The notes beneath the pieces were generated by a model. It had not been told where the DNA came from. It worked only from the letters and a program-made list of their open reading frames with translations, and made no database searches. From the IMG/VR virus record IMGVR_UViG_2875703104_000004: a stretch of DNA of 64,000 nucleotides. The stretch is one strand, 5' to 3'. Of the stretch, positions 1 to 64,000 are shown one piece after another. This DNA comes from a virus (lineage: Duplodnaviria; Heunggongvirae; Uroviricota; Caudoviricetes). How positions within the stretch are numbered: the first letter of the stretch is position 1; every line of letters starts with the position of its first letter. The position numbers and the translations under genes were made by a program.

Positions 1-1119
1 TCAAATAACCAACTTAACCCATTCCTGACCTCGAGTATCGTTATAGCGATCGGTGGTTGCCTGGACTTTATGTCCTAGTAATGTTTTTGTATCGATACCC
101 TGTGCACGGTACAGCCGTTCTGATAGAGAGCGTTGTTCATGAAATGTTGGCGAAGTTTTTCCTGCTGGTGGAATTATCCCAGCCAGATCCCGTGCTTTGG
201 CAAAGTAGTCGCTCAGGTTGTCTTTACTCATCGGCTTCGGTTGTTTCTGGTGCCGACTATGGATTAGATATGGACTTAATATTCTGTCTCGGCACCCATC
301 AATAACTTCTTTTAACGTTATCCCAATGGCATCACAGCGTAGTGTAAGCGGTAACGCCAGACGCATTCCGGTTTTTCCCTGGGTGATATGCAAGTGTTCG
401 TTCCACACATCTGAAAAACGCATGTGGCAAATGTCATCACGGCGCTGACCAGTAACAATCGCAAGAAGCATTGCGTTACGGATAAAGTGTTTTTCAGGCG
501 TTGCATTGTAAATTTTTTGCCAGTCTTCCATGGTGAGCCTGGCTCTGGTTACTTTAGGGATCGGTTTACGGGTAGCCTCCGGAGGATTCCATCCAGGAGG
601 AACTTCCCCTGCATGCTGTGCTTCTTTATAAATATCAACCCATAATCCACGATTTACTCTCGCTGTGCTGACCATGTCTTTATCCAGCCACTCATCCAGT
701 ATTAATGCAAAGTCTCTTACTTCCAGTTCTTTCAATGGGTGGTTTCCCAGACGGGAAACCAGGTATGCAGCCATTCGAGTTTTTTCTTTGTGAGTTGTAG
801 CTGCAATATCTCCATTTTTCAGTCGCGTGTCCTGTATTTTCAGATATCGATCAACCCATGCCTTTAATCTGATACCCCGACGTTTTGTTGCTGACGGACT
901 TTCATCAATTTTGCGCATGAAATATTCAGCTTCTGCTGCAGCTATTCGCTGATTGGCTGTGGAAGCGATTTTTTCTGCCTTACCTTTGTCTGTTCCGAGT
1001 CCGTGAAATTTTCCAGTCACAGGATTTTTATACTGGTAGTAAACTCTGCCAGTTCTGCGATCAAACTTTTCGTAAAGACCGGCTACGTCAGTGCTGTTTT
1101 TTCGTGGCCTCGGTGACAT
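1..1119 (-). CDS. int: Prophage integrase, lambda-Int-like tyrosine recombinase (372 aa); its stop codon is bases 1-3 of the window
   Basis: ORF-track ORF; C-terminal catalytic region with ...HEQRSLSERLY...LLGHK...DRY... resembles lambda Int by recall; followed by overlapping xis-like ORF. Confidence 0.9.
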   Translation of the reverse strand: MSPRPRKNSTDVAGLYEKFDRRTGRVYYQYKNPVTGKFHGLGTDKGKAEKIASTANQRIAAAEAEYFMRKIDESPSATKRRGIRLKAWVDRYLKIQDTRLKNGDIAATTHKEKTRMAAYLVSRLGNHPLKELEVRDFALILDEWLDKDMVSTARVNRGLWVDIYKEAQHAGEVPPGWNPPEATRKPIPKVTRARLTMEDWQKIYNATPEKHFIRNAMLLAIVTGQRRDDICHMRFSDVWNEHLHITQGKTGMRLALPLTLRCDAIGITLKEVIDGCRDRILSPYLIHSRHQKQPKPMSKDNLSDYFAKARDLAGIIPPAGKTSPTFHEQRSLSERLYRAQGIDTKTLLGHKVQATTDRYNDTRGQEWVKLVI

Positions 1120-1366
1120 GAGTTAAAATCTCCTTCAGTGCATCATCATCGCCAGTATGAATTTCCGGCGCAATTCCCGTTTCACCAGGCCCAACAAATA
1201 CTGCTCGGCGATCTATCAGCCAACGCCCACGAATTTTTTGTGGCCTTGGAACGATGTATCCTAGTTTTCCGTATTTCACCAGGGTAGTGTTTGTTATTGG
1301 GAGACTGAACCGTTTTGGTTTCCACTCGTCGAGCGTTATCAGGTACTGTTCGCTCATGGCTATCAC
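1088..1366 (-). CDS. xis: Excisionase-like small protein (Xis position, overlaps int start)
   Basis: 92-aa ORF overlapping the 5' end of int, the typical int-xis arrangement; assignment by position and size only. Confidence 0.55.
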   Translation of the reverse strand: MIAMSEQYLITLDEWKPKRFSLPITNTTLVKYGKLGYIVPRPQKIRGRWLIDRRAVFVGPGETGIAPEIHTGDDDALKEILTHVTEATKKQH

Positions 1367-1409
1367 TCCGGAACGCGCCAGTTGCAGAATATCAACGACA
1401 ACTGGCGAC

Positions 1410-1585
1410 GGTTGAACATTAAAAATCAGCCTGACTCGGGATCAGTTTTTGCCAGATAACTGAAACGTATTTTGCCTGGTAACGGGCGTCATCAAGTGCA
1501 TTATGGCGCTCACCTTCGAATGGAATAGCCGTTCTGGCATCGAAGTCTATGGCTTTCCCCAGCTCAACGATTGTGCGTACATCGC
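1410..1585. repeat. Displaced copy (about 176 bp, 1 mismatch) of the 3' end of the exonuclease gene; second copy at 1783-1958
   Basis: Near-identical direct repeat read in the sequence; the second copy encodes the C-terminus of the 863-aa ORF. Confidence 0.8.
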
Positions 1586-1789
1586 CACTCGCCAGCGTCT
1601 TCCAACTTTTTTGGGGAGAGGAAATATCATTCCGGCTTAGCGTATTTACTTAACGTACTCGGAGTTGGGACCGGTTCACTGAATTCCTCTTTTGCCCACT
1701 CAGTGAGCAGAATAAGTCTTGCCATGAGCGTCGTTCGCTAATCATGGTCGCCGCCACTATAGCTGGTGGGCAACGACCGGGGTTGAACA

Positions 1790-4381
1790 TTAAAAATCAG
1801 CCTGATTCGGGATCAGTTTTTGCCAGATAACTGAAACGTATTTTGCCTGGTAACGGGCGTCATCAAGTGCATTATGGCGCTCACCTTCGAATGGAATAGC
1901 CGTTCTGGCATCGAAGTCTATGGCTTTCCCCAGCTCAACGATTGTGCGTACATCGCGATCGTTGTAGTAACGCCACGGGCAGGGGATCCCCTGCCGTTCG
2001 TATGAACGGCGCAAAATCGTGTTGTCGAAGTTGGCTCCATTTCCCCAGACCTGAACAAAAAATTCACCGGAGTTTTCGTCGATAAATTCCCGCAATTGTA
2101 ACAGTGCATCATCTAACGGGATTTCATCGGTCATAATGGCAGATTGCGCTTCGCGTGATTGCTTAAGCCACCATTTAATGGTGTCCCGATCAATGACNCC
2201 GCCAGCAGTTTCCAGATCGATAGTCTTACTAAATTCCGGTCCCATATCTCCGGTTTGCGGATCGAAAAATATTGCACCTATTGAGATGATCGGGGCATCA
2301 GGATTTTTTCCCATGGTTTCAAGGTCGATCATTAGATGGTCACACGTCCTGCTGGTGGATGTGATTTCTTGATGACCGTTCACCTTAATTGAGTGATCTG
2401 CCGTCTCGCCAGTTTCATTATCGCTATCGTGATGCTGATTGCCGNCAGTGTTCTCCTTGTGTGGATGTTCAGCGCCTTCCATTTCCTCCGGATCATCTTC
2501 CTGAACTTCAACCTGATACTCTTCATCGAATGTTTCCTGGTATGTTGCGTCGCCCATCACCGCGCCACAATCAGGGCAGTTGCCGCCGCCGGTCTGACCG
2601 CAGGCGGTGCAGACTTTTTCCACTTCCTGTTGCGNNNNNNNNNNNNNNNNNNNNNCTTCAACCTGATACTCTTCATCGAATGTTTCCTGGTATGTTGCGT
2701 CGCCCATCACCGCGCCACAATCAGGGCAGTTGCCGCCGCCGGTCTGACCGCAGGCGGTGCAGACTTTTTCCACTTCCTGTTGCGCCACTGGTTCGGATTG
2801 TTTCGTTTCTGGCTCGTTTTGTAACGCATTTGGGCTGTTTTGTTCCGCTTTTTGGTCGTTCCGTTCCGATTCATGCTGGTTCTGGTTCACAGAATCGCGA
2901 GTCTGGATCCCTTTGACCCATTTCGGATCATTAGGGTCGCTAATCCCCTCAACAAATTCACCACGCGATACAGCAAGTAACTTATCGGCGTCAGGCTGGC
3001 TGATATTGGCTGCCTGCATAATTTTGTTTACTTCGTCAGCGGTGACTTTTACTTGGTTAGCGGAACTCACCTGCGACTGAGCATCCAGCGACTGCGCGTT
3101 CTGGCCATGTTCAGTTGTATCCGGTTCCATTGTTTCAGTTGTTGCCTGTTCACCTGCCATTGCGTCAGATGGTTGTGGTTTTTCTTCTTCTGTTTCACGC
3201 TCAGTAACCACCTCGCGGTTAATTTCTTCCAGGATATCTTTTTCCGGCGTATGCCGGGCAGCTGTGAGAGTTTCCTTGCTGGGGTTCTCGTGATCAGTTT
3301 CCGTCAAATAGGCGTTGATATACCCCTGAAGGCGTCCCGGGTAGTGATAAAATTCAGGGTGTGCGCTTCGGATAAGTGCAAAAATAGCGGCGCGGGAATA
3401 GTCCAGAATACCCGGGGTTGCACGAAGTGCTGCGGACCATTCTTTGAACGGACTTTCTTTGTTCAGGACTACTTCTTTTGCGCGACGATAAACGCTGCCC
3501 GGAATTTCATAAATATTAAAATCCATCGGAAGTGTGGCTGCTGCAATCTCCACATCCAGTGTGTCGAGGGTGTGTACTAAATTCGGATTGCGATCGGTTT
3601 TGTTCCCACCGCCAGCATTAGCACCGGAAGCCGTGCGGGTGATGCGTGAAACACGATTTCCTTTCATCCACTCTTTTGTCAGCAAACCCCGATCAGTGTA
3701 GTCAGCGTCTAGGTATGCTTCGAAAAAAGCAGTTATTAGTCCCAGGTCTGAATTACCAGGATTAGGGAAAACTTTGTCAGTGTCACGAACCAGTTTGTGG
3801 AGGTCGCGAATCTCCAGCGAGTCGAGCAGACTGGTTTTATGCGAAATAGCCAGGGCAGTAACAGCCGGTAGTTCTTCAGCCCGTGCAATGTGTAATGCCT
3901 GGAGTTCGTCGCGTGAAACGTGCGTTACTGGTTTTTCGCTGCCGTGTTGAGCAAGCCAACGAATGGGCAGTTCCTGACCGGAGACAGGCAGAAGCATGCT
4001 CTCCTCAATCTCAGTCATGGCTTCGCCGTTGATGTTGGTATTGTCAGTGCTGGCTGGTTTGTCCTGAACAGAGGGGGAAGGGCCGATAAATGTCATTGTG
4101 ATGCCATCTTTCCCGCCTTTTTCATAGCGGTTGCAGAATTCAGTATCAAACACGCCTTCTGGCGGAAGGTCGTCAACAACGGGCAAATTGACGCGGACGG
4201 GTTTTTTAAAGTCGTCTTCATCATAATCGTTGTCATCCATTGCGGTAATGCAGCGGGAGATTGCAACAGATAATTTTTTTGCTGTAGTCCAGTAAAAACC
4301 ACCTTTAATTCCTAGGCGTTTTCTTACTTTGTCATTTTTTGCTTCGCAATATAGTGCAAATTCTTCTTTATCAGTGCTCAT
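1790..4381 (-). CDS. RecE-family exonuclease: N-terminal region RecE-like, C-terminal DEDDh (DnaQ-like) 3'-5' exonuclease domain; interrupted by an N-run and carries single Ns
   Basis: 863-aa ORF; N-terminal stretch ([22 protein letters not shown]...) matches E. coli RecE as I recall it; C-terminus has DLETMG ... HNALDDARY motifs typical of DnaQ-like exonucleases. Confidence 0.8.
2506..2784. other. Assembly gap (21 N at 2635-2655) flanked by identical 129-bp copies (2506-2634 and 2656-2784) inside the exonuclease gene
   Basis: Seen directly; produces a duplicated 42-aa peptide block either side of the X run in the ORF translation. Confidence 0.85.
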
Positions 4382-4474
4382 TATTGGTAAACCTCATCAC
4401 AGATTTAAGGGTGAACAAATCTCTGCCATTGCTGACATATAAGAATGAAACTGGATATTTATTACGGTGCTGTT

Positions 4475-4666
4475 TTAAAATCCTGCCGGGATTTCGTTAT
4501 TATCCTGGTGAATAACTTTATCGACCGGATAACAGTTGCCTGGAATTTTCTGTTCGGTTGCTGCTGCCATACATTCCTGCATTGTTCTGTGAACACTGAC
4601 TGCAATATCAACTGACTCTCCGGAAACAAGAAAAACCGTCAGAATAAGTGCAAATACTGGATTCAT
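4475..4666 (-). CDS. Small hypothetical protein with hydrophobic N-terminus (63 aa)
   Basis: Internal start MNPVFALILTVFLVSG (signal-peptide-like) translationally coupled to the upstream ORF. Confidence 0.4.
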   Translation of the reverse strand: MNPVFALILTVFLVSGESVDIAVSVHRTMQECMAAATEQKIPGNCYPVDKVIHQDNNEIPAGF

Positions 4667-4851
4667 TGTGCACATCCTTTTGGCATCAGACGTAAACGGG
4701 CCAGCATTGAAACAATGCATACTTTATTTAATAACTCCCGTTCGTGTTTTCTTTTGTTAATGGCATCTTCAGTAAATACAGGATTACTGATAGTGACACC
4801 AATTTCAAAACAACCTTCAGACGTATTAACGTTTGGTAATAACGTTTTCAT
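4663..4851 (-). CDS. Small hypothetical prophage protein (62 aa)
   Basis: Internal ATG of ORF 4663-4956 preceded by GAGGG at suitable spacing; ATGA overlap with the next small ORF. Confidence 0.4.
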   Translation of the reverse strand: MKTLLPNVNTSEGCFEIGVTISNPVFTEDAINKRKHERELLNKVCIVSMLARLRLMPKGCAQ

Positions 4852-5120
4852 TATCGCGCCCTCAACAATGAGTTTTGTGATGCGGTGCCTGGTGCCTCCA
4901 GGTGACGTTAACCAGTTAACAATTAACGCCGGATACAGAGAATCCACCCATAACACTGTTTTTGGTTTTAACTGTTCCGCGTGCGCTTAGCCGCATTCAC
5001 CGCATCACAAAATTCACTTTAAAAAGGGCGGCAGAGCAGTCACGGAGTAAAACTGATACCGCCAAACGTCACCAGAAAATTGATAACAGAGGGCGTTGCA
5101 GTGGGGTTGTCACTTAAGCG

Positions 5121-5384
5121 TATGGTCAACCTGACAACCCGGTGTCCTCAACGGGGGAAGGAATAACCCCGCCATACTTACCGCCGCGCCATTTCGCGGA
5201 TTGCCACAACCGGAAGCGCACGGTCGACGAAAATTTAACGACAGGCTATCTATGGTCAACCTGACAACCCGGTGTCCTCAACGGGGGAAGGAATAACCCC
5301 GCCATACTTACCGCCGCGCCATTTCGCGGATTGCCACAACCGGAAGCGCACGGTCGACGAAAATTTAACGACAGGCTATCTATG
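5121..5384. repeat. Perfect tandem duplication of a 132-bp unit (5121-5252, 5253-5384)
   Basis: Seen directly; non-coding context; probably an assembly artefact. Confidence 0.8.
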
Positions 5385-5549
5385 AACCAGCTACCTCGCC
5401 GTGCGCTTTCGCGTTATGGTCTGACTTTTCAGGGAAATATCCTTTCAGTAAACTGTCAGTGCCGGATGCTCACCCGTGTCCGGCGCACGCACTCCACCTC
5501 ACCCGTGGAGAACTCCTTAATTACCAACCTTAGCTTCGTTGGTTATCTA

Positions 5550-5768
5550 TTAACGCGGGTATGTAATCATTCTGGCAATGCTTAATGCCGCTGCTTTTTC
5601 CAGCCTGGTGATATCCTGCTCCAGAGCGGACAGATTTTCAGCCTGCTTAGCTCTGGCTTCATTAGCCCATTTCAGATCCTGCGCTGCATTAATTTTCTGG
5701 CGCATCCACTCATAAAGTTCATCATCGGTATAGTCTGGCGCGATGATGACGGGTTCTCGTTTCTGCAT
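5550..5768 (-). CDS. Hypothetical prophage early-region protein (72 aa)
   Basis: ORF-track ORF in the same orientation as neighbouring early genes; no motif recognised. Confidence 0.4.
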   Translation of the reverse strand: MQKREPVIIAPDYTDDELYEWMRQKINAAQDLKWANEARAKQAENLSALEQDITRLEKAAALSIARMITYPR

Positions 5769-5794
5769 ACTGATTCCTCGCGGTGCTGTTTCGC

Positions 5795-5926
5795 TTATCA
5801 GCCGTTAGATTTTGCCGAACTGGAAAGCGCCTGTTTAAATTCGTTGAAGCTGTGAGCTTCTTCGCCTTCGGCAAGGCCTTCGAAGTATTCTTCGTAAGCC
5901 TTTTCCATGATTGTGTCAAAATCCAT
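5795..5926 (-). CDS. Small acidic hypothetical protein (43 aa; MDFDTIMEKAYEEYFEGLAEGEE...)
   Basis: My own translation; ATG lies 1 nt after the stop of the upstream 78-aa ORF; preferred over the overlapping basic 69-aa GTG-start ORF. Confidence 0.3.
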
Positions 5927-5927
5927 A

Positions 5928-6164
5928 TCACTCACCTGAGTTTCTTTCCAGCCAGCGACGGGCACCATTTTCGGTTTTAAACGTTTTGCTTTTTGTATAC
6001 GTCATTGCGGTGAAGGTGCCGTCCTGGTTTGGAAACACGCCGTACACCAGAGATTCGTTGTTGCCAAGATCGATAGTATCCATGCTGACCTCATTTCCCC
6101 TTAACGCCGGGGTAGCGGAACAAAAACCTGCTGCATAGTTATTAAAGTTGAACCCTGCCGTCAT
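5928..6164 (-). CDS. Hypothetical prophage protein (78 aa)
   Basis: ORF-track ORF; no motif recognised. Confidence 0.45.
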   Translation of the reverse strand: MTAGFNFNNYAAGFCSATPALRGNEVSMDTIDLGNNESLVYGVFPNQDGTFTAMTYTKSKTFKTENGARRWLERNSGE

Positions 6165-6375
6165 GTTCTTACGCCTCGGGCTGGCTACTTAACCCCTGAC
6201 CACTGCCTGGTAACTCGAAGTATTGCCCTGCATTCTGTAGGATGGGGTGAGGGAATGAATGAAGTTTAGAAAAACGAACTTTTCAGGTCAATGTTTTTTT
6301 ATCAAAACATTTTAAGCAGGCAGCTGTTAAGCCATCACCACGATGGCATACAGTTAATCAAATAGATGAGGTTGG

Positions 6376-7014
6376 TTAAATATCTTGTTGAATTTTAAAG
6401 CATACGCCCAATATGCAAGATAGATCATCCAGCATAATTGAAGGGTAGCGAGGATTCGTGGGGACTAAAAGAATATCCGGCCCTTCTATCTCCAGTTTAC
6501 GAATGACAGGTGTTGTGGTCCCTTTGGGTAAGGCAAGGACAATATTTCCTGGTTGTACGGTTCGATCGGGATCAACAAAAACTGTTGAACCATTTGGGAT
6601 GGAAACTCCCCCACCAGATGTTGACATACTGTCACTCTCTAGAACAACTGCAAAGGTATTGACCGGGATTTCTCCGACAAGCTGCACACAAGAGGTTATT
6701 GAGGAATTTTTCATATAATCACTCCAGCTTGCTGCCTGCTGAAGTGATAGTAGCGGAACCGTTTTTATCGGCGGTAAAGATAGATCAAGCGAATCACCTG
6801 TATTTAACTCTCCTCCATTAAGAAGCCAATTTTCGTTTACTTTCAATATTTTTGCCAGTGAACTTATGTAACGCGAGGACGGCGCTCCTCCACCGTTCAT
6901 CCATTGACTTACGGAGCCTTTTGATGCGCCAGTGCCATTGACAAGGTCTTTGCCTTTCAGGTTTAGCGCATGCATACGTTGGGTTATGCGTTCAGATATA
7001 GTTTGCTTGCTCAT
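6376..7014 (-). CDS. cI: CI-like prophage repressor (N-terminal HTH, C-terminal LexA/S24 peptidase-like domain)
   Basis: 212-aa ORF with HTH-like LKGKDLVNGTGASKGSVSQWMNG and a C-terminal Ser/Lys peptidase-like region; divergent from a cro-like gene. Confidence 0.8.
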   Translation of the reverse strand: MSKQTISERITQRMHALNLKGKDLVNGTGASKGSVSQWMNGGGAPSSRYISSLAKILKVNENWLLNGGELNTGDSLDLSLPPIKTVPLLSLQQAASWSDYMKNSSITSCVQLVGEIPVNTFAVVLESDSMSTSGGGVSIPNGSTVFVDPDRTVQPGNIVLALPKGTTTPVIRKLEIEGPDILLVPTNPRYPSIMLDDLSCILGVCFKIQQDI

Positions 7015-7105
7015 GTTTTGATTTTAAAACACAGATGGTTTTGTTTCTTGACTTTCTTTGGTTTTGATTATTAAACTTTTGACGTTCAGTTTTATGGAGC
7101 GACTC
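7015..7105. promoter_or_regulatory. Divergent cI/cro intergenic region with repeated TTTTGA(T/C)-type motifs (candidate operators and promoters)
   Basis: 91-bp AT-rich spacer between divergent repressor genes containing gttttgattt, ggttttgatt and cttttgacg; inferred by analogy to lambdoid OR. Confidence 0.4.
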
Positions 7106-7348
7106 ATGAAAAAATCAGAAGTATTAGGCTATTTTGGCGGAGTTGTTAAAACAGCCGCAGCTCTAGGAACGTCAAAAACCACAGTCAGCATGTGGGGGGA
7201 AGAGGTTCCGTGGAAATGGGCGTTGCTAATTCAGGCAGTCACTGCCGGGGCGCTCAAATATGAGTTACACATACCGACGGTTGTCATTCCCGGTTCTGAT
7301 CATAATCCGCCTTCTAACCAAGGGGGGATTCATGAAAATCAAGCATGA
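7106..7348 (+). CDS. cro: Cro-like HTH regulator (80 aa)
   Basis: GGAG 7 nt upstream of the ATG; HTH-like AALGTSKTTVSMW; divergent from the repressor. Confidence 0.6.
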   Translation: MKKSEVLGYFGGVVKTAAALGTSKTTVSMWGEEVPWKWALLIQAVTAGALKYELHIPTVVIPGSDHNPPSNQGGIHENQA

Positions 7349-7757
7349 ACACATCCGCATGGCGATGAATGCCTGGGCGCATCCGGACGGCGAAAAAGTA
7401 CCGGCTGCGAAAATTACCAAAGCGTATTTCGAGCTGGGAATGACGTTCCCGGAACTGTATGACGACAGCCATCCGGAAGCCCTGGCTCGCAATACCCAGA
7501 AAATTTTCCGCTGGGTAGAGAAAGACACCCCTGATGCAGTTGAAAAAATTCAGGCGTTGTTACCAGCGATCGAAAAGGCAATGCCACCTTTGCTGGTGGC
7601 CAGAATGCGCAGCCACAGTTCAGCTTATTTTCGGGAGCTGGTGGAGACGCGGGAGCGACTGGTGAGAGACGCTGATGATTTTGTCGCAGTGGCAATCGCC
7701 GGTTTCAATCAGATGAACCGTGGTGGCCCGGCAGGAAATGCTGTGGCAGTACATTGA
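7333..7757 (+). CDS. Hypothetical early protein in the cII position (141 aa)
   Basis: Internal ATG at 7333 with AAGGGGGG upstream; begins MKIKHEHIRMAMNAW; position downstream of cro. Confidence 0.5.
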
Positions 7758-7788
7758 CTGACAATAGCCATATCGAATCGCTTCCGGC

Positions 7789-8115
7789 AACTCGTGAGTA
7801 AAAAGATTCGGTATCAGAAGAGGTGAGTATGGCTAACGCCTGGCTCAGATTATGGCATGACATGCCAAATGACCCTAAGTGGCGAACAATTGCCAGGGTG
7901 TCAGGGCAGCCAATTGCAACAGTGATGGCAGTGTATATCCACCTCCTGGTGNAACTCGTGAGTAAAAAGATTCGGTATCAGAAGAGGTGAGTATGGCTAA
8001 CGCCTGGCTCAGATTATGGCATGACATGCCAAATGACCCTAAGTGGCGAACAATTGCCAGGGTGTCAGGGCAGCCAATTGCAACAGTGATGGCAGTGTAT
8101 ATCCACCTCCTGGTG
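7789..8115. repeat. Tandem duplication of about 163 bp (7789-7951 and 7953-8115) joined by an N at 7952
   Basis: Seen directly; duplicates the RBS and first 41 codons of the next gene; likely a contig-join artefact. Confidence 0.8.
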
Positions 8116-9063
8116 AGCGCGTCACGAAATGTCACGCGAGGTCACATTGATGTCACGACAGAAGATTTGGCAAGTGCGCTCGACGTGACAGAAGAGGTAA
8201 TTGATTCAATTTTGCAGACGATGCAGGGGCGGGTACTTGATGGTGATTTAATCACTGGATGGGAAAAACGCCAGGTGCTGAAAGAGGACAACGGCAATAT
8301 TTCGCAAACCGCAAAATCTCCGGCAGAGCGCAAGAGGGCGCAGCGAGAGAGGGAAAGAAAGCGGGAACAAAATGGCGATTGTCACGGCGAGTCACGAAAT
8401 GTCACGCACATGTCACGACGAGTCACGACAGATAAAGATACAGATAAAGATACAGATCAAGAAGATCAAAACACTATGGTCCATGGCGTAAAAAACGCCA
8501 CGAACCAGGCAGGGGATGTTCAGACCGTCACTCCTGGCCAGCCCGCAGGCACGACACCGGAAGCCGATTCAGCGTATGCGCTGAAAGCCGATTCGGGCGC
8601 TGTGCAGCAGGTGATGACCGCAAGGCAGGAGCAATCACACCAACTTCAGCAGCCTGAAGCCGATTCCGCCATTCAGCGGGAAGCCGATCGGGTAGTCCCG
8701 GAAAACACCGGGCAGCCTGTGGGACGAGTGGATTATCCTGATGTGTTCGAACAGGTCTGGCGGGAATACCCGTTGCGTGCCGGGGCAAACCCGAAGAAAT
8801 CCGCTTTCAGTGCCTGGAAAGCCAGATTACGCGAGGGGGTGCCACCAGAGGCCATGCTGGATGGCGTGAGGCGTTACGCAAGATACCTTGCGGCTACCGG
8901 GAAAACGGGAACGGAATTTGTTCAGCGAGCGACGACGTTTTTTGGACCGGACCGGAATTTTGAAAACCCCTGGCTGCTCCCGGTAAGCGGCACGAACAAC
9001 CAGCGTTGTGTGAATCATATTTCTGAACCGGATAACGAAATTCCGCCGGGCTTCAGGGGGTAA
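7993..9063 (+). CDS. Putative prophage replication / replisome-organiser protein (356 aa)
   Basis: ATG at 7993 with GAGGTG upstream; conserved-looking N-terminus MANAWLRLWHDMPNDPKWRTIA (YdaU/DUF1376-like by recall); low-complexity acidic/basic middle. Confidence 0.6.
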   Translation: MANAWLRLWHDMPNDPKWRTIARVSGQPIATVMAVYIHLLVSASRNVTRGHIDVTTEDLASALDVTEEVIDSILQTMQGRVLDGDLITGWEKRQVLKEDNGNISQTAKSPAERKRAQRERERKREQNGDCHGESRNVTHMSRRVTTDKDTDKDTDQEDQNTMVHGVKNATNQAGDVQTVTPGQPAGTTPEADSAYALKADSGAVQQVMTARQEQSHQLQQPEADSAIQREADRVVPENTGQPVGRVDYPDVFEQVWREYPLRAGANPKKSAFSAWKARLREGVPPEAMLDGVRRYARYLAATGKTGTEFVQRATTFFGPDRNFENPWLLPVSGTNNQRCVNHISEPDNEIPPGFRG

Positions 9064-9103
9064 GTGTTAATTTCTGGTCATGAGGTAATTTTCAGGAGGG
9101 CTT

Positions 9104-9526
9104 GTGGCAAAAGTTTTTACACAAGAAGAGCGGGAAAAAATTAAAGGACAGGTTCTTGAACTCGTACGCCAGAGTGGGCGCGAGACGTTACGACAACTGG
9201 AAGCTAAAACTGGGGCAACAAGATATCTGATGAGCGTTCTGGCCAGAGAGCTGGTTGCCAGTGGCGATGTATACAATTCTGGCTACGGGTTATTCCCGTC
9301 TGAACAGGCTCGTAAAGACTGGCAAAATGCCCGCAAAAAATTATCGAGGGCAAAGCTGAAGAAACCGGTTGTGGTTGATCCGGACCTTATCTGGTCGTTA
9401 CCTGACGGAGAAATACGTCGCTACGACAGTCGCCTAAACATAATCTGTCGCGAGTGCCGGAAGAGTGAAGCTATGCAGCGTGTACTGGCTTTCTATCAGG
9501 GTAATTTTCAGGAGGCGGTACTGTGA
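9104..9526 (+). CDS. Hypothetical prophage protein (140 aa)
   Basis: ORF-track ORF; GGAGGG upstream; no motif recognised. Confidence 0.5.
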   Translation: MAKVFTQEEREKIKGQVLELVRQSGRETLRQLEAKTGATRYLMSVLARELVASGDVYNSGYGLFPSEQARKDWQNARKKLSRAKLKKPVVVDPDLIWSLPDGEIRRYDSRLNIICRECRKSEAMQRVLAFYQGNFQEAVL

Positions 9527-9562
9527 GTGAATTTAGCTATCAGGCTTCAATTACCGCTGGCA

Positions 9563-9846
9563 TTCGCATCAAAGGAGAGGAGCATGGAAATAAAACCAGA
9601 GGATGAGTTAAGCAATATCGTTTTATTTCCGGTAAAAGAGGATGACCCTCGTAATCAGGTTAATTTTCTTTATGAGCCATCGGAAAGACCATATTGTCAT
9701 CACGTTCGCATCAAAGGAGAGGAGCATGGAAATAAAACCAGAGGATGAGTTAAGCAATATCGTTTTATTTCCGGTAAAAGAGGATGACCCTCGTAATCAG
9801 GTTAATTTTCTTTATGAGCCATCGGAAAGACCATATTGTCATCACG
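9563..9846. repeat. Tandem duplication of a 142-bp unit (9563-9704, 9705-9846) covering the start of a small gene
   Basis: Seen directly; first copy yields a truncated ORF, second copy the full ORF. Confidence 0.8.
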
Positions 9847-10082
9847 CCTCTGTCCGGGTTGACGAAAAAGAGCGTCAGGTCCGCTGTAAAATCTGCGGTG
9901 CAGTTGTGGAGCCATTTGACTGGATGCTCTCTGTGGCGAAAAGAGAAACCAGACTGGCAGATGATGTAAGGCTCTTGCGTCAGGAGGAGCGGGAAAGGCG
10001 AAAAAATATAGAAAAGCTAATTCAGATTGAGCGTAACGCGAAAGCGCGGATACGCAGGGCGACAAAATCCAGAACTGAATAA
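9726..10082 (+). CDS. Hypothetical protein with Cys/His cluster (CHH...CKICG; zinc-ribbon-like), 118 aa
   Basis: ORF starting MEIKPEDEL in the second repeat copy; basic C-terminus. Confidence 0.5.
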   Translation: MEIKPEDELSNIVLFPVKEDDPRNQVNFLYEPSERPYCHHASVRVDEKERQVRCKICGAVVEPFDWMLSVAKRETRLADDVRLLRQEERERRKNIEKLIQIERNAKARIRRATKSRTE

Positions 10083-10175
10083 TTAAATTTAGCTCTGTTA
10101 AAAATTTAATCCTTAACCGGAGGGATTTCTGCACCCTCAGAACATCAGGAGGCCGCCCGAAAGGGCGGTAGTTAA

Positions 10176-10358
10176 ATGCGAAAGTTTAAAATAATTATTG
10201 AAACGGGAATAGCCGGTGGAGATTTCGAGGATGAATTCGAAGTGGATGATGATGCGACGCCTGATGAAATACATGACGAAGCAAAAGATATTTTCTTTAA
10301 CTACTGCAATTACTCATATCACGAAATAAAAGACAAAGAGGAAGAACAAAATGGCTGA
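10176..10358 (+). CDS. Small acidic hypothetical protein (60 aa)
   Basis: ORF-track ORF; overlaps the start of the next small ORF. Confidence 0.4.
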   Translation: MRKFKIIIETGIAGGDFEDEFEVDDDATPDEIHDEAKDIFFNYCNYSYHEIKDKEEEQNG

Positions 10359-10527
10359 TTTTGGTTCAACTAAATACAACGTCAGTTTTGAAGAATGGCA
10401 TGAACTGTTAATGGACTATGCAGAGTTACGTGGTGGCAGTGCTGCTGATGCTGAAGCATGGCGTGATGATTATGAAGCAGGAAAAACTCCGGTCGAAGCA
10501 TATTGTGATGAGTGGGGCGATGAATGA
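10351..10527 (+). CDS. Small acidic hypothetical protein (58 aa; MADFGSTKYNVSFEEWHELLMDYAEL...)
   Basis: My own translation; stop overlaps the next ATG. Confidence 0.4.
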   Translation: MADFGSTKYNVSFEEWHELLMDYAELRGGSAADAEAWRDDYEAGKTPVEAYCDEWGDE

Positions 10528-10781
10528 GCGAGGTTAATTATCAGGAAGGGCATGAAACGGCGGGGCAAGCAAAAACAGTGGCATGGCGATATCGCTACGT
10601 GAAAAAAAAGGCGTTACGGACTTTCAGGGGAAGTAGTGGTCTGGTGACTGGAAATATGTACCGAAAAAAGAGGATTGTAACGACAGGCCGAACTATGAAA
10701 TTCAGGCCTTATTCACTGCCCCGCCAGTCCCGGTTACATCAGAAGAACTGGTTAAAGCTGTGCACTTTTATGAACAACTAA
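10524..10781 (+). CDS. Hypothetical basic protein (85 aa)
   Basis: ORF-track ORF, translationally coupled to the previous one; composition unusual. Confidence 0.3.
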   Translation: MSEVNYQEGHETAGQAKTVAWRYRYVKKKALRTFRGSSGLVTGNMYRKKRIVTTGRTMKFRPYSLPRQSRLHQKNWLKLCTFMNN

Positions 10782-11010
10782 AACGCGAAAATCCACCAGC
10801 ATCCGGAAACCTGATTACAGATTCCCAGATAAGGCAATGAGCTACCTGGCGCAGAACGGGCTGATAAGTATGGGGAATGTTTTACGATGAATATTTAGAC
10901 TAAAGAGTTTGTAACGCTATGTAAGTGATTTTTTCTGGTTTAGATATTTATATGTCCGGCCAAACTGAGGTGTGTTTAAATGTAATTGCACATTGATTGT
11001 AGGAGGAATA

Positions 11011-11190
11011 ATGAAAAACGCATTGCAGTTTTTGTTTGTTGCGTTCTGGTTGTTCGTATCATGTATGCCCATCATCTTCACAGCAAGGTATATGGAAAAA
11101 GTTGATGTTTTGATATTAATATTTGGATATATAAATGCCCTTTTTTTAGGGGTGTTCATGGCGGTCATGTGCATTGAATACTGGCGGTAA
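11011..11190 (+). CDS. Small two-helix membrane protein (59 aa; MKNALQFLFVAFWLFVSCMPIIF...)
   Basis: Strong AGGAGG RBS 5 nt upstream; two hydrophobic segments; AT-rich. Confidence 0.55.
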   Translation: MKNALQFLFVAFWLFVSCMPIIFTARYMEKVDVLILIFGYINALFLGVFMAVMCIEYWR

Positions 11191-11339
11191 ATACAGCGAA
11201 CGCCATTGGTTTAGTTGGATATTTACTGTGCCGGACAAAAACGGTTTGCGGGGAAATCTTAGTTAAGTAGAATGACTGCGGGTGCTTGAGGCTATCTGTC
11301 TCAGGCATGAACACCAAAAGGCAGATAGAGAAAAGCCCC

Positions 11340-11450
11340 AGTTAACATTACGCGTCCTGCAAGACGCTTAACATTAATCTGAGGCCATATCTATGCGACA
11401 CATAGAGATTAGCCTCTTACGGACCGAAAGGTCAAGGAGAAGCAGGCTAT
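11340..11450 (-). ncRNA. sok: Expected position of Sok-like antisense RNA / mok leader for the hok locus
   Basis: Inferred from the known organisation of hok/sok loci; boundaries not determined from sequence. Confidence 0.25.
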
Positions 11451-11604
11451 GAAGCAGCAAAAGGCGATGTTAATCGCCCTGATCGTCATCTGTTTAACCG
11501 TCATAGTGACGGCACTGGTAACGAGGAAAGACCTCTGCGAGGTACGAATCCGAACCGGCCAGACGGAGGTCGCTGTCTTCACAGCTTACGAACCTGAGGA
11601 GTAA
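11449..11604 (+). CDS. hok: Hok/Gef-family type I toxin (51 aa; MKQQKAMLIALIVICLTVIVTALVTRKDLCEVRIRTGQTEVAVFTAYEPEE)
   Basis: My own translation (below ORF-track size cut-off); matches the Hok family pattern and, by recall, HokD/RelF. Confidence 0.8.
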   Translation: MKQQKAMLIALIVICLTVIVTALVTRKDLCEVRIRTGQTEVAVFTAYEPEE

Positions 11605-11771
11605 GAGACCTGGCGGGGGAGAAATCCCTCGCCACCTCTGATGTGTCAGGCATCCTCAACGCACCCGCACTTAACCCGCTTCGGCGGGTTTTGTTTTTTC
11701 CTGGCATTCTGGTTTACAATTCGCACGTCAGCCTGAACACCTGACACCTGCTGCGCCAGCAGAGAAAACAG

Positions 11772-12044
11772 ATGGCGCACAAAACCAAATTTCACAATTC
11801 TGATACCGACCTTGCCATCCGGCATGAGCGGCGTTCACACGCATTTAAAACCGACTGGTACCAACACCCACCATGTACTGAAGAACAGGCCGAATGGCTG
11901 ATTCATTCTTACCGCAGGCGCGGGTTCGAGGTTAAGAAAGCTCTCAGTCTCGACTATCGGCACTGGATAATCTCTGTCAGGCTGCCTTATTCCGAACGCC
12001 CACCACGTCCGTCCCGCACTTTCCAGCAACGGATCTGGAGGTAA
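11772..12044 (+). CDS. Hypothetical prophage protein (90 aa)
   Basis: ORF-track ORF directly upstream of the DUF968-like gene. Confidence 0.45.
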   Translation: MAHKTKFHNSDTDLAIRHERRSHAFKTDWYQHPPCTEEQAEWLIHSYRRRGFEVKKALSLDYRHWIISVRLPYSERPPRPSRTFQQRIWR

Positions 12045-12045
12045 C

Positions 12046-13104
12046 GTGCGGGTATTACTTAGACCTGTTCTGGTGCCTGAGCTTGGGCTGGTGGTCCTTA
12101 AGCCGGGCCGTGAATCCATACAGATATTTCATAATCCTCGAGTGCTGGTGGAGCCGGAACCGAAAAGCATGTGCGGCCTGCCATCCGGAGTCGTCCCTGC
12201 CGTTCGCCAGCCGCTGGCGGAGGATAAATCATTACTGCCATTTTTCAGCAATGAGCGTGTGATTCGTGCTGCTGGCGGCGCTGGTGCACTGTCTGACTGG
12301 CTGTTGCGCCATATTAAATCCTGCCAGTGGCCACACGGTGATTATCACCACAGTGAAACCGTCATTCACCGTTATGGTACCGGCGCAATGGTGTTGTGCT
12401 GGCACTGCGACAACCAGTTGTGTGACCAGACCTCAGAATCACTTGAGCAACTTGCTCACCAAAACTTGTCAGCATGGATGATTGACGTCATCCGTCACGC
12501 AATCAGCGGTACGCAGGAGAGGGAGTTATCGCTGGCCGAATTATCCTGGTGGGCGGTCTGCAATCAGGTGGCTGATGCGCTTCCGGAGTCTGTATTGTGT
12601 CGTTCACTGGGATTACCGGTGGAAAAAATCCGCTCCGTATACCGTGAGAGTGACATCGTACCGGGAGAACAGACTGCCACCAGCATACTGAAGCAGCGCA
12701 CAAAAAATATTGCGCTGCCACTTCACGTCCACCAGCAACAGCCCCCACTCCAGGAAAAGACGTTAGTAAGCATCGCCGTTGATCCGGAGTCTCCGGCTCA
12801 GTATCTCCAGCGCCAGAAACCACAACGGGAAGAGATGCCTGTATACACGCGCTGGGTAAAAACGCAGAAATGCATGACGTGCGGTAATCAGGCAGATGAT
12901 CCGCATCACATCATTGATCATGGCCTGGGAGGTATGGGAACAAAGGCTGATGATTTGTTTGTTATTCCGCTGTGCCGTAAATGTCATAACGAACTGCACG
13001 CCGGGGTAAAAGATTTTGAAGAAAAACACGGCAGCCAGCTGTTGTTGCTGATTCGTTTTTTAATGCACGCGAGAAATTCGGGTGTCCTGAAGTGGAAAGC
13101 ATGA
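12046..13104 (+). CDS. YdfU/DUF968-like prophage protein with C-terminal HNH-type Cys/His motif
   Basis: 352-aa ORF; C-terminus CMTCGN...DPHHIIDHG...CRKCHNELH; placed before rusA as in Qin-type prophages (recall). Confidence 0.6.
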   Translation: MRVLLRPVLVPELGLVVLKPGRESIQIFHNPRVLVEPEPKSMCGLPSGVVPAVRQPLAEDKSLLPFFSNERVIRAAGGAGALSDWLLRHIKSCQWPHGDYHHSETVIHRYGTGAMVLCWHCDNQLCDQTSESLEQLAHQNLSAWMIDVIRHAISGTQERELSLAELSWWAVCNQVADALPESVLCRSLGLPVEKIRSVYRESDIVPGEQTATSILKQRTKNIALPLHVHQQQPPLQEKTLVSIAVDPESPAQYLQRQKPQREEMPVYTRWVKTQKCMTCGNQADDPHHIIDHGLGGMGTKADDLFVIPLCRKCHNELHAGVKDFEEKHGSQLLLLIRFLMHARNSGVLKWKA

Positions 13105-13485
13105 ATGACTGAACGCATAGAATTTGTTTTGCCTTACCCGCCGACGGTGAATACCTACTGGCGACGTCATGGCAATACGTATTTCATCTCGGAGGCCGGA
13201 AAGCGTTATCGCCGTGATGTGGCGCTAATTGTTCGCCAGCAGCGGCTGAAATTAAACCTGTCCGGAAGGCTGGCGATAAAGGTGATTGCAGAGCCACCGG
13301 ATAAGCGTCGTCGCGACCTGGACAATATCCTGAAAGCACCGCTGGATGCGCTGACGCATGCGGGAGTGTTAATGGACGATGAGCAGTTTGATGAAATCAA
13401 TATCGTTCGTGGTCAGCCAGTATCTGGTGGACGTATGGGGGTGAAGATTTACCCCATAATGCATGAAGAGCAGGTCAAAAAATGA
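13105..13485 (+). CDS. rusA: RusA-family Holliday junction resolvase (126 aa)
   Basis: LPYPPTVNTYWRRHGNTYFISEAGKRYRRDV...RRRDLDNILKAPLDALTHAGVLMDDEQ parallels E. coli RusA, which also occurs at 33441-33803 in this window. Confidence 0.85.
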   Translation: MTERIEFVLPYPPTVNTYWRRHGNTYFISEAGKRYRRDVALIVRQQRLKLNLSGRLAIKVIAEPPDKRRRDLDNILKAPLDALTHAGVLMDDEQFDEINIVRGQPVSGGRMGVKIYPIMHEEQVKK

Positions 13486-14037
13486 AACTGGAAGATTTAC
13501 CGAAATACTACTCCCCAAAATCCCCTGGCCTGACCGATGCATCGGCCTCAACGTCAAAAGATGCGCTGAGTATCACTGATGTGATGGCCGCGCAGGGCAT
13601 GACACAGAATCGGGCTGNGAAAGCGTTATCGCCGTGATGTGGCGCTTATTGTTCGCCAGCAGCGGCTGAAATTAAGCCTGTCCGGAAGGCTGGCGATAAA
13701 GGTGATTGCAGAGCCACCGGATAAGCGTCGTCGCGACCTGGACAATATCCTGAAAGCACCGCTGGATGCGCTGACGCATGCGGGAGTGTTAATGGACGAT
13801 GAGCAGTTTGATGAAATCAATATCGTTCGTGGTCAGCCAGTATCTGGTGGACGTNTGGGGGTGAAGATTTACCCCATAATGCATNAAGAGCAGGTCAAAA
13901 AATGAAACTGGAAGATTTACCGAAATACTACTCCCCAAAATCCCCTGGCCTGACCGATGCATCGGCCTCAACGTCAAAAGATGCGCTGAGTATCACTGAT
14001 GTGATGGCCGCGCAGGGCATGACACAGAATCGGGCTG
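13199..14037. repeat. Tandem duplication of about 419 bp (13199-13617, 13619-14037) joined by an N at 13618
   Basis: Seen directly; second copy carries extra Ns; duplicates the rusA 3' end and Q 5' end; likely a join artefact. Confidence 0.85.
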
Positions 14038-14365
14038 AGATGGGNTTTTCTGCGTTCCTGGGGAAAATGGGCATCAGTATGAATGACAGGGCGCGGGCAA
14101 CAGAATTACTGGCAGATTATGCACTCAGTCGGTGCGATCGTGTGGCGGCGTTGAGAAAACTTCCGGCAGAAATAAAACCGGTAGTGATGCGCATTATGGC
14201 TTCGTACGCTTTTGAGGATTATGCCCGCAGCGCAGCGAGTAAAAAGCAGTGCCCTTGTTGCTATGGGGAAAAATTTATTGAAAGCGTAGTTTTTACAAAC
14301 AAGGTCCAGTATCCGGATGGTAAGCCGCCGGTATGGGCAAAGTGTACGAAAGGTGTGTATTCGTC
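13903..14365 (+). CDS. Q: Lambda-Q-like late antiterminator, 3' end cut off at the N at 14366 (an N-terminal copy also at 13483-13617)
   Basis: KYYSPKSPGLTD...LSITDVMAAQGMTQNRA...CPCCYG resembles lambda Q (FHSPKSP...DVMAAMGM...) by recall. Confidence 0.6.
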
Positions 14366-14366
14366 N
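14366..14366. other. Probable contig junction (single N) between the phage Q gene and a truncated chromosomal/island gene
   Basis: Coding frame of Q and of the opposing SitA-like gene both terminate at this N. Confidence 0.7.
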
Positions 14367-14917
14367 AGTTCCGTAATCTGCTTACGCAGGGGGGCAAGGG
14401 TTTGGGTAATCTTGGCTTTATAAGTATCGGCATTGCGTTGGTAGGTTTGTGCATTTGCCGGATCGTATTTTATCAACGCATCACGAATATTATCGACGTA
14501 AATCAGAGCATTATCTGGCGACATCCATGCATGGGGGTTAGGTTTGCCCTCATAGGGTCCTTCGGTGATCCCTACAGGCGTCACACCCGAAGAGACAATT
14601 ACTTCTGGAACCCCATTGAGATGCTGGTAAAAGCGTTGGAACCACAATTCCAGATTCATACCATTGGCGAGAATCAGTTGTGCCCCCTGCGCACGTTTAA
14701 TATCGCCAGGGGTAGGCTGATACTCATGAATTTCTGCACCAGGCTTGGTTATGGATGAGACTTCTGCAGCATCTCCCGCCACGTTTTTGGCCATATCCGC
14801 GATGATGGTAAATGTTGTAATGACCTTGAATTTTTCAGTTGCACTTGCCTGAAATGCGATCGAGCAGGTGAGTGCGAGGCCCCCCAAGAGCATGGTTACT
14901 TTTTTTATCGAGTGCAT
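14367..14917 (-). CDS. N-terminal 183 aa of a SitA/YfeA/MntC-family Mn/Fe ABC-transporter periplasmic binding protein (truncated at the junction)
   Basis: Signal peptide MHSIKKVTMLLGGLALTCSIAFQASA then TroA-like region EKFKVITTFTIIADMAK...EIHEYQPTPGDIKRA...NPHAWMSP. Confidence 0.7.
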
Positions 14918-15603
14918 AATTTAGTACCTATAGTGAGCAAAATTAGAACAAACATAGCAACGGCTATGTTTTATAGCACAACCTATACAAAATGAAAATG
15001 ATTATCATTAGCGGTTTTGAGGCCCAAAACAGGGATTAGGTTGTTTCCGGCTGGCGACGCGTTATTGAGGAAAAAAGTAAGGCAGCTAGTAGGCTTTGAA
15101 ATAACGTTTTGCGGTTGGCTGATGCAATTTCGAGAGTGCATGTATTGAATGATTTCTAGCCGTTACTGATTTTCGTATTTTTTGTATGGGAGGATTTGCA
15201 CCTCTCCCCACCGAGCCTCCATGACTTTACTCCACTGTCTCTAGGGCTGCTGTGTGCCAGGAGCGGAAGCAGGGGGGCCAGAGACTCCTTAAAAGTTGAT
15301 AGCTCGTTTTGCAGGGAGACTTACACGGTAAGCGTTATTCCGAAGAGCTTAAAATTGAAGCAGTCAAACGGGTTGTTGAGCGTGTTTATGCGCTGCCATC
15401 TGATTAATCGACGGAAGCAGTTCCGTTTGGTCTATGATGCAGTTGTCCGGCAGGCGCTCTGTGACGCAAAAGAACGATAGGAGTAGCATTGAAGTGAACG
15501 AGGTTATGCTTGTCTTATATTATCCTCTATTTTAAAAACATCAGCTGGTTGTGTAAGAGTTTTTATTGTTTTATCTTGTTGACTTTGCTTTTATGAAAAC
15601 AGA

Positions 15604-16374
15604 GTGATTGATACAATGAAAACCTTAAGTGGGAAAGAGTTTAGGAAATTATTTAATCGTTATGAGACAGGATTCTATCTAAGTGAGTTTGAATACTTAA
15701 AGGACTTTGATCCTTTGTTTCCTGAATGCGTAGGGAAAGAATTAAAGTTGGGTTATAAACGAAAAGTTGATGTATGGTGCGAAGAGGATGCTGCGCTATA
15801 TGCAGAATTTATAGCTACAAAAGAAAGGCTGAAAAGAGGCCGGTTAATCCTAAAAATAAACCAAGTGTGGTCGCGTGTATATCCTGCTTATATTTATGCA
15901 ATTGAAGAAAGAATAAATGTCAGGGCAAAGGGGAGAGAGTCATTTAAGTATGAAACTGTGCAAGAAAAACAATGTAAACTTTCCATAATGTTAGATGGTC
16001 TGAAAGACCTTGAATGTGAAATAGCTATGATTTCAAGTGAGTTTGAAATTGAAAAACACTCTATGCACTATTTTTATATGATTTTTGATATTGAACGCTA
16101 TATAAATGACTGCAGTTACTTTGTTTTTTCTGCTGCTAAAGTTGTTAAAGGCGTGATTCAATGCATTGGTTACATTGACAAAAATAACAAAGCAAGTTGC
16201 GATGAATTTTATTCAGGCAGCTATGAATGCTTGGATGATGATCAGGAAACACTGAACTATTTAAATGAATCATGCGCAGAGGGTATAGACGCTGATAAAG
16301 ATCTCATCAGGAAGAATGAGTTATTAGCCTTATCCCTGAAGGAATTGTATCAACTTCTCGTTTCAAAAAAATAA
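15604..16374 (+). CDS. Hypothetical protein (256 aa), AT-rich, function unknown
   Basis: ORF-track ORF, low GC relative to prophage DNA; no motif recognised. Confidence 0.5.
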   Translation: MIDTMKTLSGKEFRKLFNRYETGFYLSEFEYLKDFDPLFPECVGKELKLGYKRKVDVWCEEDAALYAEFIATKERLKRGRLILKINQVWSRVYPAYIYAIEERINVRAKGRESFKYETVQEKQCKLSIMLDGLKDLECEIAMISSEFEIEKHSMHYFYMIFDIERYINDCSYFVFSAAKVVKGVIQCIGYIDKNNKASCDEFYSGSYECLDDDQETLNYLNESCAEGIDADKDLIRKNELLALSLKELYQLLVSKK

Positions 16375-16832
16375 CAAGTAATACGGCGAGCGATATGACG
16401 TGCCATGGGATATCCGCACCCAGCAGCATGTTGTCTCCACGATGTCCGCAGTTCGCTCATAATAGACATTCACTACAGTTATAGTAGAAGGTATGCATGC
16501 TGCTGAGTGGGGAAAGTGTGAAAGAAAAGAAGACAGCTGCTTTGTTTGTCGTCACGTTTATCTTCATTGGCTATGCAAGTCGTAATACAAGGCGGGACAA
16601 AACTGAGACACATAAGGCCTCGCAATGGCTTGCAAGGCCACACATGTATTGAGATGTTAATAAAATGTAGACTTGTAATTTTGATATAAATGGTAGAGAA
16701 AATCTTTCCCCAAAATAAAAACGAACGTCAATGAAATCAAACGGTTGAATAAAGTTGATTTTGGCTAATACAAAGACAAGAAAATAATATTTATGATTAA
16801 ATATCAGCGAGTTGAATACATAATTTTTATAT

Positions 16833-16998
16833 ACTGCTGCGCCACATGGGTTGGACCGAAGCGGCTGATTTAATTGTTAAAGGTATGGAAGGCGCAATCA
16901 ATGCGAAGACCGTAACCTATGACTTCGAACGTCTGATGGAAGGCGCTAAACTGTTGAAATGTTCAGAGTTTGGTGACGCGATCATCAAGAATATGTAA
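16833..16998 (+). pseudogene. icd: Displaced 3' fragment of icd (isocitrate dehydrogenase), last about 54 codons
   Basis: Translation [55 protein letters not shown] matches the Icd C-terminus by recall; no icd sequence upstream of 16833. Confidence 0.85.
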
Positions 16999-17021
16999 TC
17001 ACTACATGTGTTAAATATTAT

Positions 17022-17052
17022 AACGGGCGTATAACACGCCCGTTGTTTTTTG
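17022..17052 (+). terminator. Rho-independent terminator (icd terminator)
   Basis: Hairpin acgggcgt-ataa-cacgcccgt followed by TTTTTTGTT immediately after the icd stop. Confidence 0.7.
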
Positions 17053-17434
17053 TTAGCCTGCTAACGGTTATCAAAATTTTATCAAAATAAGTTATCAAAA
17101 CCCCTTGGTTGTTGGGGGGCTGCCAGATGGCAGTTCTCCTGCTAGGTTCCCTCGGGGCATTCCTCAGCTTTTTATTATTGCTGGTGGATGGCCGTTAATA
17201 TTTAAGATCTGTTATGCGCCAGACGCTGTGCTTACTAGAATATTGTTGTGTCAAATGGTTTGGTATACTCTGATTGTGGCTAATATGTAAATCATTTTAA
17301 CTAATAATTAAAATTTCTGAGGGTACTCGAGTTTTCTTATATATTTAACTTTCTCGCAATATACATTTACGTTTCTGTTGTTGTTTTTGATATAATTCAA
17401 TGAGTCTCAACAAAACAAGATTTTCGGAAATTAT

Positions 17435-18952
17435 ATGGATATCATTATTGTACCCCGAGACCAACGTATTCCTGCCTCAGGCATTAGTACGGCTTACTTG
17501 CATGTGGATCATTGGAATGACTTTTCATTCATTACAATGTTTTACATGTATCTGTTTGATCAGAAAGGTGAACGCCATGAAATTGGGAATGTCAAGATTG
17601 GTTTTCAAGGACAAACAACTCAACAATCAACTTACTCCACATTAGGGGACAGGTTTAAAATTCTCCCAGAAGGATATTTTTCCGTTGGTCAGGATGTCGA
17701 CTATTATCAGAGGATTTCAAATTTACCAGAATCCGTCAAAGTTTCGTTACTTGAGGCGCTCAAAGATATTGCTTATACGCCAGAACTTATAGATTTCGTT
17801 AAGAATGAAGCGGTCTTTAAAACGTCTTTGCTTCGGTATGTTAGCCTGTCTGTTATTAAAGGACAGTTTGCGCGAGTGCTTGAGGGAAAGGGTCCACTGA
17901 CTAATTTTGAGTTTAAGTTCATTCGCCCTGCACAAGACAAAATTTCCGATATTGAATTATCATTTAAGGTAAAAGTAGGAGAAAAACCAAGTACCAATAT
18001 TCATGCGATCATAGGTCGTAATGGTGTGGGGAAAACGACGATTCTAAATGGAATGATTGAAGCTGTTACCAGTAAAGGTACGTCGAACGCAAAATTTTAT
18101 GATCTGGAGGGGTGGAGAGAAGACCCGATTGATAATGATTACTTTAGTAGTTTAGTCTCTGTGTCATTTAGCGCATTCGATCCATTCGAGCCACCAAGTG
18201 AACAACCTGATCCATCAAAGGGAACTTGCTACTTCTATATAGGTTTGAAAAAAAAAGGAGAGTCGCTGAAAGGGCTAAATGATATTCATGAAGACTTTCT
18301 AGAAGCTTTGACGCTATGCTTTAGCCAGCATCCTAAGCGTGAAAGATGGCTGAAGGCCATTGATACTTTGGAGTCTGATGAAAATTTTGCAAGCATGGAG
18401 CTGAAAAATCTAGCGGAATACAATGATGAGATGCTCGTTAGTAATGCACGGAAATGTATAAAAAGGATGAGTTCCGGTCATGCGGTTGTGTTATTAACAC
18501 TCACACGTTTAGTCGCAACGGTAGAAGAAAAAACGTTAGTGCTAATTGATGAACCAGAGAGCCATCTTCATCCTCCGTTGCTGTCTGCTTTTATTCGTGC
18601 GCTGTCTGATTTGCTACTTGACAGAAATGGTCTTTCTATTATTGCTACTCACTCACCTGTGGTACTTCAAGAGGTCCCTAAACGATGTGTTTGGAAAATT
18701 AATCGTTCTAGATTATCTACCGAATCTCGCAGGCCAGACATTGAAACATTTGGTGAGAATGTAGGAATCTTAACAAGAGAGGTGTTTGGTCTTGAAGTTG
18801 TCAAATCTGGTTTTCACGATTTATTAGTCCAATCAGTTAAGTCAGGTGGAACATATGAGGAGATAGTTGATGAGTATCGTAACCAGCTTGGTGTTGAAGC
18901 TCGAGCTCTATTAAAAGCGCTTGTCACACACAGAGATCGGAGTGTTAAGTAA
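17435..18952 (+). CDS. ABC-type (AAA_15/AAA_21-like) ATPase with a 190-aa N-terminal domain of unknown function; first gene of a candidate defence pair
   Basis: 505-aa ORF; Walker A IIGRNGVGKTT, Walker B/D-loop LVLIDEPESHLHPPL, H-loop ATHSP; stop overlaps the start of the next gene (TAATG). Confidence 0.8.
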   Translation: MDIIIVPRDQRIPASGISTAYLHVDHWNDFSFITMFYMYLFDQKGERHEIGNVKIGFQGQTTQQSTYSTLGDRFKILPEGYFSVGQDVDYYQRISNLPESVKVSLLEALKDIAYTPELIDFVKNEAVFKTSLLRYVSLSVIKGQFARVLEGKGPLTNFEFKFIRPAQDKISDIELSFKVKVGEKPSTNIHAIIGRNGVGKTTILNGMIEAVTSKGTSNAKFYDLEGWREDPIDNDYFSSLVSVSFSAFDPFEPPSEQPDPSKGTCYFYIGLKKKGESLKGLNDIHEDFLEALTLCFSQHPKRERWLKAIDTLESDENFASMELKNLAEYNDEMLVSNARKCIKRMSSGHAVVLLTLTRLVATVEEKTLVLIDEPESHLHPPLLSAFIRALSDLLLDRNGLSIIATHSPVVLQEVPKRCVWKINRSRLSTESRRPDIETFGENVGILTREVFGLEVVKSGFHDLLVQSVKSGGTYEEIVDEYRNQLGVEARALLKALVTHRDRSVK

Positions 18953-19809
18953 TGTTGAAACTTAAACAACCTGCTTACACATATGCCGATATGCTGACTA
19001 GTTGCCGCGAAGGCATAACCGGTAATCCGGGCTTGTTGCTGAAAGTAAATGAAGCAATAACTGATTTGCAAACACTGGCAGCTTCATATAGCGCATCGGC
19101 ATCAACTGGTGAGCTTTATACAATACAACCATTGAAAAACAAAGATAAGGAAGACCCTATTGTTGTCGGTCGGTTAAAGAAATCTGACTTTGTTAAGCTT
19201 TATGGCAATTATGTTGTTGGGAAGAAAAAGCCTGCTCGAGCTATTTATGATTCCCTGATTACTGCTGCTAATGAAAAATGTCCATATTGTGGTGGAATTG
19301 GGCGCCCTCGAAATTTAGATCATTATTTGCCTAAAGCTTACTATCCTCAGTTTTCTATATTGCCAGTTAATCTGGTGCCTGCTTGTCGAGACTGTAATAT
19401 GGATGGCAAAGGGGAAGTTTTTGCAAGAAATGAAGCAGAACAGATCATACATCCCTATTTAGACGATAGCCGTTATTATGATGAACAGTGGATATCGGCT
19501 AGATACTTGGCTGGCAAAAATGATGAGCCAGGAGTTATTGAGTATTTTGTTTCTCCACCGGCTGATTGGGATGAAGCACACAAACAAAGAGTGGAAAAAC
19601 ATTTTAACGATTTTGATTTGTCTTTAAGATATTCGAAAGAGGCTAGTGCGAGATTAGTTGTACTTTTAGCTCTATATAACTCAGTGCTACCACTCTCCAG
19701 AGATAAAAATGCTGCTAAACACCTTATATTTCAAACAATAATTAATAAATCGCCTTTTGTGAATCATTGGGAACGGGTTATGTGTTTGGCTCTTATGTCA
19801 GACTTGTAG
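18952..19809 (+). CDS. HNH endonuclease-motif protein (285 aa); second gene of the candidate defence pair
   Basis: CPYCGG...LDHYLPKAYYP...N...PACRDCN, a zinc-finger HNH signature; translationally coupled to the ATPase gene. Confidence 0.8.
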   Translation: MLKLKQPAYTYADMLTSCREGITGNPGLLLKVNEAITDLQTLAASYSASASTGELYTIQPLKNKDKEDPIVVGRLKKSDFVKLYGNYVVGKKKPARAIYDSLITAANEKCPYCGGIGRPRNLDHYLPKAYYPQFSILPVNLVPACRDCNMDGKGEVFARNEAEQIIHPYLDDSRYYDEQWISARYLAGKNDEPGVIEYFVSPPADWDEAHKQRVEKHFNDFDLSLRYSKEASARLVVLLALYNSVLPLSRDKNAAKHLIFQTIINKSPFVNHWERVMCLALMSDL

Positions 19810-19864
19810 TAATGCTTGAAGTTTTTATTTCTGTTCTAATTTCGTAGTTCCATTTTATTAAATA

Positions 19865-19897
19865 GATACCAAGCTCTATGCATAAGAGCTTGGTATC
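19865..19897. terminator. Perfect 13-bp-stem hairpin (gataccaagctct / agagcttggtatc), candidate bidirectional terminator after the HNH gene
   Basis: Seen directly; flanking sequence only moderately T-rich. Confidence 0.4.
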
Positions 19898-20077
19898 TAT
19901 TGAAATTAAGCTCAATAACTGATCTGCTCTCCATTGATTAACACGTCACAATATTAGTAATGTAACTATTAGGTTTCGAGATTAACTGCGAACTTCTGCT
20001 TTTTGCTCAAAGTGGACTGTTTGGTTCTTTTTCAAGTGTAGTTCGAAATTCAAGGTGGCGTTAAGGCACTTAATGCT

Positions 20078-21204
20078 TTACAACGCTACTTTACTCCATC
20101 CTTTACCTCGATCATCATGATAACGATCGGTTTGCTGTTGCGTTTTATGACCAAGTAGTTTTTGTGTATTTAAACCCTGTTCTTTATACAAACGTTCTGA
20201 TAAAGACCTTTGTTCATGAAATGTTGCGGGAGAACCTTCACCCCAGTTAATTCCTGCTAAATCCCTCGCTTTACTGAAATTCATCGTCAATGTATTGGCT
20301 TTAACCTGCGCGCCGCGTTCAGCCTGTGAGGTAGTACGAAAAAAATGTACAAGGTATGGGCTGACAGCATAGTCACGGCAGCGGGCTACTACATCGCGCA
20401 AACTCCATTTAATCGCATTGAGACGCAGGGAAAGCGGGATGGCGATTTTGCTCCCGGTTTTTTCCTGGATGACATGGAGATGATCATCCCAAATATCGCT
20501 AAATTTCATACGCGAGATATCACCTAACCTCTGGCCGGTAACCAGTGCTAACAGCATGGCATTCCCCATATAACGATGACTGGCATCAGCGATATCAAAG
20601 ATTTTTTGCCACTCTTCAAGACTTAACCGTTGTCGGGTAATTTTTCTTCTGGGCTGTTTGGTGGCTAATGCCGGGTTATAGCCAGGGGGACTTCTCCGTA
20701 GTGTTGCGCCTCTTTGAAAACATCAATCAGTACGGAACGAACTACTTGCGCCATTCTCGGCTGTCCGGCGGCGATATACTCGTCAAGCAACTGGGCTATA
20801 TCCCTGACATCAACGGCTGAAATTAACTTCAGTCCTGCTCGTTCCCTGAGCAAGGATACTGGTTTGGCTTTCTGTTTATAGGTGTTGAGCTTTATATCGC
20901 CACTTTTCAGTCTGTCTTCCTGGATTGCTTGATAGCGATCTAACCAGGTTGACGTTGTGATTGCTTTTCCTTTGCTGGTTGCGATCCTGTCACTGATAGC
21001 TAGAATCTGCCGGGTTCTTTGCTCAGCTAGGCGTGTATTGGCCTCAGTGGCAATAGCAATGGCTTCAGCTTCGTTTGTGCCCAAAGAATGAAACTTCCCG
21101 GTCACTGGATGCTTATATCGCCAATAAACTTTATTTACTTTTCTGCTATAGAGCGGATACAAGTTCGGGACTGAAACATTATTCTTACGTGGTCTGGCTG
21201 CCAT
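20078..21204 (-). pseudogene. int: Lambda-Int-like integrase split by a -1 frameshift in a C5 homopolymer (G run on the + strand at 20685-20689)
   Basis: N-terminal ORF 20665-21204 and C-terminal ORF 20078-20569 are co-linear with the integrase at 1-1119; adding one C restores ...GEVPPGYNPALATKQPRRKITRQRL... Confidence 0.8.
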
Positions 21205-21317
21205 TACTTAAAATCCTTTGTAGAATAATAGAATCACTTTTCTTAATGACAGGAGTAACTAATTCTCCAACTAACTCTGCGTCCTCACGTACTCGCCATA
21301 GTCGACCTTGTTTCATT
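21185..21317 (-). CDS. Small ORF in the xis position (43 aa), just left of the IS911 end
   Basis: ATG at 21317, overlaps the int start; assignment by position only. Confidence 0.3.
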
Positions 21318-21396
21318 GCCGGTGTGTAGTGGCACACTGAATTTGGCCACCTGAACAGAGGTGATATGCTCACCTCAGAACAACACAGGTGCTCCA

Positions 21397-21657
21397 ATGA
21401 AAAAAAGAAATTTCAGCGCAGAGTTTAAACGCGAATCCGCTCAACTGGTTGTTGACCAGAACTACACGGTGGCAGATGCCGCCAAAGCTATGGATATCGG
21501 CCTTTCCACAATGACAAGATGGGTCAAACAACTGCGTGATGAGCGTCAGGGCAAAACACCAAAAGCCTCTCCGATAACACCAGAACAAATCGAAATACGT
21601 GAGCTGAGGAAAAAGCTACAACGCATTGAAATGGAGAATGAAATATTAAAAAANGCN
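21397..21657 (+). pseudogene. IS911 orfA, 5' part, interrupted by the IS30 left end
   Basis: Reading frame ends at the junction with TGTAGATTCAATTGG; Ns at 21654 and 21657. Confidence 0.7.
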
Positions 21658-21723
21658 ACTGTAGATTCAATTGGTCAACGCAACAGTTATGTGAAAACAT
21701 GGGGTTGCGGAGGTTTTTTGAAT

Positions 21724-23332
21724 GAGACGAACATTTACAGCAGAGGAAAAAGCCTCTGTTTTTGAACTATGGAAGAACGGAACAGGCTTCAGTGAAATAG
21801 CGAATATCCTGGGTTCAAAACCCGGAACGATCTTCACTATGTTAAGGGATACTGGCGGCATAAAACCCCATGAGCGTAAGCGGGCTGTAGCTCACCTGAC
21901 ACTGTCTGAGCGCGAGGAGATACGAGCTGGTTTGTCAGCCAAAATGAGCATTCGTGCGATAGCTACTGCGCTGAATCGCAGTCCTTCGACGATCTCACGT
22001 GAAGTTCAGCGTAATCGGGGCAGACGCTATTACAAAGCTGTTGATGCTAATAACCGAGCCAACAGAATGGCGAAAAGGCCAAAACCGTGCTTACTGGATC
22101 AAAATTTACCATTGCGAAAGCTTGTTCTGGAAAAGCTGGAGATGAAATGGTCTCCAGAGCAAATATCAGGATGGTTAAGGCGAACAAAACCACGTCAAAA
22201 AACGCTGCGAATATCACCTGAGACAATTTATAAAACGCTGTACTTTCGTAGCCGTGAAGCGCTACACCACCTGAATATACAGCATCTGCGACGGTCGCAT
22301 AGCCTTCGCCATGGCAGGCGTCATACCCGCAAAGGCGAAAGAGGTATGAACCGCCCCGGGAATCCTGGAGACTAAACTTCCTGAGAAAGAGGTAAACAGG
22401 ATGACTAAAAATACTCGTTTTTCCCCCGAAGTCCGTCAACGGGCAGTCCGTATGGTTCTGGAAAGTCAGAGCGAATATGACTCACAATGGGCGACAATTT
22501 GTTCCATTGCTCCAAAGATTGGCTGTACGCCGGAGACTCTGCGTGTCTGGGTTCGCCAGCATGAGCGGGATACCGGGGGCGGTGATGGAGGGCTCACCAC
22601 CGCTGAACGTCAGCGTCTGAAAGAGCTGGAACGTGAAAATCGTGAACTGCGCCGCAGTAACGATATCCTTCGCCAGGCTTCCGCTTATTTTGCGAAGGCG
22701 GAGTTCGACCGCCTCTGGAAAAAATNCGAATATCACCTGAGACAATTTATAAAACGCTGTACTTTCGTAGCCGTGAAGCGCTACACCACCTGAATATACA
22801 GCATCTGCGACGGTCGCATAGCCTTCGCCATGGCAGGCGTCATACCCGCAAAGGCGAAAGAGGTACGATTAACATAGTGAACGGAACACCAATTCACGAA
22901 CGTTCCCGAAATATCGATAACAGACGCTCTCTGGGACATTGGGAGGGCGATTTAGTCTCAGGTACAAAAAACTCTCATATAGCCACACTTGTAGACCGAA
23001 AATCACGTTATACGATCATCCTTAGACTCAGGGGCAAAGATTCTGTCTCAGTAAATCAGGCTCTTACCGACAAATTCCTGAGTTTACCGTCAGAACTCAG
23101 AAAATCACTGACATGGGACAGAGGAATGGAACTGGCCAGACATCTAGAATTTACTGTCAGCACCGGCGTTAAAGTTTACTTCTGCGATCCTCAGAGTCCT
23201 TGGCAGCGGGGAACAAATGAGAACACAAATGGGCTAATTCGGCAGTACTTTCCTAAAAAGACATGTCTTGCCCAATATACTCAACATGAACTAGATCTGG
23301 TTGCTGCTCAGCTAAACAACAGAACCGCGCTC
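21724..23332 (+). pseudogene. IS30 transposase gene, split by the IS629-like insertion/duplication and missing its last about 25 codons
   Basis: N-part 21724-22370 and C-part 22862-23332 (HWEGDL...GTNENTNGLIRQYFPK); the ORF ends in IS911-derived sequence. Confidence 0.7.
22376..22725 (+). mobile_element. IS629/IS1203-like (IS3 family) left end with orfA, cut off at an N join
   Basis: Terminal TGAACCGCCCCGGG and Orf[42 protein letters not shown]... (recall); sequence returns to IS30 after the N at 22726. Confidence 0.65.
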
Positions 23333-25600
<2,268 letters not shown>

Positions 25601-25636
25601 CCACTACAAAACACTGCTGAGATATTCAATTTTCCA

Positions 25637-26509
25637 GTGCCGGATGTGGCACAAAAGGAGCGGCGCGTGGCAGATCTCGACGATGGTTATACGCGCATTG
25701 CAAATGAGTTGCTGGAAGCTGTGATGCTGGCCGGATTAACACAGCACCAGTTTCTGGTCTTCCTGGCTGTCATGCGCAAAACATATGGCTTTAATAAAAG
25801 ACTGGATTGGGTGAGCAACGAGCAACTTTCCGAATTGACCGGGATATTGCCGCACAAGTGTTCTGCTGCAAAAAGCGTTCTGGTAAAGCGTGGGATTTTT
25901 ATTCAGAGCGGGCGGAATATCGGCATTAATAATGTGGTCAGTGAATGGTCAACATTACCCGAATCAGGTAAGAAAAATAAAGTTTACCTGAAAGAGGTAA
26001 ATTTACCTGAATCAGGTAAGAAAAGTTTACCCAAATCAGGTAAACACAAAAGACAAACTAACAAAAGACAATATAAAACCTTTTTCGTCCGAGAATTCTG
26101 ACGAATCCTCTGACCAGCCAGAAAACGATCTTCCTGTGGTGAAACCGGATGCTGCAATTCAGAGCGGCAGCAAGTGGGGGACAGCAGAAGACCTGATCGC
26201 CGCAGAGTGGATGTTTGACATGGTGAAGACCATCGCGCCATCAGCCAGAAAACCGAATTTGCAGGGTGGGCTAACGATATCCGCCTGATGCGTGAACGTG
26301 ACGGACGTAACCACCGCGACATGTGTGTACTGTTCCGCTGGGCATGCCAGGACAACTTTTGGTCTGGTAACGTGCTGAGCCCGGCCAAACTTCGCGACAA
26401 GTGGACCCAACTCGAAATCAACCGTAACAAACAACAGGCTGGCGTGACAGCCGGAAAACCAAAACTCGACCTGACAAACACTGACTGGATTTACGGGGTG
26501 GATTTATGA
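25637..26509 (+). pseudogene. O: Lambda O-like replication initiator, 5'-truncated by the IS nest and broken by two frameshifts at homopolymer runs (near 26060-26100 and near 26270)
   Basis: VADLDDGYTRIANELLEA...QFLVFLAVMRKTYGFNK and C-terminal ...LSPAKLRDKWTQLEINRNKQ...TDWIYGVDL resemble lambda O by recall; three frames needed to read through. Confidence 0.7.
25955..26043 (+). repeat. Four iteron-like repeats (TTTACCYGAATCAGGTAA-type) followed by an A-rich stretch: candidate ori-lambda-type origin inside O
   Basis: Seen directly; iterons embedded in the O gene are an established lambda feature. Confidence 0.6.
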
Positions 26510-27207
26510 AAAACATCGCCGCACAGATGGTTAACTTTGACCGTGAGCAGATGCGTCGGATCGCCAACAATATGCCGGAACAGTACGACGAAAAGCCGCA
26601 GGTACAACAGGTAGCGCAGATCATCAATGGTGTGTTCAGCCAGTTACTGGCAACTTTCCCGGCGAGCCTGGCTAACCGGGACCAGAACGAACTGAACGAA
26701 ATTCGCCGCCAGTGGGTGCTGGCTTTCCGGGAAAACGGGATCACCACAATGGAACAGGTTAACGCAGGAATGCGCGTAGCCCGTCGGCAGAATCGACCAT
26801 TCCTGCCATCACCCGGGCAGTTTGTTGCATGGTGCCGTGAAGAAGCATCCGTTATTGCCGGACTGCCAAACGCCAGCGAGCTGGTTGATATGGTTTACGA
26901 GTATTGCCGGAAGCGTGGCCTGTATCCGGATGCAGAGTCTTATCCGTGGAAATCAAACGCGCACTACTGGCTGGTTACTAGCCTGTACCAGAATATGCGG
27001 GCCAATGCGCTTACTGATACGGAATTACGGCGCAAGGCTGCCGATGAACTGACTTGTATGACCGCGCGAATTAACCGTGGTGAGGCGATACCTGAACCAG
27101 TAAAACAACTTCCTGTCATGGGCGGTAGACCTCTAAATCGTGTTCAGGCGCTGGCGAAGATCGCAGAAATCAAAGCTAAGTTCGGGCTGAAAGGAGTGAT
27201 GAAATAG
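26506..27207 (+). CDS. P: Lambda P replication protein (DnaB helicase loader), 233 aa
   Basis: MKNIAAQMVNFDREQMRRIANNMPEQYDEKPQVQQVAQIINGVF... near-identical to lambda P by recall. Confidence 0.9.
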   Translation: MKNIAAQMVNFDREQMRRIANNMPEQYDEKPQVQQVAQIINGVFSQLLATFPASLANRDQNELNEIRRQWVLAFRENGITTMEQVNAGMRVARRQNRPFLPSPGQFVAWCREEASVIAGLPNASELVDMVYEYCRKRGLYPDAESYPWKSNAHYWLVTSLYQNMRANALTDTELRRKAADELTCMTARINRGEAIPEPVKQLPVMGGRPLNRVQALAKIAEIKAKFGLKGVMK

Positions 27208-27456
27208 AGCTAAAGTATTAGCTTAAAAATAAAGTATACCTAGCGAATATAATCTAGGACTAGTTGTTATGCCCGAAATGATTGATTGCGTGAGTAACAA
27301 AGTGTCTCTTCCATTGTTGTGAAATCATTTAGCCATAAAGTTTATGCAGAGATTTTATTTTATTTTTGAGTTGATTTTTTTGTAACGATCTGTATATTTC
27401 GCGCCTCTTGTCATACCAGTTATTTTTTTCATTATATTCATAACGTTGATTGAACT

Positions 27457-30400
27457 ATGACCACTGTGAATAAAAAGTTAAAAAAAACTGCATCTGGCGC
27501 GATTACATGGTCGGTAATTGTTACCCAGATATTATCTCCAGTTTCTCTTTCTTTGATCCCAGCAAACAGTTTTGCATCATCTGGTAATAAAGATGTTACG
27601 CAAACTTATGCCAGCGATGAGCATGCAAATAAAGTGGCCTCATTTGCAGCAAGTGCAGGTCAGAGCCTGGCGAATAATAATGCAAGTAGTTTTGCTGTAA
27701 ATACTTTATCAACTCAGGCGACAAAAGAGGTCGTCGACTGGTTGCAACAATATGGCAATGCGCGCATCAAGCTTAATGTCGATGATTCTTTTTCCTTGAA
27801 GGATTCATCATTCGACTTTTTATATCCATGGCTGGATACTCAGGATTATGTGTTATTCAGTCAGACATCACTACATCGTACTGATGACCGAAATCAGACC
27901 AATATTGGTTTGGGGATTCGTCATTTCACTCCTGATAACGCAATGTTGGGTGCGAATGTTTTTTATGATTACGATTTAAGTCGCAGTCACTCTCGTGCAG
28001 GTTTTGGGGTTGAGTACTGGAGGGATTATTTCAGGCTTGGTGTAAATACCTATTTTGGTCTATCTGACTGGAAGAACAGTCGGGATATTGATGATTATCT
28101 GGAAAGACCTGCAAATGGCTGGGATTTTTCTGCTGAAGGATGGCTACCTGCTTATCCGCAATTAGGGGCATCTATTCAGTTTGAAAAATATTATGGTAAA
28201 AATGTCGGGTTATTTGGAAGCGATAACCTTCAGGAAAACCCTTACGCAGTTACTGGGGGAATTTCTTATACACCAGTTCCTCTGATTAAGTTTTCTGCAC
28301 AGCATAAGCAAGGACAGAGCAACGTTCACGATACAACCTTCGGTGTTGAGTTTAATTATCGCCCGGGCGTTTCCCTGGCTGAACAGCTTAGCAGCGATAA
28401 TGTTGCAGTTATGCGAGAAGTCCAGAATCGGCGTTATGATTTTGTTGAACGAAATAACAACATTGTTCTGGAGTACAAGAAGAAGCATGCACTGAAAATC
28501 AGTTTGCCAGAGTCTGTTCAGGGGGAGGGGGAATCAATCATCCCTGTAACACTGACAATCAACAATGCTAGTGGTGGTATCAAGTCTGTACAGTGGAATG
28601 ATAGTGCATTCACTGCGGCTGGCGGCAAGATCAGTGGAAATGGCACATCATGGCAGATCACTTTACCGGCTTATAAAAGCGAAGGTGTAAATTCGTGGAA
28701 TGTTGGAGCCACAGTCCAGGATAACAGAGGCAATGTTTCCAACTATGCCGTTATGAATATCAGCGTTAATAATAGTGGTGTCTCGACAGCGGATTCATCT
28801 TTTACGCTGGATGGGGATTCGTCTCCGACGATCTCTGCTGATGGTCAATCCACTTATCCAATAGTATTAAGCCTGAAAGACAGTAACGGTAAGGCATTAA
28901 CCGGACTGGCTGATGACATTGAAATGTCTGTGGAATTTACTGCGGATAGCAATAGTGCTCGACAGCGTGAAACGGTAACTGCTCCGTCATTAGGCGCGGT
29001 AGAGGAAATCTCTGCTGGTGTATATCGCTCTGTTCTGGCTGCTGGTTCGCAGGCTGGGACGGTACGTGTAACTGCAAAAGTTCAGGGAAAAACATTTACT
29101 CTCAGTATTAAGCAAACAGCAGCAACAGAACCTGATTCTGAGGTCAGTGCTGTTTTAACCGCTGCACCAGCAGAACAGGTAGTTGGTTACAATATCAATC
29201 TACAACTGGCAGTGAAGGATTCACAAGGAAATGCAATCACTGGTGATAACACTCTGAGCTTTTATGCTCTTAACCAGGCAGAAGGAGTCGAGTTTGGGAC
29301 TGTAACGGAAAAAGACGGTGTCTATAGCGCGACAGTAACTTCAAAACGAGCTGGTAAGATTACTATCGGTGTTAAATCTGATAGTCATGATTTCTCAGGT
29401 GTTAAGAAAGAAATCACCTTTATTGAGGACCGGCAGCAGGTTACATTCTCTCAGTTTGAAGCCAGCCAAAATAATGCATTGGCTGATGGAAAACAGAGAA
29501 ATATGGTAACTGTAAGCCTTGCGGACCGTTTCGGCAATGTTGTTCCTGGTTATGCTGTCACATTGTCTTTACCAGCAGGGATAACTCAAGTTGGTGGTGA
29601 ACATGCTGTTTCAACTGACGAAAATGGTAATGCTATTTTTGCGTTAATAAGCTCCACTCCGGGGTCTTACGTGATTACAGCTCATGCTGGTTCTCAGATG
29701 TCTACTGAGTTAACAGTGACCTTTGCATCAAATATGACCGGAGCTTCACTGTCACTGACGCCTGAAAGCAGTAGTTTAATTTCCAATATTCCTGCTAATG
29801 GTAAGGATGCAGCGGTATTAGATGTGCAGCTGACAAATACGAATGCGTCGGTCAATGGGCAAAAGATTCAGCTCATCACCTCATCTGAAGGATTATCTGT
29901 ACCAACAAATATCGTGACTGATTCAACAGGGCATGTTTCTGTTCCGCTTACAACGGTGAAAGCTGGTGAGTACACGGTGACTGCACGGGTGACTGACGGT
30001 TCCCATAGCGTGGAATCTGGCAGCGTTAAGTTAACTTTTGTGCCCGATGTTGCTTCTGCAGAACTTACTATGAGTGTATCAAAACAGGAGATTGTGGCCG
30101 ATGGCAGTGAAAACGCAACAGTAAACATTCAGTTGGTTGATGCGAATAACAATGCGTTTACAGGTGAGGTGGATTTAACGATTACACCATCGACGGGAGC
30201 ATCATTGACCAGTAGTAATCTGCAACTGGATGCTCATGGACAGGCAACAACGCAGTTCACTGCATCGAAATCAGGCCAGTACACAATTCAGGCCGAGTAT
30301 GTTCTGGATGGGAAACGCATAACCGCAAGCCAGAATATTGATGCCGTGACGGATGTGAAGGGGGCTGTGTTGGAGATCACATCATCTGCATCTTCGGCTG

Positions 30401-31008
30401 TAGTGAGCGATACCAACAATCTGGTATTTACGTTACTGTTGAAAAGTAAGTCAGGCGAAGCATTAAGTGGTCGAGCATTGAATGTTAAGACATCTGGGCC
30501 GTCTAAATATGGTGCGTTGGTGGTTGATAAAACCACAGTAACGACTGATGAGAACGGTCAGGCTACGGTAAGCGTACATGGTCGAACGGTTGGTTCGTAT
30601 AAATTAACGGCGACCTTAAACGAACTTGGCAGTGATGTTAGCGCGGTGAAATCATTCTCCCTGTACGCTGATGACGCAAATGGAGTATTGACTCTAACAA
30701 AAGATCCTGGTTATGAGACAAACGATGGCTCTCCAGTAGGTATTTATGCTCGATTTGTCGATCATTTTGGAAACCCATTATCTGGTACGGTTGAGTTTTC
30801 TGCTGGTAGTGAAGATAGTCCAGACTCTCAACGGGTCAAAATGGAGCCTGCTACAGTAACGTTACACTGGACAGGTAATGCAGCTTCGGAATTCAGCACC
30901 TATGAAAGTGGTTATCACTGGATTAAGGCCAAAATAACGAATAGCAAAAATACATATGAGAAAACAATAAGGACTTATGTTGTAAAACTACCTGAAAAGG
31001 ATAGTTAA
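27457..31008 (+). CDS. Inverse autotransporter (intimin/invasin-family) outer-membrane adhesin with repeated Ig-like (Big) domains, 1183 aa
   Basis: Signal peptide, N-terminal beta-barrel-like region (YPWLDTQDYVLFSQTSLHRTDDRNQTNIGLGIRHF...) then repeated about 100-aa segments; AT-rich gene. Confidence 0.75.
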   Translation: MTTVNKKLKKTASGAITWSVIVTQILSPVSLSLIPANSFASSGNKDVTQTYASDEHANKVASFAASAGQSLANNNASSFAVNTLSTQATKEVVDWLQQYGNARIKLNVDDSFSLKDSSFDFLYPWLDTQDYVLFSQTSLHRTDDRNQTNIGLGIRHFTPDNAMLGANVFYDYDLSRSHSRAGFGVEYWRDYFRLGVNTYFGLSDWKNSRDIDDYLERPANGWDFSAEGWLPAYPQLGASIQFEKYYGKNVGLFGSDNLQENPYAVTGGISYTPVPLIKFSAQHKQGQSNVHDTTFGVEFNYRPGVSLAEQLSSDNVAVMREVQNRRYDFVERNNNIVLEYKKKHALKISLPESVQGEGESIIPVTLTINNASGGIKSVQWNDSAFTAAGGKISGNGTSWQITLPAYKSEGVNSWNVGATVQDNRGNVSNYAVMNISVNNSGVSTADSSFTLDGDSSPTISADGQSTYPIVLSLKDSNGKALTGLADDIEMSVEFTADSNSARQRETVTAPSLGAVEEISAGVYRSVLAAGSQAGTVRVTAKVQGKTFTLSIKQTAATEPDSEVSAVLTAAPAEQVVGYNINLQLAVKDSQGNAITGDNTLSFYALNQAEGVEFGTVTEKDGVYSATVTSKRAGKITIGVKSDSHDFSGVKKEITFIEDRQQVTFSQFEASQNNALADGKQRNMVTVSLADRFGNVVPGYAVTLSLPAGITQVGGEHAVSTDENGNAIFALISSTPGSYVITAHAGSQMSTELTVTFASNMTGASLSLTPESSSLISNIPANGKDAAVLDVQLTNTNASVNGQKIQLITSSEGLSVPTNIVTDSTGHVSVPLTTVKAGEYTVTARVTDGSHSVESGSVKLTFVPDVASAELTMSVSKQEIVADGSENATVNIQLVDANNNAFTGEVDLTITPSTGASLTSSNLQLDAHGQATTQFTASKSGQYTIQAEYVLDGKRITASQNIDAVTDVKGAVLEITSSASSAVVSDTNNLVFTLLLKSKSGEALSGRALNVKTSGPSKYGALVVDKTTVTTDENGQATVSVHGRTVGSYKLTATLNELGSDVSAVKSFSLYADDANGVLTLTKDPGYETNDGSPVGIYARFVDHFGNPLSGTVEFSAGSEDSPDSQRVKMEPATVTLHWTGNAASEFSTYESGYHWIKAKITNSKNTYEKTIRTYVVKLPEKDS

Positions 31009-31018
31009 CAAAATTGAA

Positions 31019-31047
31019 TGGGGAGGGCTTAGCCCTCCCTCTTTTTA
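31019..31047. terminator. Bidirectional rho-independent terminator between the convergent adhesin and esterase genes
   Basis: GGGGAGGGC-TTA-GCCCTCCC hairpin with a T-run on the + strand and an A-run (T-run on the - strand) upstream. Confidence 0.6.
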
Positions 31048-32088
31048 CAGGTTAGCGTTTGGGTTTTGTTGTTGGGGAGCTGTTTTTATAGGCGCTCCCA
31101 GGTTTTTAGTAAACCACTCAACGACTCTGTTTATAATAATTGGCTGATACCATGTCTTATCGCCATGCTCGGCCCCTTCTACCAGCACGTACTCAGCGTT
31201 ATCGCCGTTCTTCTTCAACATCCTGAATAGTTTGGCGCTTTGCTCAGGTGAAACCAGAGTGTCTTTGCTACCATGCATAATAAGAAATGGGGGTTTTACT
31301 CCTTTCATATGTCCGATTGGACTGGCGTTTAGCGCTTTTTCTTTTGACGCTGTGATGGGGGCTCCCGCAAAATTTCTGAATGCAGGGCCATTGATCATTA
31401 AGGCTTCGGTTACGGCAGGAGAGCGATGAACCTCCTGCACTGATTCAGGGAACCCCTCGCCAATATTCAACAAGTCAGAAATCCCATAAAGTGTGGCAAC
31501 TGCCTGAACATCTGAGGATTGCTGAAGAAAGTCACCTTTATCAAAGGTTTTGTCACCATTTGTAGTTCCCATCATCTGAGCAAGCCATCCACCGGCAGAG
31601 TCACCCAGAACTCCGATTCTTTGAGGATCAATCCCATAATTGCTGGCATGCTCTCTCAGGTAACGTATTGCAGCTTTTCCATCCTCAACTGGTGCTGGAA
31701 ATGTATCAGGAATTGTTCTGTATTCTACAGCGGCCACAACAAAACCAGCTTCTGCCAGAGCCATTCTCATTTCAATAAATTTGTCATGTTCAGAAGACAT
31801 GAATCCGCCGCCGGGATAATAAATAATGGCTGGTTTTAAATCATTTGTTCGCGGGACAAGAACTGACATGTGAAGCTGTCTGACAGAACGAGTTCCTTTT
31901 ATCTGGGAATAAACAACATCACCAATGAGATCGACTTGGTTTCTGGTCGGTGAAACACTAATGATATCTGCACCCGGGGTGTAACCAGGAAGATTAGTCT
32001 GGACAGGTGTTGCACAACTCCCGACCGACATGGCCATTGACATACCATACAATAGTGTTGCAGATGATAATATCTTGTTAATTTTCAT
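31045..32088 (-). CDS. Secreted/lipoprotein alpha/beta-hydrolase (esterase/lipase), 347 aa
   Basis: Signal peptide with possible lipobox (MSVGSC); oxyanion-hole YPGGGF and nucleophile-elbow GDSAGG motifs. Confidence 0.75.
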   Translation of the reverse strand: MKINKILSSATLLYGMSMAMSVGSCATPVQTNLPGYTPGADIISVSPTRNQVDLIGDVVYSQIKGTRSVRQLHMSVLVPRTNDLKPAIIYYPGGGFMSSEHDKFIEMRMALAEAGFVVAAVEYRTIPDTFPAPVEDGKAAIRYLREHASNYGIDPQRIGVLGDSAGGWLAQMMGTTNGDKTFDKGDFLQQSSDVQAVATLYGISDLLNIGEGFPESVQEVHRSPAVTEALMINGPAFRNFAGAPITASKEKALNASPIGHMKGVKPPFLIMHGSKDTLVSPEQSAKLFRMLKKNGDNAEYVLVEGAEHGDKTWYQPIIINRVVEWFTKNLGAPIKTAPQQQNPNANL

Positions 32089-32535
32089 GTTTTACATGCC
32101 TTGACTTATCGGATGAAATTCTCTTACTGAATTTAACGGCAGTTTAATAGCCGTACAACTCGTGGTAGCCAGGGAAATATCCCAGTCGTGGTTAAGGTTG
32201 TACTTGACGGCTATTATTTCAACAATGCTTAAAGTGAGAGCTTAAGGTTATGCGTATGTTTTACAGTCCGAGTAGATTCTGACCAATAGCTTCTTTGTAT
32301 AATTCTGTCAGAAATAAATCTTGGCTTGCATGAAGTTTGAGACCTTATCTTGTTTGATTATGAATAATCAATTCGCCATAATTGTATCACCGGAGCCTGA
32401 ACAACTCCGGTGACTTCTGCGCTAAACGGGGACGTTTATGCGCACACACAATCCAAACTCTCTTCTCCCTTCACAGATGCAGAAATGCACCTGCGTTTTT
32501 TTGCATCCAGCGTCTGACCTCTGTGGAGGTGAAGC

Positions 32536-32991
32536 GTGAACCTACCACAAGATGGCATCAAACTGCATCGCGGTAACTTCATCGCTATCGGCCAGCAGAT
32601 CCAGCCTTATCTGGAGGACGGAAAATGCTTTCGCATGGTGCTTAAACCGTGGCGTGAGAAACGCAGTCTTTCCCAGAATGCACTCAGCCATATGTGGTAC
32701 AGCGAAATCAGTGAATACCTCATCAGCAGGGGGAAATCGTTCGCTACCGCAGCATGGGTAAAAGATGCTCTCAAACACACATACCTCGGTTATGAAACCA
32801 AGGACCTGGTTGATGTCGTAACCGGCGAAATCACTACTATCCAGTCGTTACGCCATACCTCCGATCTTGATACCGGAGAGATGTATGTCTTCCTGTGTAA
32901 GGTTGAAGCCTGGGCGATGAATATTGGCTGCCACCTGACTATTCCGCAGAGCTGCGAGTTCCAGCTGCTGCGCGACAAGCAGGAGGCGTAA
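32536..32991 (+). CDS. ybcN: YbcN-like nin-region protein (151 aa), GTG start
   Basis: [15 protein letters not shown]... matches DLP12 YbcN by recall. Confidence 0.7.
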
Positions 32992-33161
32992 TGGCTACAC
33001 CGCTTATTCGTGTCATGAACGGACACATCTACAAAGTACCAAATCGTCGTAAGTGTAAACCTGAGCTGAAGCCATCCGAAATACCAACACTGCTCGGGTA
33101 TACCGCCAGCCTGGTTGATAAAAAATGGTTGCGACTGGCAGCAAGGAGGAATCATGGCTGA
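32991..33161 (+). CDS. ninE: NinE-like protein (56 aa)
   Basis: My own translation [56 protein letters not shown]; TAATG coupling to ybcN. Confidence 0.7.
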   Translation: MATPLIRVMNGHIYKVPNRRKCKPELKPSEIPTLLGYTASLVDKKWLRLAARRNHG

Positions 33162-33444
33162 TTTAAGAAAAGCAGCGCGTGGTCGGGAATGCCAGGTAAG
33201 AATCCCTGGCGTATGTAATGGCAATCCTGAAACGTCAGTACTGGCACATATCCGGCTGGCTGGATTGTGCGGTACCGGTATCAAACCGCCAGACCTGATT
33301 GCCACCATTGCATGTTCTGCCTGCCACGACGAAATCGACCGTCGCACGCATTTTGTTGACGCTGGATATGCAAAAGAATGCGCGCTGGAAGGTATGGCGA
33401 GAACACAGGTTATCTGGTTGAAAGAGGGGGTTATTGAGGCGTGA
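33154..33444 (+). CDS. ybcO: YbcO-like nin-region protein with Cys-rich motif (96 aa)
   Basis: [26 protein letters not shown]...; RBS AGGAGG upstream. Confidence 0.7.
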
Positions 33445-33803
33445 ATACCTACAGCATCACATTACCCTGGCCTCCGAGCAATAATCGCTATTACCGCCAT
33501 AATCGTGGGCGCACGCACGTCAGCGCAGAGGGGCAGGCATACTGCGATAACGTCGCCCGAATCATTAAAAACGCAATGCTGGATATCGGCTTGGCTATGC
33601 CAGTGAAAATCAGCATTGAGTGCCACATGCCGGATCGCCGTCGCCGTGACCTTGATAATCTGCAAAAGGCCGCTTTTGACGCACTCACCAAAGCAGGTTT
33701 CTGGCTGGATGATGCTCAGGTCGTTGATTACCGCGTTGTGAAGATGCCCGTTACCAAAGGTGGGAAGCTGGAGCTGACTATCACTGAACTGGGAGATGAA
33801 TGA
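33441..33803 (+). CDS. rusA: RusA Holliday junction resolvase (120 aa)
   Basis: [34 protein letters not shown]...[34 protein letters not shown]... matches E. coli RusA by recall. Confidence 0.9.
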
Positions 33804-33940
33804 TGTTTGAGTCTTATATGGCAGAGCGTCTTCGCCGCCGCTGGGTGCGCCTGCGCTTATATCGTTTTCCTGGTTCTGTTTTGACCGATTACCGAATACT
33901 GAAGAATTACGCCAAAACCCTGACAGGAGCAGGAGTATGA
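33803..33940 (+). CDS. ylcG: YlcG-like small protein (45 aa)
   Basis: My own translation [45 protein letters not shown]. Confidence 0.55.
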   Translation: MFESYMAERLRRRWVRLRLYRFPGSVLTDYRILKNYAKTLTGAGV

Positions 33941-34025
33941 AGTCAGAGATAACAATCAACTAATACTGTTTTGTTGATTTTTGCTTGTAATTGGCGTTCT
34001 GGTCTGATTTTTGTGGAGTAAGTTG

Positions 34026-34268
34026 ATGCGTGATATTCAGATGGTTCTTGAGCGTTGGGGAGCGTGGGCGGCTAATAATCATGAAGATGTGACCTGGTCG
34101 TCCGTTGCCGCCGGTTTTAAGGGATTAATTCCTTCAAAAGTAAAATCTCGCCCGCAATGTTGTGACGATGACGCGATGATCATTTGCGGGTGCATGGCCC
34201 GTCTGAAAAAGAACAACAGCGATTTACACGATTTATTAGTAGATTATTATGTAAGTGCTTGGCATTAA
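34026..34268 (+). pseudogene. quuD: DLP12-type Q antiterminator (quuD-like), 3'-truncated at a deletion junction near 34255
   Basis: [26 protein letters not shown]...[26 protein letters not shown] then out-of-family residues and stop. Confidence 0.7.
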
Positions 34269-34386
34269 CTTTCCCGTATAGATCCAGCTTGTTACTGTCT
34301 TTATTATAAATTTCAGCTGCCTGAGCAGACATCGCCATCAGTACTGATGCAGCTACAGCAGAAATTGCCACTGTTAATTTTTTCAT
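34255..34386 (-). pseudogene. nmpC: 5' remnant of an NmpC/OmpC-type porin gene (signal peptide plus about 20 mature residues)
   Basis: [44 protein letters not shown] then divergence at the same junction that truncates quuD. Confidence 0.6.
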
Positions 34387-34813
34387 TGTACGCCCTTTTT
34401 TTGAACTTTTATTAAAAAATGATGTCACTGCACTACAAATATTCATCTAATCAATGAGATTATTTCAAGATGTAAGTTTTAGTTTCTCATTTAATTTGTG
34501 AAGTAGATCTCTATTTTTATCTGAACCTTTTCTATCTAATCCTATTCATGGCTCTTGTCTGAACAAAAATAAATCTATTAGCTAATTTATATTAATGGCA
34601 CTTATTTATAAGTGCTCTATAATTCTTTAGCTTAATTTAAACAAACTAAAAATAACATCGGAAATTATTAACTGGTTATTTGTTGAAGTTTTCTTATGCA
34701 TTTGTGGTGGTGTTTTGAACACTCGGTGGCATTCTCACAAATATCATTTAGTAGTTTACGTACGTAAAAAATTGGTTATGCTGTTAAGAGTGGTTACTTC
34801 GTCACACAGCTTA

Positions 34814-34845
34814 AACCCGCCGTCGAGCGGGTTTTTCCATTTTTT
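34814..34845 (+). terminator. Rho-independent terminator upstream of the lysis genes (tR'-like)
   Basis: aaacccgc-cgtcga-gcgggttt hairpin plus T-run; position between Q and the holin, analogous to lambda tR'. Confidence 0.55.
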
Positions 34846-34974
34846 GAGTCTCGATATTAGCTGATAACCCAATACCTGAGTTATTCACTGACTCCGAATC
34901 TGTTACGTTTCTGCCTTTATTGCGATACGTAGTATCCCCTTAATTTACACCCGCTTTGTCTGCGAGGTGGGGTT

Positions 34975-35190
34975 ATGAAATCCATGGATAAGTTAACAAC
35001 GGGTGTCGCCTATGGTACCTCAGCAGGTAGTGCCGGGTACTGGTTTTTACAGTTGCTCGATAAAGTCACGCCCTCACAGTGGGCGGCAATAGGTGTGCTG
35101 GGTAGCCTGGTATTTGGCCTGCTGACGTACCTGACAAACCTTTATTTCAAGATTAAAGAAGATAAGCGCAAGGCTGCGAGAGGTGAATAA
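34975..35190 (+). CDS. essD: Holin (71 aa)
   Basis: [53 protein letters not shown]...; first gene of the lysis cassette. Confidence 0.85.
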
Positions 35191-35687
35191 TGCCTCCATC
35201 ATTACGAAAAGCCGTTGCTGCTGCTATTGGTGGCGGAGCAATTGCTATAGCATCAGTGTTAATCACTGGCCCAAGTGGTAACGATGGTCTGGAAGGTGTC
35301 AGCTACATACCATACAAAGATATTGTTGGTGTATGGACTGTATGTCACGGGCATACAGGAAAAGACATCATGCTCGGTAAAACGTATACCAAAGCAGAAT
35401 GCAAAGCCCTCCTGAATAAAGACCTTGCCACGGTCGCCAGACAAATTAACCCGTACATCAAAGTCGATATACCGGAAACAATGCGCGGCGCTCTTTACTC
35501 ATTCGTTTACAACGTGGGTGCTGGCAATTTCAGAACATCGACGCTTCTTCGCAAAATAAACCAGGGCGATATCAAAGGCGCATGTGATCAGCTACGTCGC
35601 TGGACATATGCTGGCGGTAAGCAATGGAAAGGTCTCATGACTCGTCGTGAGATTGAGCGTGAAATCTGTTTGTGGGGTCAGCAATGA
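35190..35687 (+). CDS. rrrD: Phage lysozyme (endolysin), 165 aa
   Basis: T4-lysozyme-like; position between holin and Rz; matches DLP12 RrrD by recall. Confidence 0.9.
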
Positions 35688-36145
35688 ACAGAGTAACCGC
35701 GATTATCTCCGCTCTGGTTATCTGCATCATCGTCTGCCTGTCATGGGCTGTTAATCATTACCGTGATAACGCCATTACCTACAAAGCCCAGCGCGACAAA
35801 AATGCCAGAGAACTGACGCTGGCGAACGCGGCAATTACTGACATACAGATGCGTCAGCGTGATGTTGCTGCGCTCGATGCAAAATACACGAAGGAGTTAG
35901 CTGATGCGAAAGCTGAAAATGATGCTCTGCGTGATGATGTTGCCGCTGGTCGTCGTCGGTTGCACATCAAAGCAGTCTGTCAGTCAGTGCGTGAAGCCAC
36001 CACCGCCTCCGGCGTGGATAATGCAGCCTCCCCCCGACTGGCAGACACCGCTGAACGGGATTATTTCACCCTCAGAGAGAGGCTGATCACTATGCAAAAA
36101 CAACTGGAAGGAACCCAGAAGTATATTAATGAGCAGTGCAGATAG
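35684..36145 (+). CDS. rzpD: Rz-like i-spanin
   Basis: N-terminal TM helix then coiled-coil region; overlaps the lysozyme stop. Confidence 0.8.
35904..36086 (+). CDS. rzoD: Rz1-like o-spanin lipoprotein embedded in the +1 frame of Rz (60 aa)
   Basis: Lipobox LPLVVVGC and proline-rich [19 protein letters not shown]; ORF entirely inside Rz. Confidence 0.75.
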
Positions 36146-36176
36146 AGCTGCCCATATCGATGGGCAACTCATGCAA

Positions 36177-36470
36177 TTATTGTGAGCAATACACACGCGC
36201 TTCCAGCGGAGTATAAATGCCTAAAGTAATAAAACCGAGCAATCCATTTACGAATGTTTGCTGGGTTTCTGTTTTAACAACATTTTCTGCACCACCACAA
36301 ATTTTTGCTGCATCGACAGTTTTCTTCTGCCCAATTCCCGAAACGAAGAAATGATGGGTGATGGTTTCCTTTGGTGTTACTGCTGTAGGTTTGTTTCCAA
36401 CAGTAAACGTCTGTTGAGCACATCCTGTAATAAGCATTGCCAGAGCGGCAGAAAACAACATTTTTTTCAT
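36177..36470 (-). CDS. borD: Bor lipoprotein (97 aa)
   Basis: MKKMLFSAALAMLITGCAQQTFTV...ETITHHFFVSGIGQKKTVDAAKICGGAENVVKTETQQTFVNGLLGFITLGIYTPLEARVYCSQ, near-identical to lambda Bor by recall. Confidence 0.85.
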   Translation of the reverse strand: MKKMLFSAALAMLITGCAQQTFTVGNKPTAVTPKETITHHFFVSGIGQKKTVDAAKICGGAENVVKTETQQTFVNGLLGFITLGIYTPLEARVYCSQ

Positions 36471-36730
36471 CTTATTATCCTGCATTGTTAAAAACGGCAG
36501 AATCCTATGTGACAACAATTAAACGATAGTTAAATGGATTGATGAAAATTAAAACTACACAGGTGGGCTCAGACTATTGGAGGAAGTTGGGGACACTCAG
36601 AATCCTGTGGAATGAAATAAACCGGTCTATCCGTCCATTACCCTTTTAGCTGCGCTGTATCGTCGCCGTATTCCCGCATTAACCATGACCGTAGCCCGAC
36701 GGGGAATTCCTTCTGCGTGAGTGTGCGGGA

Positions 36731-37360
36731 ATAATTAAAAACGATGCACACCGGGTTTTTACCGCGTTAATGATTCGCGGGTTTATCCCGGTGCGATGGT
36801 GGAAGAAACAGGAAGCTGTATTACAGAAAGTGCTACTACTGTATCCCGATGCGATGTATGTAATGTGAGTCAGATAATGGCACAGGATGTGGTGATGTGG
36901 CAGTCTGGAACACAGGATATATTGTCAGAATAAGACCCGTAGGAATAAAAATGAAAAGACGCCTTTTACTACTTTTTCTGTTATCTGTCCTGGCAGTGGG
37001 ATGCTCGCAGCAAAAAGCTGATGAGCCCCGGCAATTAGTGACGGTGTATCCACGATATCCGGAATATGCTGCAGCAAATTATATCAAGGGGCTGGTTGAG
37101 GTTAAGTTCGATATTGGTGCTGATGGGACTGTGACACGGATCGTTTTTCTCCGCTCAGAGCCTCATAATTTGTTTCGTGATGAAGTGGTGAAGGCCATGG
37201 CGAAATGGCGATTTGAAAAGAATCGCCCCTGTCAGGGAGTGAAGAGACAATTTATCTTTACGCCGTCACGTCCTTGATGCTTCCAGGTAGAGAGGGGCTG
37301 GAAGCAGGAGAAAAATGAAAGAGCCAGCGGTTATATTTTTGTCATGGCTGACGAGGAATG
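36731..37360. repeat. 630-bp segment repeated at 57433-58062 (carries the 3' end of the truncated tail-fibre ORF and a lipoprotein gene); followed by an N at 37361
   Basis: Seen directly; copies near-identical. Confidence 0.85.
36951..37277 (+). CDS. Lipoprotein with TonB-C-terminal-like domain (108 aa); copy 1
   Basis: MKRRLLLLFLLSVLAVGCSQ lipobox; ...YPRYPEYAAANYIKGLVEVKFDIGADGTVTRIVFLRSEPHNLFRDEVVKAMAKWRFE resembles the TonB C-terminal fold motif. Confidence 0.6.
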   Translation: MKRRLLLLFLLSVLAVGCSQQKADEPRQLVTVYPRYPEYAAANYIKGLVEVKFDIGADGTVTRIVFLRSEPHNLFRDEVVKAMAKWRFEKNRPCQGVKRQFIFTPSRP

Positions 37361-37483
37361 NGGTAAACGACGCACTTGTGCCGGCACATAATAGCAAGCA
37401 CCATAATAGATCAGATTCGATTCTTGCTGTAAGTGATAATTATTCTCGTTTTCGGGTCCTTTCCGTCGATCCAACAGGTTACG

Positions 37484-37495
37484 GGGCGGCGACCT
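37484..37495 (+). promoter_or_regulatory. cos: cosN (12-nt cohesive-end sequence GGGCGGCGACCT) with cosB-like sequence downstream; cos site 1
   Basis: Exact match to the lambda cohesive end by recall, followed by CGCGG(T)TTTTC(A/G)CTATTTATGAAAATTTT, about 188 bp upstream of the Nu1-like gene. Confidence 0.75.
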
Positions 37496-37671
37496 CGCGG
37501 TTTTTCACTATTTATGAAAATTTTTCAGGGAAAATCGTGTCGGTACTTCTCGAATATAACTTTTTGTTTTTTTTAATATTGCATCCGTAAAGGTCCGACA
37601 TGAAAGTGTCCGAAAATGCCTTTTTCTGGCGTTTTCATGTCGGGCCTTGTATTTGATAATGGGTTGTTTTC

Positions 37672-38220
37672 ATGAAGGTTAATAAAAAGAGGCTTGCCGA
37701 AATTTTCAACGTGGACCCGCGGACGATTGAACGCTGGCAGTCTCAGGGACTCCCTTGCGCCTCCAAAGGTAGTAAGGGCATTGAATCTGTATTTGATACT
37801 GCCATGGCAATTCAGTGGTATGCGCAGAGGGAAACTGATATCGAAAACGAAAAGCTCCGCAAAGAACTGGACGATTTGCGTGCGGCAGCGGAGTCAGATT
37901 TACAACCCGGCACCATTGACTATGAACGCTACCGGCTCACAAAAGCGCAGGCAGATGCGCAGGAACTGAAAAATGCCCGTGAAGACGGAGTAGTGCTGGA
38001 AACTGAACTGTTTACCTTCATTCTGCAACGTGTGGCACAGGAGATTTCGGGGATACTTGTGCGTGTGCCGTTGACATTACAGCGTAAATATCCGGACATT
38101 TCACCATCACACCTTGATGTGGTGAAAACTGAAATCGCGAAAGCCTCCAATGTTGCAGCTAAGGCCGGTGAAAACGTGGGCGGGTGGATCGATGATTTCA
38201 GACGCGCAGAAGGCAGCTAA
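37672..38220 (+). CDS. nu1: Terminase small subunit (Nu1-like), 182 aa
   Basis: Winged-HTH N-terminus ...[12 protein letters not shown]...; conserved ...[18 protein letters not shown]...[27 protein letters not shown]... as in lambda Nu1 (recall). Confidence 0.85.
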
Positions 38221-40120
38221 TGCAGCCGGTGCGATAGCTACAGGGCTTTTATCTCTCATTATTCCTGTTCCACTGACGACAGTTCAGTGGGCCAATAAAC
38301 ATTATTACCTTCCTAAAGAGTCGTCTTATACCCCGGGGCGATGGGAAACACTGCCGTTTCAGGTTGGCATCATGAACTGTATGGGCAACGATCTGATTCG
38401 CACGGTTAACCTGATTAAATCTGCCCGTGTTGGTTATACAAAGATGTTGCTGGGAGTGGAGGCTTATTTTATTGAGCATAAATCACGCAACAGCCTTCTT
38501 TTTCAGCCCACGGACTCAGCTGCTGAAGATTTTATGAAATCTCATGTTGAGCCAACGATAAGGGATGTTCCTGCATTGCTGGAGCTGGCTCCATGGTTCG
38601 GAAGAAAACACCGCGATAATACGCTCACCCTGAAGCGTTTTTCCTCCGGTGTGGGGTTCTGGTGTCTGGGTGGTGCGGCAGCAAAAAACTACCGTGAAAA
38701 ATCCGTGGATGTGGTCTGTTATGACGAGCTTTCCTCGTTCGAACCGGATGTTGAAAAAGAGGGTTCGCCAACCCTGCTGGGGGATAAACGTATTGAGGGC
38801 TCTGTATGGCCAAAATCCATTCGCGGCTCGACGCCTAAAATCAAAGGCTCCTGCCAGATCGAAAAAGCCGCTAACGAGTCGGCACACTTCATGCGTTTTT
38901 ATGTGCCCTGTCCGCACTGTGGGGAGGAGCAGTATCTGAAATTTGGCGATGATGCCTCGCCTTTCGGTCTTAAGTGGGAGAAGAATAAGCCAGAAAGTGT
39001 TTTCTACCTTTGTGAGCATCATGGCTGTGTGATCCATCAGTCTGAGCTTGACCAGAGTAACGGGCGGTGGATCTGTGAAAACACGGGCATGTGGACCCGT
39101 GACGGCCTGATGTTTTTCAGCGCCCGGGGTGATGAAATTCCGCCGCCGCGCTCCATCACTTTCCATATCTGGACGGCGTACAGTCCGTTCACCACCTGGG
39201 TACAGATTGTCTATGACTGGCTGGATGCACTGAAAGATCCCAACGGCCTGAAAACCTTTGTGAACACCACGCTGGGCGAGACCTGGGAAGAGGCTGTGGG
39301 CGAAAAACTCGATCACCAGGTGCTGATGGATAAGGTTGTGCGTTACACGGCGGCGGTGCCTGCCCGGGTGGTTTATCTGACGGCGGGCATTGACTCGCAG
39401 CGAAACCGTTTTGAGATGTATGTCTGGGGATGGGCTCCGGGAGAGGAAGCCTTTCTGGTGGATAAAATCATCATTATGGGGCGTCCCGATGAGGAAGAGA
39501 CGCTGTTACGTGTGGATGCGGCGATCAACAAAAAATACCGCCATGCAGACGGAACCGAAATGACCATTTCCCGTGTCTGCTGGGACATCGGGGGGATCGA
39601 TGGCGAAATCGTTTATCAGAGGTCAAAAAAACACGGTGTTTTCCGGGTGCTGCCGGTAAAAGGCGCGTCTGTCTATGGCAAGCCGGTGATCACCATGCCG
39701 AAAACCCGCAATCAGCGGGGCGTTTATCTGTGTGAAGTGGGGACGGACACCGCAAAAGAAATTCTCTATGCCCGTATGAAAGCCGAGCCCACGCCTGCGG
39801 ATGAAGCCACGTCGTATGCCATCCGTTTTCCTGATGATCCGGAGATTTTTTCGCAGACAGAGGCGCAGCAACTGGTCGCGGAAGAGCTTGTGGAGAAGTG
39901 GGAAAAAGGAAAGATGCGTCTGCTGTGGGATAACAAAAAGCGGCGTAACGAAGCGCTGGACTGCCTGGTGTATGCCTACGCGGCATTACGTGTGTCCGTG
40001 CAACGCTGGCAGCTTGATCTGGCTGTACTGGCAAAATCCCGGGAAGAAGAGACGACCCGGCCAACCCTTAAAGAACTGGCAGCGAAGCTGTCCGGAGGAG
40101 TGAATGGTTACAGTCGCTGA
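38192..40120 (+). CDS. A: Terminase large subunit (gpA-like)
   Basis: Co-linear with lambda gpA (…RWETLPFQ…[13 protein letters not shown]…[21 protein letters not shown]…) by recall; ATG 38192 overlaps the Nu1 end. Confidence 0.9.
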
Positions 40121-40310
40121 ACTGCAGGCGCTGCGTCAGGCGCGCCTTGATTTATTAACCGGTAAACGGGTGGTGTCTGTCCAGAAAGATGGTCGCAGAA
40201 TTGAATATACGGCGGCTTCTCTGGATGAGCTTAACCGGGCGATCAATGATGCGGAGTCGGTACTGGGGACAACCCGGTGTCGCCGTCGTCCGCTGGGAGT
40301 GAGGTTATGA
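40104..40310 (+). CDS. W: Head-tail joining protein W (68 aa)
   Basis: ...LMTGKRVATVQKDGRR.EFTA-type sequence as in lambda W (recall). Confidence 0.8.
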   Translation: MVTVAELQALRQARLDLLTGKRVVSVQKDGRRIEYTAASLDELNRAINDAESVLGTTRCRRRPLGVRL

Positions 40311-42015
40311 AACGAACGCCTGTCCTGATTGATGTGAACGGCGTTCCGCTTCGTGAGAGTCTCAGCTACAACGGGGGCGGTGCAGGATTTGGCGGGCAAA
40401 TGGCTGAGTGGTTGCCACCGGCGCAGAGTGCCGATGCGGCCCTGCTGCCCGCGTTGCGTCTGGGGAATGCCCGGGCAGATGATCTGGTGCGCAATAACGG
40501 AATAGCGGCTAATGCGGTGGCTCTGCATAAGGATCACATTGTCGGGCATATGTTTCTGATCAGCTACCGTCCGAACTGGCGCTGGCTGGGGATGCGGGAG
40601 ACCGCAGCAAAAAGCTTTGTCGATGAGGTGGAGGCGGCCTGGTCGGAATACGCCGAAGGGATGTTTGGCGAGATCGACGTGGAAGGAAAACGCACGTTCA
40701 CGGAATTTATCCGTGAAGGTGTGGGCGTTCATGCGTTTAACGGCGAAATCTTTGTGCAGCCGGTCTGGGATACGGAAACCACGCAGTTATTCCGTACGCG
40801 TTTTAAAGCCGTGAGTCCGAAACGGGTGGACACGCCTGGACACGGTATGGGGAACCGTTTTCTGCGGGCCGGTGTGGAGGTCGATCGATATGGCCGTGCC
40901 GTCGCGTACCATATCTGTGAGGATGATTTTCCGTTCTCTGGTAGTGGACGATGGGAACGGATCCCGCGTGAACTTCCCACCGGGCGTCCGGCCATGCTGC
41001 ATATTTTCGAGCCGGTGGAGGACGGGCAGACCCGTGGGGCTAATCAGTTTTACAGCGTCATGGAACGGCTGAAGATGCTCGATTCCCTGCAGGCAACACA
41101 GCTTCAGTCGGCCATAGTGAAGGCGATGTATGCAGCGACGATTGAAAGTGAACTTGATACCGAAAAGGCCTTTGAATATATCGCCGGCGCGCCACAGGAG
41201 CAGAAGGATAATCCGCTTATTAATATTCTGGAGAAGTTCTCCAGCTGGTATGACACGAATAACGTGACACTGGGCGGTGTCAAAATTCCGCACCTTTTCC
41301 CTGGTGATGATCTGAAACTACAGACTGCGCAGGATTCAGACAATGGATTTTCTGCGCTTGAACAGGCGCTGCTGCGGTATATCGCCGCCGGTCTTGGCGT
41401 TTCCTACGAACAGTTGTCCCGTGATTACTCGAAGGTCAGTTACTCAAGTGCCCGCGCCTCCGCCAATGAGTCGTGGAACAGGCGCTGCTGCGGTATATCG
41501 CCGCCGGTCTTGGCGTTTCCTACGAACAGTTGTCCCGTGATTACTCGAAGGTCAGTTACTCAAGTGCCCGCGCCTCCGCCAATGAGTCGTGGCGCTATTT
41601 TATGGGGCGGCGAAAATTTATTGCGGCCCGGCTGGCCACGCAGATGTTTTCCTGCTGGCTGGAAGAGGCACTTCTTCGGGGGATTATTCGTCCGCCACGG
41701 GCACGTTTTGATTTTTATCAGGCGCGATCAGCCTGGTCACGGGCAGAGTGGATTGGTGCCGGAAGAATGGCCATTGACGGGCTCAAGGAAGTCCAGGAAT
41801 CAGTGATGCGCATTGAGGCCGGACTGAGCACGTATGAGAAAGAGCTGGCGCTGATGGGCGAGGATTATCAGGACATTTTCCGCCAGCAGGTCAGGGAATC
41901 TGCTGAGCGGCAAAAAGCCGGACTCTCACGTCCGGTGTGGATAGAGCAGGCGTATCAGCAGCAGATAGCGGAGAGTCGTAGGCCGGAAGAGGAGACAACA
42001 CCACGTGAGACGTAA
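40307..42015 (+). CDS. B: Portal protein (gpB-like), disrupted in this assembly by a 116-bp tandem duplication (41361-41476, 41477-41592)
   Basis: N-part ORF 40277-41806 and C-part ORF 41473-42015 are co-linear with lambda B; removing one duplicate unit restores the frame. Confidence 0.8.
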
Positions 42016-43510
42016 TCTTTCACACATTATTGCCGCAGCATTCAATGAACCGCTGCTTCTGGAGCCCGCCTATGCGCGGGTTTTCTTTTGCGCGCTCGGG
42101 CGCGAGATGGGGGCAGCAAGTCTTTCGGTACCACAACAGCAGGTACAGTTTGATGCTCCCGGAATGCTGGCTGAAACGGACGAGTACATGGCCGGAGGTA
42201 AACGACCGGCCCGTGTTTACCGGGTGGTGAACGGTATTGCTGTACTGCCGGTGACCGGCACGCTGGTGCACCGGCTGGGTGGTATGCGGCCATTTTCCGG
42301 AATGACAGGCTATGACGGCATTGTCGCCTGTCTTCAGCAGGCAATGGCGGATAGCCAGGTGCGGGGCGTACTGCTGGACATTGACAGTCCGGGCGGGCAG
42401 GCCGCCGGCGCGTTTGACTGCGCTGACATGATTTACCGCCTCCGTCAGCAGAAGCCGGTCTGGGCACTGTGCAATGACACGGCCTGTTCTGCAGCCATGC
42501 TGCTGGCGTCGGCCTGCTCCCGACGGCTGGTTACCCAGACATCCCGTATCGGCTCCATTGGCGTGATGATGAGCCATGTCAGCTATGCCGGTCATCTGGC
42601 GCAGGCCGGTGTGGATATCACGCTGATTTACTCAGGGGCGCACAAGGTGGATGGCAATCAGTTTGAAGCGTTGCCGGCAGAGGTTCGCCAGGACATGCAG
42701 CAGCGGATTGATGCGGCGCGCCGGATGTTTGCCGAAAAAGTGGCGATGTATACCGGTCTGTCTGTTGATGCCGTCACGGGAACAGAGGCTGCCGTTTTTG
42801 AAGGTCAGTCCGGCATTGAGGCCGGGCTGGCGGATGAATTAATCAATGCGTCGGATGCCATCAGTGTGATGGCCACGGCGCTGAACAGTAATGTCAGAGG
42901 AGGCACTATGCCGCAATTAACTGCAACGGAAGCCGCCGCGCAGGAGAACCAGCGAGTGATGGGGATCCTGACATGCCAGGAAGCGAAAGGACGTGAACAG
43001 CTTGCCACGATGCTGGCAGGACAACAGGGCATGAGCGTTGAACAGGCCCGGGCGATTCTGGCCGCGGCGGCACCGCAGCAGCCGGTGGCATCCACGCAGA
43101 GTGAAGCCGATCGCATTATGGCGTGTGAAGAAGCGAACGGTCGTGAACAACTGGCGGCAACGCTGGCGGCGATGCCGGAGATGACGGTGGAAAAAGCCCG
43201 CCCGATCCTGGCTGCTTCACCGCAGGCGGATGCCGGACCATCACTCCGTGATCAGATCATGGCACTGGATGAGGCAAAAGGGGCTGAGGCGCAGGCTGAA
43301 CAGCTGGCTGCCTGCCCGGGAATGACAGTGGAGAGCGCCCGGGCTGTGCTGGCTGCGGGATCAGGTAAGGCAGAACCGGTCTCTGCATCCACAACCGCCA
43401 TGTTTGAACATTTCATGGCGAACCATTCACCGGCAGCGGTACAGGGTGGCGTGGCACAGACGTCAGCAGACGGTGATGCGGACGTGAAAATGCTCATGGC
43501 CATGCCATGA
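42005..43510 (+). CDS. C: Capsid maturation protease / scaffold (gpC with nested Nu3-like region), GTG start
   Basis: ...IAAAFNEPLLLEPAYARVFFCAL...SGMTGYDGIVACLQQA...DSPGG...LCNDTACSAA... parallels lambda C (S49 peptidase family) by recall. Confidence 0.85.
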   Translation: MRRNLSHIIAAAFNEPLLLEPAYARVFFCALGREMGAASLSVPQQQVQFDAPGMLAETDEYMAGGKRPARVYRVVNGIAVLPVTGTLVHRLGGMRPFSGMTGYDGIVACLQQAMADSQVRGVLLDIDSPGGQAAGAFDCADMIYRLRQQKPVWALCNDTACSAAMLLASACSRRLVTQTSRIGSIGVMMSHVSYAGHLAQAGVDITLIYSGAHKVDGNQFEALPAEVRQDMQQRIDAARRMFAEKVAMYTGLSVDAVTGTEAAVFEGQSGIEAGLADELINASDAISVMATALNSNVRGGTMPQLTATEAAAQENQRVMGILTCQEAKGREQLATMLAGQQGMSVEQARAILAAAAPQQPVASTQSEADRIMACEEANGREQLAATLAAMPEMTVEKARPILAASPQADAGPSLRDQIMALDEAKGAEAQAEQLAACPGMTVESARAVLAAGSGKAEPVSASTTAMFEHFMANHSPAAVQGGVAQTSADGDADVKMLMAMP

Positions 43511-43546
43511 AGTCAGTGCTGACCATCAATAGGAGGTTTTTACAAT

Positions 43547-43894
43547 ATGGTGACGAAAACCATCACTGAACAGCGTGCGGAAGTACGTATTTTTGCCGGT
43601 AATGATCCGGCTCATACCGCCACAGGCAGCAGCGGGATTTCCTCGCCAACACCGGCACTGACGCCCCTGATGCTGGATGAAGCCACCGGGAAACTGGTGG
43701 TCTGGGACGGACAGAAAGCCGGTAGTGCGGTTGGCATACTGGTACTGCCGCTTGAAGGCACAGAGACGGCGCTGACGTATTACAAGTCGGGAACCTTTGC
43801 GACGGAGGCAATCCACTGGCCTGAAAGTGTGGATGAACACAAAAAGGCCAACGCCTTTGCTGGCAGTGCCCTGAGTCACGCGGCGCTGCCGTAA
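43547..43894 (+). CDS. D: Head decoration protein D (115 aa)
   Basis: ...DPAHTATGSSG...TPLMLD...KLVVWDG...LTYYKSGTF... as lambda gpD (recall). Confidence 0.85.
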   Translation: MVTKTITEQRAEVRIFAGNDPAHTATGSSGISSPTPALTPLMLDEATGKLVVWDGQKAGSAVGILVLPLEGTETALTYYKSGTFATEAIHWPESVDEHKKANAFAGSALSHAALP

Positions 43895-43951
43895 CACGTT
43901 ATCAGGCCACCGCGGTGGCCTGACTGATTTCTGAATGAAAGGAACTGATTT

Positions 43952-44980
43952 ATGGGATTGTTTACGACCCGCCAGTTACTCGGTTATACCGAACAAAAAG
44001 TTAAATTTCGTGCGCTGTTTCTGGAGCTGTTTTTCCGCCGTACGGTGAATTTCCATACCGAAGAGGTGATGCTGGACAAAATTACCGGAAAAACGCCGGT
44101 GGCGGCCTATGTCTCCCCGGTTGTTGAAGGAAAAGTGCTGCGTCATCGTGGTGGTGAAACCCGCGTGTTGCGTCCGGGCTACGTCAAGCCGAAACACGAA
44201 TTTAATTACCAGCAGGCGGTTGAGCGCCTTCCTGGTGAAGATCCATCTCAACTGAATGATCCGGCTTACCGCCGTCTGCGTATCATTACCGATAACCTCA
44301 AACAGGAAGAGCACGCGATTGTCCAGGTGGAAGAAATGCAGGCGGTAAATGCTGTGTTGTATGGCAAATACACCATGGAAGGAGACCAGTTCGAGAAAAT
44401 TGAGGTCGATTTTGGCAGGTCGACGAAGAATAACATCACTCAGGGTAGTGGTAAGGAGTGGTCAAAACAGGATCGTGACACGTTCGATCCTACACATGAT
44501 ATTGACCTCTACTGCGACCTGGCCAGCGGTCTTGTGAATATTGCCATTATGGACGGTACCGTCTGGCGTCTTCTGAATGGTTTTAAGCTGTTCCGCGAAA
44601 AACTGGATACCCGTCGCGGTTCAAATTCTCAACTCGAAACGGCAGTGAAAGATCTGGGCGCAGTGGTGTCCTTCAAGGGGTATTACGGCGATCTGGCCAT
44701 TGTGGTGGCGAAAACGTCTTATATAGCAGAAGACGGTATCGAAAAACGTTATCTTCCAGATGGCATGCTGGTTCTGGGGAATACTGCTGCAGATGGGATC
44801 CGTTGTTACGGTGCCATTCAGGATGCTCAGGCGTTGTCCGAAGGTGTGGTGGCCTCTTCCCGTTATCCGAAACACTGGCTGACGGTAGGGGATCCCGCCC
44901 GTGAATTTACCATGACGCAGTCCGCGCCGCTGATGGTGTTGCCGGACCCGGATGAGTTTGTGGTGGTACAGGTGAAATAA
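43952..44980 (+). CDS. E: Major capsid protein E (342 aa)
   Basis: Co-linear with lambda gpE (…PGYVKPKHE…DPAYRRLRII…ETAVKDLG…ARYPKHWLTVGDPAREFTM…) by recall. Confidence 0.9.
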   Translation: MGLFTTRQLLGYTEQKVKFRALFLELFFRRTVNFHTEEVMLDKITGKTPVAAYVSPVVEGKVLRHRGGETRVLRPGYVKPKHEFNYQQAVERLPGEDPSQLNDPAYRRLRIITDNLKQEEHAIVQVEEMQAVNAVLYGKYTMEGDQFEKIEVDFGRSTKNNITQGSGKEWSKQDRDTFDPTHDIDLYCDLASGLVNIAIMDGTVWRLLNGFKLFREKLDTRRGSNSQLETAVKDLGAVVSFKGYYGDLAIVVAKTSYIAEDGIEKRYLPDGMLVLGNTAADGIRCYGAIQDAQALSEGVVASSRYPKHWLTVGDPAREFTMTQSAPLMVLPDPDEFVVVQVK

Positions 44981-45031
44981 TCCGTGAGCGGGGGCGAAAT
45001 GCCCCCGTGTCTTTTTTCACAGGGGGCTGAT

Positions 45032-45406
45032 ATGGCAACGAAAGAGCAAAATCTGAAACGGCTTGATGAACTGGCCCTGATTCTGGGGCGTGAGCCGGAT
45101 ATATCCGGGAGTGCCGCAGAGATAGCGCAGCGGGTGGCAGAATGGGAAGAGGAAATGCAGTCATCCGGCGATGATGTACAGGTTATGAATATGGATATCC
45201 GGGAGCGGGAAACCGCGGCTCATGATGTTCGTGAGGAAACATCCGGCGCGTTAACGCGCATCAGAGTTCTGACCTGCCTCCATCTCTGTGGCGTTGATGG
45301 TGAAACGGGGGAATCCGTTGAGCTTGCGGATGTTGGTCGGGTGATTCTGATTATGTCCTCAGATGCAAAAACACACGTTGATGGTGGAATGGCTGTTTAT
45401 GCGTGA
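45032..45406 (+). CDS. FI: FI-like DNA packaging protein
   Basis: Position after E; RBS AGGGGG; internal start of ORF 44984-45406. Confidence 0.6.
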   Translation: MATKEQNLKRLDELALILGREPDISGSAAEIAQRVAEWEEEMQSSGDDVQVMNMDIRERETAAHDVREETSGALTRIRVLTCLHLCGVDGETGESVELADVGRVILIMSSDAKTHVDGGMAVYA

Positions 45407-45752
45407 TTTTCAGAATGCCTTTGATGCCGCCCTTGCCGGGGTGGACAGTACGATTGTTGAAGTGATGGGCATCAGTGCGCAGTTCACCTCCGGTGCACAG
45501 CGTGGCGGCGAGGTTCATGGCGTTTTTGACGATCCGGAGTCGCTGGGTTTTGCCAGTAGTGGGATCCGTATTGAAGGAAGTAACCCGTCATTATTTGTGC
45601 TTACGGATACGGTTTGTGCTGTACGGCGTGGTGACACGCTGACCATTAACGGCGAGATGTTCTGGGTGGACCGTGTTTCTCCGGATGACGGAGGGAGTTG
45701 TTATCTCTGGCTCAACCGGGGGCAACCACCTGCCGCCAGCCGTCGCCGCTGA
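45399..45752 (+). CDS. FII: FII-like head-tail connector protein
   Basis: ...FDAALAGVDSTIVEVMG...GVFDDPE...EGSNPSLFV...RRGDTLTI...FWVDRVSPDDGGSCYLWL... parallels lambda FII (recall). Confidence 0.7.
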   Translation: MRDFQNAFDAALAGVDSTIVEVMGISAQFTSGAQRGGEVHGVFDDPESLGFASSGIRIEGSNPSLFVLTDTVCAVRRGDTLTINGEMFWVDRVSPDDGGSCYLWLNRGQPPAASRRR

Positions 45753-45763
45753 AAGGGGGATGT

Positions 45764-46342
45764 ATGGCCATAAAAGGTCTTGAGCAGGCCGTTGAAAACC
45801 TCAGCCGTATCAGCAAAACGGCAGTGCCTGGTGCCGCCGCAATGGCCATTAACCGCGTTGCTTCATCCGCGATATCGCAGTCGGCGTCACTGGTTGCCCG
45901 TGAGACAAAGGTACGCCGGAAACTGGTAAAGGAAAGGGCCAGGCTGAAAAGGGCCACGGTCAAAAATCCGCAGGCCAGAATCAAAGTTAACCGGGGGGAT
46001 TTGCCCGTAATCAGGCTGGGTAATGCGCGGGTTGTCCTTTCGCGCCGCAGGCGTCGTAAAAAGGGGCAGCGTTCATCCCTGAAAGGTGGCGGCAGCGTGC
46101 TTGTGGTGGGTAACCGTCGTATTCCCGGCGCGTTTATTCAGCAACTGAAAAATGGCCGCTGGCATGTCATGCAGCGTGTGGCCGGGAAAAACCGTTACCC
46201 CATTGATGTGGTGAAAATTCCGATGGCGGTGCCGCTGACCACGGCGTTTAAACAGAATATTGAGCGGATACGGCGTGAGCGTCTTCCGAAAGAGCTGGGC
46301 TATGCGCTGCAGCATCAACTGAGGATGGTAATAAAGCGATGA
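45764..46342 (+). CDS. Z: Tail completion protein Z
   Basis: MAIKGLEQAVENLSRISKTAVPGAAAMAINRVASSA... near-identical to lambda Z by recall. Confidence 0.8.
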   Translation: MAIKGLEQAVENLSRISKTAVPGAAAMAINRVASSAISQSASLVARETKVRRKLVKERARLKRATVKNPQARIKVNRGDLPVIRLGNARVVLSRRRRRKKGQRSSLKGGGSVLVVGNRRIPGAFIQQLKNGRWHVMQRVAGKNRYPIDVVKIPMAVPLTTAFKQNIERIRRERLPKELGYALQHQLRMVIKR

Positions 46343-46734
46343 AACATACTGAATTCCGTGCAGCCGTACTGGATGCACTGGAAAAACATGACACCGGGGC
46401 GACGCTTTTTGATGGTCGCCCCGCTGTTTTTGATGAGGCGGATTTTCCGGCAATTGCCGTTTATCTCACCGGCGCTGAATACACGGGCGAAGAGCTGGAC
46501 AGCGATACCTGGCAGGCGGAGCTGCATATTGAAGTTTTCCTGCCTGCTCAGGTGCCGGATTCAGAGCTGGATTCGTGGATGGAAAGCCGGATTTATCCGG
46601 CGATGAGCGATATCCCGGCACTGTCAGATTTGATCACCAGTATGGTGGCCAGTGGCTATGACTACCGGCGCGACGATGATGCGGGCCTGTGGAGTTCAGC
46701 CGATCTGACTTATGTCATTACCTATGAAATGTGA
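46339..46734 (+). CDS. U: Tail terminator protein U (131 aa)
   Basis: Position and size as lambda U; overlapping stop/start with Z. Confidence 0.8.
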
Positions 46735-46741
46735 GGACGAT

Positions 46742-47482
46742 ATGCCAACACCAAATCCTCTGGCACCGGTGAAAGGGGCCGGAACCACACTGTGGGTTTA
46801 TAACGGGAGCGGCGACCCTTATGCAAACCCGCTTTCAGACAATGACTGGTCGCGTCTGGCAAAAATTAAAGACCTGACGCCCGGCGAACTGACCGCTGAG
46901 TCCTATGACGACAGTTATCTCGATGATGAAGATGCGGACTGGACCGCGACCGGGCAGGGGCAGAAATCCGCCGGAGATACCAGCTTCACGCTGGCGTGGA
47001 TGCCCGGAGAGCAGGGGCAGCAGGCGCTGCTGGCGTGGTTTAATGAAGGTGATACCCGTGCCTATAAAATCCGCTTCCCGAACGGCACGGTCGATGTGTT
47101 CCGTGGCTGGGTCAGCAGTATCGGTAAGGCGGTGACGGCGAAGGAAGTGATCACCCGTACGGTGAAGGTCACCAATGTGGGCCGTCCGTCAATGGCAGAA
47201 GATCGCAGTACGGTGACGGCGGCAACCGGTATGACCGTGACGCCTGCCAGCTCCTCGGTGGTGAAAGGGCAGAGCACCACGCTGACCGTGGCCTTCCAGC
47301 CGGAGGGCGCAACTGACAAGAGCTTCCGTGCGGTGTCAGCGGATAAAACAAAAGCCACCGTGTCGGTCAGTGGTATGACCATCACCGTGAACGGCGTTGC
47401 TGCAGGCAAGGTCAACATTCCGGTTGTATCCGGTAATGGTGAACTTGCTGCGGTTGCAGAAATCACTGTCACCGACAGTTAA
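46742..47482 (+). CDS. V: Major tail protein V
   Basis: ...[68 protein letters not shown]... near-identical to lambda V by recall. Confidence 0.9.
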
Positions 47483-47497
47483 TCCGGAGAGTCAGCG

Positions 47498-47920
47498 ATG
47501 TTCCTGAAAACCGAATCATTTGAACATAACGGCGTGACCGTCACGCTTTCTGAACTGTCAGCCCTGCAGCGTATTGAGCATCTCGCCCTGATGAAACAGC
47601 AGGCAGAACAGGCGGAGTCAGACAGCAACCGGCAGGTTACTGTGGAAGACGCCATCAGAACCGGTGCTTTTGTGGTGGCGATGTCCCTGTGGCATAACCA
47701 TCCGCAGAAGACAAAGCAGCCTTCCATGAATGAAGCCGTTAAACAGATTGAGCAGGAAGTGCTTACCACCTGGCCCGCGGAGGCAATTTCTCATGCTGAA
47801 AACGTGGTGTACCGGCTGTCCGGTATGTATGGGTTTGTGGTGAATGATGCCCCTGACCAGGCAGAGGACTCCGGGCCTGCAGAGCCTGTTTCTGCGGGAA
47901 AGTGTTCGACGGTGAGCTGA
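47498..47920 (+). CDS. G: Tail assembly chaperone G
   Basis: Position between V and H; contains the slippery site near its 3' end. Confidence 0.8.
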   Translation: MFLKTESFEHNGVTVTLSELSALQRIEHLALMKQQAEQAESDSNRQVTVEDAIRTGAFVVAMSLWHNHPQKTKQPSMNEAVKQIEQEVLTTWPAEAISHAENVVYRLSGMYGFVVNDAPDQAEDSGPAEPVSAGKCSTVS

Positions 47921-48336
47921 GTTTTGCCCTGAAACTGGCGCGAGAGATGGGGCGACCTGACTGGCGCGCCATGCTTGCCGGGATGTCATCCACGGAGTAT
48001 GCCGACTGGCACCGCTTTTACAGTACCCATTATTTTCATGATGTTCTGCTGGATATGCACTTTTCCGGGCTGACGTACACTGTGCTCAGCCTGTTTTTCA
48101 GCGATCCGGATATGCATCCGCTGGATTTCAGTTTGCTGAACCGGCGTGAGGATGACGAAGAGCCTGAAGATGATGTGCTGATGCAGAAAGCGGCAGGGCT
48201 TACCGGAGGCGTCCGCTTTGACCCGGACGGAAATGAAGTTATCCCCGCTTCCCCGGATATGGCGGGCATGACGGAGGATGACGTAATGCTGATGACAGTA
48301 TCAGAAGGGATCGCAGGAGGAGTCCGGTATGGCTGA
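47498..48336 (+). CDS. GT: G-T tail assembly chaperone fusion (via -1 frameshift at 47896-47902)
   Basis: ORF 47902-48336 in the -1 frame with no independent RBS; co-linear with lambda T. Confidence 0.7.
47896..47902 (+). promoter_or_regulatory. G GGA AAG slippery heptamer for the programmed -1 frameshift giving the G-T fusion
   Basis: Heptamer read directly; T frame open from here to 48336; established lambda G/T mechanism. Confidence 0.7.
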
Positions 48337-50825
48337 ACCGGTAGGCGATCTGGTCGTTGATTTAAGTCTGGATGCGGCCAGATTTGACGAGCAGATGGCC
48401 AGAGTCAGGCGTCATTTTTCCGGTACGGAAAGTGATGCGAAAAAAACAGCGGCAGTCGTTGAACAGTCGCTGAGCCGACAGGCGCTGGCTGCACAGAAAG
48501 CGGGGATTTCCGTCGGGCAGTATAAAGCCGCCATGCGTATGCTGCCTGCACAGTTCACCGACGTGGCCACGCAGCTTGCAGGCGGGCAAAGCCCGTGGCT
48601 GATCCTGCTGCAACAGGGTGGTCAGGTTAAGGACTCCTTCGGCGGGATGATCCCCATGTTCCGGGGGCTTGCCGGTGCGATCACCCTGCCGATGGTCGGG
48701 GCCACCTCGCTGGCGGTGGCGACCGGTGCGCTGGCGTATGCCTGGTATCAGGGTAACTCAACCCTGTCCGATTTCAACAAAACGCTGGTCCTTTCCGGCA
48801 ATCAGTCGGGTCTGACGGCAGATCGTATGCTGGTCCTGTCCAGAGCCGGGCAGGCGGCAGGGCTGACGTTTAACCAGACCAGCGAGTCACTCAGCGCACT
48901 GGTTAAGGCGGGAGTAAGCGGTGAGGCTCAGATTGCATCCATCAGCCAGAGTGTGGCGCGTTTCTCCTCTGCATCCGGCGTGGAGGTGGACAAGGTCGCT
49001 GAAGCCTTCGGGAAGCTGACCACTGACCCGACGTCGGGGCTGACGGCGATGGCGCGCCAGTTCCATAACGTAACGGCGGAGCAGATTGCGTATGTTGCTC
49101 AGTTGCAGCGTTCCGGCGATGAATCCGGGGCATTGCAGGCGGCGAACGAGGCCGCAACGAAAGGGTTTGATGACCAGACCCGACGCCTGAAAGAGAACAT
49201 GGGCACGCTGGAAACCTGGGCAGACAGGACAGCACGGGCATTCAAATCCATGTGGGATGCGGTGCTGGATATTGGTCGTCCTGATACCGCTCAGGAGATG
49301 CTGATTAAGGCAGAGGCTGCGTTTAAGAAAGCGGACGACATCTGGAATCTGCGCAAGGATGATTATTTTGTTAACGATGAAGCGCGGGCGCGTTACTGGG
49401 ATGATCGTGAAAAGGCCCGTCTTGCGCTTGAAGCCGCCCGAAAGAAGGCTGAACAGCAGAGTCAACAGGACAAAAATGCGCAGCAGCAGAGCGATACCGA
49501 AGCATCACGGCTGAAATATACCGAAGAGGCGCAGAAGGCTTACGAACGGCTGCAGACACCGCTGGAGAAATATACCGCCCGTCAGGAAGAACTGAACAAG
49601 GCACTGAAAGACGGGAAAATCCTGCAGGCAGATTACAACACGCTGATGGCGGCGGCGAAAAAGGATTATGAAGCGACGCTGAAAAAGCCGAAACAGTCCG
49701 GCGTGAAGGTGTCTGCGGGCGATCGTCAGGAAGACAGTGCTCATGCTGCCCTGCTGACGCTTCAGGCTGAACTCCGGACGCTGGAGAAGCATGCCGGAGC
49801 AAATGAGAAAATCAGCCAGCAGCGCCGGGATTTGTGGAAAATCCCTGCTGGCGCATAAAGATGAGACGCTGGAGTACAAACGCCAGCTGGCTGCACTTGG
49901 CGACAAGGTTACGTATCAGGAGCGCCTGAACGCGCTGGCGCAGCAGGCGGATAAATTCGCACAGCAGCAACGGGCAAAACGGGCCGCTATTGATGCGAAA
50001 AGCCGGGGGCTGACTGACCGGCAGGCAGAACGGGAAGCCACGGAACAGCGCCTGAAGGAACAGTATGGCGATAATCCTCTGGCGCTGAATAACGTCATGT
50101 CAGAGCAGAAAAAGACCTGGGCGGCTGAAGACCTGCTTCGCGGGAACTGGATGGCAGGCCTGAAGTCCGGCTGGAGTGAGTGGGAAGAGAGTGCCACGGA
50201 CAGTATGTCGCAGGTTAAAAGTGCTGCCACGCAGACCTTTGATGGTATTGCGCAGAATATGGCGGCGATGCTGACCGGCAGTGAACAGAACTGGCGCAGC
50301 TTCACCCGTTCCGTGCTGTCCATGATGACAGAAATTCTGCTTAAGCAGGCAATGGTGGGGATTGTCGGGAGTATCGGCAGCGCTATTGGCGGGGCTGTTG
50401 GTGGCGGCGCATCCGCGTCAGGCGGTACAGCCATTCAGGCCGCTGCGGCGAAACTCCATTTTGCAACCGGAGGATTTACGGGAACCGGCGGCAAATATGA
50501 GCCAGCGGGGATTGTTCACCGTGGTGAATTTGTCTTCACGAAGGAGGCAACCAGCCGGATTGGCGTGGGAAATCTCTACCGGCTGATGCGCGGCTATGCC
50601 ACCGGCGGTTATGTCGGTGGCACCGGAAGTCCGGCGCAAATGCGGCGTTCAGAGGGTATCAGGTTTGAGCAGAACAACAACGTGGTGATTCAGAACGACG
50701 GTACGAATGGTCTGCCAGGTCCACAGATGATGAAGGCGGTGTATGACATGGCCCGCAAGGGTGCCCGTGATGAAATCCAGGCACAGATGCGCGATGGTGG
50801 TCTGTTCTCCGGAGGTGGACGATGA
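48329..50825 (+). pseudogene. H: Tape measure protein H, broken by a frame-shifting deletion near 49840
   Basis: ORFs 48329-49858 and 49791-50825 are both co-linear with lambda H; about 21 codons present in lambda (recall) are absent at the junction ...DLWK | KSLLAHKDETLEYKR. Confidence 0.8.
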
Positions 50826-51151
50826 AAACCTTCCGCTGGAAAGTGAAACCCGGGATGGATGTGACATCGGCTCCTTCCGTCAGGGAGGTGCGCTTTGGTG
50901 ATGGCTATTCCCAGCGTGCGCCTGCCGGGCTGAACGCTGACCTGAAAACGTACAGCGTGACGCTGTCTGTCTCCCGTGAGGAGGCCACGGCGCTGGAGTC
51001 GTTTCTGGCTGAGCACGGGGGCTGGAAGGCCTTTCTGTGGACGCCGCCTTATGGTTACAGGCAGATAAAGGTGACCTGCGCAAAATGGTCGTCGCGGGTC
51101 AGTATGCTGCGTGTTGAGTTCAGCGCAGAGTTTGAACAGGTGGTGAACTGA
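50822..51151 (+). CDS. M: Minor tail protein M (109 aa)
   Basis: Size and position as lambda M; overlapping start/stop. Confidence 0.85.
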   Translation: MKTFRWKVKPGMDVTSAPSVREVRFGDGYSQRAPAGLNADLKTYSVTLSVSREEATALESFLAEHGGWKAFLWTPPYGYRQIKVTCAKWSSRVSMLRVEFSAEFEQVVN

Positions 51152-51849
51152 TGCAGGATATCCGGCAGGAAACATTGAATGAATGCACCCGTGCGGAGCA
51201 GTCGGCCAGCGTGGTGCTCTGGGAAATCGATCTGACAGAGGTCGGTGGAGAACGTTATTTTTTCTGTAATGAGCAGAACGAAAAAGGTGAGCCGGTCACC
51301 TGGCAGGGGCGACAGTATCAGCCGTATCCCATTCAGGGGAGTAGTTTTGAACTGAATGGCAAAGGCACCAGTACGCGCCCCACGCTGACGGTTTCTAACC
51401 TGTACGGTATGGTCACCGGGATGGTGGAAGATCTGCAGAGTCTGGTCGGCGGAACGGTGGTCAGGCGTAAGGTTTACGCCCGTTTTCTGGATGCGGTGAA
51501 CTTCGTCAACGGAAACAGCGACGCCGATCCGGAGCAGGAGGTGATCAGCCGCTGGCGCATCGAGCAGTGCAGCGAACTGAGTGCGGTCAGTGCCTCCTTT
51601 GTACTGTCCACACCGACGGAAACGGATGGTGCCGTTTTTCCGGGGCGCATCATGCTGGCTAATACCTGCACCTGGACCTATCGCGGTGATGAGTGCGGTT
51701 ATCACGGTCCGGCGGTCGCGGATGAATATGATCAGCCGACTTCCGATATCACGAAGGATAAATGCAGCAAATGCCTGAGCGGCTGTAAGTTTCGCAATAA
51801 CGTCGGCAACTTTGGCGGCTTCCTTTCCATTAACAAACTTTCGCAGTAA
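51151..51849 (+). CDS. L: Minor tail protein L (232 aa)
   Basis: Size and position as lambda L; C-terminal Cys cluster. Confidence 0.85.
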   Translation: MQDIRQETLNECTRAEQSASVVLWEIDLTEVGGERYFFCNEQNEKGEPVTWQGRQYQPYPIQGSSFELNGKGTSTRPTLTVSNLYGMVTGMVEDLQSLVGGTVVRRKVYARFLDAVNFVNGNSDADPEQEVISRWRIEQCSELSAVSASFVLSTPTETDGAVFPGRIMLANTCTWTYRGDECGYHGPAVADEYDQPTSDITKDKCSKCLSGCKFRNNVGNFGGFLSINKLSQ

Positions 51850-51854
51850 ATCCC

Positions 51855-52598
51855 ATGACAGAGACAGAATCAGCGATTCTGGCGCATGCCCGGCGATGTG
51901 CGCCAGCGGAGTCGTGCGGCTTCGTGGTGAGAGCGCCGGAGGGGGAAAGATATTTTCCCTGCGTGAATATCTCCGGTGAGCCGGAGGCGTATTTCCGGAT
52001 GGCTCCGGAGGACTGGCTGCAGGCAGAGATGCAGGGTGAGATTGTGGCGCTGGTCCACAGTCATCCCGGTGGTCTGCCCTGGCTGAGTGAGGCCGACCGG
52101 CGGCTGCAGGTGCAGAGTGATTTGCCGTGGTGGCTGGTCTGCCGGGGGGCGATTCATAAGTTCCGCTGTGTGCCGCATCTCACCGGGCGGCGCTTTGAGC
52201 ACGGGGTGACGGACTGTTACACGCTGTTCCGGGACGCTTACCATCTGGCGGGGATTGAGATGCCGGACTTTCATCGTGAGGATGACTGGTGGCGTAACGG
52301 CCAGAATCTCTATCTTGATAATCTGGAGGCCACAGGGCTGTATCAGGTGCCGTTGTCAGCGGCGCAGCCGGGCGATGTGCTGCTGTGCTGCTTTGGTTCA
52401 TCGGTGCCGAATCATGCCGCTATTTACTGTGGTGACGGCGAGCTGCTGCACCATATTCCTGAACAACTGAGTAAACGAGAGAGGTATACCGACAAATGGC
52501 AGCGACGCACACACTCCCTCTGGCGTCACCGGGCATGGCGCGCATCTGCCTTTACGGGGATTTACAACGATTTGGCCGCCGCATCGACCTTCGTGTGA
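51855..52598 (+). CDS. K: Tail assembly protein K (JAB/MPN and NlpC/P60-like), ORF as assembled
   Basis: ...VALVHSHPGG... (JAB/MPN-like) and ...CYTLF... motifs; 3' end overlaps I more than expected, so the stop position is uncertain. Confidence 0.75.
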   Translation: MTETESAILAHARRCAPAESCGFVVRAPEGERYFPCVNISGEPEAYFRMAPEDWLQAEMQGEIVALVHSHPGGLPWLSEADRRLQVQSDLPWWLVCRGAIHKFRCVPHLTGRRFEHGVTDCYTLFRDAYHLAGIEMPDFHREDDWWRNGQNLYLDNLEATGLYQVPLSAAQPGDVLLCCFGSSVPNHAAIYCGDGELLHHIPEQLSKRERYTDKWQRRTHSLWRHRAWRASAFTGIYNDLAAASTFV

Positions 52599-53167
52599 AA
52601 ACGGGGGCTGAAGCCATCCGCGCACTGGCCACACAGCTCCCGGTGTTTCGTCAGAAACTGAGCGACGGCTGGTATCAGGTACGGATTGCCGGGCGGGACG
52701 TCAGCACGTCCGGGTTAACGGCGCAGTTACATGAGACTCTGCCTGATGGCGCTGTGATTCATATTGTTCCCAGAGTCGCCGGGGCCAAGTCAGGTGGCGT
52801 ATTCCAGATTGTCCTGGGGGCTGCCGCCATTGCCGGATCATTCTTTACCGCCGGAGCCACCCTTGCAGCATGGGGGGCAGCCATTGGGGCCGGTGGTATG
52901 ACCGGCATCCTGTTTTCTCTCGGTGCCAGTATGGTGCTCGGTGGTGTGGCGCAGATGCTGGCACCGAAAGCCAGAACTCCCCGTACACAGACAACGGATA
53001 ACGGCAAACAGAACACCTATTTCTCCTCACTGGATAACATGGTTGCCCAGGGCAATGTTCTGCCGGTTCTGTACGGTGAAATGCGCGTGGGGTCACGCGT
53101 GGTTTCTCAGGAGATCAGCACGGCAGACGAAGGGGATGGTGGTCAGGTTGTGGTGATTGGTCGCTGA
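52496..53167 (+). CDS. I: Tail assembly protein I (223 aa)
   Basis: MAATHTLPLASPGMARICLYGDLQRFGRRIDLRVKTGAEAIRALATQLP... near-identical to lambda I by recall. Confidence 0.85.
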   Translation: MAATHTLPLASPGMARICLYGDLQRFGRRIDLRVKTGAEAIRALATQLPVFRQKLSDGWYQVRIAGRDVSTSGLTAQLHETLPDGAVIHIVPRVAGAKSGGVFQIVLGAAAIAGSFFTAGATLAAWGAAIGAGGMTGILFSLGASMVLGGVAQMLAPKARTPRTQTTDNGKQNTYFSSLDNMVAQGNVLPVLYGEMRVGSRVVSQEISTADEGDGGQVVVIGR

Positions 53168-53227
53168 TGCAAAATGTTTTATGTGAAACCGCCTCCGGGC
53201 GGTTTTATCGTTTATGGAGCATGAGGA

Positions 53228-56200
53228 ATGGGTAAAGGCAGCAGTAAGGGGCATACCCCGCGCGAAGCGAAGGACAACCTGAAATCATCCCAGATGCTGA
53301 GCGTGATAGACGCCATCAGCGAAGGGCCGGTTGAAGGTCCGGTGGATGGATTAAAAAGCGTGCTGCTGAACAGTACGCCGGTGCTGGACAGTGAGGGGAA
53401 TACCAATATATTCGGCGTCACGGTGGTGTTCCGGGCCGGTGAGCAGGAGCAGACACCGCCGGAGGGATTTGAATCCTCCGGCTCCGAGACGGTGCTCGGT
53501 ACAGAAGTGAAATATGACACGCCGATCACCCGGACCATCACGTCGGCAAACATTGACCGTCTGCGTTTTACTTTCGGCGTGCAGGCACTGGTGGAAACCA
53601 CCTCAAAGGGGGACAGGAATCCATCGGAAGTCCGCCTGCTGGTTCAGATTCAACGTAACGGTGGCTGGGTGACGGAAAAAGACATCACCATTAAGGGCAA
53701 AACCACGTCGCAGTATCTGGCCTCGGTGGTGGTGGATAACCTGCCGCCGCGCCCGTTTAATATCCGGATGCGCAGGATGACGCCGGACAGCACCACAGAC
53801 CAGTTGCAGAACAAAACGCTCTGGTCGTCATACACCGAAATCATCGATGTGAAACAGTGCTACCCGAACACGGCACTGGTCGGCGTACAGGTGGACTCGG
53901 AGCAGTTCGGCAGCCAGCAGGTGAGCCGTAATTATCATCTTCGCGGGCGCATTCTGCAGGTGCCGTCGAACTATAACCCGCAGACGCGGCAATACAGCGG
54001 TATCTGGGACGGAACGTTTAAGCCAGCATACAGCAACAACATGGCCTGGTGTCTGTGGGATATGCTGACCCATCCGCGCTACGGCATGGGGAAACGTCTT
54101 GGTGCGGCAGATGTGGATAAATGGGCGCTGTATGTCATCGGCCAGAATTGCGACCAGTCAGTGCCGGACGGCTTTGGCGGCACGGAGCCGCGCATCACCT
54201 GTAATGCGTACCTGACCACACAGCGCAAGGCGTGGGATGTGCTCAGTGATTTTTGCTCGGCGATGCGCTGTATGCCGGTATGGAACGGGCAGACGCTGAC
54301 ATTCGTGCAGGACCGACCGTCGGATAAGGTGTGGACCTATAACCGCAGTAATGTGGTGATGCCGGATGATGGCGCGCCGTTCCGCTACAGCTTCAGCGCC
54401 CTGAAAGACCGCCATAATGCCGTTGAGGTGAACTGGATTGACCCGGATAACGGCTGGGAGACGGCGACAGAGCTTGTGGAGGACACGCAGGCCATTGCCC
54501 GTTACGGTCGTAACGTCACGAAGATGGATGCCTTTGGCTGTACCAGCCGGGGGCAGGCACACCGCGCCGGGCTGTGGCTGATTAAAACGGAGCTGCTGGA
54601 AACGCAGACCGTGGACTTCAGCGTGGGTGCAGAAGGGCTTCGCCATGTACCGGGCGATGTCATTGAAATCTGTGATGATGACTATGCGGGGATCAGCATC
54701 GGCGGGCGCGTGCTGGCGGTGAACAACCAGACGCGGACACTGACGCTCGACCGTGAAATCACGCTGCCATCCTCCGGCACCACGCTGATAAGCCTGGCTG
54801 ACGGACAGGGGAATCCGGTCAGCGTGGAGGTCCAGTCCGTCACCGACGGCGTGAAGGTAAAAGTGAGCCGTGTTCCTGACGGCGTTGCAGAATACAGCGT
54901 GTGGGGGCTGAAGTTGCCAACGTTGCGCCAGCGCCTGTTCCGCTGTGTGAGTATCCGTGAGAACGATGACGGCACGTATGCCATCACTGCCGTGCAGCAT
55001 GTACCGGAAAAAGAGGCCATCGTGGATAACGGGGCGCACTTTGACGGCGACCAGAGCGGCACGGTGAATGGTGTCACGCCGCCAGCGGTGCAGCACCAGC
55101 GGGGAATATCAGGTGCTGGCGCGCTGGGACACGCCGAAGGTGGTGAAGGGGGTGAGCTTTATGCTTCGCCTGACCGTGGCAGCGGATGACGGCAGTGAGC
55201 GGCTGGTCAGCACGGCCCGGACGACGGAAACCACATACCGCTTCAGGCAACTGGCGCTGGGGAACTACAGGCTGACAGTCCGGGCGGTAAATGCGTGGGG
55301 GCAGCAGGGCGATCCGGCATCGGTATCGTTCCGGATTGCCGCACCGGCAGCGCCGTCGCAGATTGAGCTGACACCGGGGTATTTTCAGATAACCGCCACG
55401 CCGCATCTTGCGGTTTATGATCCGACGGTACAGTTTGAGTTCTGGTTCTCGGAAAAGCGGATTGCGGATATCAGGCAGGTTGAAACCACAGCACGCTATC
55501 TTGGCACGGCGCTGTACTGGATAGCCGCCAGTATCAATATCAAACCGGGCCATGATTATTATTTTTACATCCGCAGTGTGAACACCGTTGGCAAATCGGC
55601 ATTTGTGGAGGCTGTTGGCCAGCCGAGTGATGATGCATCCGGCTATCTGAATTTTTTCAAAGGAGAGATAGGGAAAACCCATCTGGCTCAGGAGTTGTGG
55701 ACGCAGATTGATAACGGTCAGCTTGCGCCTGACCTGGCTGAAATCAGGACGTCCATTACGGGTGTCAGCAATGAAATCACGCAGACCGTCAATAAGAAAC
55801 TGGAAGACCAGAGTGCAGCGATCCAGCAGATACAGAAGGTTCAGGTTGATACAAATAATAACCTGAACAGCATGTGGGCTGTGAAGCTGCAGCAGATGCA
55901 GGACGGACGCCTTTATATCGCGGGTATTGGTGCCGGTGTTGAGAATACTCCTGACGGTATGCAGAGTCAGGTGCTGCTGGCGGCGGACAGGATTGCGATG
56001 ATTAATCCTGCGAATGGCAACACAAAGCCGATGTTTGTTGGGCAGGGCGATCAGATATTCATGAACGAAGTGTTCCTGAAATATCTGACGGCTCCCACCA
56101 TTACCAGCGGTGGCAATCCCCCAACGTTTTCACTGACACCTGATGGTCGACTTTCTGCGAAAAATGCGGATATCAGCGGTAACGTGAACGCGAACTCCGG

Positions 56201-56687
56201 GACGCTCAACAACGTCACGATTAATCAGAACTGTCGGATTCTGGGAAAACTGTCAGCTAACCAGATTGAAGGTGATATTGTCAAAACGGTGGGAAAAGCC
56301 TTTCCGAGAAATGGCAGTTATGCCAGCGGTACAATAACGGTCACTGTGTACGATGACCAGGCTTTTGACCGTCAGATAGTAGTCCCCCCCGTTCTGTTTC
56401 GTGGGGGTAAGCATGAAAACTTCAACAGCAACAACCAACAGTCATACTGGTATTCAACCTGTAAGCTGCAGGTACTGAAGAACGGACAGGAAATCTTTCA
56501 GCAACCCGCGACGGATGTCAGCAGGGTATTTTCATCAGTCATTGATATGCCTGCCGGACACGGCCATGTCACCCTGACTTTCAATGTTTCTTCATATGGT
56601 GCTAATAACTGGACGCCAACGACCAGTATCAGCGACCTTCTTGTTGTTGTGATGAAGAAATCTACAGCCGGTATCAGTATCAGTTGA
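53228..56687 (+). pseudogene. J: Tail tip / host specificity protein J, broken by a roughly 23-bp frame-shifting deletion near 55096
   Basis: ORFs 53228-55189 and 55068-56687 are co-linear with lambda J; junction ...PPAVQH | (missing LTAEVTADS) | [17 protein letters not shown] by recall. Confidence 0.8.
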
Positions 56688-56739
56688 ATTTTATAACCCA
56701 GATACGGGCGCCAGAAATGGCGCCTTTTTTATTTGTGGA

Positions 56740-57570
56740 GTGAATATGGCAGTACAGATTTCAGGCGTGCTGAAAGACGGTGCAGGAAAACCGATACAGA
56801 ACTGCACCATTCAGCTCAAAGCAAAACGTAACAGCACCACGGTTGTGGTGAACACGGTGGCCTCAGAAAATCCGGATGAAGCCGGACGTTACAGCATGGA
56901 TGTCGAGTATGGCCAGTACAGCGTTATCCTGCTGGTTGAAGGTTTTCCGCCTTCACATGCCGGGGCCATCACCGTGTATGAGGATTCTAAGCCGGGGACA
57001 TTGAATGATTTTCTGGGCGCTGCAACAGAAGATGATGTTCGTCCGGAGGCACTGTATCGTTTTGAAAAGATGGTGGAAGAGGTGGCACGCAACGCTGAAG
57101 CCGCCTCTCAGAGCGCAGCGGCAGCAAAGAAATCAGAAACAGCAGCGGCATCGTCCAGGAATGCGGCGAAAACATCAGAGACGAATGCAGGTAACAGCGC
57201 GAAAGCGGCAGCTTCTTCAAAAACAGCCGCACAAAACGCAGCAACAGCGGCAGAACGTTCAGAGACAAATGCCCGTGCGTCAGAAGAAGCCTCCGCAGAC
57301 AGTGAAGAGGCTTCCCGCCGTAATGCAGAGTCAGCCGCTGAAAATGCCGGAGTCGCCACCACAAAAGCGCGGGAGGCCGCAGCAGACGCAACAAAGGCCG
57401 GGCAGAAAAAGGATGAGGCTCTGTCGGCAGCGATAATTAAAAACGATGCACACCGGGTTTTTACCGCGTTAATGATTCGCGGGTTTATCCCGGTGCGATG
57501 GTGGAAGAAACAGGAAGCTGTATTACAGAAAGTGCTACTACTGTATCCCGATGCGATGTATGTAATGTGA
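56740..57570 (+). CDS. stf: Side tail fibre protein Stf, N-terminal about 230 aa only, fused to an unrelated 3' tail
   Basis: MAVQISGVLKDGAGKPIQNCTIQLKAKRNSTTVVVNTVASENPDEAGRYSMDVEYGQYSVILLVEGFPPSHAG... matches the lambda Stf N-terminus by recall; C-terminal part not Stf-like. Confidence 0.7.
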   Translation: MNMAVQISGVLKDGAGKPIQNCTIQLKAKRNSTTVVVNTVASENPDEAGRYSMDVEYGQYSVILLVEGFPPSHAGAITVYEDSKPGTLNDFLGAATEDDVRPEALYRFEKMVEEVARNAEAASQSAAAAKKSETAAASSRNAAKTSETNAGNSAKAAASSKTAAQNAATAAERSETNARASEEASADSEEASRRNAESAAENAGVATTKAREAAADATKAGQKKDEALSAAIIKNDAHRVFTALMIRGFIPVRWWKKQEAVLQKVLLLYPDAMYVM

Positions 57571-58062
57571 GTCAGATAATGGCACAGGATGTGGTGATGT
57601 GGCAGTCTGGAACACAGGATATATTGTCAGAATAAGACCCGTAGGAATAAAAATGAAAAGACGCCTTTTACTACTTTTTCTGTTATCTGTCCTGGCAGTG
57701 GGATGCTCGCAGCAAAAAGCTGATGAGCCCCGGCAATTAGTGACGGTGTATCCACGATATCCGGAATATGCTGCAGCAAATTATATCAAGGGGCTGGTTG
57801 AGGTTAAGTTCGATATTGGTGCTGATGGGACTGTGACACGGATCGTTTTTCTCCGCTCAGAGCCTCATAATTTGTTTCGTGATGAAGTGGTGAAGGCCAT
57901 GGCGAAATGGCGATTTGAAAAGAATCGCCCCTGTCAGGGAGTGAAGAGACAATTTATCTTTACGCCGTCACGTCCTTGATGCTTCCAGGTAGAGAGGGGC
58001 TGGANGCAGGAGAAAAATGAAAGAGCCAGCGGTTATATTTTTGTCATGGCTGACGAGGAATG
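57433..58062. repeat. Second copy of the 630-bp segment also present at 36731-37360
   Basis: Seen directly; contains an N at 58005. Confidence 0.85.
57653..57979 (+). CDS. Lipoprotein with TonB-C-terminal-like domain; copy 2
   Basis: Identical protein to 36951-37277. Confidence 0.6.
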   Translation: MKRRLLLLFLLSVLAVGCSQQKADEPRQLVTVYPRYPEYAAANYIKGLVEVKFDIGADGTVTRIVFLRSEPHNLFRDEVVKAMAKWRFEKNRPCQGVKRQFIFTPSRP

Positions 58063-58342
58063 ATGGAAGAAGGCGTTGTATGCCACACAACGCCTCACTG
58101 TTCATTTCTTCTTTTTCTCTGGTGGAACCCGATGAATAAGAGTTGCACTGGTTTCCGATGAGATGGCGATATACTCGGGCAAAGTATGCTGGCAGTTTTC
58201 CAACTGGTCAAAAATACCTGCTCTCGTCTGTTGCAATGCCTGCAGCATGCGGCGGCAATGCGCCTTGCTTTTACTAACCATCTTTCCTTCCTCTATCAGT
58301 CGCTGCGTGAACTCATCATGNAATACCAGGTAAATGCGGATG

Positions 58343-58594
58343 TTATCGGTTTTGGCTACGCAGCATAGTACAAAACGGACAGGTGCATCCCGGGACGGGG
58401 GAGGCGTCACATGTCCCTGTGATGGTTGTTCCGGGTAATGNACTGTGTGGGGCATAAAAATGTCCGATAATTTTACTTTCTACCGCAGTTAGTTGATTCG
58501 TTGGTCCTGGTAGCACATTGGGCGAGGATTTAAATGCCAGGCAACTGAAGGATGATGTNGCAAGGGAGATAGCGAGAATATTTCTGATTTTCAT
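58343..58594 (-). CDS. Possible small secreted protein (MKIRNILAISL.TSSFSCLAF...), low-quality region with several Ns
   Basis: Internal start of ORF 58343-58663; signal-peptide-like N-terminus; sequence carries Ns. Confidence 0.25.
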   Translation of the reverse strand: MKIRNILAISLXTSSFSCLAFKSSPNVLPGPTNQLTAVESKIIGHFYAPHSXLPGTTITGTCDASPVPGCTCPFCTMLRSQNR

Positions 58595-58608
58595 TTGATG
58601 ATGCCTCT

Positions 58609-58908
58609 GTGTGAAATGACGGTAAACGACGCACTTGTGCCGGCACATAATAGCAAGCACCATAATAGATCAGATTCGATTCTTGCTGTAAGTGATAATT
58701 ATTCTCGTTTTCGGGTCCTTTCCGTCGATCCAACAGGTTACGGGGCGGCGACCTCGCGGTGTGAAATGACGGTAAACGACGCACTTGTGCCGGCACATAA
58801 TAGCAAGCACCATAATAGATCAGATTCGATTCTTGCTGTAAGTGATAATTATTCTCGTTTTCGGGTCCTTTCCGTCGATCCAACAGGTTACGGGGCGGCG
58901 ACCTCGCG
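58609..58908. repeat. Two tandem copies of a 150-bp cos-proximal unit (58609-58758, 58759-58908); one further copy at about 37362-37500
   Basis: Seen directly; each unit ends in the cosN sequence. Confidence 0.8.
58893..58904 (+). promoter_or_regulatory. cos: cosN (GGGCGGCGACCT) followed by cosB-like CGCGGGTTTTCGCTATTTATGAAAATTTT; cos site 2
   Basis: Exact match to the lambda left-end sequence by recall; 181 bp upstream of the second Nu1-like gene. Confidence 0.75.
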
Positions 58909-59073
58909 GGTTTTCGCTATTTATGAAAATTTTTAGGGAAAAATCAGATCCGTTTTTCTTCTTTTTAACTGATTGATTATCAATAGAATTTTAAAAATAT
59001 AAAAGGATCTAACAAAGGCTGTTTTTGTTAGAAAACGCCATTTTCAGATCCTTTCTGGTTCCCGGGGGAGTGT

Positions 59074-59622
59074 ATGAACGTCAATAAGAAAAAACTGGCC
59101 GATATTTTTGGCGTTGATGTCAGGACCATCACCGCCTGGCAGAGTCAGGGGTTACCACTAGTTTCTGGTGGAGGGAAAGGGACTGAATCAGTTTTTGATA
59201 CAACTGCTGCCATTCAGTGGTATGCGCAGAGGGAAGCTGATATTAAAAACGAAAAACTCCGTAAAGAGATCGAGGATTTGAGGGCTGCCAGCGAATCAGA
59301 CCTTCAGCCCGGCACCATTGATTACGAACGTTACCGACTGACGAAGGCACAGGCCGATGCACAGGAGCTGAAAAATGCTCGTGAGGAAGGCCTTGTCCTC
59401 GAGACGGAGTTATTTACCTACATCTTTCAGCGAGTGGCACAGAATATATCAGGGATCCTTGTCCGTGTCCCTCAGACACTGCAGCGTAAATACCCTGATA
59501 TATCACCCGTACATCTTGATGCTGTGAAAACTGAAATCGCGAAAGCATCCGATGTGGCTTCTGAAGCCGGTGAGAATGTGCGCAGGTGGATTGATGATTT
59601 CAGACGAACTGAGGGCGGCTAA
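59074..59622 (+). CDS. nu1: Terminase small subunit (Nu1-like), second divergent copy (182 aa)
   Basis: Same length as 37672-38220 with many substitutions ([36 protein letters not shown]...). Confidence 0.85.
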
Positions 59623-61522
59623 TTCTGCAGGAGCGATAGCAACCGGCCTCCTTGCGCTAAAAATTCCTGTCCCTCTGACGACAGTTCAGTGGGCAGATCG
59701 ACATTATTACCTTCCGAAAGAGTCATCTTACACCCCGGGGCGGTGGGAAACACTGCCGTTTCAGGTTGCCATCATGAACAGCATGGGGAATGACCGGATC
59801 CGCACTGTTAATCTGATTAAATCTGCCCGTGTTGGTTATACAAAGATGTTGCTGGGAGTGGAGGCTTATTTTATTGAGCATAAATCACGCAACAGCCTTC
59901 TTTTCCAGCCCACGGATTCTGCTGCTGAAGATTTTATGAAATCTCATGTGGAACCCACGATCAGGGATGTGCCGGTTTTACTCGATCTTGCACCGTGGTT
60001 TGGGCGTAAACATCGTGATAATACCCTCACGCTGAAACGTTTTTCATCGGGCGTGGGCTTCTGGTGCCTGGGCGGGGCTGCCGCTAAAAACTACCGTGAA
60101 AAATCCGTGGACGTGGTCTGCTATGACGAACTTTCCTCGTTCGAACCGGATGTCGAAAAAGAGGGTTCGCCAACCCTGCTTGGGGATAAACGTATTGAGG
60201 GCTCGGTATGGCCAAAATCCATTCGCGGCTCGACGCCTAAAATAAAAGGCTCCTGCCAGATCGAAAAAGCGGCCAACGAGTCGGCGCATTTCATGCGTTT
60301 TTATGTGCCCTGCCCACACTGTGGGGAGGAGCAGTATCTGAAATTTGGCGATGAATCCACGCCTTTTGGCCTTAAATGGGAGAAAGACAGCCCCGAAAGC
60401 GTTTTCTACCTCTGTGAACATCATGGCTGCGTGATCCATCAGTCTGAGCTTGACCAGAGCAACGGGCGGTGGATCTGTGAAAACACGGGGATGTGGACCC
60501 GTGACGGTCTGACGTTTTTCAGCGCCGCGGATAATGAAATTCCGCCGCCGCGCTCCATCACGTTCCATATCTGGACGGCGTACAGTCCGTTCACCACCTG
60601 GGTACAGATAGTCTATGACTGGCTGGATGCACTGAAAGATCCCAACGGCCTGAAAACCTTTGTGAACACCACGCTGGGCGAGACCTGGGAAGAGGCCGTG
60701 GGCGAAAAACTCGATCACCAGGTACTGATGGATAAGGTCGTGCATTACACGGCGGCGGTGCCAGCCCGGGTGGTTTATCTGACGGCGGGCATTGACTCGC
60801 AGCGAAACCGTTTTGAGATGTATGTCTGGGGATGGGCACCGGGAGAGGAAGCTTTTCTGGTGGATAAAATCATCATTATGGGCCGTCCCGATGAGGAAGA
60901 GACGCTGTTACGTGTGGATGCGGCGATCAACAAAAAATACTGCCATGCAGACGGAACCGAAATGACCATTTCCCGTGTCTGCTGGGACACCGGGGGGATC
61001 GATGGTGAAATTGTCTATCAGAGGTCAAAAAAACACGGTGTTTTCCGGGTGCTGCCGGTAAAAGGTGCATCTGTTTATGGCAAGCCGGTGATCACCATGC
61101 CAAAAACCCGCAATCAGCGGGGCGTGTATCTGTGCGAAGTGGGGACGGACACCGCAAAAGAAATTCTCTATGCCCGTATGAAAGCCGATCCCACGCCTGC
61201 GGATGAAGCCACGTCGTATGCCATCCGTTTTCCTGATGATCCGGAGATTTTTTCGCAGACAGAGGCGCAGCAACTGGTGGCGGAAGAGCTTGTGGAGAAG
61301 TGGGAAAAAGGAAAGATGCGTCTGCTGTGGGATAACAAAAAGCGGCGTAACGAAGCGCTGGACTGCCTGGTGTATGCCTATGCGGCATTACGTGTGTCCG
61401 TGCAACGCTGGCAGCTTGATCTGGCTGTACTGGCAAAATCCCGGGAAGAAGAGACGACCCGGCCAACCCTTAAAGAACTGGCAGCGAAGCTGTCCGGAGG
61501 AGTGAATGGTTACAGTCGCTGA
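59594..61522 (+). CDS. A: Terminase large subunit (gpA-like), second copy
   Basis: Near-identical to 38192-40120 with scattered substitutions. Confidence 0.9.
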
Positions 61523-61712
61523 ACTACAGGCGCTGCGTCAGGCGCGCCTTGATTTATTAACCGGTAAACGGGTGGTGTCTGTCCAGAAAGATGGTCGCAG
61601 AATTGAATATACGGCGGCCTCTCTGGATGAGCTTAACCGTGCGATCAATGATGCTGAGTTGGTACTGGGGACAACCCGCCGTCGCCGTCGTCCGCTGGGA
61701 GTGAGGTTATGA
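61506..61712 (+). CDS. W: Head-tail joining protein W, second copy
   Basis: Near-identical to 40104-40310. Confidence 0.8.
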   Translation: MVTVAELQALRQARLDLLTGKRVVSVQKDGRRIEYTAASLDELNRAINDAELVLGTTRRRRRPLGVRL

Positions 61713-63417
61713 AACGAACGCCTGTCCTGATTGATGTGAACGGCGTTCCGCTTCGGGAGAGCCTCAGCTACAACGGGGGCGGCGCAGGATTTGGCGGGCA
61801 AATGGCGGAGTGGTTGCCACCGGCGCAGAGTGCCGATGCGGCCCTGCTGCCCGCGTTGCGTCTGGGGAATGCCCGGGCAGATGATCTGGTGCGCAATAAC
61901 GGGATAGCGGCCAATGCGGTGGCCCTGCATAAGGATCACATTGTCGGGCATATGTTTCTTATCAGCTACCGCCCGAACTGGCGCTGGCTGGGGATGCGGG
62001 AGACCGCGACAAAAAGTTTTGTCGATGAGGTGGAGGCGGCCTGGTCAGAATACGCAGAAGGGATGTTTGGTGAGATCGACGTGGAAGGGAAACGCACGTT
62101 TACGGAATTTATCCGTGAAGGTGTGGGCGTTCATGCGTTTAACGGCGAAATCTTTGTGCAGCCGGTCTGGGATACGGAGAGCACGCAACTGTTTCGTACG
62201 CGTTTTAAAGCCGTGAGTCCGAAACGGGTGGACACGCCAGGACACGGTATCGGGAACCGTTTTCTGCGGGCCGGTGTGGAGGTTGATCGATATGGCCGTG
62301 CCGTTGCGTACCATATCTGTGAGGATGATTTTCCTCGCTCCGGGAGTGGACGATGGGAACGGATCCCGCGTGAACTTCCCACCGGGCGTCCGGCCATGCT
62401 GCATATTTTCGAGCCGGTGGAGGACGGGCAGACCCGTGGGGCCAACCAGTTTTACAGCGTCATGGAACGGCTGAAGATGCTCGATTCCCTGCAGGCAACA
62501 CAGCTTCAGTCGGCCATTGTCAAGGCGATGTATGCAGCGACAATTGAAAGTGAACTGGATACCGAAAAGGCCTTTGAATATATCGCCGGTGCGCCGCAGG
62601 GGCAGAAGGATAATCCGCTTATTAATATTCTGGAGAAGTTCTCCAGCTGGTATGACACGAATAACGTGACGCTGGGCGGTGTCAAAATTCCGCACCTTTT
62701 CCCTGGTGATGATCTGAAACTACAGACAGCGCAGGATTCAGACAATGGATTTTCTGCGCTTGAACAGGCGCTGCTGCGGTATATCGCCGCCGGTCTTGGC
62801 GTTTCCTACGAACAGTTGTCCCGTGATTACTCGAAGGTCAGTTACTCAAGTGCCCGCGCCTCCGCCAATGAGTCGTGGAACAGGCGCTGCTGCGGTATAT
62901 CGCCGCCGGTCTTGGCGTTTCCTACGAACAGTTGTCCCGTGATTACTCGAAGGTCAGTTACTCAAGTGCCCGCGCCTCCGCCAATGAGTCGTGGCGCTAT
63001 TTTATGGGGCGGCGAAAATTTATTGCGTCCCGGCTGGCCACGCAGATGTTTTCCTGCTGGCTGGAAGAGGCACTTCTGCGGGGGATTATCCGTCCGCCAC
63101 GGGCACGTTTTGATTTTTATCAGGCGCGTTCAGCCTGGTCACGGGCTGAGTGGATTGGTGCCGGAAGAATGGCCATTGACGGGCTCAAGGAGGTTCAGGA
63201 ATCGGTGATGCGTATTGATTCCGGACTGAGCACGTATGAGAAAGAGCTGGCGCTGATGGGCGAGGATTATCAGGACATTTTCCGCCAGCAGGTCAGGGAA
63301 TCTGCAGAGCGGGAAAAAGCCGGACTCTCACGTCCGGTGTGGATAGCGCAGGCGTATCAGCAGCAGATAGCGGAGAGTCGCAGGCCGGAAGAGGAGACAA
63401 CACCACGTGAGACGTAA
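61709..63417 (+). CDS. B: Portal protein (gpB-like), second copy, with the same 116-bp tandem duplication (62763-62878, 62879-62994)
   Basis: ORFs 61709-63208 and 62875-63417 are co-linear with lambda B once one duplicate unit is removed. Confidence 0.8.
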
Positions 63418-64000
63418 TCTTTCACACATTATTGCAGCAGCATTCAATGAACCGCTGCTTCTGGAGCCCGCCTATGCGCGGGTTTTCTTTTGCGCGCTCG
63501 GGCGCGAGATGGGGGCAGCAAGTCTTTCGGTACCGCAACAGCAGGTACAGCTTGATGCTCCCGGGATGCTGGCTGAAACGGACGAGTACATGGCCGGAGG
63601 TAAACGACCGGCCCGTGTTTACCGGGTGGTGAACGGTATTGCGGTACTGCCGGTGACCGGCACGCTGGTGCACCGGCTGGGGGGGATGCGGCCATTTTCC
63701 GGAATGACTGGCTATGACGGCATTGTCGCCTGTCTTCAGCAGGCAATGGCAGATAGCCAGGTGCGGGGCATACTGCTGGACATTGACAGTCCGGGCGGGC
63801 AGGCCGCCGGCGCGTTTGACTGCGTTGACATGATTTACCGCCTCCGGCAGCAGAAGCCGGTCTGGGCACTGTGCAATGACACGGCCTGTTCTGCAGCCAT
63901 GCTGCTGGCGTCGGCCTGCTCCCGACGGCTGGTTACCCAGACATCCCGTATCGGCTCCATTGGCGTGATGATGAGCCATGTCAGCTATGCCGGTCATCTG
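63407..64000 (+). CDS. C: Capsid protease/scaffold gpC, second copy, 5' part only (runs off the window end)
   Basis: GTG start as in copy 1; translation parallels 42005-43510; no stop before the window end. Confidence 0.8.
   Translation, partial: MRRNLSHIIAAAFNEPLLLEPAYARVFFCALGREMGAASLSVPQQQVQLDAPGMLAETDEYMAGGKRPARVYRVVNGIAVLPVTGTLVHRLGGMRPFSGMTGYDGIVACLQQAMADSQVRGILLDIDSPGGQAAGAFDCVDMIYRLRQQKPVWALCNDTACSAAMLLASACSRRLVTQTSRIGSIGVMMSHVSYAGHL

Follow-up and report, generated by a model that had tools for sequence, protein, structure and literature searches.

A RecE-type N-terminal region joined to a DEDDh exonuclease domain in an Escherichia coli lambdoid prophage, beside a probable chimeric assembly join

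Near one end of a 64-kb viral DNA record (the window, by which we mean the whole 64,000 nucleotides analysed) lies a large gene whose product begins like RecE and carries the motifs of a different nuclease at its C-terminus. No recT is seen beside it, and a copy of the gene's own 3' end sits in the interval before the excisionase gene. The question is whether this is an unusual exonuclease with a displaced 3' copy, as an earlier note on this DNA suggested while putting part of it down to assembly noise, or a familiar gene in a faulty assembly. The sequence features listed in that note were all found in place. Very probably, however, the gene encodes an already catalogued exonuclease with a RecE-type N-terminus and a DEDDh C-terminus that has no annealase partner and acts alone, and the repeat and 50 residues of the open reading frame are artefacts.

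The region belongs to an E. coli lambdoid prophage and makes up the int-proximal end of its early-left (dicB-type) operon (Table 1). The gene order is repressor, DUF1391, ydfB, ydfC, DicF, dicB, DUF1482, exonuclease, xis and int, and it is identical at three further E. coli attachment sites. The integrase is 100% identical to WP_000074984.1 in NZ_CP054214. No ORF longer than 100 aa was identified between xis and the repressor gene except the exonuclease. A scan of the reference locus for promoters and terminators gave the same counts as shuffled sequence. The equivalent slot in K-12 (dicB-ydfD-ydfE-intQ) has a different occupant, ydfE. This Qin pseudogene was considered as a remnant of the exonuclease gene and rejected, as BLASTP similarity is absent; ydfE-like/DEDDh chimeras do occur (P0077).

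Table 1. Features of the int-proximal part of the window, in order of position.
Feature	Position	Strand	Basis or remark
Lambda-type integrase, potC/potB-site prophage, 372 aa	1-1119	-	Pfam Arm-DNA-bind_1 + Phage_integrase
Excisionase, potC-type prophage, WP_000003742.1	1088-1357	-	Pfam Exc, 7.8e-5; start from PGAP, longest ORF extends to 1366
Repeat copy 1, potC-type (last 167 nt of exonuclease gene + 9 nt downstream)	1410-1585	-	
Foreign 195-bp spacer	1586-1780	-	99.6% identical to xis/exonuclease junction in 1723 genomes
Exonuclease ORF in window	1790-4381	-	863 codons including X; real gene 813 aa
DEDDh domain at the C-terminus, predicted 3'-5' exonuclease (aa 632-803, 813-aa numbering)	1823-2338	-	PF16473, 1.2e-67
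Unmerged contig overlap, exact 129-nt copies either side of 21 N (2635-2655)	2506-2784	-	
4-Cys zinc ribbon (C541, C544, C552, C555)	duplicated by contig overlap at 2506-2784	-	
Folded N-terminal RecE-type module, aa 1-378	3248-4381	-	
DUF1482 (ydfD-like) gene, same operon, upstream	4475-4666	-	PGAP annotation of identical reference, transferred
dicB, same operon, upstream	4663-4851	-	PGAP annotation of identical reference, transferred
DicF sRNA gene, early-left (dicB) operon	5026-5077	-	Rfam RF00039, 76.7 bits, E 4.5e-16
Repressor gene	6376-7014		

The exonuclease gene is intact. The protein was described as having 863 aa; an ORF of that many codons is present in the window, but the real protein is WP_000102136.1 (813 aa, database name "exonuclease"), and the difference arises because the unmerged contig overlap at the N-run adds 50 residues. 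The protein is modular: behind a folded N-terminal module come disordered acidic linkers and a four-cysteine zinc ribbon. The proposal of a RecE-like N-terminal region holds, as BLASTP against K-12 RecE aligns aa 58-615 with RecE 50-591 at 59% identity and aligns nothing beyond aa 615. Pfam places the Exonuc_VIII region (PF06630) at aa 57-189 (E 1.5e-35). The homologue in E. albertii is 99% identical in its C-terminus and 56% identical in its N-terminus.

The C-terminus is a DEDDh (DnaQ-fold, Rv2179c/DexA-like) exonuclease domain. The ORF contains MIDLETMG and HNALDDARY, and PF16473 is matched along profile positions 2-177 of 177 with 227.4 bits against a gathering score of 27. The D-x-E ... 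D ... H-x4-D pentad is present (D636, E638, D736, H786 and D791) and aligns with D7, E9, D119, H186 and D191 of T4 DexA, all invariant. AF2 pLDDT is ~90 for aa 630-810, and the best Foldseek match is DexA (8KEL, 2e-8), followed by RNase T, Orn and REXO2, each with probability 1.00. A PDB sequence search also retrieved DexA and did not retrieve 3H4R, the PD-(D/E)XK domain of RecE. Pfam found no match to PF12684 in this protein, whereas K-12 RecE does give one, which bears out the view that the C-terminus is of DEDDh/DnaQ type and not PD-(D/E)XK. The catalytic residues are kept across genera, in at least 74 of 76 homologues from other species. We relied on this conservation because the dN/dS between two alleles of the gene's 3' end (0.56) comes from 36 differences, a number too small for the ratio to be meaningful. 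By sequence, then, the protein is a non-catalytic RecE front part with a DEDDh domain substituting for PD-(D/E)XK.

The 176-nt direct repeat (copies at 1410-1585 and 1781-1956, 99% identical) is far beyond chance, so the displaced 3' copy does exist in the window. It is not a genomic feature. Copy 1 exactly matches positions 4410-4585 of the potC-type reference locus (L001), where it is contiguous with int-xis and the gene simply continues. It is, on this comparison, the end of one contig and, as placed, an assembly artefact. The DNA that follows comes from another prophage: base 1585 and the spacer up to 1726 are the first 142 nt of the excisionase gene of an ompW-site prophage, and from there xis-exonuclease intergenic DNA of that prophage extends beyond the spacer to 1789 (annotation of L002). 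A Chi octamer lies within the spacer, at 1762. The last 56 codons of the window ORF are the ompW-type allele (S809N), and the repeat copies differ by prophage-type allele (C or T at 1435/1806). Judged against other genomes, which is the basis of our verdict on the artefacts, the repeat copy and the spacer are a chimeric join: two contigs, one from each of two related prophages with the gene's 3' end in common, were concatenated. The 176-bp copy had been described as sitting there instead of recT; what sits there is this concatenation. The reported N-run with duplicated flanks is also present, and the reference has a single copy of the flanking sequence. The collinear locus is 5749 bp in complete genomes and 6400 bp in the window, and the 651-bp excess is the sum of three duplications (371 + 150 + 130).

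A real rearrangement in the strain would also leave two copies carrying the alleles of both prophage types if the potC-site and ompW-site prophages had recombined unequally and so produced a partial tandem duplication, and prophages of this group are highly mosaic, as the E. albertii homologue illustrates. We consider such an event very improbable. The junction 1585|1586 is crossed by no match among 5426 complete E. coli genomes, and 655 genomes have the collinear locus without it. The window contains nine families of 116-300-nt exact duplications, several adjoining N, and past ~14.4 kb it consists of unrelated contigs in a mosaic. Up to seven copies of the gene's 3' end occur per genome; because this repeat breaks short-read assemblies, duplications and chimeric joins near this gene are to be expected, and many database entries are "partial".

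The architecture had been presented as unusual, but it is ordinary: the RecE-head/DnaQ-tail arrangement predominates in E. coli and has been catalogued before. DNA of the DEDDh 3' end was found in 4069 of 5426 complete E. coli genomes (~75%), and the identical protein is on at least 1000 contigs. K-12-type recE occurs in 1736 of the 5426 and always adjoins recT. A search with the full-length protein was swamped by near-identical E. coli sequences, without any diversity, and was replaced by a search of 50% representatives with the N-terminus. Among 84 long family representatives, 22 end in PD-(D/E)XK, 15 in DEDDh and 47 in neither. At 80 loci in other species the domain stands alone in 63 and is fused to a RecE-type N-terminus in 17. 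The gene is often labelled "exodeoxyribonuclease VIII, 5'-3' dsDNA exonuclease". This label is wrong for the catalytic domain, and on a gene of the DEDDh form it should not count as evidence for RecET recombination.

The absence of a RecT partner was reported correctly. RecT, Bet and Erf queries (tblastn) identified no annealase in the early-left operon or anywhere in the 64-kb window, and none is present in the annotation of the reference prophage or at the three E. coli loci at other attachment sites. No recT-like gene lies in the 1367-1789 interval; in reference complete genomes xis and the exonuclease are 61 bp apart. At the 17 fusion loci from other species, RecT, Bet and Erf are all absent within 7 kb, in a scan with three tblastn seeds that a Rad52/Sak-type annealase could escape. 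The nuclease gene is thus not contiguous with an annealase gene and falls outside the definition of a lambdoid Rec module. Chi sites in the window number 8 + 3, several of them inside duplicated or mosaic sequence, and do not exceed the average density for E. coli. The idea of "no Rec module, many Chi", taken from PMC12315714, was rejected because the window is not enriched and is not one phage.

We infer polarity, preference for DNA or RNA, and role from homology. The C-terminal domain would remove nucleotides from 3' ends by two-metal catalysis, with D636, E638, D736 and D791 predicted to bind Mg2+ and H786 to act as general base. The RecE-type N-terminal module would bring the nuclease to a partner or substrate that is also served in RecE. 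This targeting role is a guess because no structural or functional analogue of the module was found; according to PMC11611040, no function is known for the N-terminal domain of RecE. Because a 3'-5' nuclease would destroy, and not create, the 3' tails used by an annealase, we infer that the protein works alone. It would do so in lytic growth, as a DexA-like nuclease of DNA ends or oligonucleotides, and phage recombination would rely on host RecBCD/RecA.

Three other functions were weighed. The closest solved structure being DexA, the protein could act against superinfecting phages as a nuclease of the "HREX" (DexA/EcD) type, degrading modified T-even DNA that enters a lysogen. EcD, an E. coli homologue of DexA, is reported to protect against T4 (PMC12153337), and the present gene is widespread in prophages. 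Identity with EcD was rejected, as the EcD cloning primers (supplement of PMC12153337) encode a different protein, MIDTET...TIPETYD. The 5hmC-recognition residues of DexA, W152 and D169 (D or E), which PMC12153337 uses to recognise the type, align here with Y756 and A770 (in loops where the alignment is uncertain), and the tetramer residue D90, whose loss is another mark of the type in that paper, is retained as D708; judged by these marks, the domain falls outside the type. With PADLOC the full-length protein gave no match, and standalone homologues gave nothing beyond a weak, generic DEDDh match. The gene also sits in the repressed early-left operon, so its expression would not be expected in a lysogen. 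We therefore regard an HREX-type function as unlikely.

A true recombination exonuclease, functionally equivalent to RecE and partnered by host functions or by an annealase from another locus, is doubtful to a similar or slightly greater degree. The protein has ~560 residues in common with RecE, DnaQ-type nucleases occur in some lambdoid Rec modules (epsilon34 is an example; PMC12315714), and in five cases a standalone homologue directly follows an Erf-type gene. The polarity expected of the fold is, however, opposite to the exposure of 3' tails, the annealase is missing from the window, the reference prophage and all 17 fusion loci (RecT/Bet/Erf seeds for the fusions), and PMC12315714 explicitly excludes int-proximal DnaQ genes from Rec-module members. 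We give about as little credence to a 3'-5' exoribonuclease like Rv2179c that, for instance, trims phage or host transcripts or oligoribonucleotides, with those of the surrounding dicB/DicF operon as one possibility. In its favour are the exoribonuclease after which Pfam names the family, the structural closeness of RNase T, Orn and REXO2, and the presence of DicF in the operon; but the nearest relative by sequence and structure is the DNA exonuclease DexA, sugar specificity is not readable from sequence, and nothing links the gene to DicF processing.

More speculatively, and with considerable doubt, the N-terminal region of RecE may have an orphan fold and be a self-contained module that can be swapped between nuclease "warheads" of opposite polarity or occur with none, the DEDDh form having a distinct, annealing-independent role. 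That role may be the blunting or trimming of 3' ends, letting Rec-less lambdoid phages make use of RecBCD from the host; exclusion of other phages and scavenging of host DNA in the manner of DexA are further candidates. If this is true, the role of the DEDDh form could reveal what the N-terminal two thirds of RecE does.

Compared with known systems, the protein is most like RecE of the Rac prophage (K-12) in its N-terminal region, including the four-cysteine motif and acidic linkers, and both match PF06630. Both are large genes on the int side of the early-left operon of a lambdoid prophage. They differ in the catalytic domain, which is DEDDh (PF16473) here and PD-(D/E)XK (PF12684) in RecE, where the solved structure 3H4R spans residues 605-866 only. 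Since these domains differ, a polarity of 3'-5' would be expected here and 5'-3' in RecE. There is no overlapping recT here. The NCBIfam exoVIII equivalog NF007259 scores 944.4 bits, below its cut-off of 1269, and is matched over profile positions 1-602 of 877. T4 DexA (8KEL/8KEN) is the closest solved structure and PDB sequence match, with ~27% identity and the same five catalytic residues. Unlike the present protein, with its 630-aa N-terminal extension, DexA (227 aa) stands alone and has extra loops, and it comes from a virulent phage; its 5hmC-recognition residues are not conserved here. The Rv2179c-like family is matched along its whole profile, although its founder is a small standalone mycobacterial RNase. 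Standalone prophage homologues of 180-190 aa (P0056, P0081, P0119 and gene 42 of Salmonella phage 118970_sal3) are 57-87% identical in the C-terminal domain. They share the position directly upstream of xis/int but have no RecE-type N-terminal module, and 5 of 63 adjoin an Erf-type gene. A survey of lambdoid phages published in 2025 (Genome Res, PMC12315714) does not, in the portions considered, describe a RecE-N + DnaQ fusion or its prevalence. It treats DnaQ-type nucleases near int as sporadic and not part of Rec modules, and in gene class and location the present gene resembles these int-proximal nucleases and the "RecE-2" proteins of the same phages.

The exonuclease gene is a very common, already known prophage gene, and what is left to consider is the role of its DEDDh form and its RecE-type N-terminal module. 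The earlier note placed the C-terminus in the DEDDh (DnaQ-type) class rather than PDDEXK, citing the motifs MIDLETMG and HNALDDARY. Both motifs are present in the ORF translation, and Pfam assigns aa 632–803 of the 813-aa protein (WP_000102136.1) to PF16473 (Rv2179c-like 3'-5' exoribonuclease, 1.2e-67) and aa 57–189 to PF06630 (Exonuc_VIII, 1.5e-35). The nearest PDB sequence to the C-terminal domain is T4 DexA (8KEL, 1.8e-6). When the domain is aligned with DexA and five homologues, the residues D636, E638, D736, H786 and D791 are invariant (DexA D7, E9, D119, H186 and D191), and these catalytic positions are kept in at least 74 of 76 homologues from different species (42–100% identity). AlphaFold2 models aa 630–810 with a pLDDT of ~90, and a Foldseek search with this model returned DexA first (2e-8), then RNase T, oligoribonuclease, REXO2 and Cap18. 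Based on the established chemistry of DEDDh enzymes, we predict that the domain is a Mg-dependent 3'-5' exonuclease.

The identical 813-aa protein occurs on at least 1000 contigs, where its labels range from plain 'exonuclease' to '5'-3' specific dsDNA exonuclease', which is incorrect. Of 5426 complete E. coli genomes, 4069 contain DNA encoding the DEDDh domain (8111 places in all) and 1736 the K-12-type nuclease domain. In phages, 1623 records contain homologues of the DEDDh domain, every T-even dexA gene among them. The architecture is already catalogued (Pfam, NCBI, PHROGs) and is the majority form. PMC12315714 (2025) describes some Rec modules of lambdoid phages as containing DnaQ-type nucleases, and sporadic int-near nucleases of this type that its authors do not regard as Rec-module genes.

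The observation in the earlier note is confirmed and its interpretation partly supported; the oddities that drew attention, an extra 3' copy and an 863-aa length, are assembly artefacts. The 6.4-kb stretch is collinear in 655 complete E. coli genomes and spans 5749 bp in the best-matching ones; the 651-bp surplus of the window is the sum of three local duplications (371 + 150 + 130 bp). The reference gene, named 'exonuclease' and 61 bp from the excisionase gene, encodes 813 aa. Thus, 50 residues in the window are spurious and derive from an overlap around an N-run (129-nt copies flanking 21 N), correctly suspected as assembly noise. The 176-nt repeat is present (1410–1585 and 1781–1956), but it is not a genuine displaced copy. 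The 195-bp spacer is 99.6% matched to the excisionase-exonuclease junction of a different, ompW-integrating prophage (a junction found in 1723 genomes), and none of the matches to complete E. coli genomes crosses the 1585|1586 boundary. A single base (S809N) separates the copies, the first being the exact allele of the potC-site prophage and the second the exact ompW-type allele. Given that the 3' end occurs in up to seven copies per genome, and that database entries are very often 'partial' proteins ending at contig ends, it is a known assembly breakpoint. Judging from other genomes rather than reads, we interpret the displaced copy as two concatenated contig ends.

Features of the window, with coordinates and strand
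Feature	Position	Strand	Remarks
Integrase	1-1119	-	
Excisionase	1088-1357	-	
Long exonuclease ORF	1790-4381	-	
DUF1482 gene and dicB	left arm, within 1-7014	-	
DicF sRNA	5026-5077	-	Rfam, 76.7 bits; operon shared with exonuclease
ydfC, ydfB, DUF1391 gene	left arm, within 1-7014	-	
S24-peptidase repressor	6376-7014	-	
znuA fragment	14261-14917		
IS110- and rve-type transposases	within ~14260-37000		
Candidate two-gene anti-phage pair	17435-19809	+	PADLOC
lambda P gene	26506-27207		
Intimin/invasin-like inverse autotransporter, 1183 aa	27457-31008		
Terminase region, two copies	37672-40120 and 59074-61522		

Positions 1–7014 constitute a lambdoid prophage left arm, read on the minus strand. Directly next to the DicF gene, 130 nt are exactly duplicated in tandem (5121–5380); this duplication is absent from complete genomes and is another unmerged overlap. 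Nine families of exact 116–300-nt short-range duplications occur across the whole window, part of them beside N (e.g., 7789–8115, 9563–9846, 13199–13918, 41360–41591, 58609–58908 and 62762–62993, some split by a single N). ORF or repeat calls that span them are suspect; the replication-gene ORFs 7823–7990 and 7987–9063 start with the same duplicated sequence. Past ~14.4 kb the window is a mosaic of unrelated pieces, including a znuA fragment, IS elements, a second integrase, lambda P and an intimin-like gene. Its single-prophage character ends after the antiterminator Q gene (~14260–37000 is among the affected DNA), and the part beyond resembles small contigs strung together. The candidate anti-phage pair encodes a 505-aa PtuA-like AAA ATPase (PADLOC PDLC00282, 4e-239; also PDC-M01A) and a 285-aa protein (PDC-M01B, 1e-114), and is adjoined by a split lambda-type integrase (20078–21204, minus strand). 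Chi octamers (GCTGGTGG) lie on the plus strand at 1762, in the ompW-type xis-exonuclease intergenic DNA of the spacer, and at 2351, inside the exonuclease gene; the window totals of eight (plus) and three (minus) were judged not enriched.

As previously noted, a recT/bet-like annealase is lacking: tblastn of the whole window with RecT, Bet, Erf, lambda Exo and the RecE nuclease domain gave no match, and the exonuclease is the only ORF >100 aa between the repressor gene and int. Annotation of the 46-kb reference prophage lists only RusA and no annealase. The order int-xis-exonuclease-DUF1482-dicB is the same at the E. coli ompW, tRNA-Ser/mtfA and rspB sites. The 80 loci from other species (17 RecE-N fusions, 63 standalone domains) all lack RecT and Bet within 7 kb. 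An Erf-type gene lies directly upstream in five of them, each with the standalone domain, and a lambda-type integrase is present in 27, mostly a few hundred bases downstream. Because the partner is missing across relatives, its absence is a family property, not one peculiar to the window. This agrees with the expected polarity, as a 3'-5' nuclease would strip, rather than make, the 3' tails on which an annealase depends.

According to a review (PMC11611040), no function is known for the N-terminal domain of RecE, and genetically the nuclease domain alone is enough. AlphaFold2 predicts aa 1–378 as a confidently folded module (pLDDT 89 modelled alone), followed by long acidic disordered linkers, a small zinc ribbon, a further disordered linker and the nuclease domain. 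The N-terminal family is narrow (244 representatives in 1.84 billion 50%-identity clusters). Among the 84 representatives that reach 450 aa, a PDDEXK domain is present in 22, a DEDDh domain in 15 and neither in 47; the N-terminal region thus behaves as an independent module paired with varied nucleases or none. In those 47, some of which may be contig-end truncations, the Pfam matches are limited to PF06630, apart from a single RecT fusion and a single weak PDDEXK match; the nuclease-less form agrees with the 'RecE-2' proteins of PMC12315714. One protein of this representative search, from outside the window (P0242, 703 aa), consists of the RecE N-terminal region and, fused in frame, a RecT domain (PF03837, 1e-42); it has no nuclease domain and might have arisen by deletion from a recET locus. 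In the K-12 Qin prophage (L090, 5079–5999), the gene in the ydfD-int slot is ydfE, which has no relationship to the RecE-type module. In some E. coli proteins, including P0077, the same DEDDh C-terminus follows a ydfE-like N-terminus; thus, the nuclease domain has recombined with at least two different N-terminal partners.

Identity and architecture of the protein are shown, whereas its role is inferred: it would probably work alone as a DexA-like 3'-5' nuclease that is produced from the early-left operon in the lytic phase and acts on DNA 3' ends or oligonucleotides. The RecE-type module could be a targeting or scaffolding part, and recombination of the phage would be host-dependent. A defence nuclease of the HREX type (PMC12153337) is a less likely alternative: EcD, the E. 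coli DexA homologue of that study, differs in sequence, the exonuclease keeps the tetramer residue but does not conserve the 5hmC-recognition residues, PADLOC has no model for it, and its operon position would speak against expression in a lysogen. An RNA-directed role is likewise a less likely possibility; the DNA versus RNA preference of this domain is not readable from its sequence. The DexA-like lytic role is the one we prefer.

Comparison with K-12 RecE sets the protein in context. The RecE-like N-terminal region claimed earlier is recovered by BLASTP, with aa 58–615 aligned to RecE 50–591 at 59% identity, C-x2-C-x7-C-x2-C motif included, and no alignment past aa 615. The NCBIfam exoVIII equivalog scores 944 bits, below its 1269 cut-off, over profile positions 1–602 of 877 only. 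The sole solved piece of RecE (3H4R, residues 605–866) is exactly the part absent here. Genes of the K-12 type overlap recT in every sampled case, unlike this exonuclease. K-12 RecE combines PF06630 with a PDDEXK domain (PF12684, aa 615–850), whereas the exonuclease described here carries PF16473 instead.

What the first reader, a model, noticed from the sequence alone, without database searches (positions are those of the whole stretch)
11300..11604. hok/sok-type type I toxin locus inside the prophage early region
A 51-aa ORF missed by the ORF track (MKQQKAMLIALIVICLTVIVTALVTRKDLCEVRIRTGQTEVAVFTAYEPEE) is a Hok/Gef-family toxin. Such loci stabilise mobile elements and can act in phage exclusion.
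Basis: partly seen in the sequence, partly recalled or inferred. Interest (0 to 1): 0.5.

Follow-up and report, generated by a model that had tools for sequence, protein, structure and literature searches.

The report
Complete hokD-type hok/sok toxin–antitoxin locus
This is an ordinary, already catalogued hok/sok "host-killing" toxin–antisense RNA module (the hokD type) in the early region of an E. coli lambdoid prophage; it is complete, unlike the truncated K-12 copy, and its only unusual feature is a shortened leader reading frame.

Summary
A 51-aa ORF with exactly the quoted sequence lies at 11449..11604 (+). It matches Pfam HOK_GEF (82.9 bits against a cut-off of 22), and the same protein is annotated HokD in RefSeq genomes.

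It holds:
- a hok promoter;
- a 5' leader matching Rfam RF01794 "sok" (106.7 bits against a cut-off of 59);
- tac, ucb, mok SD and dcb elements;
- a 3' fbi element and a terminator;
- an antisense Sok unit at about 11399 to 11331 (-).

The long-range tac–fbi pairing is predicted (z = -8.2) and covaries across 63 non-redundant loci. Removing the 3' end in silico reproduces the plasmid R1 refolding.

One difference stands out. A 2-nt deletion shortens mok to 19 codons, and its UGA overlaps the hok AUG (AUGA). Published R1 mutagenesis indicates this should still permit coupled hok translation. The allele occurs in at least 120 viral contigs, and 92% of the evaluable ones keep hok intact.

The 561-bp locus is 100% identical in many complete E. 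coli genomes, and its homolog hokW–sokW (91% identical) has been characterised experimentally. Verdict: already known, low interest. Stabilisation, lysis assistance and phage exclusion are all untested for this locus.

The parts
11246..11273 (+). Inferred hok promoter: -35 TTGCGG (11246-11251), 16-nt spacer, -10 TAGAAT (11268-11273), then 6 nt to the +1 G at 11280
   Evidence: Read from the sequence. The -10 hexamer (TAGAAT, TATAAT or TATATT) lies exactly 6 nt upstream of the GGG 5' end in nearly all of about 120 related loci. It matches 8 of 12 consensus positions and so fails the strict sigma-70 scan. R1 hok is known to have a weak promoter (my own knowledge).
11280..11699 (+). Full-length hok (mok-hok) mRNA, about 420 nt
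   Evidence: The 5' end is set by position 1 of the Rfam RF01794 alignment. The 3' end is set by the only intrinsic terminator in the region. MFE -175.1 kcal/mol, z = -8.18 against shuffles. The structure is 88.7% paired across 63 loci, against about 41% in the slid controls.
11280..11291 (+). tac (translational activator element), GGGUGCUUGAGG
   Evidence: It pairs with fbi in the full-length MFE fold and with ucb once the 3' end is removed. The helix is 92.6% paired, and 5 of its 12 pairs show changes on both sides.
11333..11339 (+). ucb (upstream complementary box, the anti-SD of mok), AAGCCCC
   Evidence: It pairs with the mok SD (11381-11385) in the full-length fold and switches to tac in the folds truncated at 11640 and 11645.
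11381..11384 (+). mok Shine-Dalgarno GAGG, 8 nt upstream of the mok ATG
   Evidence: The same GAGG motif is reported for R1 (PMC9841398).
11393..11452 (+). mok leader ORF, 19 codons (MRHIEISLLRTERSRRSRL); its UGA (11450-11452) overlaps the hok AUG (11449-11451)
   Evidence: Translation. A 2-nt deletion directly after ATGC distinguishes it from 933W and Rac-442/2. Census of mok types. The exact allele occurs in at least 120 viral contigs.
11413..11416 (+). dcb (downstream complementary box) CCUC, which pairs with the mok SD in the truncated mRNA
   Evidence: Predicted folds of 11280-11640 and 11280-11645.
11434..11439 (+). hok Shine-Dalgarno AAGGAG; it overlaps the sok -35 on the opposite strand
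   Evidence: Sequence. Partly paired in all predicted folds.
11449..11604 (+). hok (hokD allele) ORF, 51 aa: N-terminal transmembrane helix (residues 6-24), Cys15, Cys30, Tyr47
   Evidence: Kyte-Doolittle mean 3.07 for residues 6-24. Annotated WP_000813254.1 HokD in RefSeq genomes.
11586..11592 (+). UUACGAA: Tyr47 codon UAC followed by GAA, which is the TadA A-to-I editing motif (predicted Tyr to Cys recoding)
   Evidence: T-A-C-G-A-A is invariant in all 63 aligned loci. The editing of hokD and its role in forming a disulfide are taken from bioRxiv 10.1101/2025.08.07.668861. Editing was not tested here.
11612..11633 (+). 3' UTR GC-rich hairpin (GGCGGGGGAGAAAUCCCUCGCC), the likely 3' end and protective stem of the processed, translatable mRNA
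   Evidence: Helices 16 and 17 are 82-98% paired with compensatory changes. The role is inferred from R1 (PMC9841398).
11654..11666 (+). fbi (fold-back inhibition element), CCUCAACGCACCC
   Evidence: It pairs with tac, with covariation.
11673..11699 (+). Intrinsic terminator of the hok mRNA (stem 11673-11690, then TTGTTTTTT)
11406..11435 (-). Inferred sok promoter: -35 TTGACC (11435 down to 11430), 18-nt spacer, -10 TAATCT (11411 down to 11406); alternatively a 16-nt spacer and GCTAAT
   Evidence: It lies at the position homologous to TTGCCT-17-TAACCT of the 933W/Sp5 sokW promoter, where mutations in the -10 region abolished antitoxin activity (PMC8621323; annotation). It is not found by the strict scan.
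11331..11399 (-). Sok antisense RNA, about 69 nt: about 13 nt of 5' tail covering the mok start codon, a long hairpin, then UUUU
   Evidence: Coordinates transferred from the sokW feature of 933W through alignment A1. Fold -29.3 kcal/mol, z = -5.0. The AGAAAAGCCCC segment that encodes the U-tail is at least 90% conserved.

Best explanation

Shown here:
- The Hok ORF is intact.
- The 5' leader is a full-length match to the Rfam hok-leader model.
- The 5' end (tac) and a 3' UTR box (fbi) are complementary, and that pairing covaries across relatives.
- A structured antisense unit with a U-tail lies opposite the mok start.

Inferred from the R1 paradigm and supported by folding predictions:
1. A weak promoter makes a stable mRNA of about 420 nt. 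It is locked closed by tac-fbi, with the mok ribosome-binding site hidden by ucb.
2. Slow 3' trimming removes fbi. tac then pairs with ucb, and the mok start region becomes open both to ribosomes and to Sok.
3. While the unstable Sok RNA is being made, it pairs with this region and the duplex is destroyed by RNase III.
4. When Sok runs out, ribosomes translate the 19-codon mok and stop on the UGA that overlaps the hok AUG. They start hok by coupling. Sok could run out through loss of the element, transcription shut-off, or SOS/prophage induction as shown for hokW.
5. Hok inserts into the inner membrane and collapses the membrane potential. It probably needs TadA editing of Tyr47 to Cys for full toxicity.

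The biological role in this prophage is not established. It could be prophage retention, help with lysis or phage release, or exclusion of other phages.
For: - ORF and family. The protein sequence is identical to that of K-12-type HokD loci, and the gene is annotated hokD in RefSeq genomes.
- Leader: RF01794 at 106.7 bits, against a gathering score of 59, full length 1-157.
- tac-fbi closure in the MFE fold, z = -8.18.
- Covariation on 63 non-redundant loci: 88.7% of cells paired against about 41% in the slid controls. 49 pairs have changes on both sides, against 32.0 +/- 2.7 in shuffles. The tac-fbi helix is 92.6% paired, with 5 of 12 pairs changed on both sides.
- Predicted conformational switch on 3' truncation: tac moves from fbi to ucb, and the mok SD moves from ucb to dcb. 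This matches the description in PMC9841398.
- Sok: structured antisense RNA with a U-tail, at the position of the annotated sokW. The promoter hexamers are positionally conserved.
- Short mok should be permissive. In R1, mok translation is needed only up to the hok SD and start, and stop codons after the hok start are harmless (PMC9841398).
- The short-mok allele occurs in at least 120 viral contigs. 97 of 105 evaluable loci keep an intact 51-aa Hok, across 58 distinct locus sequences. The same configuration arose independently in hokC-like loci of E. ruysiae and E. whittamii.
- The 91%-identical hokW-sokW locus is an experimentally working type I TA (PMC8621323).
Against: - No expression or toxicity data exist for this allele.
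- The strict sigma-70 scan finds neither promoter. The sok promoter has an 18-nt spacer, where the validated sokW promoter has 17.
- mok is the minority type: about 15 of 125 loci in the census, against about 95 with a 68-70-codon mok in frame with hok. Coupling through a stop codon placed exactly on the hok AUG has not been tested.
- 8 of 105 short-mok loci have a broken hok.
- Chromosomal hokA, hokB and hokC loci were reported not to mediate post-segregational killing (bioRxiv 10.1101/2025.08.07.668861).
- The NCBIfam Hok models hit below their curated cut-offs (48.5 against 73).
- The MFE switch is a prediction. It depends on where the 3' end is placed: ending the RNA at 11652 gives a different local 5' hairpin.
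Confidence: 0.8

Rival explanations
1. Structurally complete but functionally inert relic. The module is carried along with the prophage without working as a TA system. Possible causes are that the 2-nt deletion in mok weakens coupling, that the promoters are weak, or that chromosomal context prevents activation, as was reported for other chromosomal hok loci.
For: The mok allele is a minority type created by a 2-nt deletion. No consensus promoter is detected. The sok promoter spacer is 18 nt. 8 of 105 loci with this allele carry a frameshifted or truncated hok. Chromosomal hokA, hokB and hokC were reported unable to mediate PSK or to respond to rifampicin (bioRxiv 10.1101/2025.08.07.668861). 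K-12 hokD itself is a leaderless remnant.
Against: Every known regulatory element is present, and the long-range structure is maintained by compensatory changes. 92% of loci with this allele keep hok intact, across 58 distinct sequences and many flanking contexts. [quoted passage not shown] The close homolog hokW-sokW is active (PMC8621323).
Confidence: 0.15
2. The module works, but its main role is as a lysis or phage-release accessory triggered by prophage induction, as for hokW-sokW in Sp5. On this reading it is not primarily a stabilisation or phage-exclusion device. Because it lies in the early-right operon, read-through transcripts during induction could add to hok expression.
For: hokW-sokW is 91% identical at the DNA level. 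After mitomycin C, Sok falls and HokW rises in a RecA-dependent manner, and deleting the locus halves phage yield (PMC8621323). The locus is on the same strand as the early-right genes, and no terminator was detected in the 180 nt scanned upstream (11100-11279).
Against: hokW lies at a different place in its phage, near the late-region end. Read-through transcripts would lack the native 5' end (tac) and might never reach the translatable form. No data exist for this prophage, and it is unclear whether it can still be induced. The assembly shows duplications in several of its genes, so its integrity cannot be judged from this window.
Confidence: 0.3
3. The module acts mainly as an abortive-infection or exclusion system against superinfecting lytic phages. 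Host transcription shut-off would deplete Sok and release Hok.
For: R1 hok/sok on a high-copy plasmid reduced T4 infection (reviewed in PMC4147584). hok genes are about four-fold enriched in prophages (bioRxiv 10.1101/2025.08.07.668861).
Against: No PADLOC model matches. The same preprint found no enrichment of hok next to defence systems. The T4 effect needed high copy number. Nothing in the window links the locus to other defence genes.
Confidence: 0.1
4. The ORF is a chance open frame, or an assembly artefact, with no gene behind it.
For: The ORF is short (51 aa). The window does contain assembly-like tandem duplications elsewhere.
Against: Full-length Pfam and PHROG matches. An Rfam leader match. 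100% identity to thousands of bases in finished genomes. The locus lies inside a 3.9-kb block that is 99.97% identical to a complete genome and contains no duplication junction.
Confidence: 0.01

Closest known systems
hokD (relF) of E. coli K-12 cryptic prophage Qin
   Same: The Hok protein sequence is the same as that of K-12-type leaderless hokD loci (L036, L088). In the four-way DNA alignment with the K-12 locus itself (L004), the coding region shows no K-12-specific difference, and the 3' UTR has the same fbi and terminator, from about 14 nt upstream of the ATG onwards. The downstream neighbours are the same: a rem-like ORF and then ydfU/DUF968. The prophage type is the same, with DicF/dicB/ydfABC upstream.
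   Different: K-12 hokD has lost the whole leader (promoter, tac, ucb, mok and sok), which is replaced by the 3' end of relE. The window carries the full-length, apparently ancestral form.
hokW-mokW-sokW of Stx2 phage 933W / Sakai prophage Sp5
   Same: 91% DNA identity over the leader and ORF. It has the same tac, ucb, mok SD, fbi and Sok layout. It is an experimentally validated type I TA with RNase III- and Hfq-dependent Sok (PMC8621323).
   Different: mokW starts 57 nt upstream and is in frame with hokW (70 aa), whereas the window's mok starts 56 nt upstream and has 19 codons. The sok promoter spacer is 17 nt against 18 nt. HokW differs at the C-terminus (VFVDYESEK). hokW lies near the late end of the phage genome, not in the nin-like region, and it lacks the GC hairpin terminator seen here.
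hok/sok (parB) of plasmid R1
   Same: Same family and regulatory logic: tac/fbi closure, ucb/dcb switch, mok-coupled translation, cis-antisense Sok, and 19 mok codons upstream of the hok start (PMC9841398).
   Different: R1 Hok has 52 aa. HokW, the close relative of the window's Hok, is 44% identical to it (PMC8621323). R1 mok has 70 codons and overlaps hok. R1 is plasmid-borne, with demonstrated post-segregational killing. R1 was not aligned here; the comparison rests on the literature and on the Rfam model.
Other chromosomal hok loci (hokA, hokB, hokC/gef, hokE)
   Same: Same Pfam family and leader architecture. hokC-like loci of several Escherichia species align along the full length, including tac and fbi.
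   Different: 70-82% protein identity to the window's Hok. They sit at core-chromosome sites rather than in prophages. They are reported inactive for PSK (bioRxiv 10.1101/2025.08.07.668861).

Membership tests
Hok/Gef toxin family (Pfam PF01848) | Protein of about 50 aa that matches the family HMM above its curated threshold | tested here: met
   PF01848 at 82.9 bits against a cut-off of 22, model positions 1-42 of 42. PHROG 251 at 114.7 bits. Caveat: the NCBIfam Hok subfamily and HokA equivalog models hit below their cut-offs (48.5 against 73, and 40.2 against 89).
Hok/Gef toxin family (Pfam PF01848) | Single N-terminal transmembrane helix followed by a polar periplasmic tail | tested here: met
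   Residues 6-24 (AMLIALIVICLTVIVTALV) have a mean Kyte-Doolittle value of 3.07. The C-terminal half is polar.
Hok/Gef toxin family (Pfam PF01848) | Conserved Cys at about position 30-31, and Cys or an editable Tyr (UAC-G) at about position 46-48 | tested here: met
   Cys30 in KDLCEV. Tyr47 UAC followed by GAA at 11587-11592, invariant in 63 loci. The criterion is taken from bioRxiv 10.1101/2025.08.07.668861.
Hok/Gef toxin family (Pfam PF01848) | Membrane depolarisation or cell killing on expression | not testable with these tools
   Needs an experiment. The near-identical HokW is toxic when induced (PMC8621323).
[quoted passage not shown] | Conserved hok mRNA leader | tested here: met
   RF01794 at 106.7 bits against a gathering score of 59, model positions 1-157 of 157, at 11280-11451 on the + strand.
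[quoted passage not shown] | Long-range 5'-3' closure (tac-fbi) of the full-length mRNA | tested here: met
   Present in the MFE fold. 92.6% paired across 63 loci, with 5 of 12 pairs changed on both sides. Slid controls are about 41% paired.
[quoted passage not shown] | ucb sequesters the mok SD, and 3' processing switches the fold to tac-ucb and mok SD-dcb | tested here: met
   The switch appears in predicted folds of 11280-11697 compared with 11280-11640 and 11280-11645. This is a prediction only. The real 3' processing site is unknown.
[quoted passage not shown] | mok leader ORF with its own SD, whose translation reaches the hok SD and start codon | tested here: met
   GAGG, then 8 nt, then ATG at 11393. 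The ORF has 19 codons, and its UGA at 11450-11452 overlaps the hok AUG. It differs from the usual 55-70-codon mok. R1 data indicate that the part beyond the hok start is dispensable (PMC9841398).
[quoted passage not shown] | Cis-antisense Sok RNA with its own promoter and terminator, complementary to the mok translation-initiation region | tested here: inconclusive
   There is a structured 69-nt antisense unit with a U-tail (z = -5.0) at the position homologous to the annotated sokW. The promoter TTGACC-18-TAATCT is positionally conserved but fails the strict consensus scan. Transcription was not shown.
[quoted passage not shown] | Sok-dependent repression and killing when Sok decays (post-segregational killing, rifampicin activation) | not testable with these tools
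   Needs experiments.
Anti-phage defence systems (PADLOC catalogue) | Protein matches a catalogued defence-system model | tested here: not met
   No PADLOC hit for Hok or for its neighbours.

The most novel reading that the evidence does not exclude
The short-mok allele may be a naturally occurring, functional termination-reinitiation variant of hok/sok, with 19 codons and a UGA overlapping the hok AUG as AUGA. The related loci show three mok configurations: mok ATG at -57, in frame with hok, 68-70 aa; at -58, in the +1 frame, 55-69 codons; and at -56, 19 codons. If all three work, nature has repeatedly changed the mok frame while preserving only the act of translating into the hok start. Some of the frame-shifting indels lie inside the sok promoter spacer, so they could be by-products of tuning Sok expression. 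This would be a natural confirmation of the R1 mutagenesis result and a small refinement of the model, not a new system.
Probability: 0.5. Interest if true: 0.25.

Novelty: already known. Interest (0 to 1): 0.12.

Why it matters
It matters little beyond correct annotation. RefSeq pipelines annotate only the hokD CDS at this locus. The mok ORF, the Sok RNA and the mRNA control elements go unannotated, and a probably spurious antisense ORF is annotated across the terminator.

The locus is a useful reminder that the K-12 reference hokD is a leaderless remnant, while many clinical E. coli lineages carry the complete module in inducible-type prophages. Identical copies are annotated in ST131 strains such as EC958 and JJ1886 and in ETEC H10407.

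If the short-mok allele is functional, it offers a natural test of the rule that only translation up to the hok start matters. Whether such prophage hok/sok loci serve retention, lysis assistance or exclusion remains open, but this locus does not make that question newly tractable.

Tried and rejected
1. The strict sigma-70 scan of 11100-11850 found no promoter. I therefore inferred the promoters from positional conservation and from homology to the sokW promoter. This is weaker evidence, and I say so in the report.
2. I first assumed the window was the ST131 EC958 prophage. BLAST showed only about 9.7-14.4 kb is near-identical and the rest is mosaic. The closest finished genome for 1-14365 is CUVET21-H2.
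3. A sub-threshold Rfam match of the hok 3' UTR to Salmonella IsrK (27 bits against 50) was followed into the literature. IsrK lies downstream of antQ in Gifsy-1, and no paper links it to hok. I treat it as a probable resemblance of shape only (a hairpin plus a terminator).
4. PADLOC gave no defence-system assignment.
5. NCBIfam gave only sub-cut-off Hok hits, so the hokD name rests on sequence identity to annotated proteins, not on an NCBIfam model.
6. I considered using the 100% conservation of Hok across the 80 viral loci as evidence of purifying selection. I rejected this because those loci were selected by protein identity. I used the pattern-selected set instead.
7. A search for a second hok copy in the window found none.
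8. I did not use protein homology searches, structure prediction or fold searches. The family assignment was already unambiguous.

Full report
**1. Observation**

It is not a chance ORF:
- It matches Pfam PF01848 (HOK_GEF) over the whole 42-position model at 82.9 bits, against a cut-off of 22.
- It matches PHROG 251 'MokW-like host killing' at 114.7 bits.
- Residues 6-24 form a strongly hydrophobic segment, with a mean Kyte-Doolittle value of 3.07.
- There is only one hok copy in the window.

NCBIfam's Hok models hit only below their curated cut-offs. The hokD name therefore comes from sequence identity to annotated proteins. The 561 bp at 11200-11760 is 100% identical in many complete E. coli chromosomes, including ST131 EC958 and JJ1886 and ETEC H10407. 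There the CDS is annotated 'type I toxin-antitoxin system toxin HokD', WP_000813254.1.

**2. Context**

The window begins at a prophage integrase (1..1119, -). Up to 14365 it is collinear with a prophage next to potC in E. coli CUVET21-H2.

The gene order is int, xis, exonuclease, DUF1482, dicB, DicF RNA (5026-5077, -), ydfC/B/A, CI-like repressor, cro, ydaT, replication genes, DUF977, several small ORFs, hokD, a rem-like ORF, DUF968, RusA and Q. This is the Qin/DicF type of lambdoid prophage.

hok lies in the delayed-early, nin-like segment, on the same strand as the early-right genes.

**3. Anatomy**

Rfam's RF01794 'sok' model matches 11280..11451 (+) at 106.7 bits over all 157 positions, against a gathering score of 59. 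The match lies on the same strand as hok and ends at the hok start codon, so it covers the hok mRNA leader.

From the sequence and from alignment to the annotated mokW/hokW/sokW of phage 933W, the parts are:
- hok promoter: TTGCGG, 16 nt, TAGAAT (11246-11273)
- +1 at G11280
- tac: 11280-11291
- ucb: 11333-11339
- mok SD GAGG: 11381-11384
- mok ATG: 11393
- dcb CCUC: 11413-11416
- hok SD AAGGAG: 11434-11439
- hok ORF: 11449-11604
- GC-rich hairpin: 11612-11633
- fbi: 11654-11666
- intrinsic terminator: 11673-11690 plus a T-run

On the minus strand lies a sok promoter, TTGACC-18-TAATCT (11435 down to 11406). It is followed by a Sok RNA of about 69 nt (about 11399 down to 11331). This RNA folds as a 5' single-stranded tail, a long hairpin and UUUU (-29.3 kcal/mol, z = -5.0).

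**4. Tests of the RNA architecture**

The 418-nt transcript folds at -175.1 kcal/mol, z = -8.18. Its first 12 nt pair with CCUCAACGCACCC near the 3' end.

I collected 133 related loci: 80 viral contigs and 53 genome loci from Escherichia, Shigella, Kluyvera, Photorhabdus, Citrobacter, Pantoea and others. I reduced them to 63 sequences below 98% identity and aligned them.

With the window's MFE structure mapped onto this alignment:
- 88.7% of cells form standard pairs, against about 41% when the partners are slid by 1-3 columns.
- 49 pairs show changes on both sides, against 32.0 +/- 2.7 in shuffles.
- The tac-fbi helix is 92.6% paired. 5 of its 12 pairs show compensatory changes; for example, one pair is U-A in 48 sequences and C-G in 10.

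Folding progressively 3'-truncated RNAs reproduces the R1 switch:
- With fbi present, tac pairs with fbi, and ucb pairs with the mok SD.
- When the RNA ends at 11640 or 11645, tac pairs with ucb, and the mok SD pairs with dcb.
- Ending the RNA at 11652 gives a local 5' hairpin reminiscent of the metastable structure described for nascent R1 transcripts.

These match the elements described in PMC9841398. They are predictions; the true processing site is unknown.

**5. Promoters**

The strict consensus scan finds no sigma-70 promoter in 11100-11850.

Positional conservation is nevertheless strong. A TAGAAT, TATAAT or TATATT hexamer lies exactly 6 nt upstream of the GGG 5' end in nearly all loci.

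The sok -35 and -10 occupy the positions of TTGCCT-17-TAACCT, the majority form. In the Sp5 phage, mutating the -10 region of that promoter abolished antitoxin activity (PMC8621323).

The window's sok spacer is 18 nt, or 16 nt if GCTAAT serves as the -10.

**6. The one unusual feature: mok**

The three full-length loci in the first alignment place the upstream ATG at 56, 57 and 58 nt from the hok ATG.

In the window, a 2-nt deletion right after ATGC gives a 19-codon ORF, MRHIEISLLRTERSRRSRL. Its UGA (11450-11452) overlaps the hok AUG.

A census of about 125 loci gives:
- **-57 type, about 95 loci:** mok in frame with hok, 68-70 aa.
- **-58 type, about 9 loci:** +1 frame, 55-69 codons.
- **-56 type, 15 loci:** the short form. 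Two of these are hokC-like loci of E. ruysiae and E. whittamii, so it arose independently there.

The hok start context ATGAA is invariant. Any -56-type mok therefore ends on that UGA.

R1 saturation mutagenesis shows that mok must be translated up to the hok SD and start, but not beyond. R1 mok also has 19 codons upstream of the hok start (PMC9841398). By inference, the short mok is compatible with coupled hok translation.

The exact 28-mer of this allele occurs in at least 120 viral contigs. Of 105 evaluable loci, 97 keep an intact 51-aa Hok, across 58 distinct locus sequences and many flanks; 8 have a broken hok. The allele is therefore old and widespread rather than a recent lesion, though some decay occurs.

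Two of the indels that differ between mok types lie within the sok promoter spacer. Part of the frame variation may be a by-product of changes in spacer length.

**7. Comparison with known systems**

K-12 hokD (relF) matches the window only from about 14 nt upstream of the ATG onwards. Its leader, mok and sok are replaced by the end of relE. The window therefore holds the complete form of the same gene. The K-12 reference copy is a remnant.

hokW-sokW of 933W/Sp5 is 91% identical. It has been shown to be a functional type I TA. Its Sok needs RNase III and Hfq, and the locus aids lysis and doubles phage release after mitomycin C (PMC8621323).

A recent survey found hok about four-fold enriched in prophages. 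It also reports that Tyr-to-Cys recoding by TadA at a UAC-G site is conserved in hokC, hokD and hokE-type genes (bioRxiv 10.1101/2025.08.07.668861). The window has that motif, UUACGAA at 11586-11592 with Tyr47, and it is invariant in all 63 aligned loci.

Phage exclusion by hok/sok rests on a high-copy R1 experiment with T4 (PMC4147584). PADLOC has no matching model.

**8. Verdict**

The locus is a member of a thoroughly studied family. It is already annotated at the CDS level in thousands of genomes and has a close relative that has been characterised experimentally.

Novelty: already known. Interest: low, about 0.12.

The most novel reading that remains is that the short-mok allele is a functional natural termination-reinitiation variant. 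I give that a probability of about 0.5, and it would be of modest interest.

The locus's actual role in this prophage is untested. It could be retention, lysis assistance or exclusion.

**9. Assembly caveat**

Relative to the closest finished genome, the window carries six tandem or near-tandem duplications of 129-422 nt. Several fall inside genes. They look like untrimmed assembly overlaps.

None touches the hok locus. It lies in a 3.9-kb block that is 99.97% identical to that genome.

Noticed in passing
window 1410-1585/1781-1956; 2506-2634/2656-2784; 5121-5250/5251-5380; 7789-7951/7953-8115; 9563-9704/9705-9846; 13199-13620/13619-14040: Six tandem or near-tandem direct duplications of 129-422 nt (98.8-100% identical between copies) are present in the window but absent from the closest complete genome (CUVET21-H2), which is otherwise 99.6-100% identical over 1-14365. 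Several fall inside genes (exonuclease, replication gene, RusA/Q). They look like untrimmed overlaps from assembly or stitching rather than biology.
   Followed up: partly
window 11011-11190 (+): An unannotated 59-aa, very hydrophobic ORF (MKNALQFLFVAFWLFVSCMPIIF...) with a strong AGGAGG Shine-Dalgarno 6 nt upstream, in an AT-rich segment just upstream of hok. It has no Pfam, PHROG, NCBIfam or PADLOC match, and no CDS is annotated there in RefSeq genomes. It could be a small membrane-protein moron.
   Followed up: partly
window 5026-5077 (-): DicF antisense sRNA (Rfam RF00039, 76.7 bits against a cut-off of 48) between dicB and ydfC. This marks the prophage as the Qin/DicF type. It lies about 45 nt from one of the duplication junctions.
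   Followed up: no
window 11586-11592 (+): UUACGAA (Tyr47 UAC plus GAA) is invariant across all 63 aligned hok loci. To my knowledge (not tested here), the same heptamer forms the anticodon loop of tRNA-Arg(ACG), the natural TadA substrate. It fits the reported TadA A-to-I editing that recodes Tyr to Cys in hokD-type mRNAs (bioRxiv 10.1101/2025.08.07.668861).
   Followed up: partly
window 11613-11694 (+): A full-length but sub-threshold Rfam match of the hok 3' UTR (hairpin, fbi, terminator) to Salmonella Gifsy-1 IsrK (27.2 bits against a gathering score of 50, E = 0.0024 in a 2-kb search). The literature places IsrK downstream of antQ and does not link it to hok. It is probably a resemblance of shape only.
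   Followed up: partly
window 11646-11825 (-): RefSeq genomes annotate a 59-aa 'hypothetical protein' (WP_001112736.1) antisense to the hok terminator and to the start of the rem-like gene. Given the overlap with a structured terminator and a sense-strand gene, it is probably a spurious call. mok and Sok, by contrast, are not annotated.
   Followed up: no
L004 (E. coli K-12 MG1655, 1645119-1645350, minus strand): The K-12 reference hokD matches full-length hokD loci only from about 14 nt upstream of its ATG. Its promoter, tac, ucb, mok and sok are all replaced by relE sequence. The same leaderless form appears in L036, L040, L081, L088 and L125.
   Followed up: yes
alignment A2 columns about 160-205 (window 11393-11436): The single-base indels that distinguish the -57 mok type from the -58 and -56 types include a T in AAAGG(T)CAAGG and an A in ATT(A)GCC. 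Both lie inside the sok promoter spacer, and in several lineages they compensate to keep a 17-nt spacer. The window has both bases, giving 18 nt. mok frame changes may be partly by-products of tuning the sok promoter.
   Followed up: partly
L099 (Acinetobacter idrijaensis, 275-bp contig), L104 (Xanthomonas pisi, 431-bp contig), L137 (Candidatus Scatousia MAG); H30 Actinobacillus phage vB_Apl-pPE4: Near-identical E. coli-type hokD sequences (91-95% DNA identity to the window locus) turn up on very short contigs of unrelated genera, in a MAG, and in a phage record assigned to Actinobacillus. These are most likely contamination with E. coli or coliphage DNA, or wrong host assignments.
   Followed up: no

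Follow-up and report, generated by a model that had tools for sequence, protein, structure and literature searches.

The window (the whole stretch of 64,000 nucleotides of viral DNA analysed here) contains at 14918–16845 what sequence comparison near-certainly identifies as the right end of a lambdoid prophage of the phage 21 type lying in E. coli icd (prophage A), joined to the remains of a second icd prophage (prophage B). The features of this part of the window are as follows.

14261–14917, minus strand: 5' part of sitA (Mn/Fe ABC transporter binding protein), with the phage-21-type portion at 14367–14917; annotated as sitA in CFT073, MS1657 and phage 21
15097–15270, plus strand: left flank of a cargo slot, common to lambda 24184–24348, phi458 and E. 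coli AR_0119
15245–15268: hairpin site "B-" (GGCTGCT GTGTGCCAGG AGCGGAA) at the end of the left flank
15309–15407, plus strand: scrap of an IS3-family transposase OrfA (GKRYSEELKIEAVKRV...), matching annotated IS3 transposases
15505–15615, plus strand: upstream block of gene 31, which accompanies the gene in all 8 contexts
15616–16374, plus strand: gene 31 of phage 21 (CPT_21_31, UMO75446.1; RefSeq WP_000567449.1), 252 aa
16444–16467, plus strand: degenerate hairpin site "A+" (GTCCGCA GTTCGCTCAT AATAGAC), at the end of the module homology and the start of the conserved right flank
16445–16652, plus strand: right flank of the slot, consisting of an end module of the lambdoid b region, common to lambda 27323–27505, phi458 and AR_0119
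about 16609–16648: conserved hairpin in the right flank, core GGCCTTGCAAGCCATTGCGAGGCC at 16639–16616 on the minus strand
16653–16834, plus strand: phage 21 attP P arm, which in the integrated state forms the left arm of attR; AT-rich (27.5% GC), with a predicted Int arm-type site
16835–16845, no strand: crossover zone and end of the phage-21-type DNA, where attR of prophage A is joined to the former attL of prophage B
16846–16998, plus strand: icd 3' fragment (last 50 codons), of the prophage B type and not the phage 21 type
17020–17046, plus strand: icd terminator hairpin (within 16846–17046)
17435–19809, plus strand: PtuA/PtuB-like (Septu-type; PDC-M01A/B) ATPase and HNH gene pair, cargo between attL and intE of prophage B
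19994–20017: A+-like hairpin site beyond the PtuAB pair
about 20018–21324: frameshifted intE of prophage B

The DNA of 14918–16845 showed 99.5% identity to the classical lambdoid phage 21 (OL657228) and 99.5–100% identity to about 20 other sequenced phages, and the homology to phage 21 is collinear with the window from phage position 24866 onward. There are zero mismatches to phage 21 over 15206–16844, followed by 18 mismatches in 16845–17003 (icd', 11% divergence), and the older phage 21 int/att record M61865 spans window positions 16299–16844 with the attachment site included. The sequence of the region is already annotated. The prophage carries, in order, the sit operon, gene 31, gene 32 with the b-region end module and the AT-rich P arm, which agrees with the order sitDCBA, gene 31, gene 32, icd', attP in phage 21 (CPT_21_31/32), and the two gp31 proteins are 100% identical in amino-acid sequence. 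In CFT073 and MS1657, the tail genes, sitDCBA, the gene 31 ORF and icd' also occur in identical order. The two fragments named in the preliminary description, sitA on the left and the icd 3' end on the right, are both present, the former being truncated on its left by an assembly join visible as a single N at 14366. In phage 21 itself the attP arm sites and int come next, whereas in the window the PtuAB pair and intE of the second prophage follow; because the phage is integrated in the window, the icd' sequence after 16845 and all DNA to the right of it do not belong to phage 21.

From 16835 rightwards, the window is 100% identical to an arrangement of a full-length icd 3' end, an AAA ATPase gene, an HNH gene and intE found in 81 complete genomes, and by this comparison the arrangement represents the attL end of another icd prophage, defective and older. 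The ATPase matched PtuA1|PtuA (E=4e-239) and PDC-M01A (E=3e-217) and the HNH protein matched PDC-M01B (E=1e-114); the two genes overlap at 18952, and the pair conforms to the Septu (PtuAB) model. Since the window equals phage 21 over 15206–16844 and the 81-genome attL arrangement from 16835, the ORF belongs to the sit-carrying prophage on the left. Its earlier description as distal cargo of an element in icd agrees with the phage 21 identity, which places it at the attR end of such a prophage, but its assignment to the neighbouring ATPase-HNH element has to be abandoned, as the identity to phage 21 ends exactly where the icd homology begins. Nor did the suggested co-occurrence with the ATPase-HNH pair appear: gene 31 was present in 760 of the 5,426 complete E. 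coli genomes and the icd-linked PtuAB pair in 81, and in none of the genomes did the two lie side by side.

The icd prophage e14 of E. coli K-12 shares the integration site and the layout, with accessory genes directly inside attL and attR; those of e14 are defence genes. In e14, lit adjoins intE and mcrA adjoins icdC, so that in the window the PtuAB pair takes the position of lit and gene 31 that of mcrA. In contrast to this likeness of layout, gp31 showed no resemblance to either McrA or Lit in sequence or structure.

The open frame containing gene 31 extends over 15604–16374 on the plus strand and comprises 256 codons counted from a GTG, from which WP_000567449.1 is annotated in RefSeq. Translation almost certainly begins at the ATG at 15616 (252 aa), because all homologues begin with MKTLSGK, the PHROG profile begins at residue 5, and the phage 21 annotation uses the same ATG. 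Apart from this shift of the start, the initial view of an AT-rich 256-aa ORF with no recognisable motif was borne out: its GC content is 34.1% against 49.6% for the whole window, and Pfam and NCBIfam returned no match to the whole protein. The predicted product has a pI of 5.3 and no transmembrane segment.

The gene is a genuine protein-coding gene under purifying selection, with dN/dS values of 0.15–0.39 (21 pairs) and homologues kept at full length in five genera at 63–99% identity. In E. coli, the above-mentioned 760 genomes (about 14%) carry it, almost always at ≥99% identity; CFT073, Nissle 1917 and ATCC 25922 are among them. These data contradict the view of the ORF as a decaying remnant or chance frame followed by junk, which we regard as very improbable; the preliminary description had named a pseudogene remnant as a possible refutation. 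That view draws on the lack of family membership, the odd composition, the IS3 scrap directly upstream and the interruption of the gene by IS1 in a few genomes. However, apart from the selection on the gene, in 2,000 shuffled versions of the segment no stop-free run was longer than 169 codons (mean 71), far short of the 256 codons observed, the structure is confidently predicted, and conserved modules and an exact Int arm-type site lie downstream, as described below.

The IS3 scrap is part of a long version of the gene 31 module that is also found in Citrobacter. Between the scrap and the gene, the upstream block contains the conserved hexamers TTGTGT (15549–15554) and TATCTT (15572–15577) separated by 17 nt, together with a GAG/GGAG Shine-Dalgarno sequence. 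The spaced hexamers may constitute a weak promoter of gene 31; in a promoter consensus scan, no promoter for the gene passed, and the TTGTGT/TATCTT pair was not among the matches.

The 471 bp downstream of the gene (16375–16845) had been described as about 450 bp of AT-rich non-coding DNA. The stretch does lack a convincing gene, but it is not uniformly AT-rich, with a GC content of 46.8% at 16375–16652 and 27.5% at 16653–16845. The small ORF proposed within it exists (16497–16652, 51 aa, MLLSGESVKEKK...) and corresponds to gene 32 of phage 21 (CPT_21_32), annotated as a "putative membrane protein", but related copies do not preserve its frame: the lambda/phi458 and phage 21/AR_0119 types differ by a 2-nt indel, and variable stops give 27–50 aa. 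Only the first 17 or so codons after (M/V)KEKK are retained, and the hydrophobic stretch is about 14 residues long. Because of the indel and the variable stops, the coding status of gene 32 is doubtful, and its interpretation as the small membrane toxin of a type I toxin-antitoxin system, which requires a conserved hydrophobic-peptide frame, was rejected.

The right flank, which contains gene 32, is in part also present in DLP12, between ompT and envY, and some part of it was detected in 4,086 of the 5,426 E. coli genomes. The hairpin at 16616–16639 was considered as the sib/tI element of lambda and rejected, since its lambda counterpart is 27478–27505; the lambda hairpin with T-run corresponding to tI/sib is some 45 nt closer to att, so that the hairpin is not sib itself. 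Rfam gave no match in 16375–16845 and none in the hairpin arrays.

The remaining, AT-rich part, common to other icd phages, contains at 16704–16715 the sequence CTTTCCCCAAAA, an exact match to the phage 21 Int arm-type consensus YYTTCCCCAAAA (taken from the annotation of OL657228) and the sole exact match in the 64 kb. By these matches, the "non-coding" stretch is mainly a phage attachment-site arm with a predicted Int arm site.

Comparison of the gene 31 copies indicates that the gene is a self-contained single-gene module of approximately 15505–16443 with its own conserved upstream block. Copies of the module reside in mobile contexts that are unrelated to each other, in Citrobacter, Klebsiella, Mangrovibacter and an aeromonad. 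These contexts comprise an ICE, small recombinase islets, a P4-like island and the surroundings of a type I R-M system, and the DNA homology between contexts begins at 15239–15534 and stops at 16370–16459. In the lambdoid phages, the slot lies between two inverted 24-nt hairpin sites, and other cargo occurs between the same flanks: ea31/ea59 in lambda, a protein annotated as HEPN, and an unknown protein of 380 aa. In the lambda b region, ea31/ea59 occupies 24350–27322, the same slot by attP with homologous flanks and the same inverted hairpin pair, and like gene 31 it is non-essential accessory cargo. The cargo itself is unrelated, as lambda carries an ATPase and HNH pair on the opposite strand, whose products Ea59 and Ea31 score as PtuA- and PtuB-like, whereas gene 31 encodes a single orphan protein.

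The hairpin sites follow the pattern GTCCGCT-N10-AGCGGAC (24 nt) with two loop types, A (TCGCTCA) and B (TGGCACA). They bound modules of one to several genes that recur in unrelated contexts across Enterobacterales, with A/B doublets between neighbouring modules and mixed gene orientation within them. The cargo in general concerns accessory metabolism, transport and regulation, with defence systems occurring sporadically; because the cargo generally has such ordinary accessory functions, the module type says nothing about defence. A small tyrosine recombinase gene (200 aa; e.g., K. variicola L007 9235–9837) is linked to a hairpin site, and the best NCBIfam matches of its product, to Xer recombinases and tyrosine-type DNA invertases, score far under the curated thresholds. 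The right flank of the slot was also considered as the decayed 5' end of this recombinase gene and rejected, as there is no protein-level similarity and the hairpin site alone matches.

Integron cassettes (attC), the pdif (Xer) modules of Acinetobacter plasmids and REPIN/BIME doublets are analogous in that inverted short imperfect palindromes surround discrete modules. The hairpin-bounded modules were rejected as integron gene cassettes because they lack RYYYAAC...GTTRRRY cores, an IntI-type integrase and a common cassette orientation; they differ from pdif modules in that the hairpin-site sequence is unlike dif. The sites overlap the ERIC2 primer by only 7 nt and the doublets contain no ERIC core, so that the sites are probably not ERIC/IRU elements.

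Mobile DNA of Enterobacterales might exchange modules by an apparently undescribed system, with gene 31 as one of its cargoes, in which the hairpins would be recombination sites for the linked 200-aa recombinase and gp31 would be a single-protein conflict factor with a new fold, a combination that we consider doubtful. Under this proposal, phages, ICEs, plasmids and chromosomes would swap whole modules, among them ea31/ea59, gene 31 and hundreds of islets on chromosomes and plasmids.

The gp31 protein matched phrog_20520 over residues 5-256 (E=1.4e-177), and PHROG 20520 is annotated as function unknown. As in the phage 21 gp31 family, the gene is found in the b region of a lambdoid phage that integrates in icd, with sitA on one side and attP on the other. 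In an exhaustive profile search of 1.84 billion representatives, gp31 corresponded to one 50%-identity cluster, with family members and fragments only otherwise. Pfam gave no match to the N-terminal fragments of five homologues or to the helical part of gp31, and the PDB gave none by sequence, with either the single sequence or the profile. In PADLOC-DB 2.0, the sole match was PDC-M13C over 25 residues (E=0.0034), which is noise. The annotators of phage 21, who used HHpred, still called gene 31 hypothetical (PMC9119081). In the literature, we found no mention of the protein accessions or of the motif strings of the sites, nor any functional account that uses the CFT073 locus tag.

The AF2 model of gp31 (pLDDT 92.5) shows a helical bundle and a small N-terminal domain, and structural searches with this model returned no specific fold neighbour. 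From the model, gp31 is predicted to be a soluble cytoplasmic protein consisting of a four-helix bundle with long helices and a small N-terminal alpha/beta domain. The invariant charged residues (E98, R99, R103, E113, E117, K118, K121, K189, E197 and D207-D209) probably cluster at one tip of the bundle, together with invariant Cys/His. The N-terminal domain (about 55 residues) has the element order strand-helix-helix-strand-strand, which is compatible with an HTH_17 (excisionase/AlpA/MerR-like) winged helix; modelled alone, it reached a pLDDT of 48, which is unusable. The possibility that gp31 is a HEPN RNase was rejected, as neither an Rx4-6H motif at the start of the last bundle helix nor profile-level similarity to a HEPN protein was found, and a relationship to the HEPN-annotated protein of the slot or to Orf54 of phi458 was also rejected (hhalign probability <=0.2%).

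The explanation that we consider best overall, at somewhat less than even confidence, combines the anatomy described above with gene 31 as a "moron" having a role in conflict. In the lysogen, a weak promoter of its own would drive the gene rightward, against the direction of the sit operon and of early leftward transcription, and its transcription would meet no terminator until that of icd. A stand-alone conflict function helping the lysogen is our best guess for the role of gp31 and is proposed tentatively: the protein may act in the exclusion of, or an abortive response to, other phages or mobile DNA, and the conserved bundle tip could be a binding or catalytic site. Conflict-type neighbours of gene 31 copies include T5orf172/PDC-S57, a type I REase, PDC-S05, PDC-S23, WYL, HNH_2 and Imm50. 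The defence-like share is about 10% of 52 neighbouring proteins, and this evidence is modest. With no PADLOC match either, the defence or toxin gene suggested in the preliminary description is a conjecture, and a defence or exclusion role is plausible, though less likely than not.

The gene adjoins sitABCD, a fitness or virulence moron, and similar hairpin-bounded modules mostly hold regulators, transporters and enzymes. These observations would also suit an accessory protein of the lysogenic-conversion or housekeeping type, such as a regulator, a stress factor or an adaptor, that has no part in phage defence and would be carried, like the sit operon, because the host benefits, and the order of elements in the modelled N-terminal domain could fit a small DNA- or protein-binding domain. 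We regard this as possible but rather unlikely, since no regulator or enzyme family is detectable in gp31 with Pfam or NCBIfam, the N-terminal domain alone is not confidently folded, and gene 31 recurs in conflict-rich neighbourhoods.

The position beside attP, a CII-activator-type pattern TTGT-N6-TTGT at 15566–15579 (37 bp upstream of the ATG; a pattern match in the phage 21 record), and the carriage of the gene by prophages, an ICE and P4-like islands alike, as with anti-restriction genes, might instead point to a protein that serves the mobile element transiently after entry, in counter-defence or as an accessory to the establishment of lysogeny or to excision. This appears distinctly unlikely. 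Copies outside phages (metagenome copy) do not preserve the first TTGT repeat, gp31 showed no resemblance to known anti-defence proteins in PHROGs and BFVD, and many phage-21-like icd phages, e.g., Lambda_4C10 and the MCJCHV-1 prophage, lack gene 31, which is therefore dispensable for integration.

As a sequence feature, the region is ordinary: it is the end of the b region and the attachment arm of a textbook phage, both already annotated. The gp31 protein is a true orphan: its confident model is without a structural neighbour, and its gene is under selection and hops as a single gene between mobile elements. As an orphan encoded by a selected, mobile single gene, it is a cheap and well-defined candidate for functional screens, and it is present in clinical and probiotic strains. 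The sharing of one slot with the long-mysterious ea31/ea59 of lambda, here scoring as PtuAB-like, is also worth keeping. Further, if the hairpin sites were indeed recombination sites, the shuffling of accessory modules across Enterobacterales would be explained.

The AT-rich open reading frame (ORF) that the preliminary description had placed between the sitA and icd fragments was confirmed, with a GC content of 34.1% against 49.6% for the window and a length of 256 codons against a longest stop-free run of 169 codons (mean 71) in 2,000 shuffles of the ORF segment. The start of this gene, gene 31, is assigned to ATG 15616, which would give a product (gp31) of 252 aa, because all homologues open with MKTLSGK, the alignment to the PHROG profile begins at residue 5, and this ATG is the annotated start in phage 21. 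The stretch downstream, described earlier as about 450 bp of AT-rich DNA with a possible small ORF, measures 471 bp (16375-16845) and does hold that ORF; however, it is not uniformly AT-rich but composite, with 46.8% GC in 16375-16652 and 27.5% in 16653-16845.

15604-16374, plus strand, AT-rich ORF of gene 31, 256 codons observed stop-free
16497-16652, small ORF (gene 32), the one translated in the preliminary description
16846-16998, icd 3' fragment

The feature comprising genes 31 and 32 and attP is already known and annotated in the classical lambdoid phage 21 (OL657228), which matches 14918-16845 at 99.5% identity over the full segment, as do about 20 other sequenced phages at 99.5–100%, including ev017, ev207, Perceval, PhiR63_2, and Lambda_2E9. 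In the phage 21 annotation, the side tail fibre and two small ORFs precede sitDCBA, which is on the minus strand, and small ORFs with an IS3 scrap. Next come CPT_21_31 (hypothetical, 252 aa) and CPT_21_32 ("putative membrane protein", 51 aa), followed by a 165-bp icd-like segment, a terminator, the attP arm sites, and then int and xis; gene 31 was left hypothetical by the authors of that genome despite HHpred (PMC9119081). The same order occurs in CFT073, where tail genes, the sit operon, the ORF (= WP_000567449.1), and icd' are followed by host ycgX, and MS1657 has the same prophage end with a second prophage instead of ycgX. The module at 15505-16443 was found in 760 of 5,426 complete E. coli genomes, in 758 of them at 99% identity or more, and IS1 interrupts a few of the E. 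coli copies.

The proposal that the ORF is cargo of the neighbouring ATPase-HNH element proved wrong, since identity with phage 21 ends at 16844 and the icd-PtuAB-intE type begins at 16835. The window shows zero mismatches to phage 21 over 15206-16844, 18 over 16845-17003, and none from there to 17049, beyond which similarity is absent. From 16835 rightward, 81 complete genomes have sequence 100% identical to it, in which the 3' end of a full-length icd is followed by an AAA ATPase, HNH, and intE. Among complete genomes, the best cover of 15000-17400 is 88% and that of 16700-20100 is 96%, the latter beginning at 16835, and gene 31 never adjoined the ATPase-HNH pair in any of the 5,426 E. coli genomes, which answers the co-occurrence check proposed earlier. 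From these alignments, we read gene 31 as the last gene of a phage-21-type prophage (prophage A), with the junction to a defective icd prophage (prophage B) at 16835-16845; the icd gene that prophage A entered would already have received its 3' end from the resident prophage B.

The counterpart of prophage B in MCJCHV-1 is a defective prophage with icd, PtuAB, a frameshifted intE, an inverse autotransporter, a hydrolase, sitDCBA, icd', and ycgX, and gene 31 is absent from it. The ATPase-HNH pair of the window scores as PtuA/PtuB of Septu type with PADLOC models, and we read it as prophage B cargo between attL and int. Prophage B is probably immobile, because its integrase (20018-21324) is split into minus-strand ORFs at 20078-20569 and 20665-21204 and the MCJCHV-1 counterpart is annotated as frameshifted intE. 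Its early region carries two further genes, as in MCJCHV-1.

27457-31008, plus strand, inverse autotransporter (invasin/intimin-like), 1183 aa
31045-32088, minus strand, alpha/beta hydrolase gene

As a separate observation, a sub-threshold Rfam match to the Hfq-binding sRNA STnc150, scoring 34.9 bits (E=4.5e-5) where the gathering score is 60, lies at 17012-17258 on the minus strand, just 3' of the icd terminator and within the prophage B attL region; the Klebsiella locus (L007, 5197-5382) has a weaker one.

The window is draft sequence: it has single-N joins and ambiguous bases, some prophage segments are duplicated or out of order, and its colinearity with phage 21 is limited to 14367-17049. 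Joins or ambiguous positions lie at 2198-2655, 7952, 13618-14366, 21654-22726, 37361, and 58005-58559, and the N at 14366 fuses an early-region gene to the middle of sitA. Blocks 13105-13485 and 37484-41476 are duplicated at 13639-13905 and 59177-62878, respectively; phage-21-like late genes occupy 34974-57433, right of the prophage B early genes, and late genes appear again from 59177.

The stretch downstream of gene 31 comprises three layers. The first (16375-16443) is the tail of the gene 31 module, whose DNA homology with the copies in Citrobacter, Klebsiella, and elsewhere stops at 16370-16459. The second (16445-16652) is common to lambda (27323-27505), phi458, and an islet of E. coli AR_0119, and partly to DLP12, at its end between ompT and envY; 4,086 of 5,426 genomes have at least part of it. 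The gene 32 frame is not kept between types of this layer; between the two closest types, 5 of 8-9 substitutions are synonymous, which weakly hints at coding. The layer also holds a strongly conserved hairpin (16609-16648, core 16616-16639), found where lambdoid b regions end towards att, with counterparts in lambda (27478-27505) and in K-12 between ompT and envY (L004, 3001-3060). It folds better on the minus strand in the phage 21 version and on the plus strand in lambda, and hairpins of this type occur, unannotated, in most E. coli genomes. The third layer (16653-16834) is AT-rich and common to other icd phages; it contains CTTTCCCCAAAA (16704-16715), the only exact window match to the phage 21 Int arm-site consensus YYTTCCCCAAAA, and is the P arm of attP, now part of attR. 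An Rfam search of 16375-16845 gave zero matches.

Gene 31 carries with it about 110 bp of upstream DNA, which is conserved and holds TTGTGT-17-TATCTT (15549-15577), and about 70 bp of downstream DNA. It was found in the b region of lambdoid prophages, an ICE cargo zone of C. sedlakii, a P4-like island of C. werkmanii, small islets of C. telavivensis and K. variicola that also encode a 200-aa tyrosine recombinase, the surroundings of a type I R-M system in an aeromonad, and chromosomal islets. In other lambdoid phages, the same flanks (15097-15270 on the left and 16445-16652 on the right) enclose different cargo, namely ea31/ea59, scoring PtuB/PtuA-like, in lambda, a protein annotated HEPN in E. 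coli AR_0119, and a 380-aa protein in phi458 (L015, 4190-5567). The lambda genes (J02459, 24509-26973; PDC-M01B, E=8e-112; PDC-M01A, E=7e-202; PtuA, E=4e-184), which are non-essential b-region genes, belong to the same family as the window pair at 17435-19809. The 380-aa protein, without a match in Pfam, NCBIfam, or PADLOC, is 93% identical to the product of the gene directly beside the gene 31 homologue in the C. sedlakii ICE (L016, 6439-7825), and its gene is a second orphan module from the same pool. Gene 31 is missing from some sit-carrying icd phages and prophages, such as Lambda_4C10 (L014, 4138-4635) and MCJCHV-1 (L142, 18516-19427), where about 0.5 kb of unrelated DNA stands in for 15055-16553; for the slot as a whole, this is a clean presence/absence polymorphism.

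The module ends match 24-nt hairpin sites, GTCCGCT-N10-AGCGGAC, with loop types A (TCGCTCA) and B (TGGCACA).

15245-15268, minus orientation, B site
16444-16467, plus orientation, degenerate A site
19994-20017, plus orientation, A-like site just after PtuB

These sites are widespread on Enterobacterales chromosomes, plasmids, ICEs, and lambdoid phages, as in lambda at about 24328-24350 and 27322-27345. In 120 chromosomal and plasmid loci sampled solely by the exact A site, mostly from Erwinia, Pantoea, Klebsiella, Citrobacter, Enterobacter, Rahnella, and Serratia, with Idiomarina and a few others, pairs B-...A+ (or A-...B+) enclose 0.46-7.1 kb, and doublets A+B- (or B+A-) spaced by 33-42 nt lie between modules. 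Perfect arrays are seen in some loci, such as L102 (383-7628); further loci with the sites are L043 and L007 (1680-13836). Another two modules share 96% and 86% identity between genera, with unrelated DNA outside the sites. The 200-aa recombinase (L007, 9235-9837; L006, 5385-5987; also L057, L128, L129, and L130) occurs in 7-8 of these 120 motif-selected loci, and in five of six cases its start codon lies about 39 nt downstream of the end of an A site. It has only a Phage_integrase domain, and its best NCBIfam matches, all far below cut-off, are Xer recombinases and tyrosine-type DNA invertases. No Rfam family was found for the sites, and a literature search for the motif found no paper containing it; they may be recombination sites, or else REPIN/BIME-like selfish repeats. 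As the cargo of 59 modules (131 ORFs, in mixed orientation) is mostly LysR, MFS, AraC, GNAT, LysE, TetR, ars genes, and oxidoreductases, with defence systems sporadic only, the sites mark accessory modules generally rather than defence cassettes.

Concerning the protein, Pfam and NCBIfam gave no match to gp31, PADLOC gave only noise, and PHROG 20520 is the sole matching family. A word-indexed search of 5.8 billion clusters returned 22, all at least 63% identical, from E. coli, Citrobacter, Klebsiella, Mangrovibacter, and an aeromonad, and a profile search run exhaustively against 1.84 billion representatives returned one full-length representative and fragments. Pairwise dN/dS is 0.15-0.39, and a remnant is a very improbable reading of this gene. 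In the AlphaFold2 model (20 sequences, pLDDT 92.5), residues 1-55 form a small N-terminal strand-helix-helix-strand-strand unit, and four long helices follow (56-110, 115-147, 153-189, and 206-251). The protein is acidic (pI 5.3), with no predicted transmembrane segments. Its invariant charged residues (E98, R99, R103, E113, E117, K118, K121, K189, E197, and D207-209) would, from the helix topology, cluster at one bundle tip; C166, C183, C195, and H151 are also invariant.

While the identity, anatomy, selection, and mobility of gene 31 are demonstrated by these data, its role is proposed. The gene would be a moron with its own promoter, expressed in the lysogen, and its product a cytoplasmic helical-bundle protein. 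We tentatively prefer a stand-alone conflict function, e.g., exclusion or an abortive response, because gene 31 occupies what we take, by comparison with e14, to be the "mcrA position" of the icd prophage, because the slot is also used by a PtuAB-like pair, and because its neighbours include T5orf172/PDC-S57, type I REase, PDC-S05, PDC-S23, WYL, HNH_2, and Imm50. Against this, gp31 has no defence-model match, the cargo of hairpin-bounded modules is in general not defence, and only about 10% of its neighbours are defence-like; a host-physiology factor is a possible, if doubtful, alternative, and an accessory to the phage life cycle or to counter-defence is rather unlikely. The value of the finding, which is modest, lies in gp31 as a clean orphan candidate and in the grammar of hairpin-bounded modules.

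Follow-up and report, generated by a model that had tools for sequence, protein, structure and literature searches.

The icd fragment and its terminator

The window analyzed here is a stretch of 64,000 nucleotides that corresponds to bases ~2,614,584-2,678,583 of GenBank CP035330.1; the locus taken from that record (L012) is identical to it, Ns included. On its plus strand, positions 16834-16998 encode in frame the 54 C-terminal codons of icd (isocitrate dehydrogenase) and the stop codon, and a nucleotide search with this stretch returned an icd-annotated match, rather than a match to another gene, in 5426 of 5426 complete E. coli genomes. Alignment to an intact icd, the check proposed in an earlier note on this DNA, put the start of nucleotide homology at 16835 (base 16834 is c in the window and a in icd) and delimited a core at 16835-16850. 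The fragment (16835..16998) comprises 164 nt, or 54 codons and the stop, and shares its starting point in icd with the 165-bp icdC pseudogene of K-12. The earlier note had assigned 16833-16998 to the last ~54 icd residues with the icd terminator, which holds once the homology start is shifted to 16835, and had stated that icd sequence is absent upstream, which was confirmed by blastn and tblastn searches that found no second icd-like sequence in the 64-kb window. The fragment is separate from any icd 5′ part and is followed by the icd terminator.

The fragment is 100% identical to the 3′ end of the intact icd in three of the compared loci (L001, L004 and L013) and only 88-95% identical to the other icd-end copies compared. 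Over 16835-17050, all 216 of 216 positions are identical to the 3′ end and terminator of the intact icd in MCJCHV-1 and CUVET21-H2, and some 70 complete E. coli genomes have an intact icd that ends in the same copy. By this 216-bp identity to the 3′ end of an intact icd, the fragment is an element-borne replacement copy that belongs to the e14-family element on its right. The earlier note had called the fragment a displaced icd 3′ end; in view of the 216/216 identity it is not the original chromosomal 3′ end.

The icd transcription terminator (17020..17056, plus strand) consists of a hairpin at 17020-17046 with a T-run. Its stem pairing is kept via compensatory changes in K-12 e14 and in the loci L009 and L011, suggesting selection for termination of the rebuilt icd transcript. 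In a comparison of 17022-17044 with K-12 locus L007, L009 and L011, the hairpin varied among element-borne copies (gggcgtataacacgccc versus gggagcgtaacgctccc) with pairing retained. On the minus strand, 17012-17258 gave an Rfam match to the Salmonella Hfq-binding sRNA STnc150 (34.9 bits, E=1e-4) that is below the family's gathering score of 60; this stretch overlaps both the icd terminator and the e14-type arm.

The e14-family element on the right

The sequence at 16835-22346 is 99.95% identical to the sequence inside and downstream of the intact icd in MCJCHV-1 and CUVET21-H2, and ~70 complete-genome records match this region at 99% or more. The gene order in MCJCHV-1 and CUVET21-H2 is icd, AAA ATPase, HNH endonuclease, frameshifted intE, xis, IS30/IS3/ISEc21 and lambda-like O/P genes. 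Directly after the icd stop lies the conserved int-side (left) arm of e14-family elements (16999..17210, plus strand). Homology to the K-12 e14 arm spans +11 to +222 from the icd stop (212 bp, 81% identity) and is followed by variable cargo; past +222 no K-12 e14 homology was detected, and the e14 sRNA C0293 had no Rfam match.

The integrase gene is a pseudogene (intE, 20078..21204, minus strand) with a frameshift near codon 173 (about 20686-20689). In a tblastn search with K-12 IntE, residues 1-173 aligned in one frame at 97% identity and residues 173-375 in another at 96%, and intE is annotated as frameshifted in both MCJCHV-1 and CUVET21-H2. The two int ORFs match PF09003 and PF00589, the N-terminal one carrying the Pfam domain Arm-DNA-bind_1. 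The excisionase gene xis (21185..21373, minus strand), a 62-aa gene in L012, was named from the RefSeq annotation of identical sequence. An IntE-type integrase with an arm-binding N-domain, xis, and an e14-type left arm with its own icd end are thus combined on this side, and the right-hand sequence can be classified as the int-proximal end of an e14-family element. With an Int 96-97% identical to K-12 IntE, this supports the earlier proposal that the fragment marks an icd-targeting, e14-type integration site.

Within the left arm we located three direct TTATCAAAA repeats (17068..17100, plus strand), which start at 17068, 17079 and 17092, 11 and 13 bp apart, and occupy 17067-17100 when the leading g/t is included. 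The window contains 4 copies of TTATCAAAA against 0.85 expected, a number reached in none of 100 shuffles. All three copies are invariant in K-12 e14, MS1657, L009, L011 and L021 while the flanking sequence diverges, and K-12 e14 has an extra copy 127 bp left of icdC. The motif accordingly occurs as clustered direct repeats in the int-side arm, is conserved in the family and, in K-12 e14, is present in the other arm too; it fits candidate arm-type sites to which IntE would bind. The three repeats noted earlier at 17059-17096 are therefore real with slightly different coordinates, and their suggested role as integrase arm-type sites gains support from their perfect conservation across diverged e14 relatives.

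Defense cargo between arm and integrase

Between the arm and int lies a predicted defense pair, as had been noted before: the two genes together occupy 17435-19809, ahead of the minus-strand int at 20078-21204. The first (17435..18952, plus strand) encodes a PtuA-family AAA ATPase, identified by the PADLOC models PtuA PDLC00282 (E=4e-239) and PDC-M01A and by the Pfam domains AAA_15 and AAA_21. The second (18952..19809, plus strand) encodes its HNH endonuclease partner, with a PADLOC match to PDC-M01B (E=1e-114) and an HNH annotation in RefSeq. The 25 best PADLOC matches of the HNH protein are all PDC-M01B and none is PtuB, and we refer to the pair as a putative Septu-like / PDC-M01 system.

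The slot between arm and int spans 17211-20077 in the window, and the corresponding intervals are 1597-4680 in L007, 9916-11199 in L005, 1025-4194 in L011 and 8555-11724 in L021. Its cargo differs among relatives: YmfD/YmfE/Lit in K-12, PtuA and HNH in the window, and DarT and DarG in L011 and L021. In MS1657 the slot carries a Sll1717-family P-loop ATPase that has no PADLOC match. The slot looks like a point at which defense genes are swapped in e14-family elements; the main text of the E. coli defense-island survey makes no mention of icd or e14, and several different defense cargoes are now documented for one slot of these elements.

The CFT073-type element on the left

On the other side, 14367-17050 matches, at 99.6% identity, the right attachment end of the icd prophage of CFT073, where the order is sitA, a gene for a 256-aa hypothetical protein (hyp), the right arm and a displaced icd fragment. 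In the window, the 5′ part of the cargo gene sitA (14367..14917, minus strand; 99.6% identity to CFT073 locus L002, 4868-7551) is truncated at a contig join. The hyp gene (15604..16374, plus strand; WP_000567449.1 in CFT073 and MS1657) is the last before the right attachment site and has no PADLOC match. It is followed by the right arm, or P arm, of the CFT073-type element (16375..16834, plus strand), as delimited by contiguity in relatives: this arm adjoins a displaced icd fragment in CFT073, MS1657, L009-L011 and L016-L024. At the left end of the CFT073 prophage, Int directly follows icd and is 60% identical to IntE. The P arm of the window contains AAAATCTTTCCCCAAAA (16699..16715, plus strand). 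Two CTTCCCCAAAAC repeats located between icd and int in CFT073 have AAAATCTT and TTCCCCAAAA in common with it. On the strength of these shared motifs, AAAATCTTTCCCCAAAA is a candidate arm-type site for the CFT073-type integrase, which may bind there.

These similarities identify 14367-16834 as the right end of a second icd-integrating prophage, of CFT073 type, to which the left-hand element is confined in the window. NC-SV of NC101, which is related to the CFT073 icd prophage, has been placed at the phage 21 site in icd (PMC12803456). A second element to the left had been proposed earlier, and its CFT073-type right end at 14367-16834 agrees with that; 1-14365, in turn, is another prophage, the early region (int to mid-Q) of an unrelated lambdoid prophage that is located at potC/potB in CUVET21-H2. 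Farther to the right, 34254-57433 is 99.6-100% identical to the late genes of the CFT073 icd prophage.

The ST1193-type icd element (L004 20485-50000, L008; CUVET21-H2), which we compared with 16835-34266 of the window, has features of both families. It has an e14-type left arm with a broken intE and a CFT073-like, hyp-deleted right arm; an IS30/IS3/ISEc21 cluster directly follows xis, the head and tail genes are deleted, and essD and gpJ are fused. Its appearance is that of an old tandem pair that deletions have fused, and it should be immobile. The right-hand element's far end falls beyond the window; the right arm of CUVET21-H2, a relative of the right-hand element, has no TTATCAAAA (with one mismatch or fewer allowed) and is CFT073-type-like instead, suggesting a fused composite element.

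The attachment junction

To the left of 16835 the window contains phage arm and not icd, and from 16835 onward it contains the e14-family icd copy. The core identity block tgctgcgccacatggg (16835..16850, plus strand), within which the exchange must lie, has only 16835-16844 invariant in all copies compared: the first mismatch is at 16851 against the CFT073 attR copy and at 16845 against the ST1193 attR copy. Since the switch falls between 16834 and 16851, the exchange lies within the attachment core and not at a random point in the 216-bp repeat. This comparison confines it to a core of 10-16 bp, which is what site-specific recombination would produce. A PCR or overlap chimera was considered as the main explanation and rejected, because the switch occurs within the first 10-16 bp of a 216-bp homology; overlap or template-switch chimeras rarely switch within the first 16 bp of such a stretch.

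The order found here (right arm of one element, core, left arm of another) is that of the internal junction of a tandem array. The two arms carry different motifs, CFT073-type TTCCCCAAAA on the left and three e14-type TTATCAAAA repeats on the right, and the junction can be classed as a hybrid of a CFT073-type right arm and an e14-type left arm. The same arrangement in one piece is formally an attP, and a single element with the icd end (16835) and hyp as its limits, either as an excised circle or as a head-to-tail duplication, would produce it; a related icd prophage in NRG857c excises and replicates on induction (PMC10111431). We consider this origin very improbable. With motifs of different integrases on its two arms, the junction is not the cognate attP of one phage, the element's intE is frameshifted, and a minority circular form would not normally win the consensus. 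Moreover, the arm on the left is of the CFT073 type, hyp included, while the related ST1193-type right arm is diverged and hyp-deleted.

Quality of the source record

CP035330.1 is labeled a chromosome, yet it is a stitched draft with concatenation artifacts. Self-comparison of the window revealed at least 10 exact duplications of 117-422 bp at presumed contig ends. These near-tandem duplications occupy 1410-1956, 2506-2784, 5121-5384, 7789-8115, 9563-9846, 13199-14040, 22208-22865, 41360-41592, 58609-58909 and 62762-62994, and have the look of contig ends that overlap and were left unmerged. Two of them, the 117-bp ones at 41360-41592 and 62762-62994, lie where the window matches a phage portal gene and, if they are inside it, would add 39 in-frame codons each. 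The window also contains 37 Ns, several of them at joins; several of the duplications adjoin single Ns or the 21-N run at 2635-2655. An N in this record is an ambiguous consensus over a collapsed repeat: those at 58005, 58321, 58441 and 58559 coincide exactly with sites at which the potB-prophage type differs from the CFT073 type. In addition, 558 bp around 58063-58620 are missing from the other copy, at the N at 37361.

A single N at 14366 marks the contig join left of the CFT073-type end, with the Q gene of the potB/potC prophage on its left and mid-sitA on its right. Since the sequence left of this N belongs to the potB/potC prophage, it is not the left-hand element, and the overall order in the record is untrustworthy. 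The late genes (lysis, terminase, portal) of the same potB/potC prophage occupy 57433-64000, and in CUVET21-H2 this prophage lies ~46 kb upstream of icd; an order with its two parts on either side of the icd-prophage block cannot be genuine. The idea that a permuted prophage had really inserted into the potB/potC prophage was considered and rejected, as the joints at 14366 and 57433 are non-homologous and coincide with contig ends. At 57432/57433 unrelated sequences abut without an N, and silent misjoins therefore occur in CP035330.1. Adjacency across its Ns and duplicated ends is not to be trusted, and we found no paper citing CP035330.

Two further irregularities lie to the right of xis. After an IS30 fragment comes a 379-bp IS3-family end at 22347-22725, which shows 100% identity to the CFT073 copy and ends at an N, and the contig after this N repeats the prior 139 bp and continues with no IS3; either the insertion is polymorphic or a repeat has caused a misjoin. 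At 34254-34266 the best match changes from ST1193-like (99.95%) to CFT073-like (99.9%). Absent at this point is a 1.28-kb segment present in both reference types, with the 3′ part of quuD and an ompC-like porin gene; the segment occurs in two places in ST1193-type genomes, probably including chromosomal ompC.

Tandem integration or misassembly

The main competitor of a real array is an assembly artifact. The strain would have only one icd prophage, a mosaic whose left end is e14-type, whose late genes are CFT073-type and whose right end is sit-hyp; it would have been stitched from its right attachment end through the repeated icd 3′ segment into its left end, giving a false circular-permutation junction. 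The record favors this account in several respects: it is demonstrably stitched and partly mis-ordered, with the potB/potC prophage on both sides of the block, and it contains overlap duplications, Ns and the bare abutment at 57433. The order of 16835-57433 matches one linear prophage, and the CFT073-like late genes at 34254-57433 could come from such a mosaic rather than from a separate left-hand element. The exact junction, searched as the 47-mer 16824-16870, was absent from the 5426 complete E. coli genomes, the JGI metagenomes and IMG/VR, which makes it unique to CP035330.1 among everything searched. A published survey also suspects that some apparent tandems are assembly artifacts (PMC10111431).

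Against these points stands the repeat itself. The artifact needs a right-end icd copy identical to the left-end copy over 216 bp, whereas across the 20+ loci examined every chromosome-side icd copy shows only 91.7-95.4% identity to the left-end copy. Had the right- and left-end copies differed, Ns or mixed SNPs would be expected in 16835-17050, and none is found there. Icd-end copies differ by 5-12%, and Ns in this record mark the SNPs of collapsed repeats, so with its clean 216 bp the junction is not a two-copy pile-up. Neither edge of the repeat has a duplication or an N, and the block at 14367-22725 lies between two Ns and is itself free of Ns and duplications; the breaks are found instead at segments common to both prophage types. 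We therefore regard a false join as unlikely, with a larger share of the remaining doubt than the attP.

The positions of the breaks bear on the same question. The N at 14366 sits on a G/A SNP between CFT073-type and ST1193-type sitA, and the contig breaks at which sequence is left out (34254/34266 and 57433) are located where near-identity between the two prophage types begins; what is omitted is the 1.28-kb quuD-ompC segment at 34254/34266 and about 4.9 kb, from tail fiber to sitA, after 57433. Both the N on the sitA SNP and the breaks at near-identical segments are what a genome with both elements, collapsed in their common parts, should show. A plasmid-borne sitA was also considered as an origin for the N at 14366; with 95-99% identity, typical plasmid copies should leave more ambiguous bases than the record has, and they fit the lack of further Ns less well.

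On balance, the reading that we hold to be probable is a real two-element tandem array, in which the window captures the middle attachment junction of two elements stacked in icd; its proof is not possible from CP035330.1 alone. The earlier suggestion of a tandem array is upheld to that extent: the anatomy of the junction and natural precedents speak for it, and a stitched draft leaves it short of provable. The precedents are MS1657, L021, L009 and L011, which share the architecture of sit prophage, hyp, icd fragment, e14-family arm, cargo and int. Each of their e14-family elements has its own icd-end variant, 88-92% identical to that of the window.

We infer that the e14-family element would be the older of the two. 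It would have integrated first and its icd copy would have become the working 3′ end, the state in which ~70 complete genomes still are. It carries, in order, the icd 3′ end with the terminator, the three arm-type repeats, PtuA/HNH, the frameshifted intE, xis, IS elements and lambda-like early genes. As this element supplies an icd-like 3′ end, its left junction rebuilds an intact icd, which would be a usable target for the next icd-specific integrase. A lambdoid phage of the CFT073/NC-SV type, with sitABCD and an Int 60% identical to IntE, would then have recombined at the same core, bringing its own icd 3′ end and pushing the resident copy about 50 kb downstream. The outcome would be the observed order: the right arm of the newcomer (sitA-hyp), the 16-bp core, and the icd end and left arm of the older element. 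The early genes of the CFT073-type element, the full icd with that element's 3′ end and a third icd fragment are not in the window; in an array they would be expected beyond it.

A more general proposal, made tentatively and with somewhat less than even confidence, is that icd serves as a landing pad that can be used again and again, the latest arrival lying closest to the gene, and that the arm-int slot acts as a swap point for anti-phage genes. Repeated use would follow from the intact icd that every icd-integrating element restores at its left junction; if so, leftover icd ends would stack in order of arrival.

Relation to known icd prophages

That e14 and phage 21 integrate into icd and bring a replacement 3′ end with them has been textbook knowledge since 1989-1997. 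The phenomenon is already known whichever reading holds, and the elements are annotated in many genomes; with icd integration long established, the scientific importance of the locus is small. Its use is as a clean example of how stacked attachment-site fragments can be read by pairing each icd copy with its arm. Among the adjacent prophages at one attB, e14 and phage 21 in icd were reportedly described by Wang et al. in 1997 (J Bacteriol 179:5705) as having related, non-interchangeable integrases side by side at the same icd site, and the attP is said there to require about 209 bp homologous to the icd 3′ end. That length compares with 216 bp of icd homology here; the earlier pair was a laboratory K-12 lysogen, while the window comes from a natural B2-type strain with different cargo.

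As a site for prophages, icd is well known (PMC10111431), and the cryptic prophage e14 of K-12, with its icd and icdC, was described by Hill et al. 1989 (as cited in PMC6379469 and PMC12803456). The right-hand element resembles K-12 e14 in its icd target and breakpoint (a 165-bp icdC there and 164-165 bp here), in an Int that is 96-97% identical, in a left arm with three TTATCAAAA repeats, and in the layout of icd end, arm, defense cargo, int and xis. It differs in its cargo (PtuA/HNH versus YmfD/YmfE/Lit), in its frameshifted intE, in the lack of conservation of the sRNA C0293 region and in having its icd end detached from icd. The left 2.5 kb (sitA-hyp-right arm) resembles the CFT073 icd prophage and NC-SV, with 99.6% identity to the CFT073 right end. 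In CFT073, however, the chromosomal icd remnant and ycgX come after the right arm, whereas here it is followed by the icd copy of another element, and the window lacks the CFT073-type int and early genes.

The closest natural counterparts in architecture and left arm are the arrays of MS1657 (NZ_CP135957.1), a complete genome, of GCA_017332245.1 (L021), a draft assembly, and of the IMG/VR loci L009 and L011. Their e14-family partners differ from that of the window in cargo (a Sll1717-type ATPase or DarT/DarG), in an intact int and in the icd-end variant, which is 88-92% identical. In MS1657 the downstream order is the Sll1717-type ATPase, an intact int, xis and e14-like genes.
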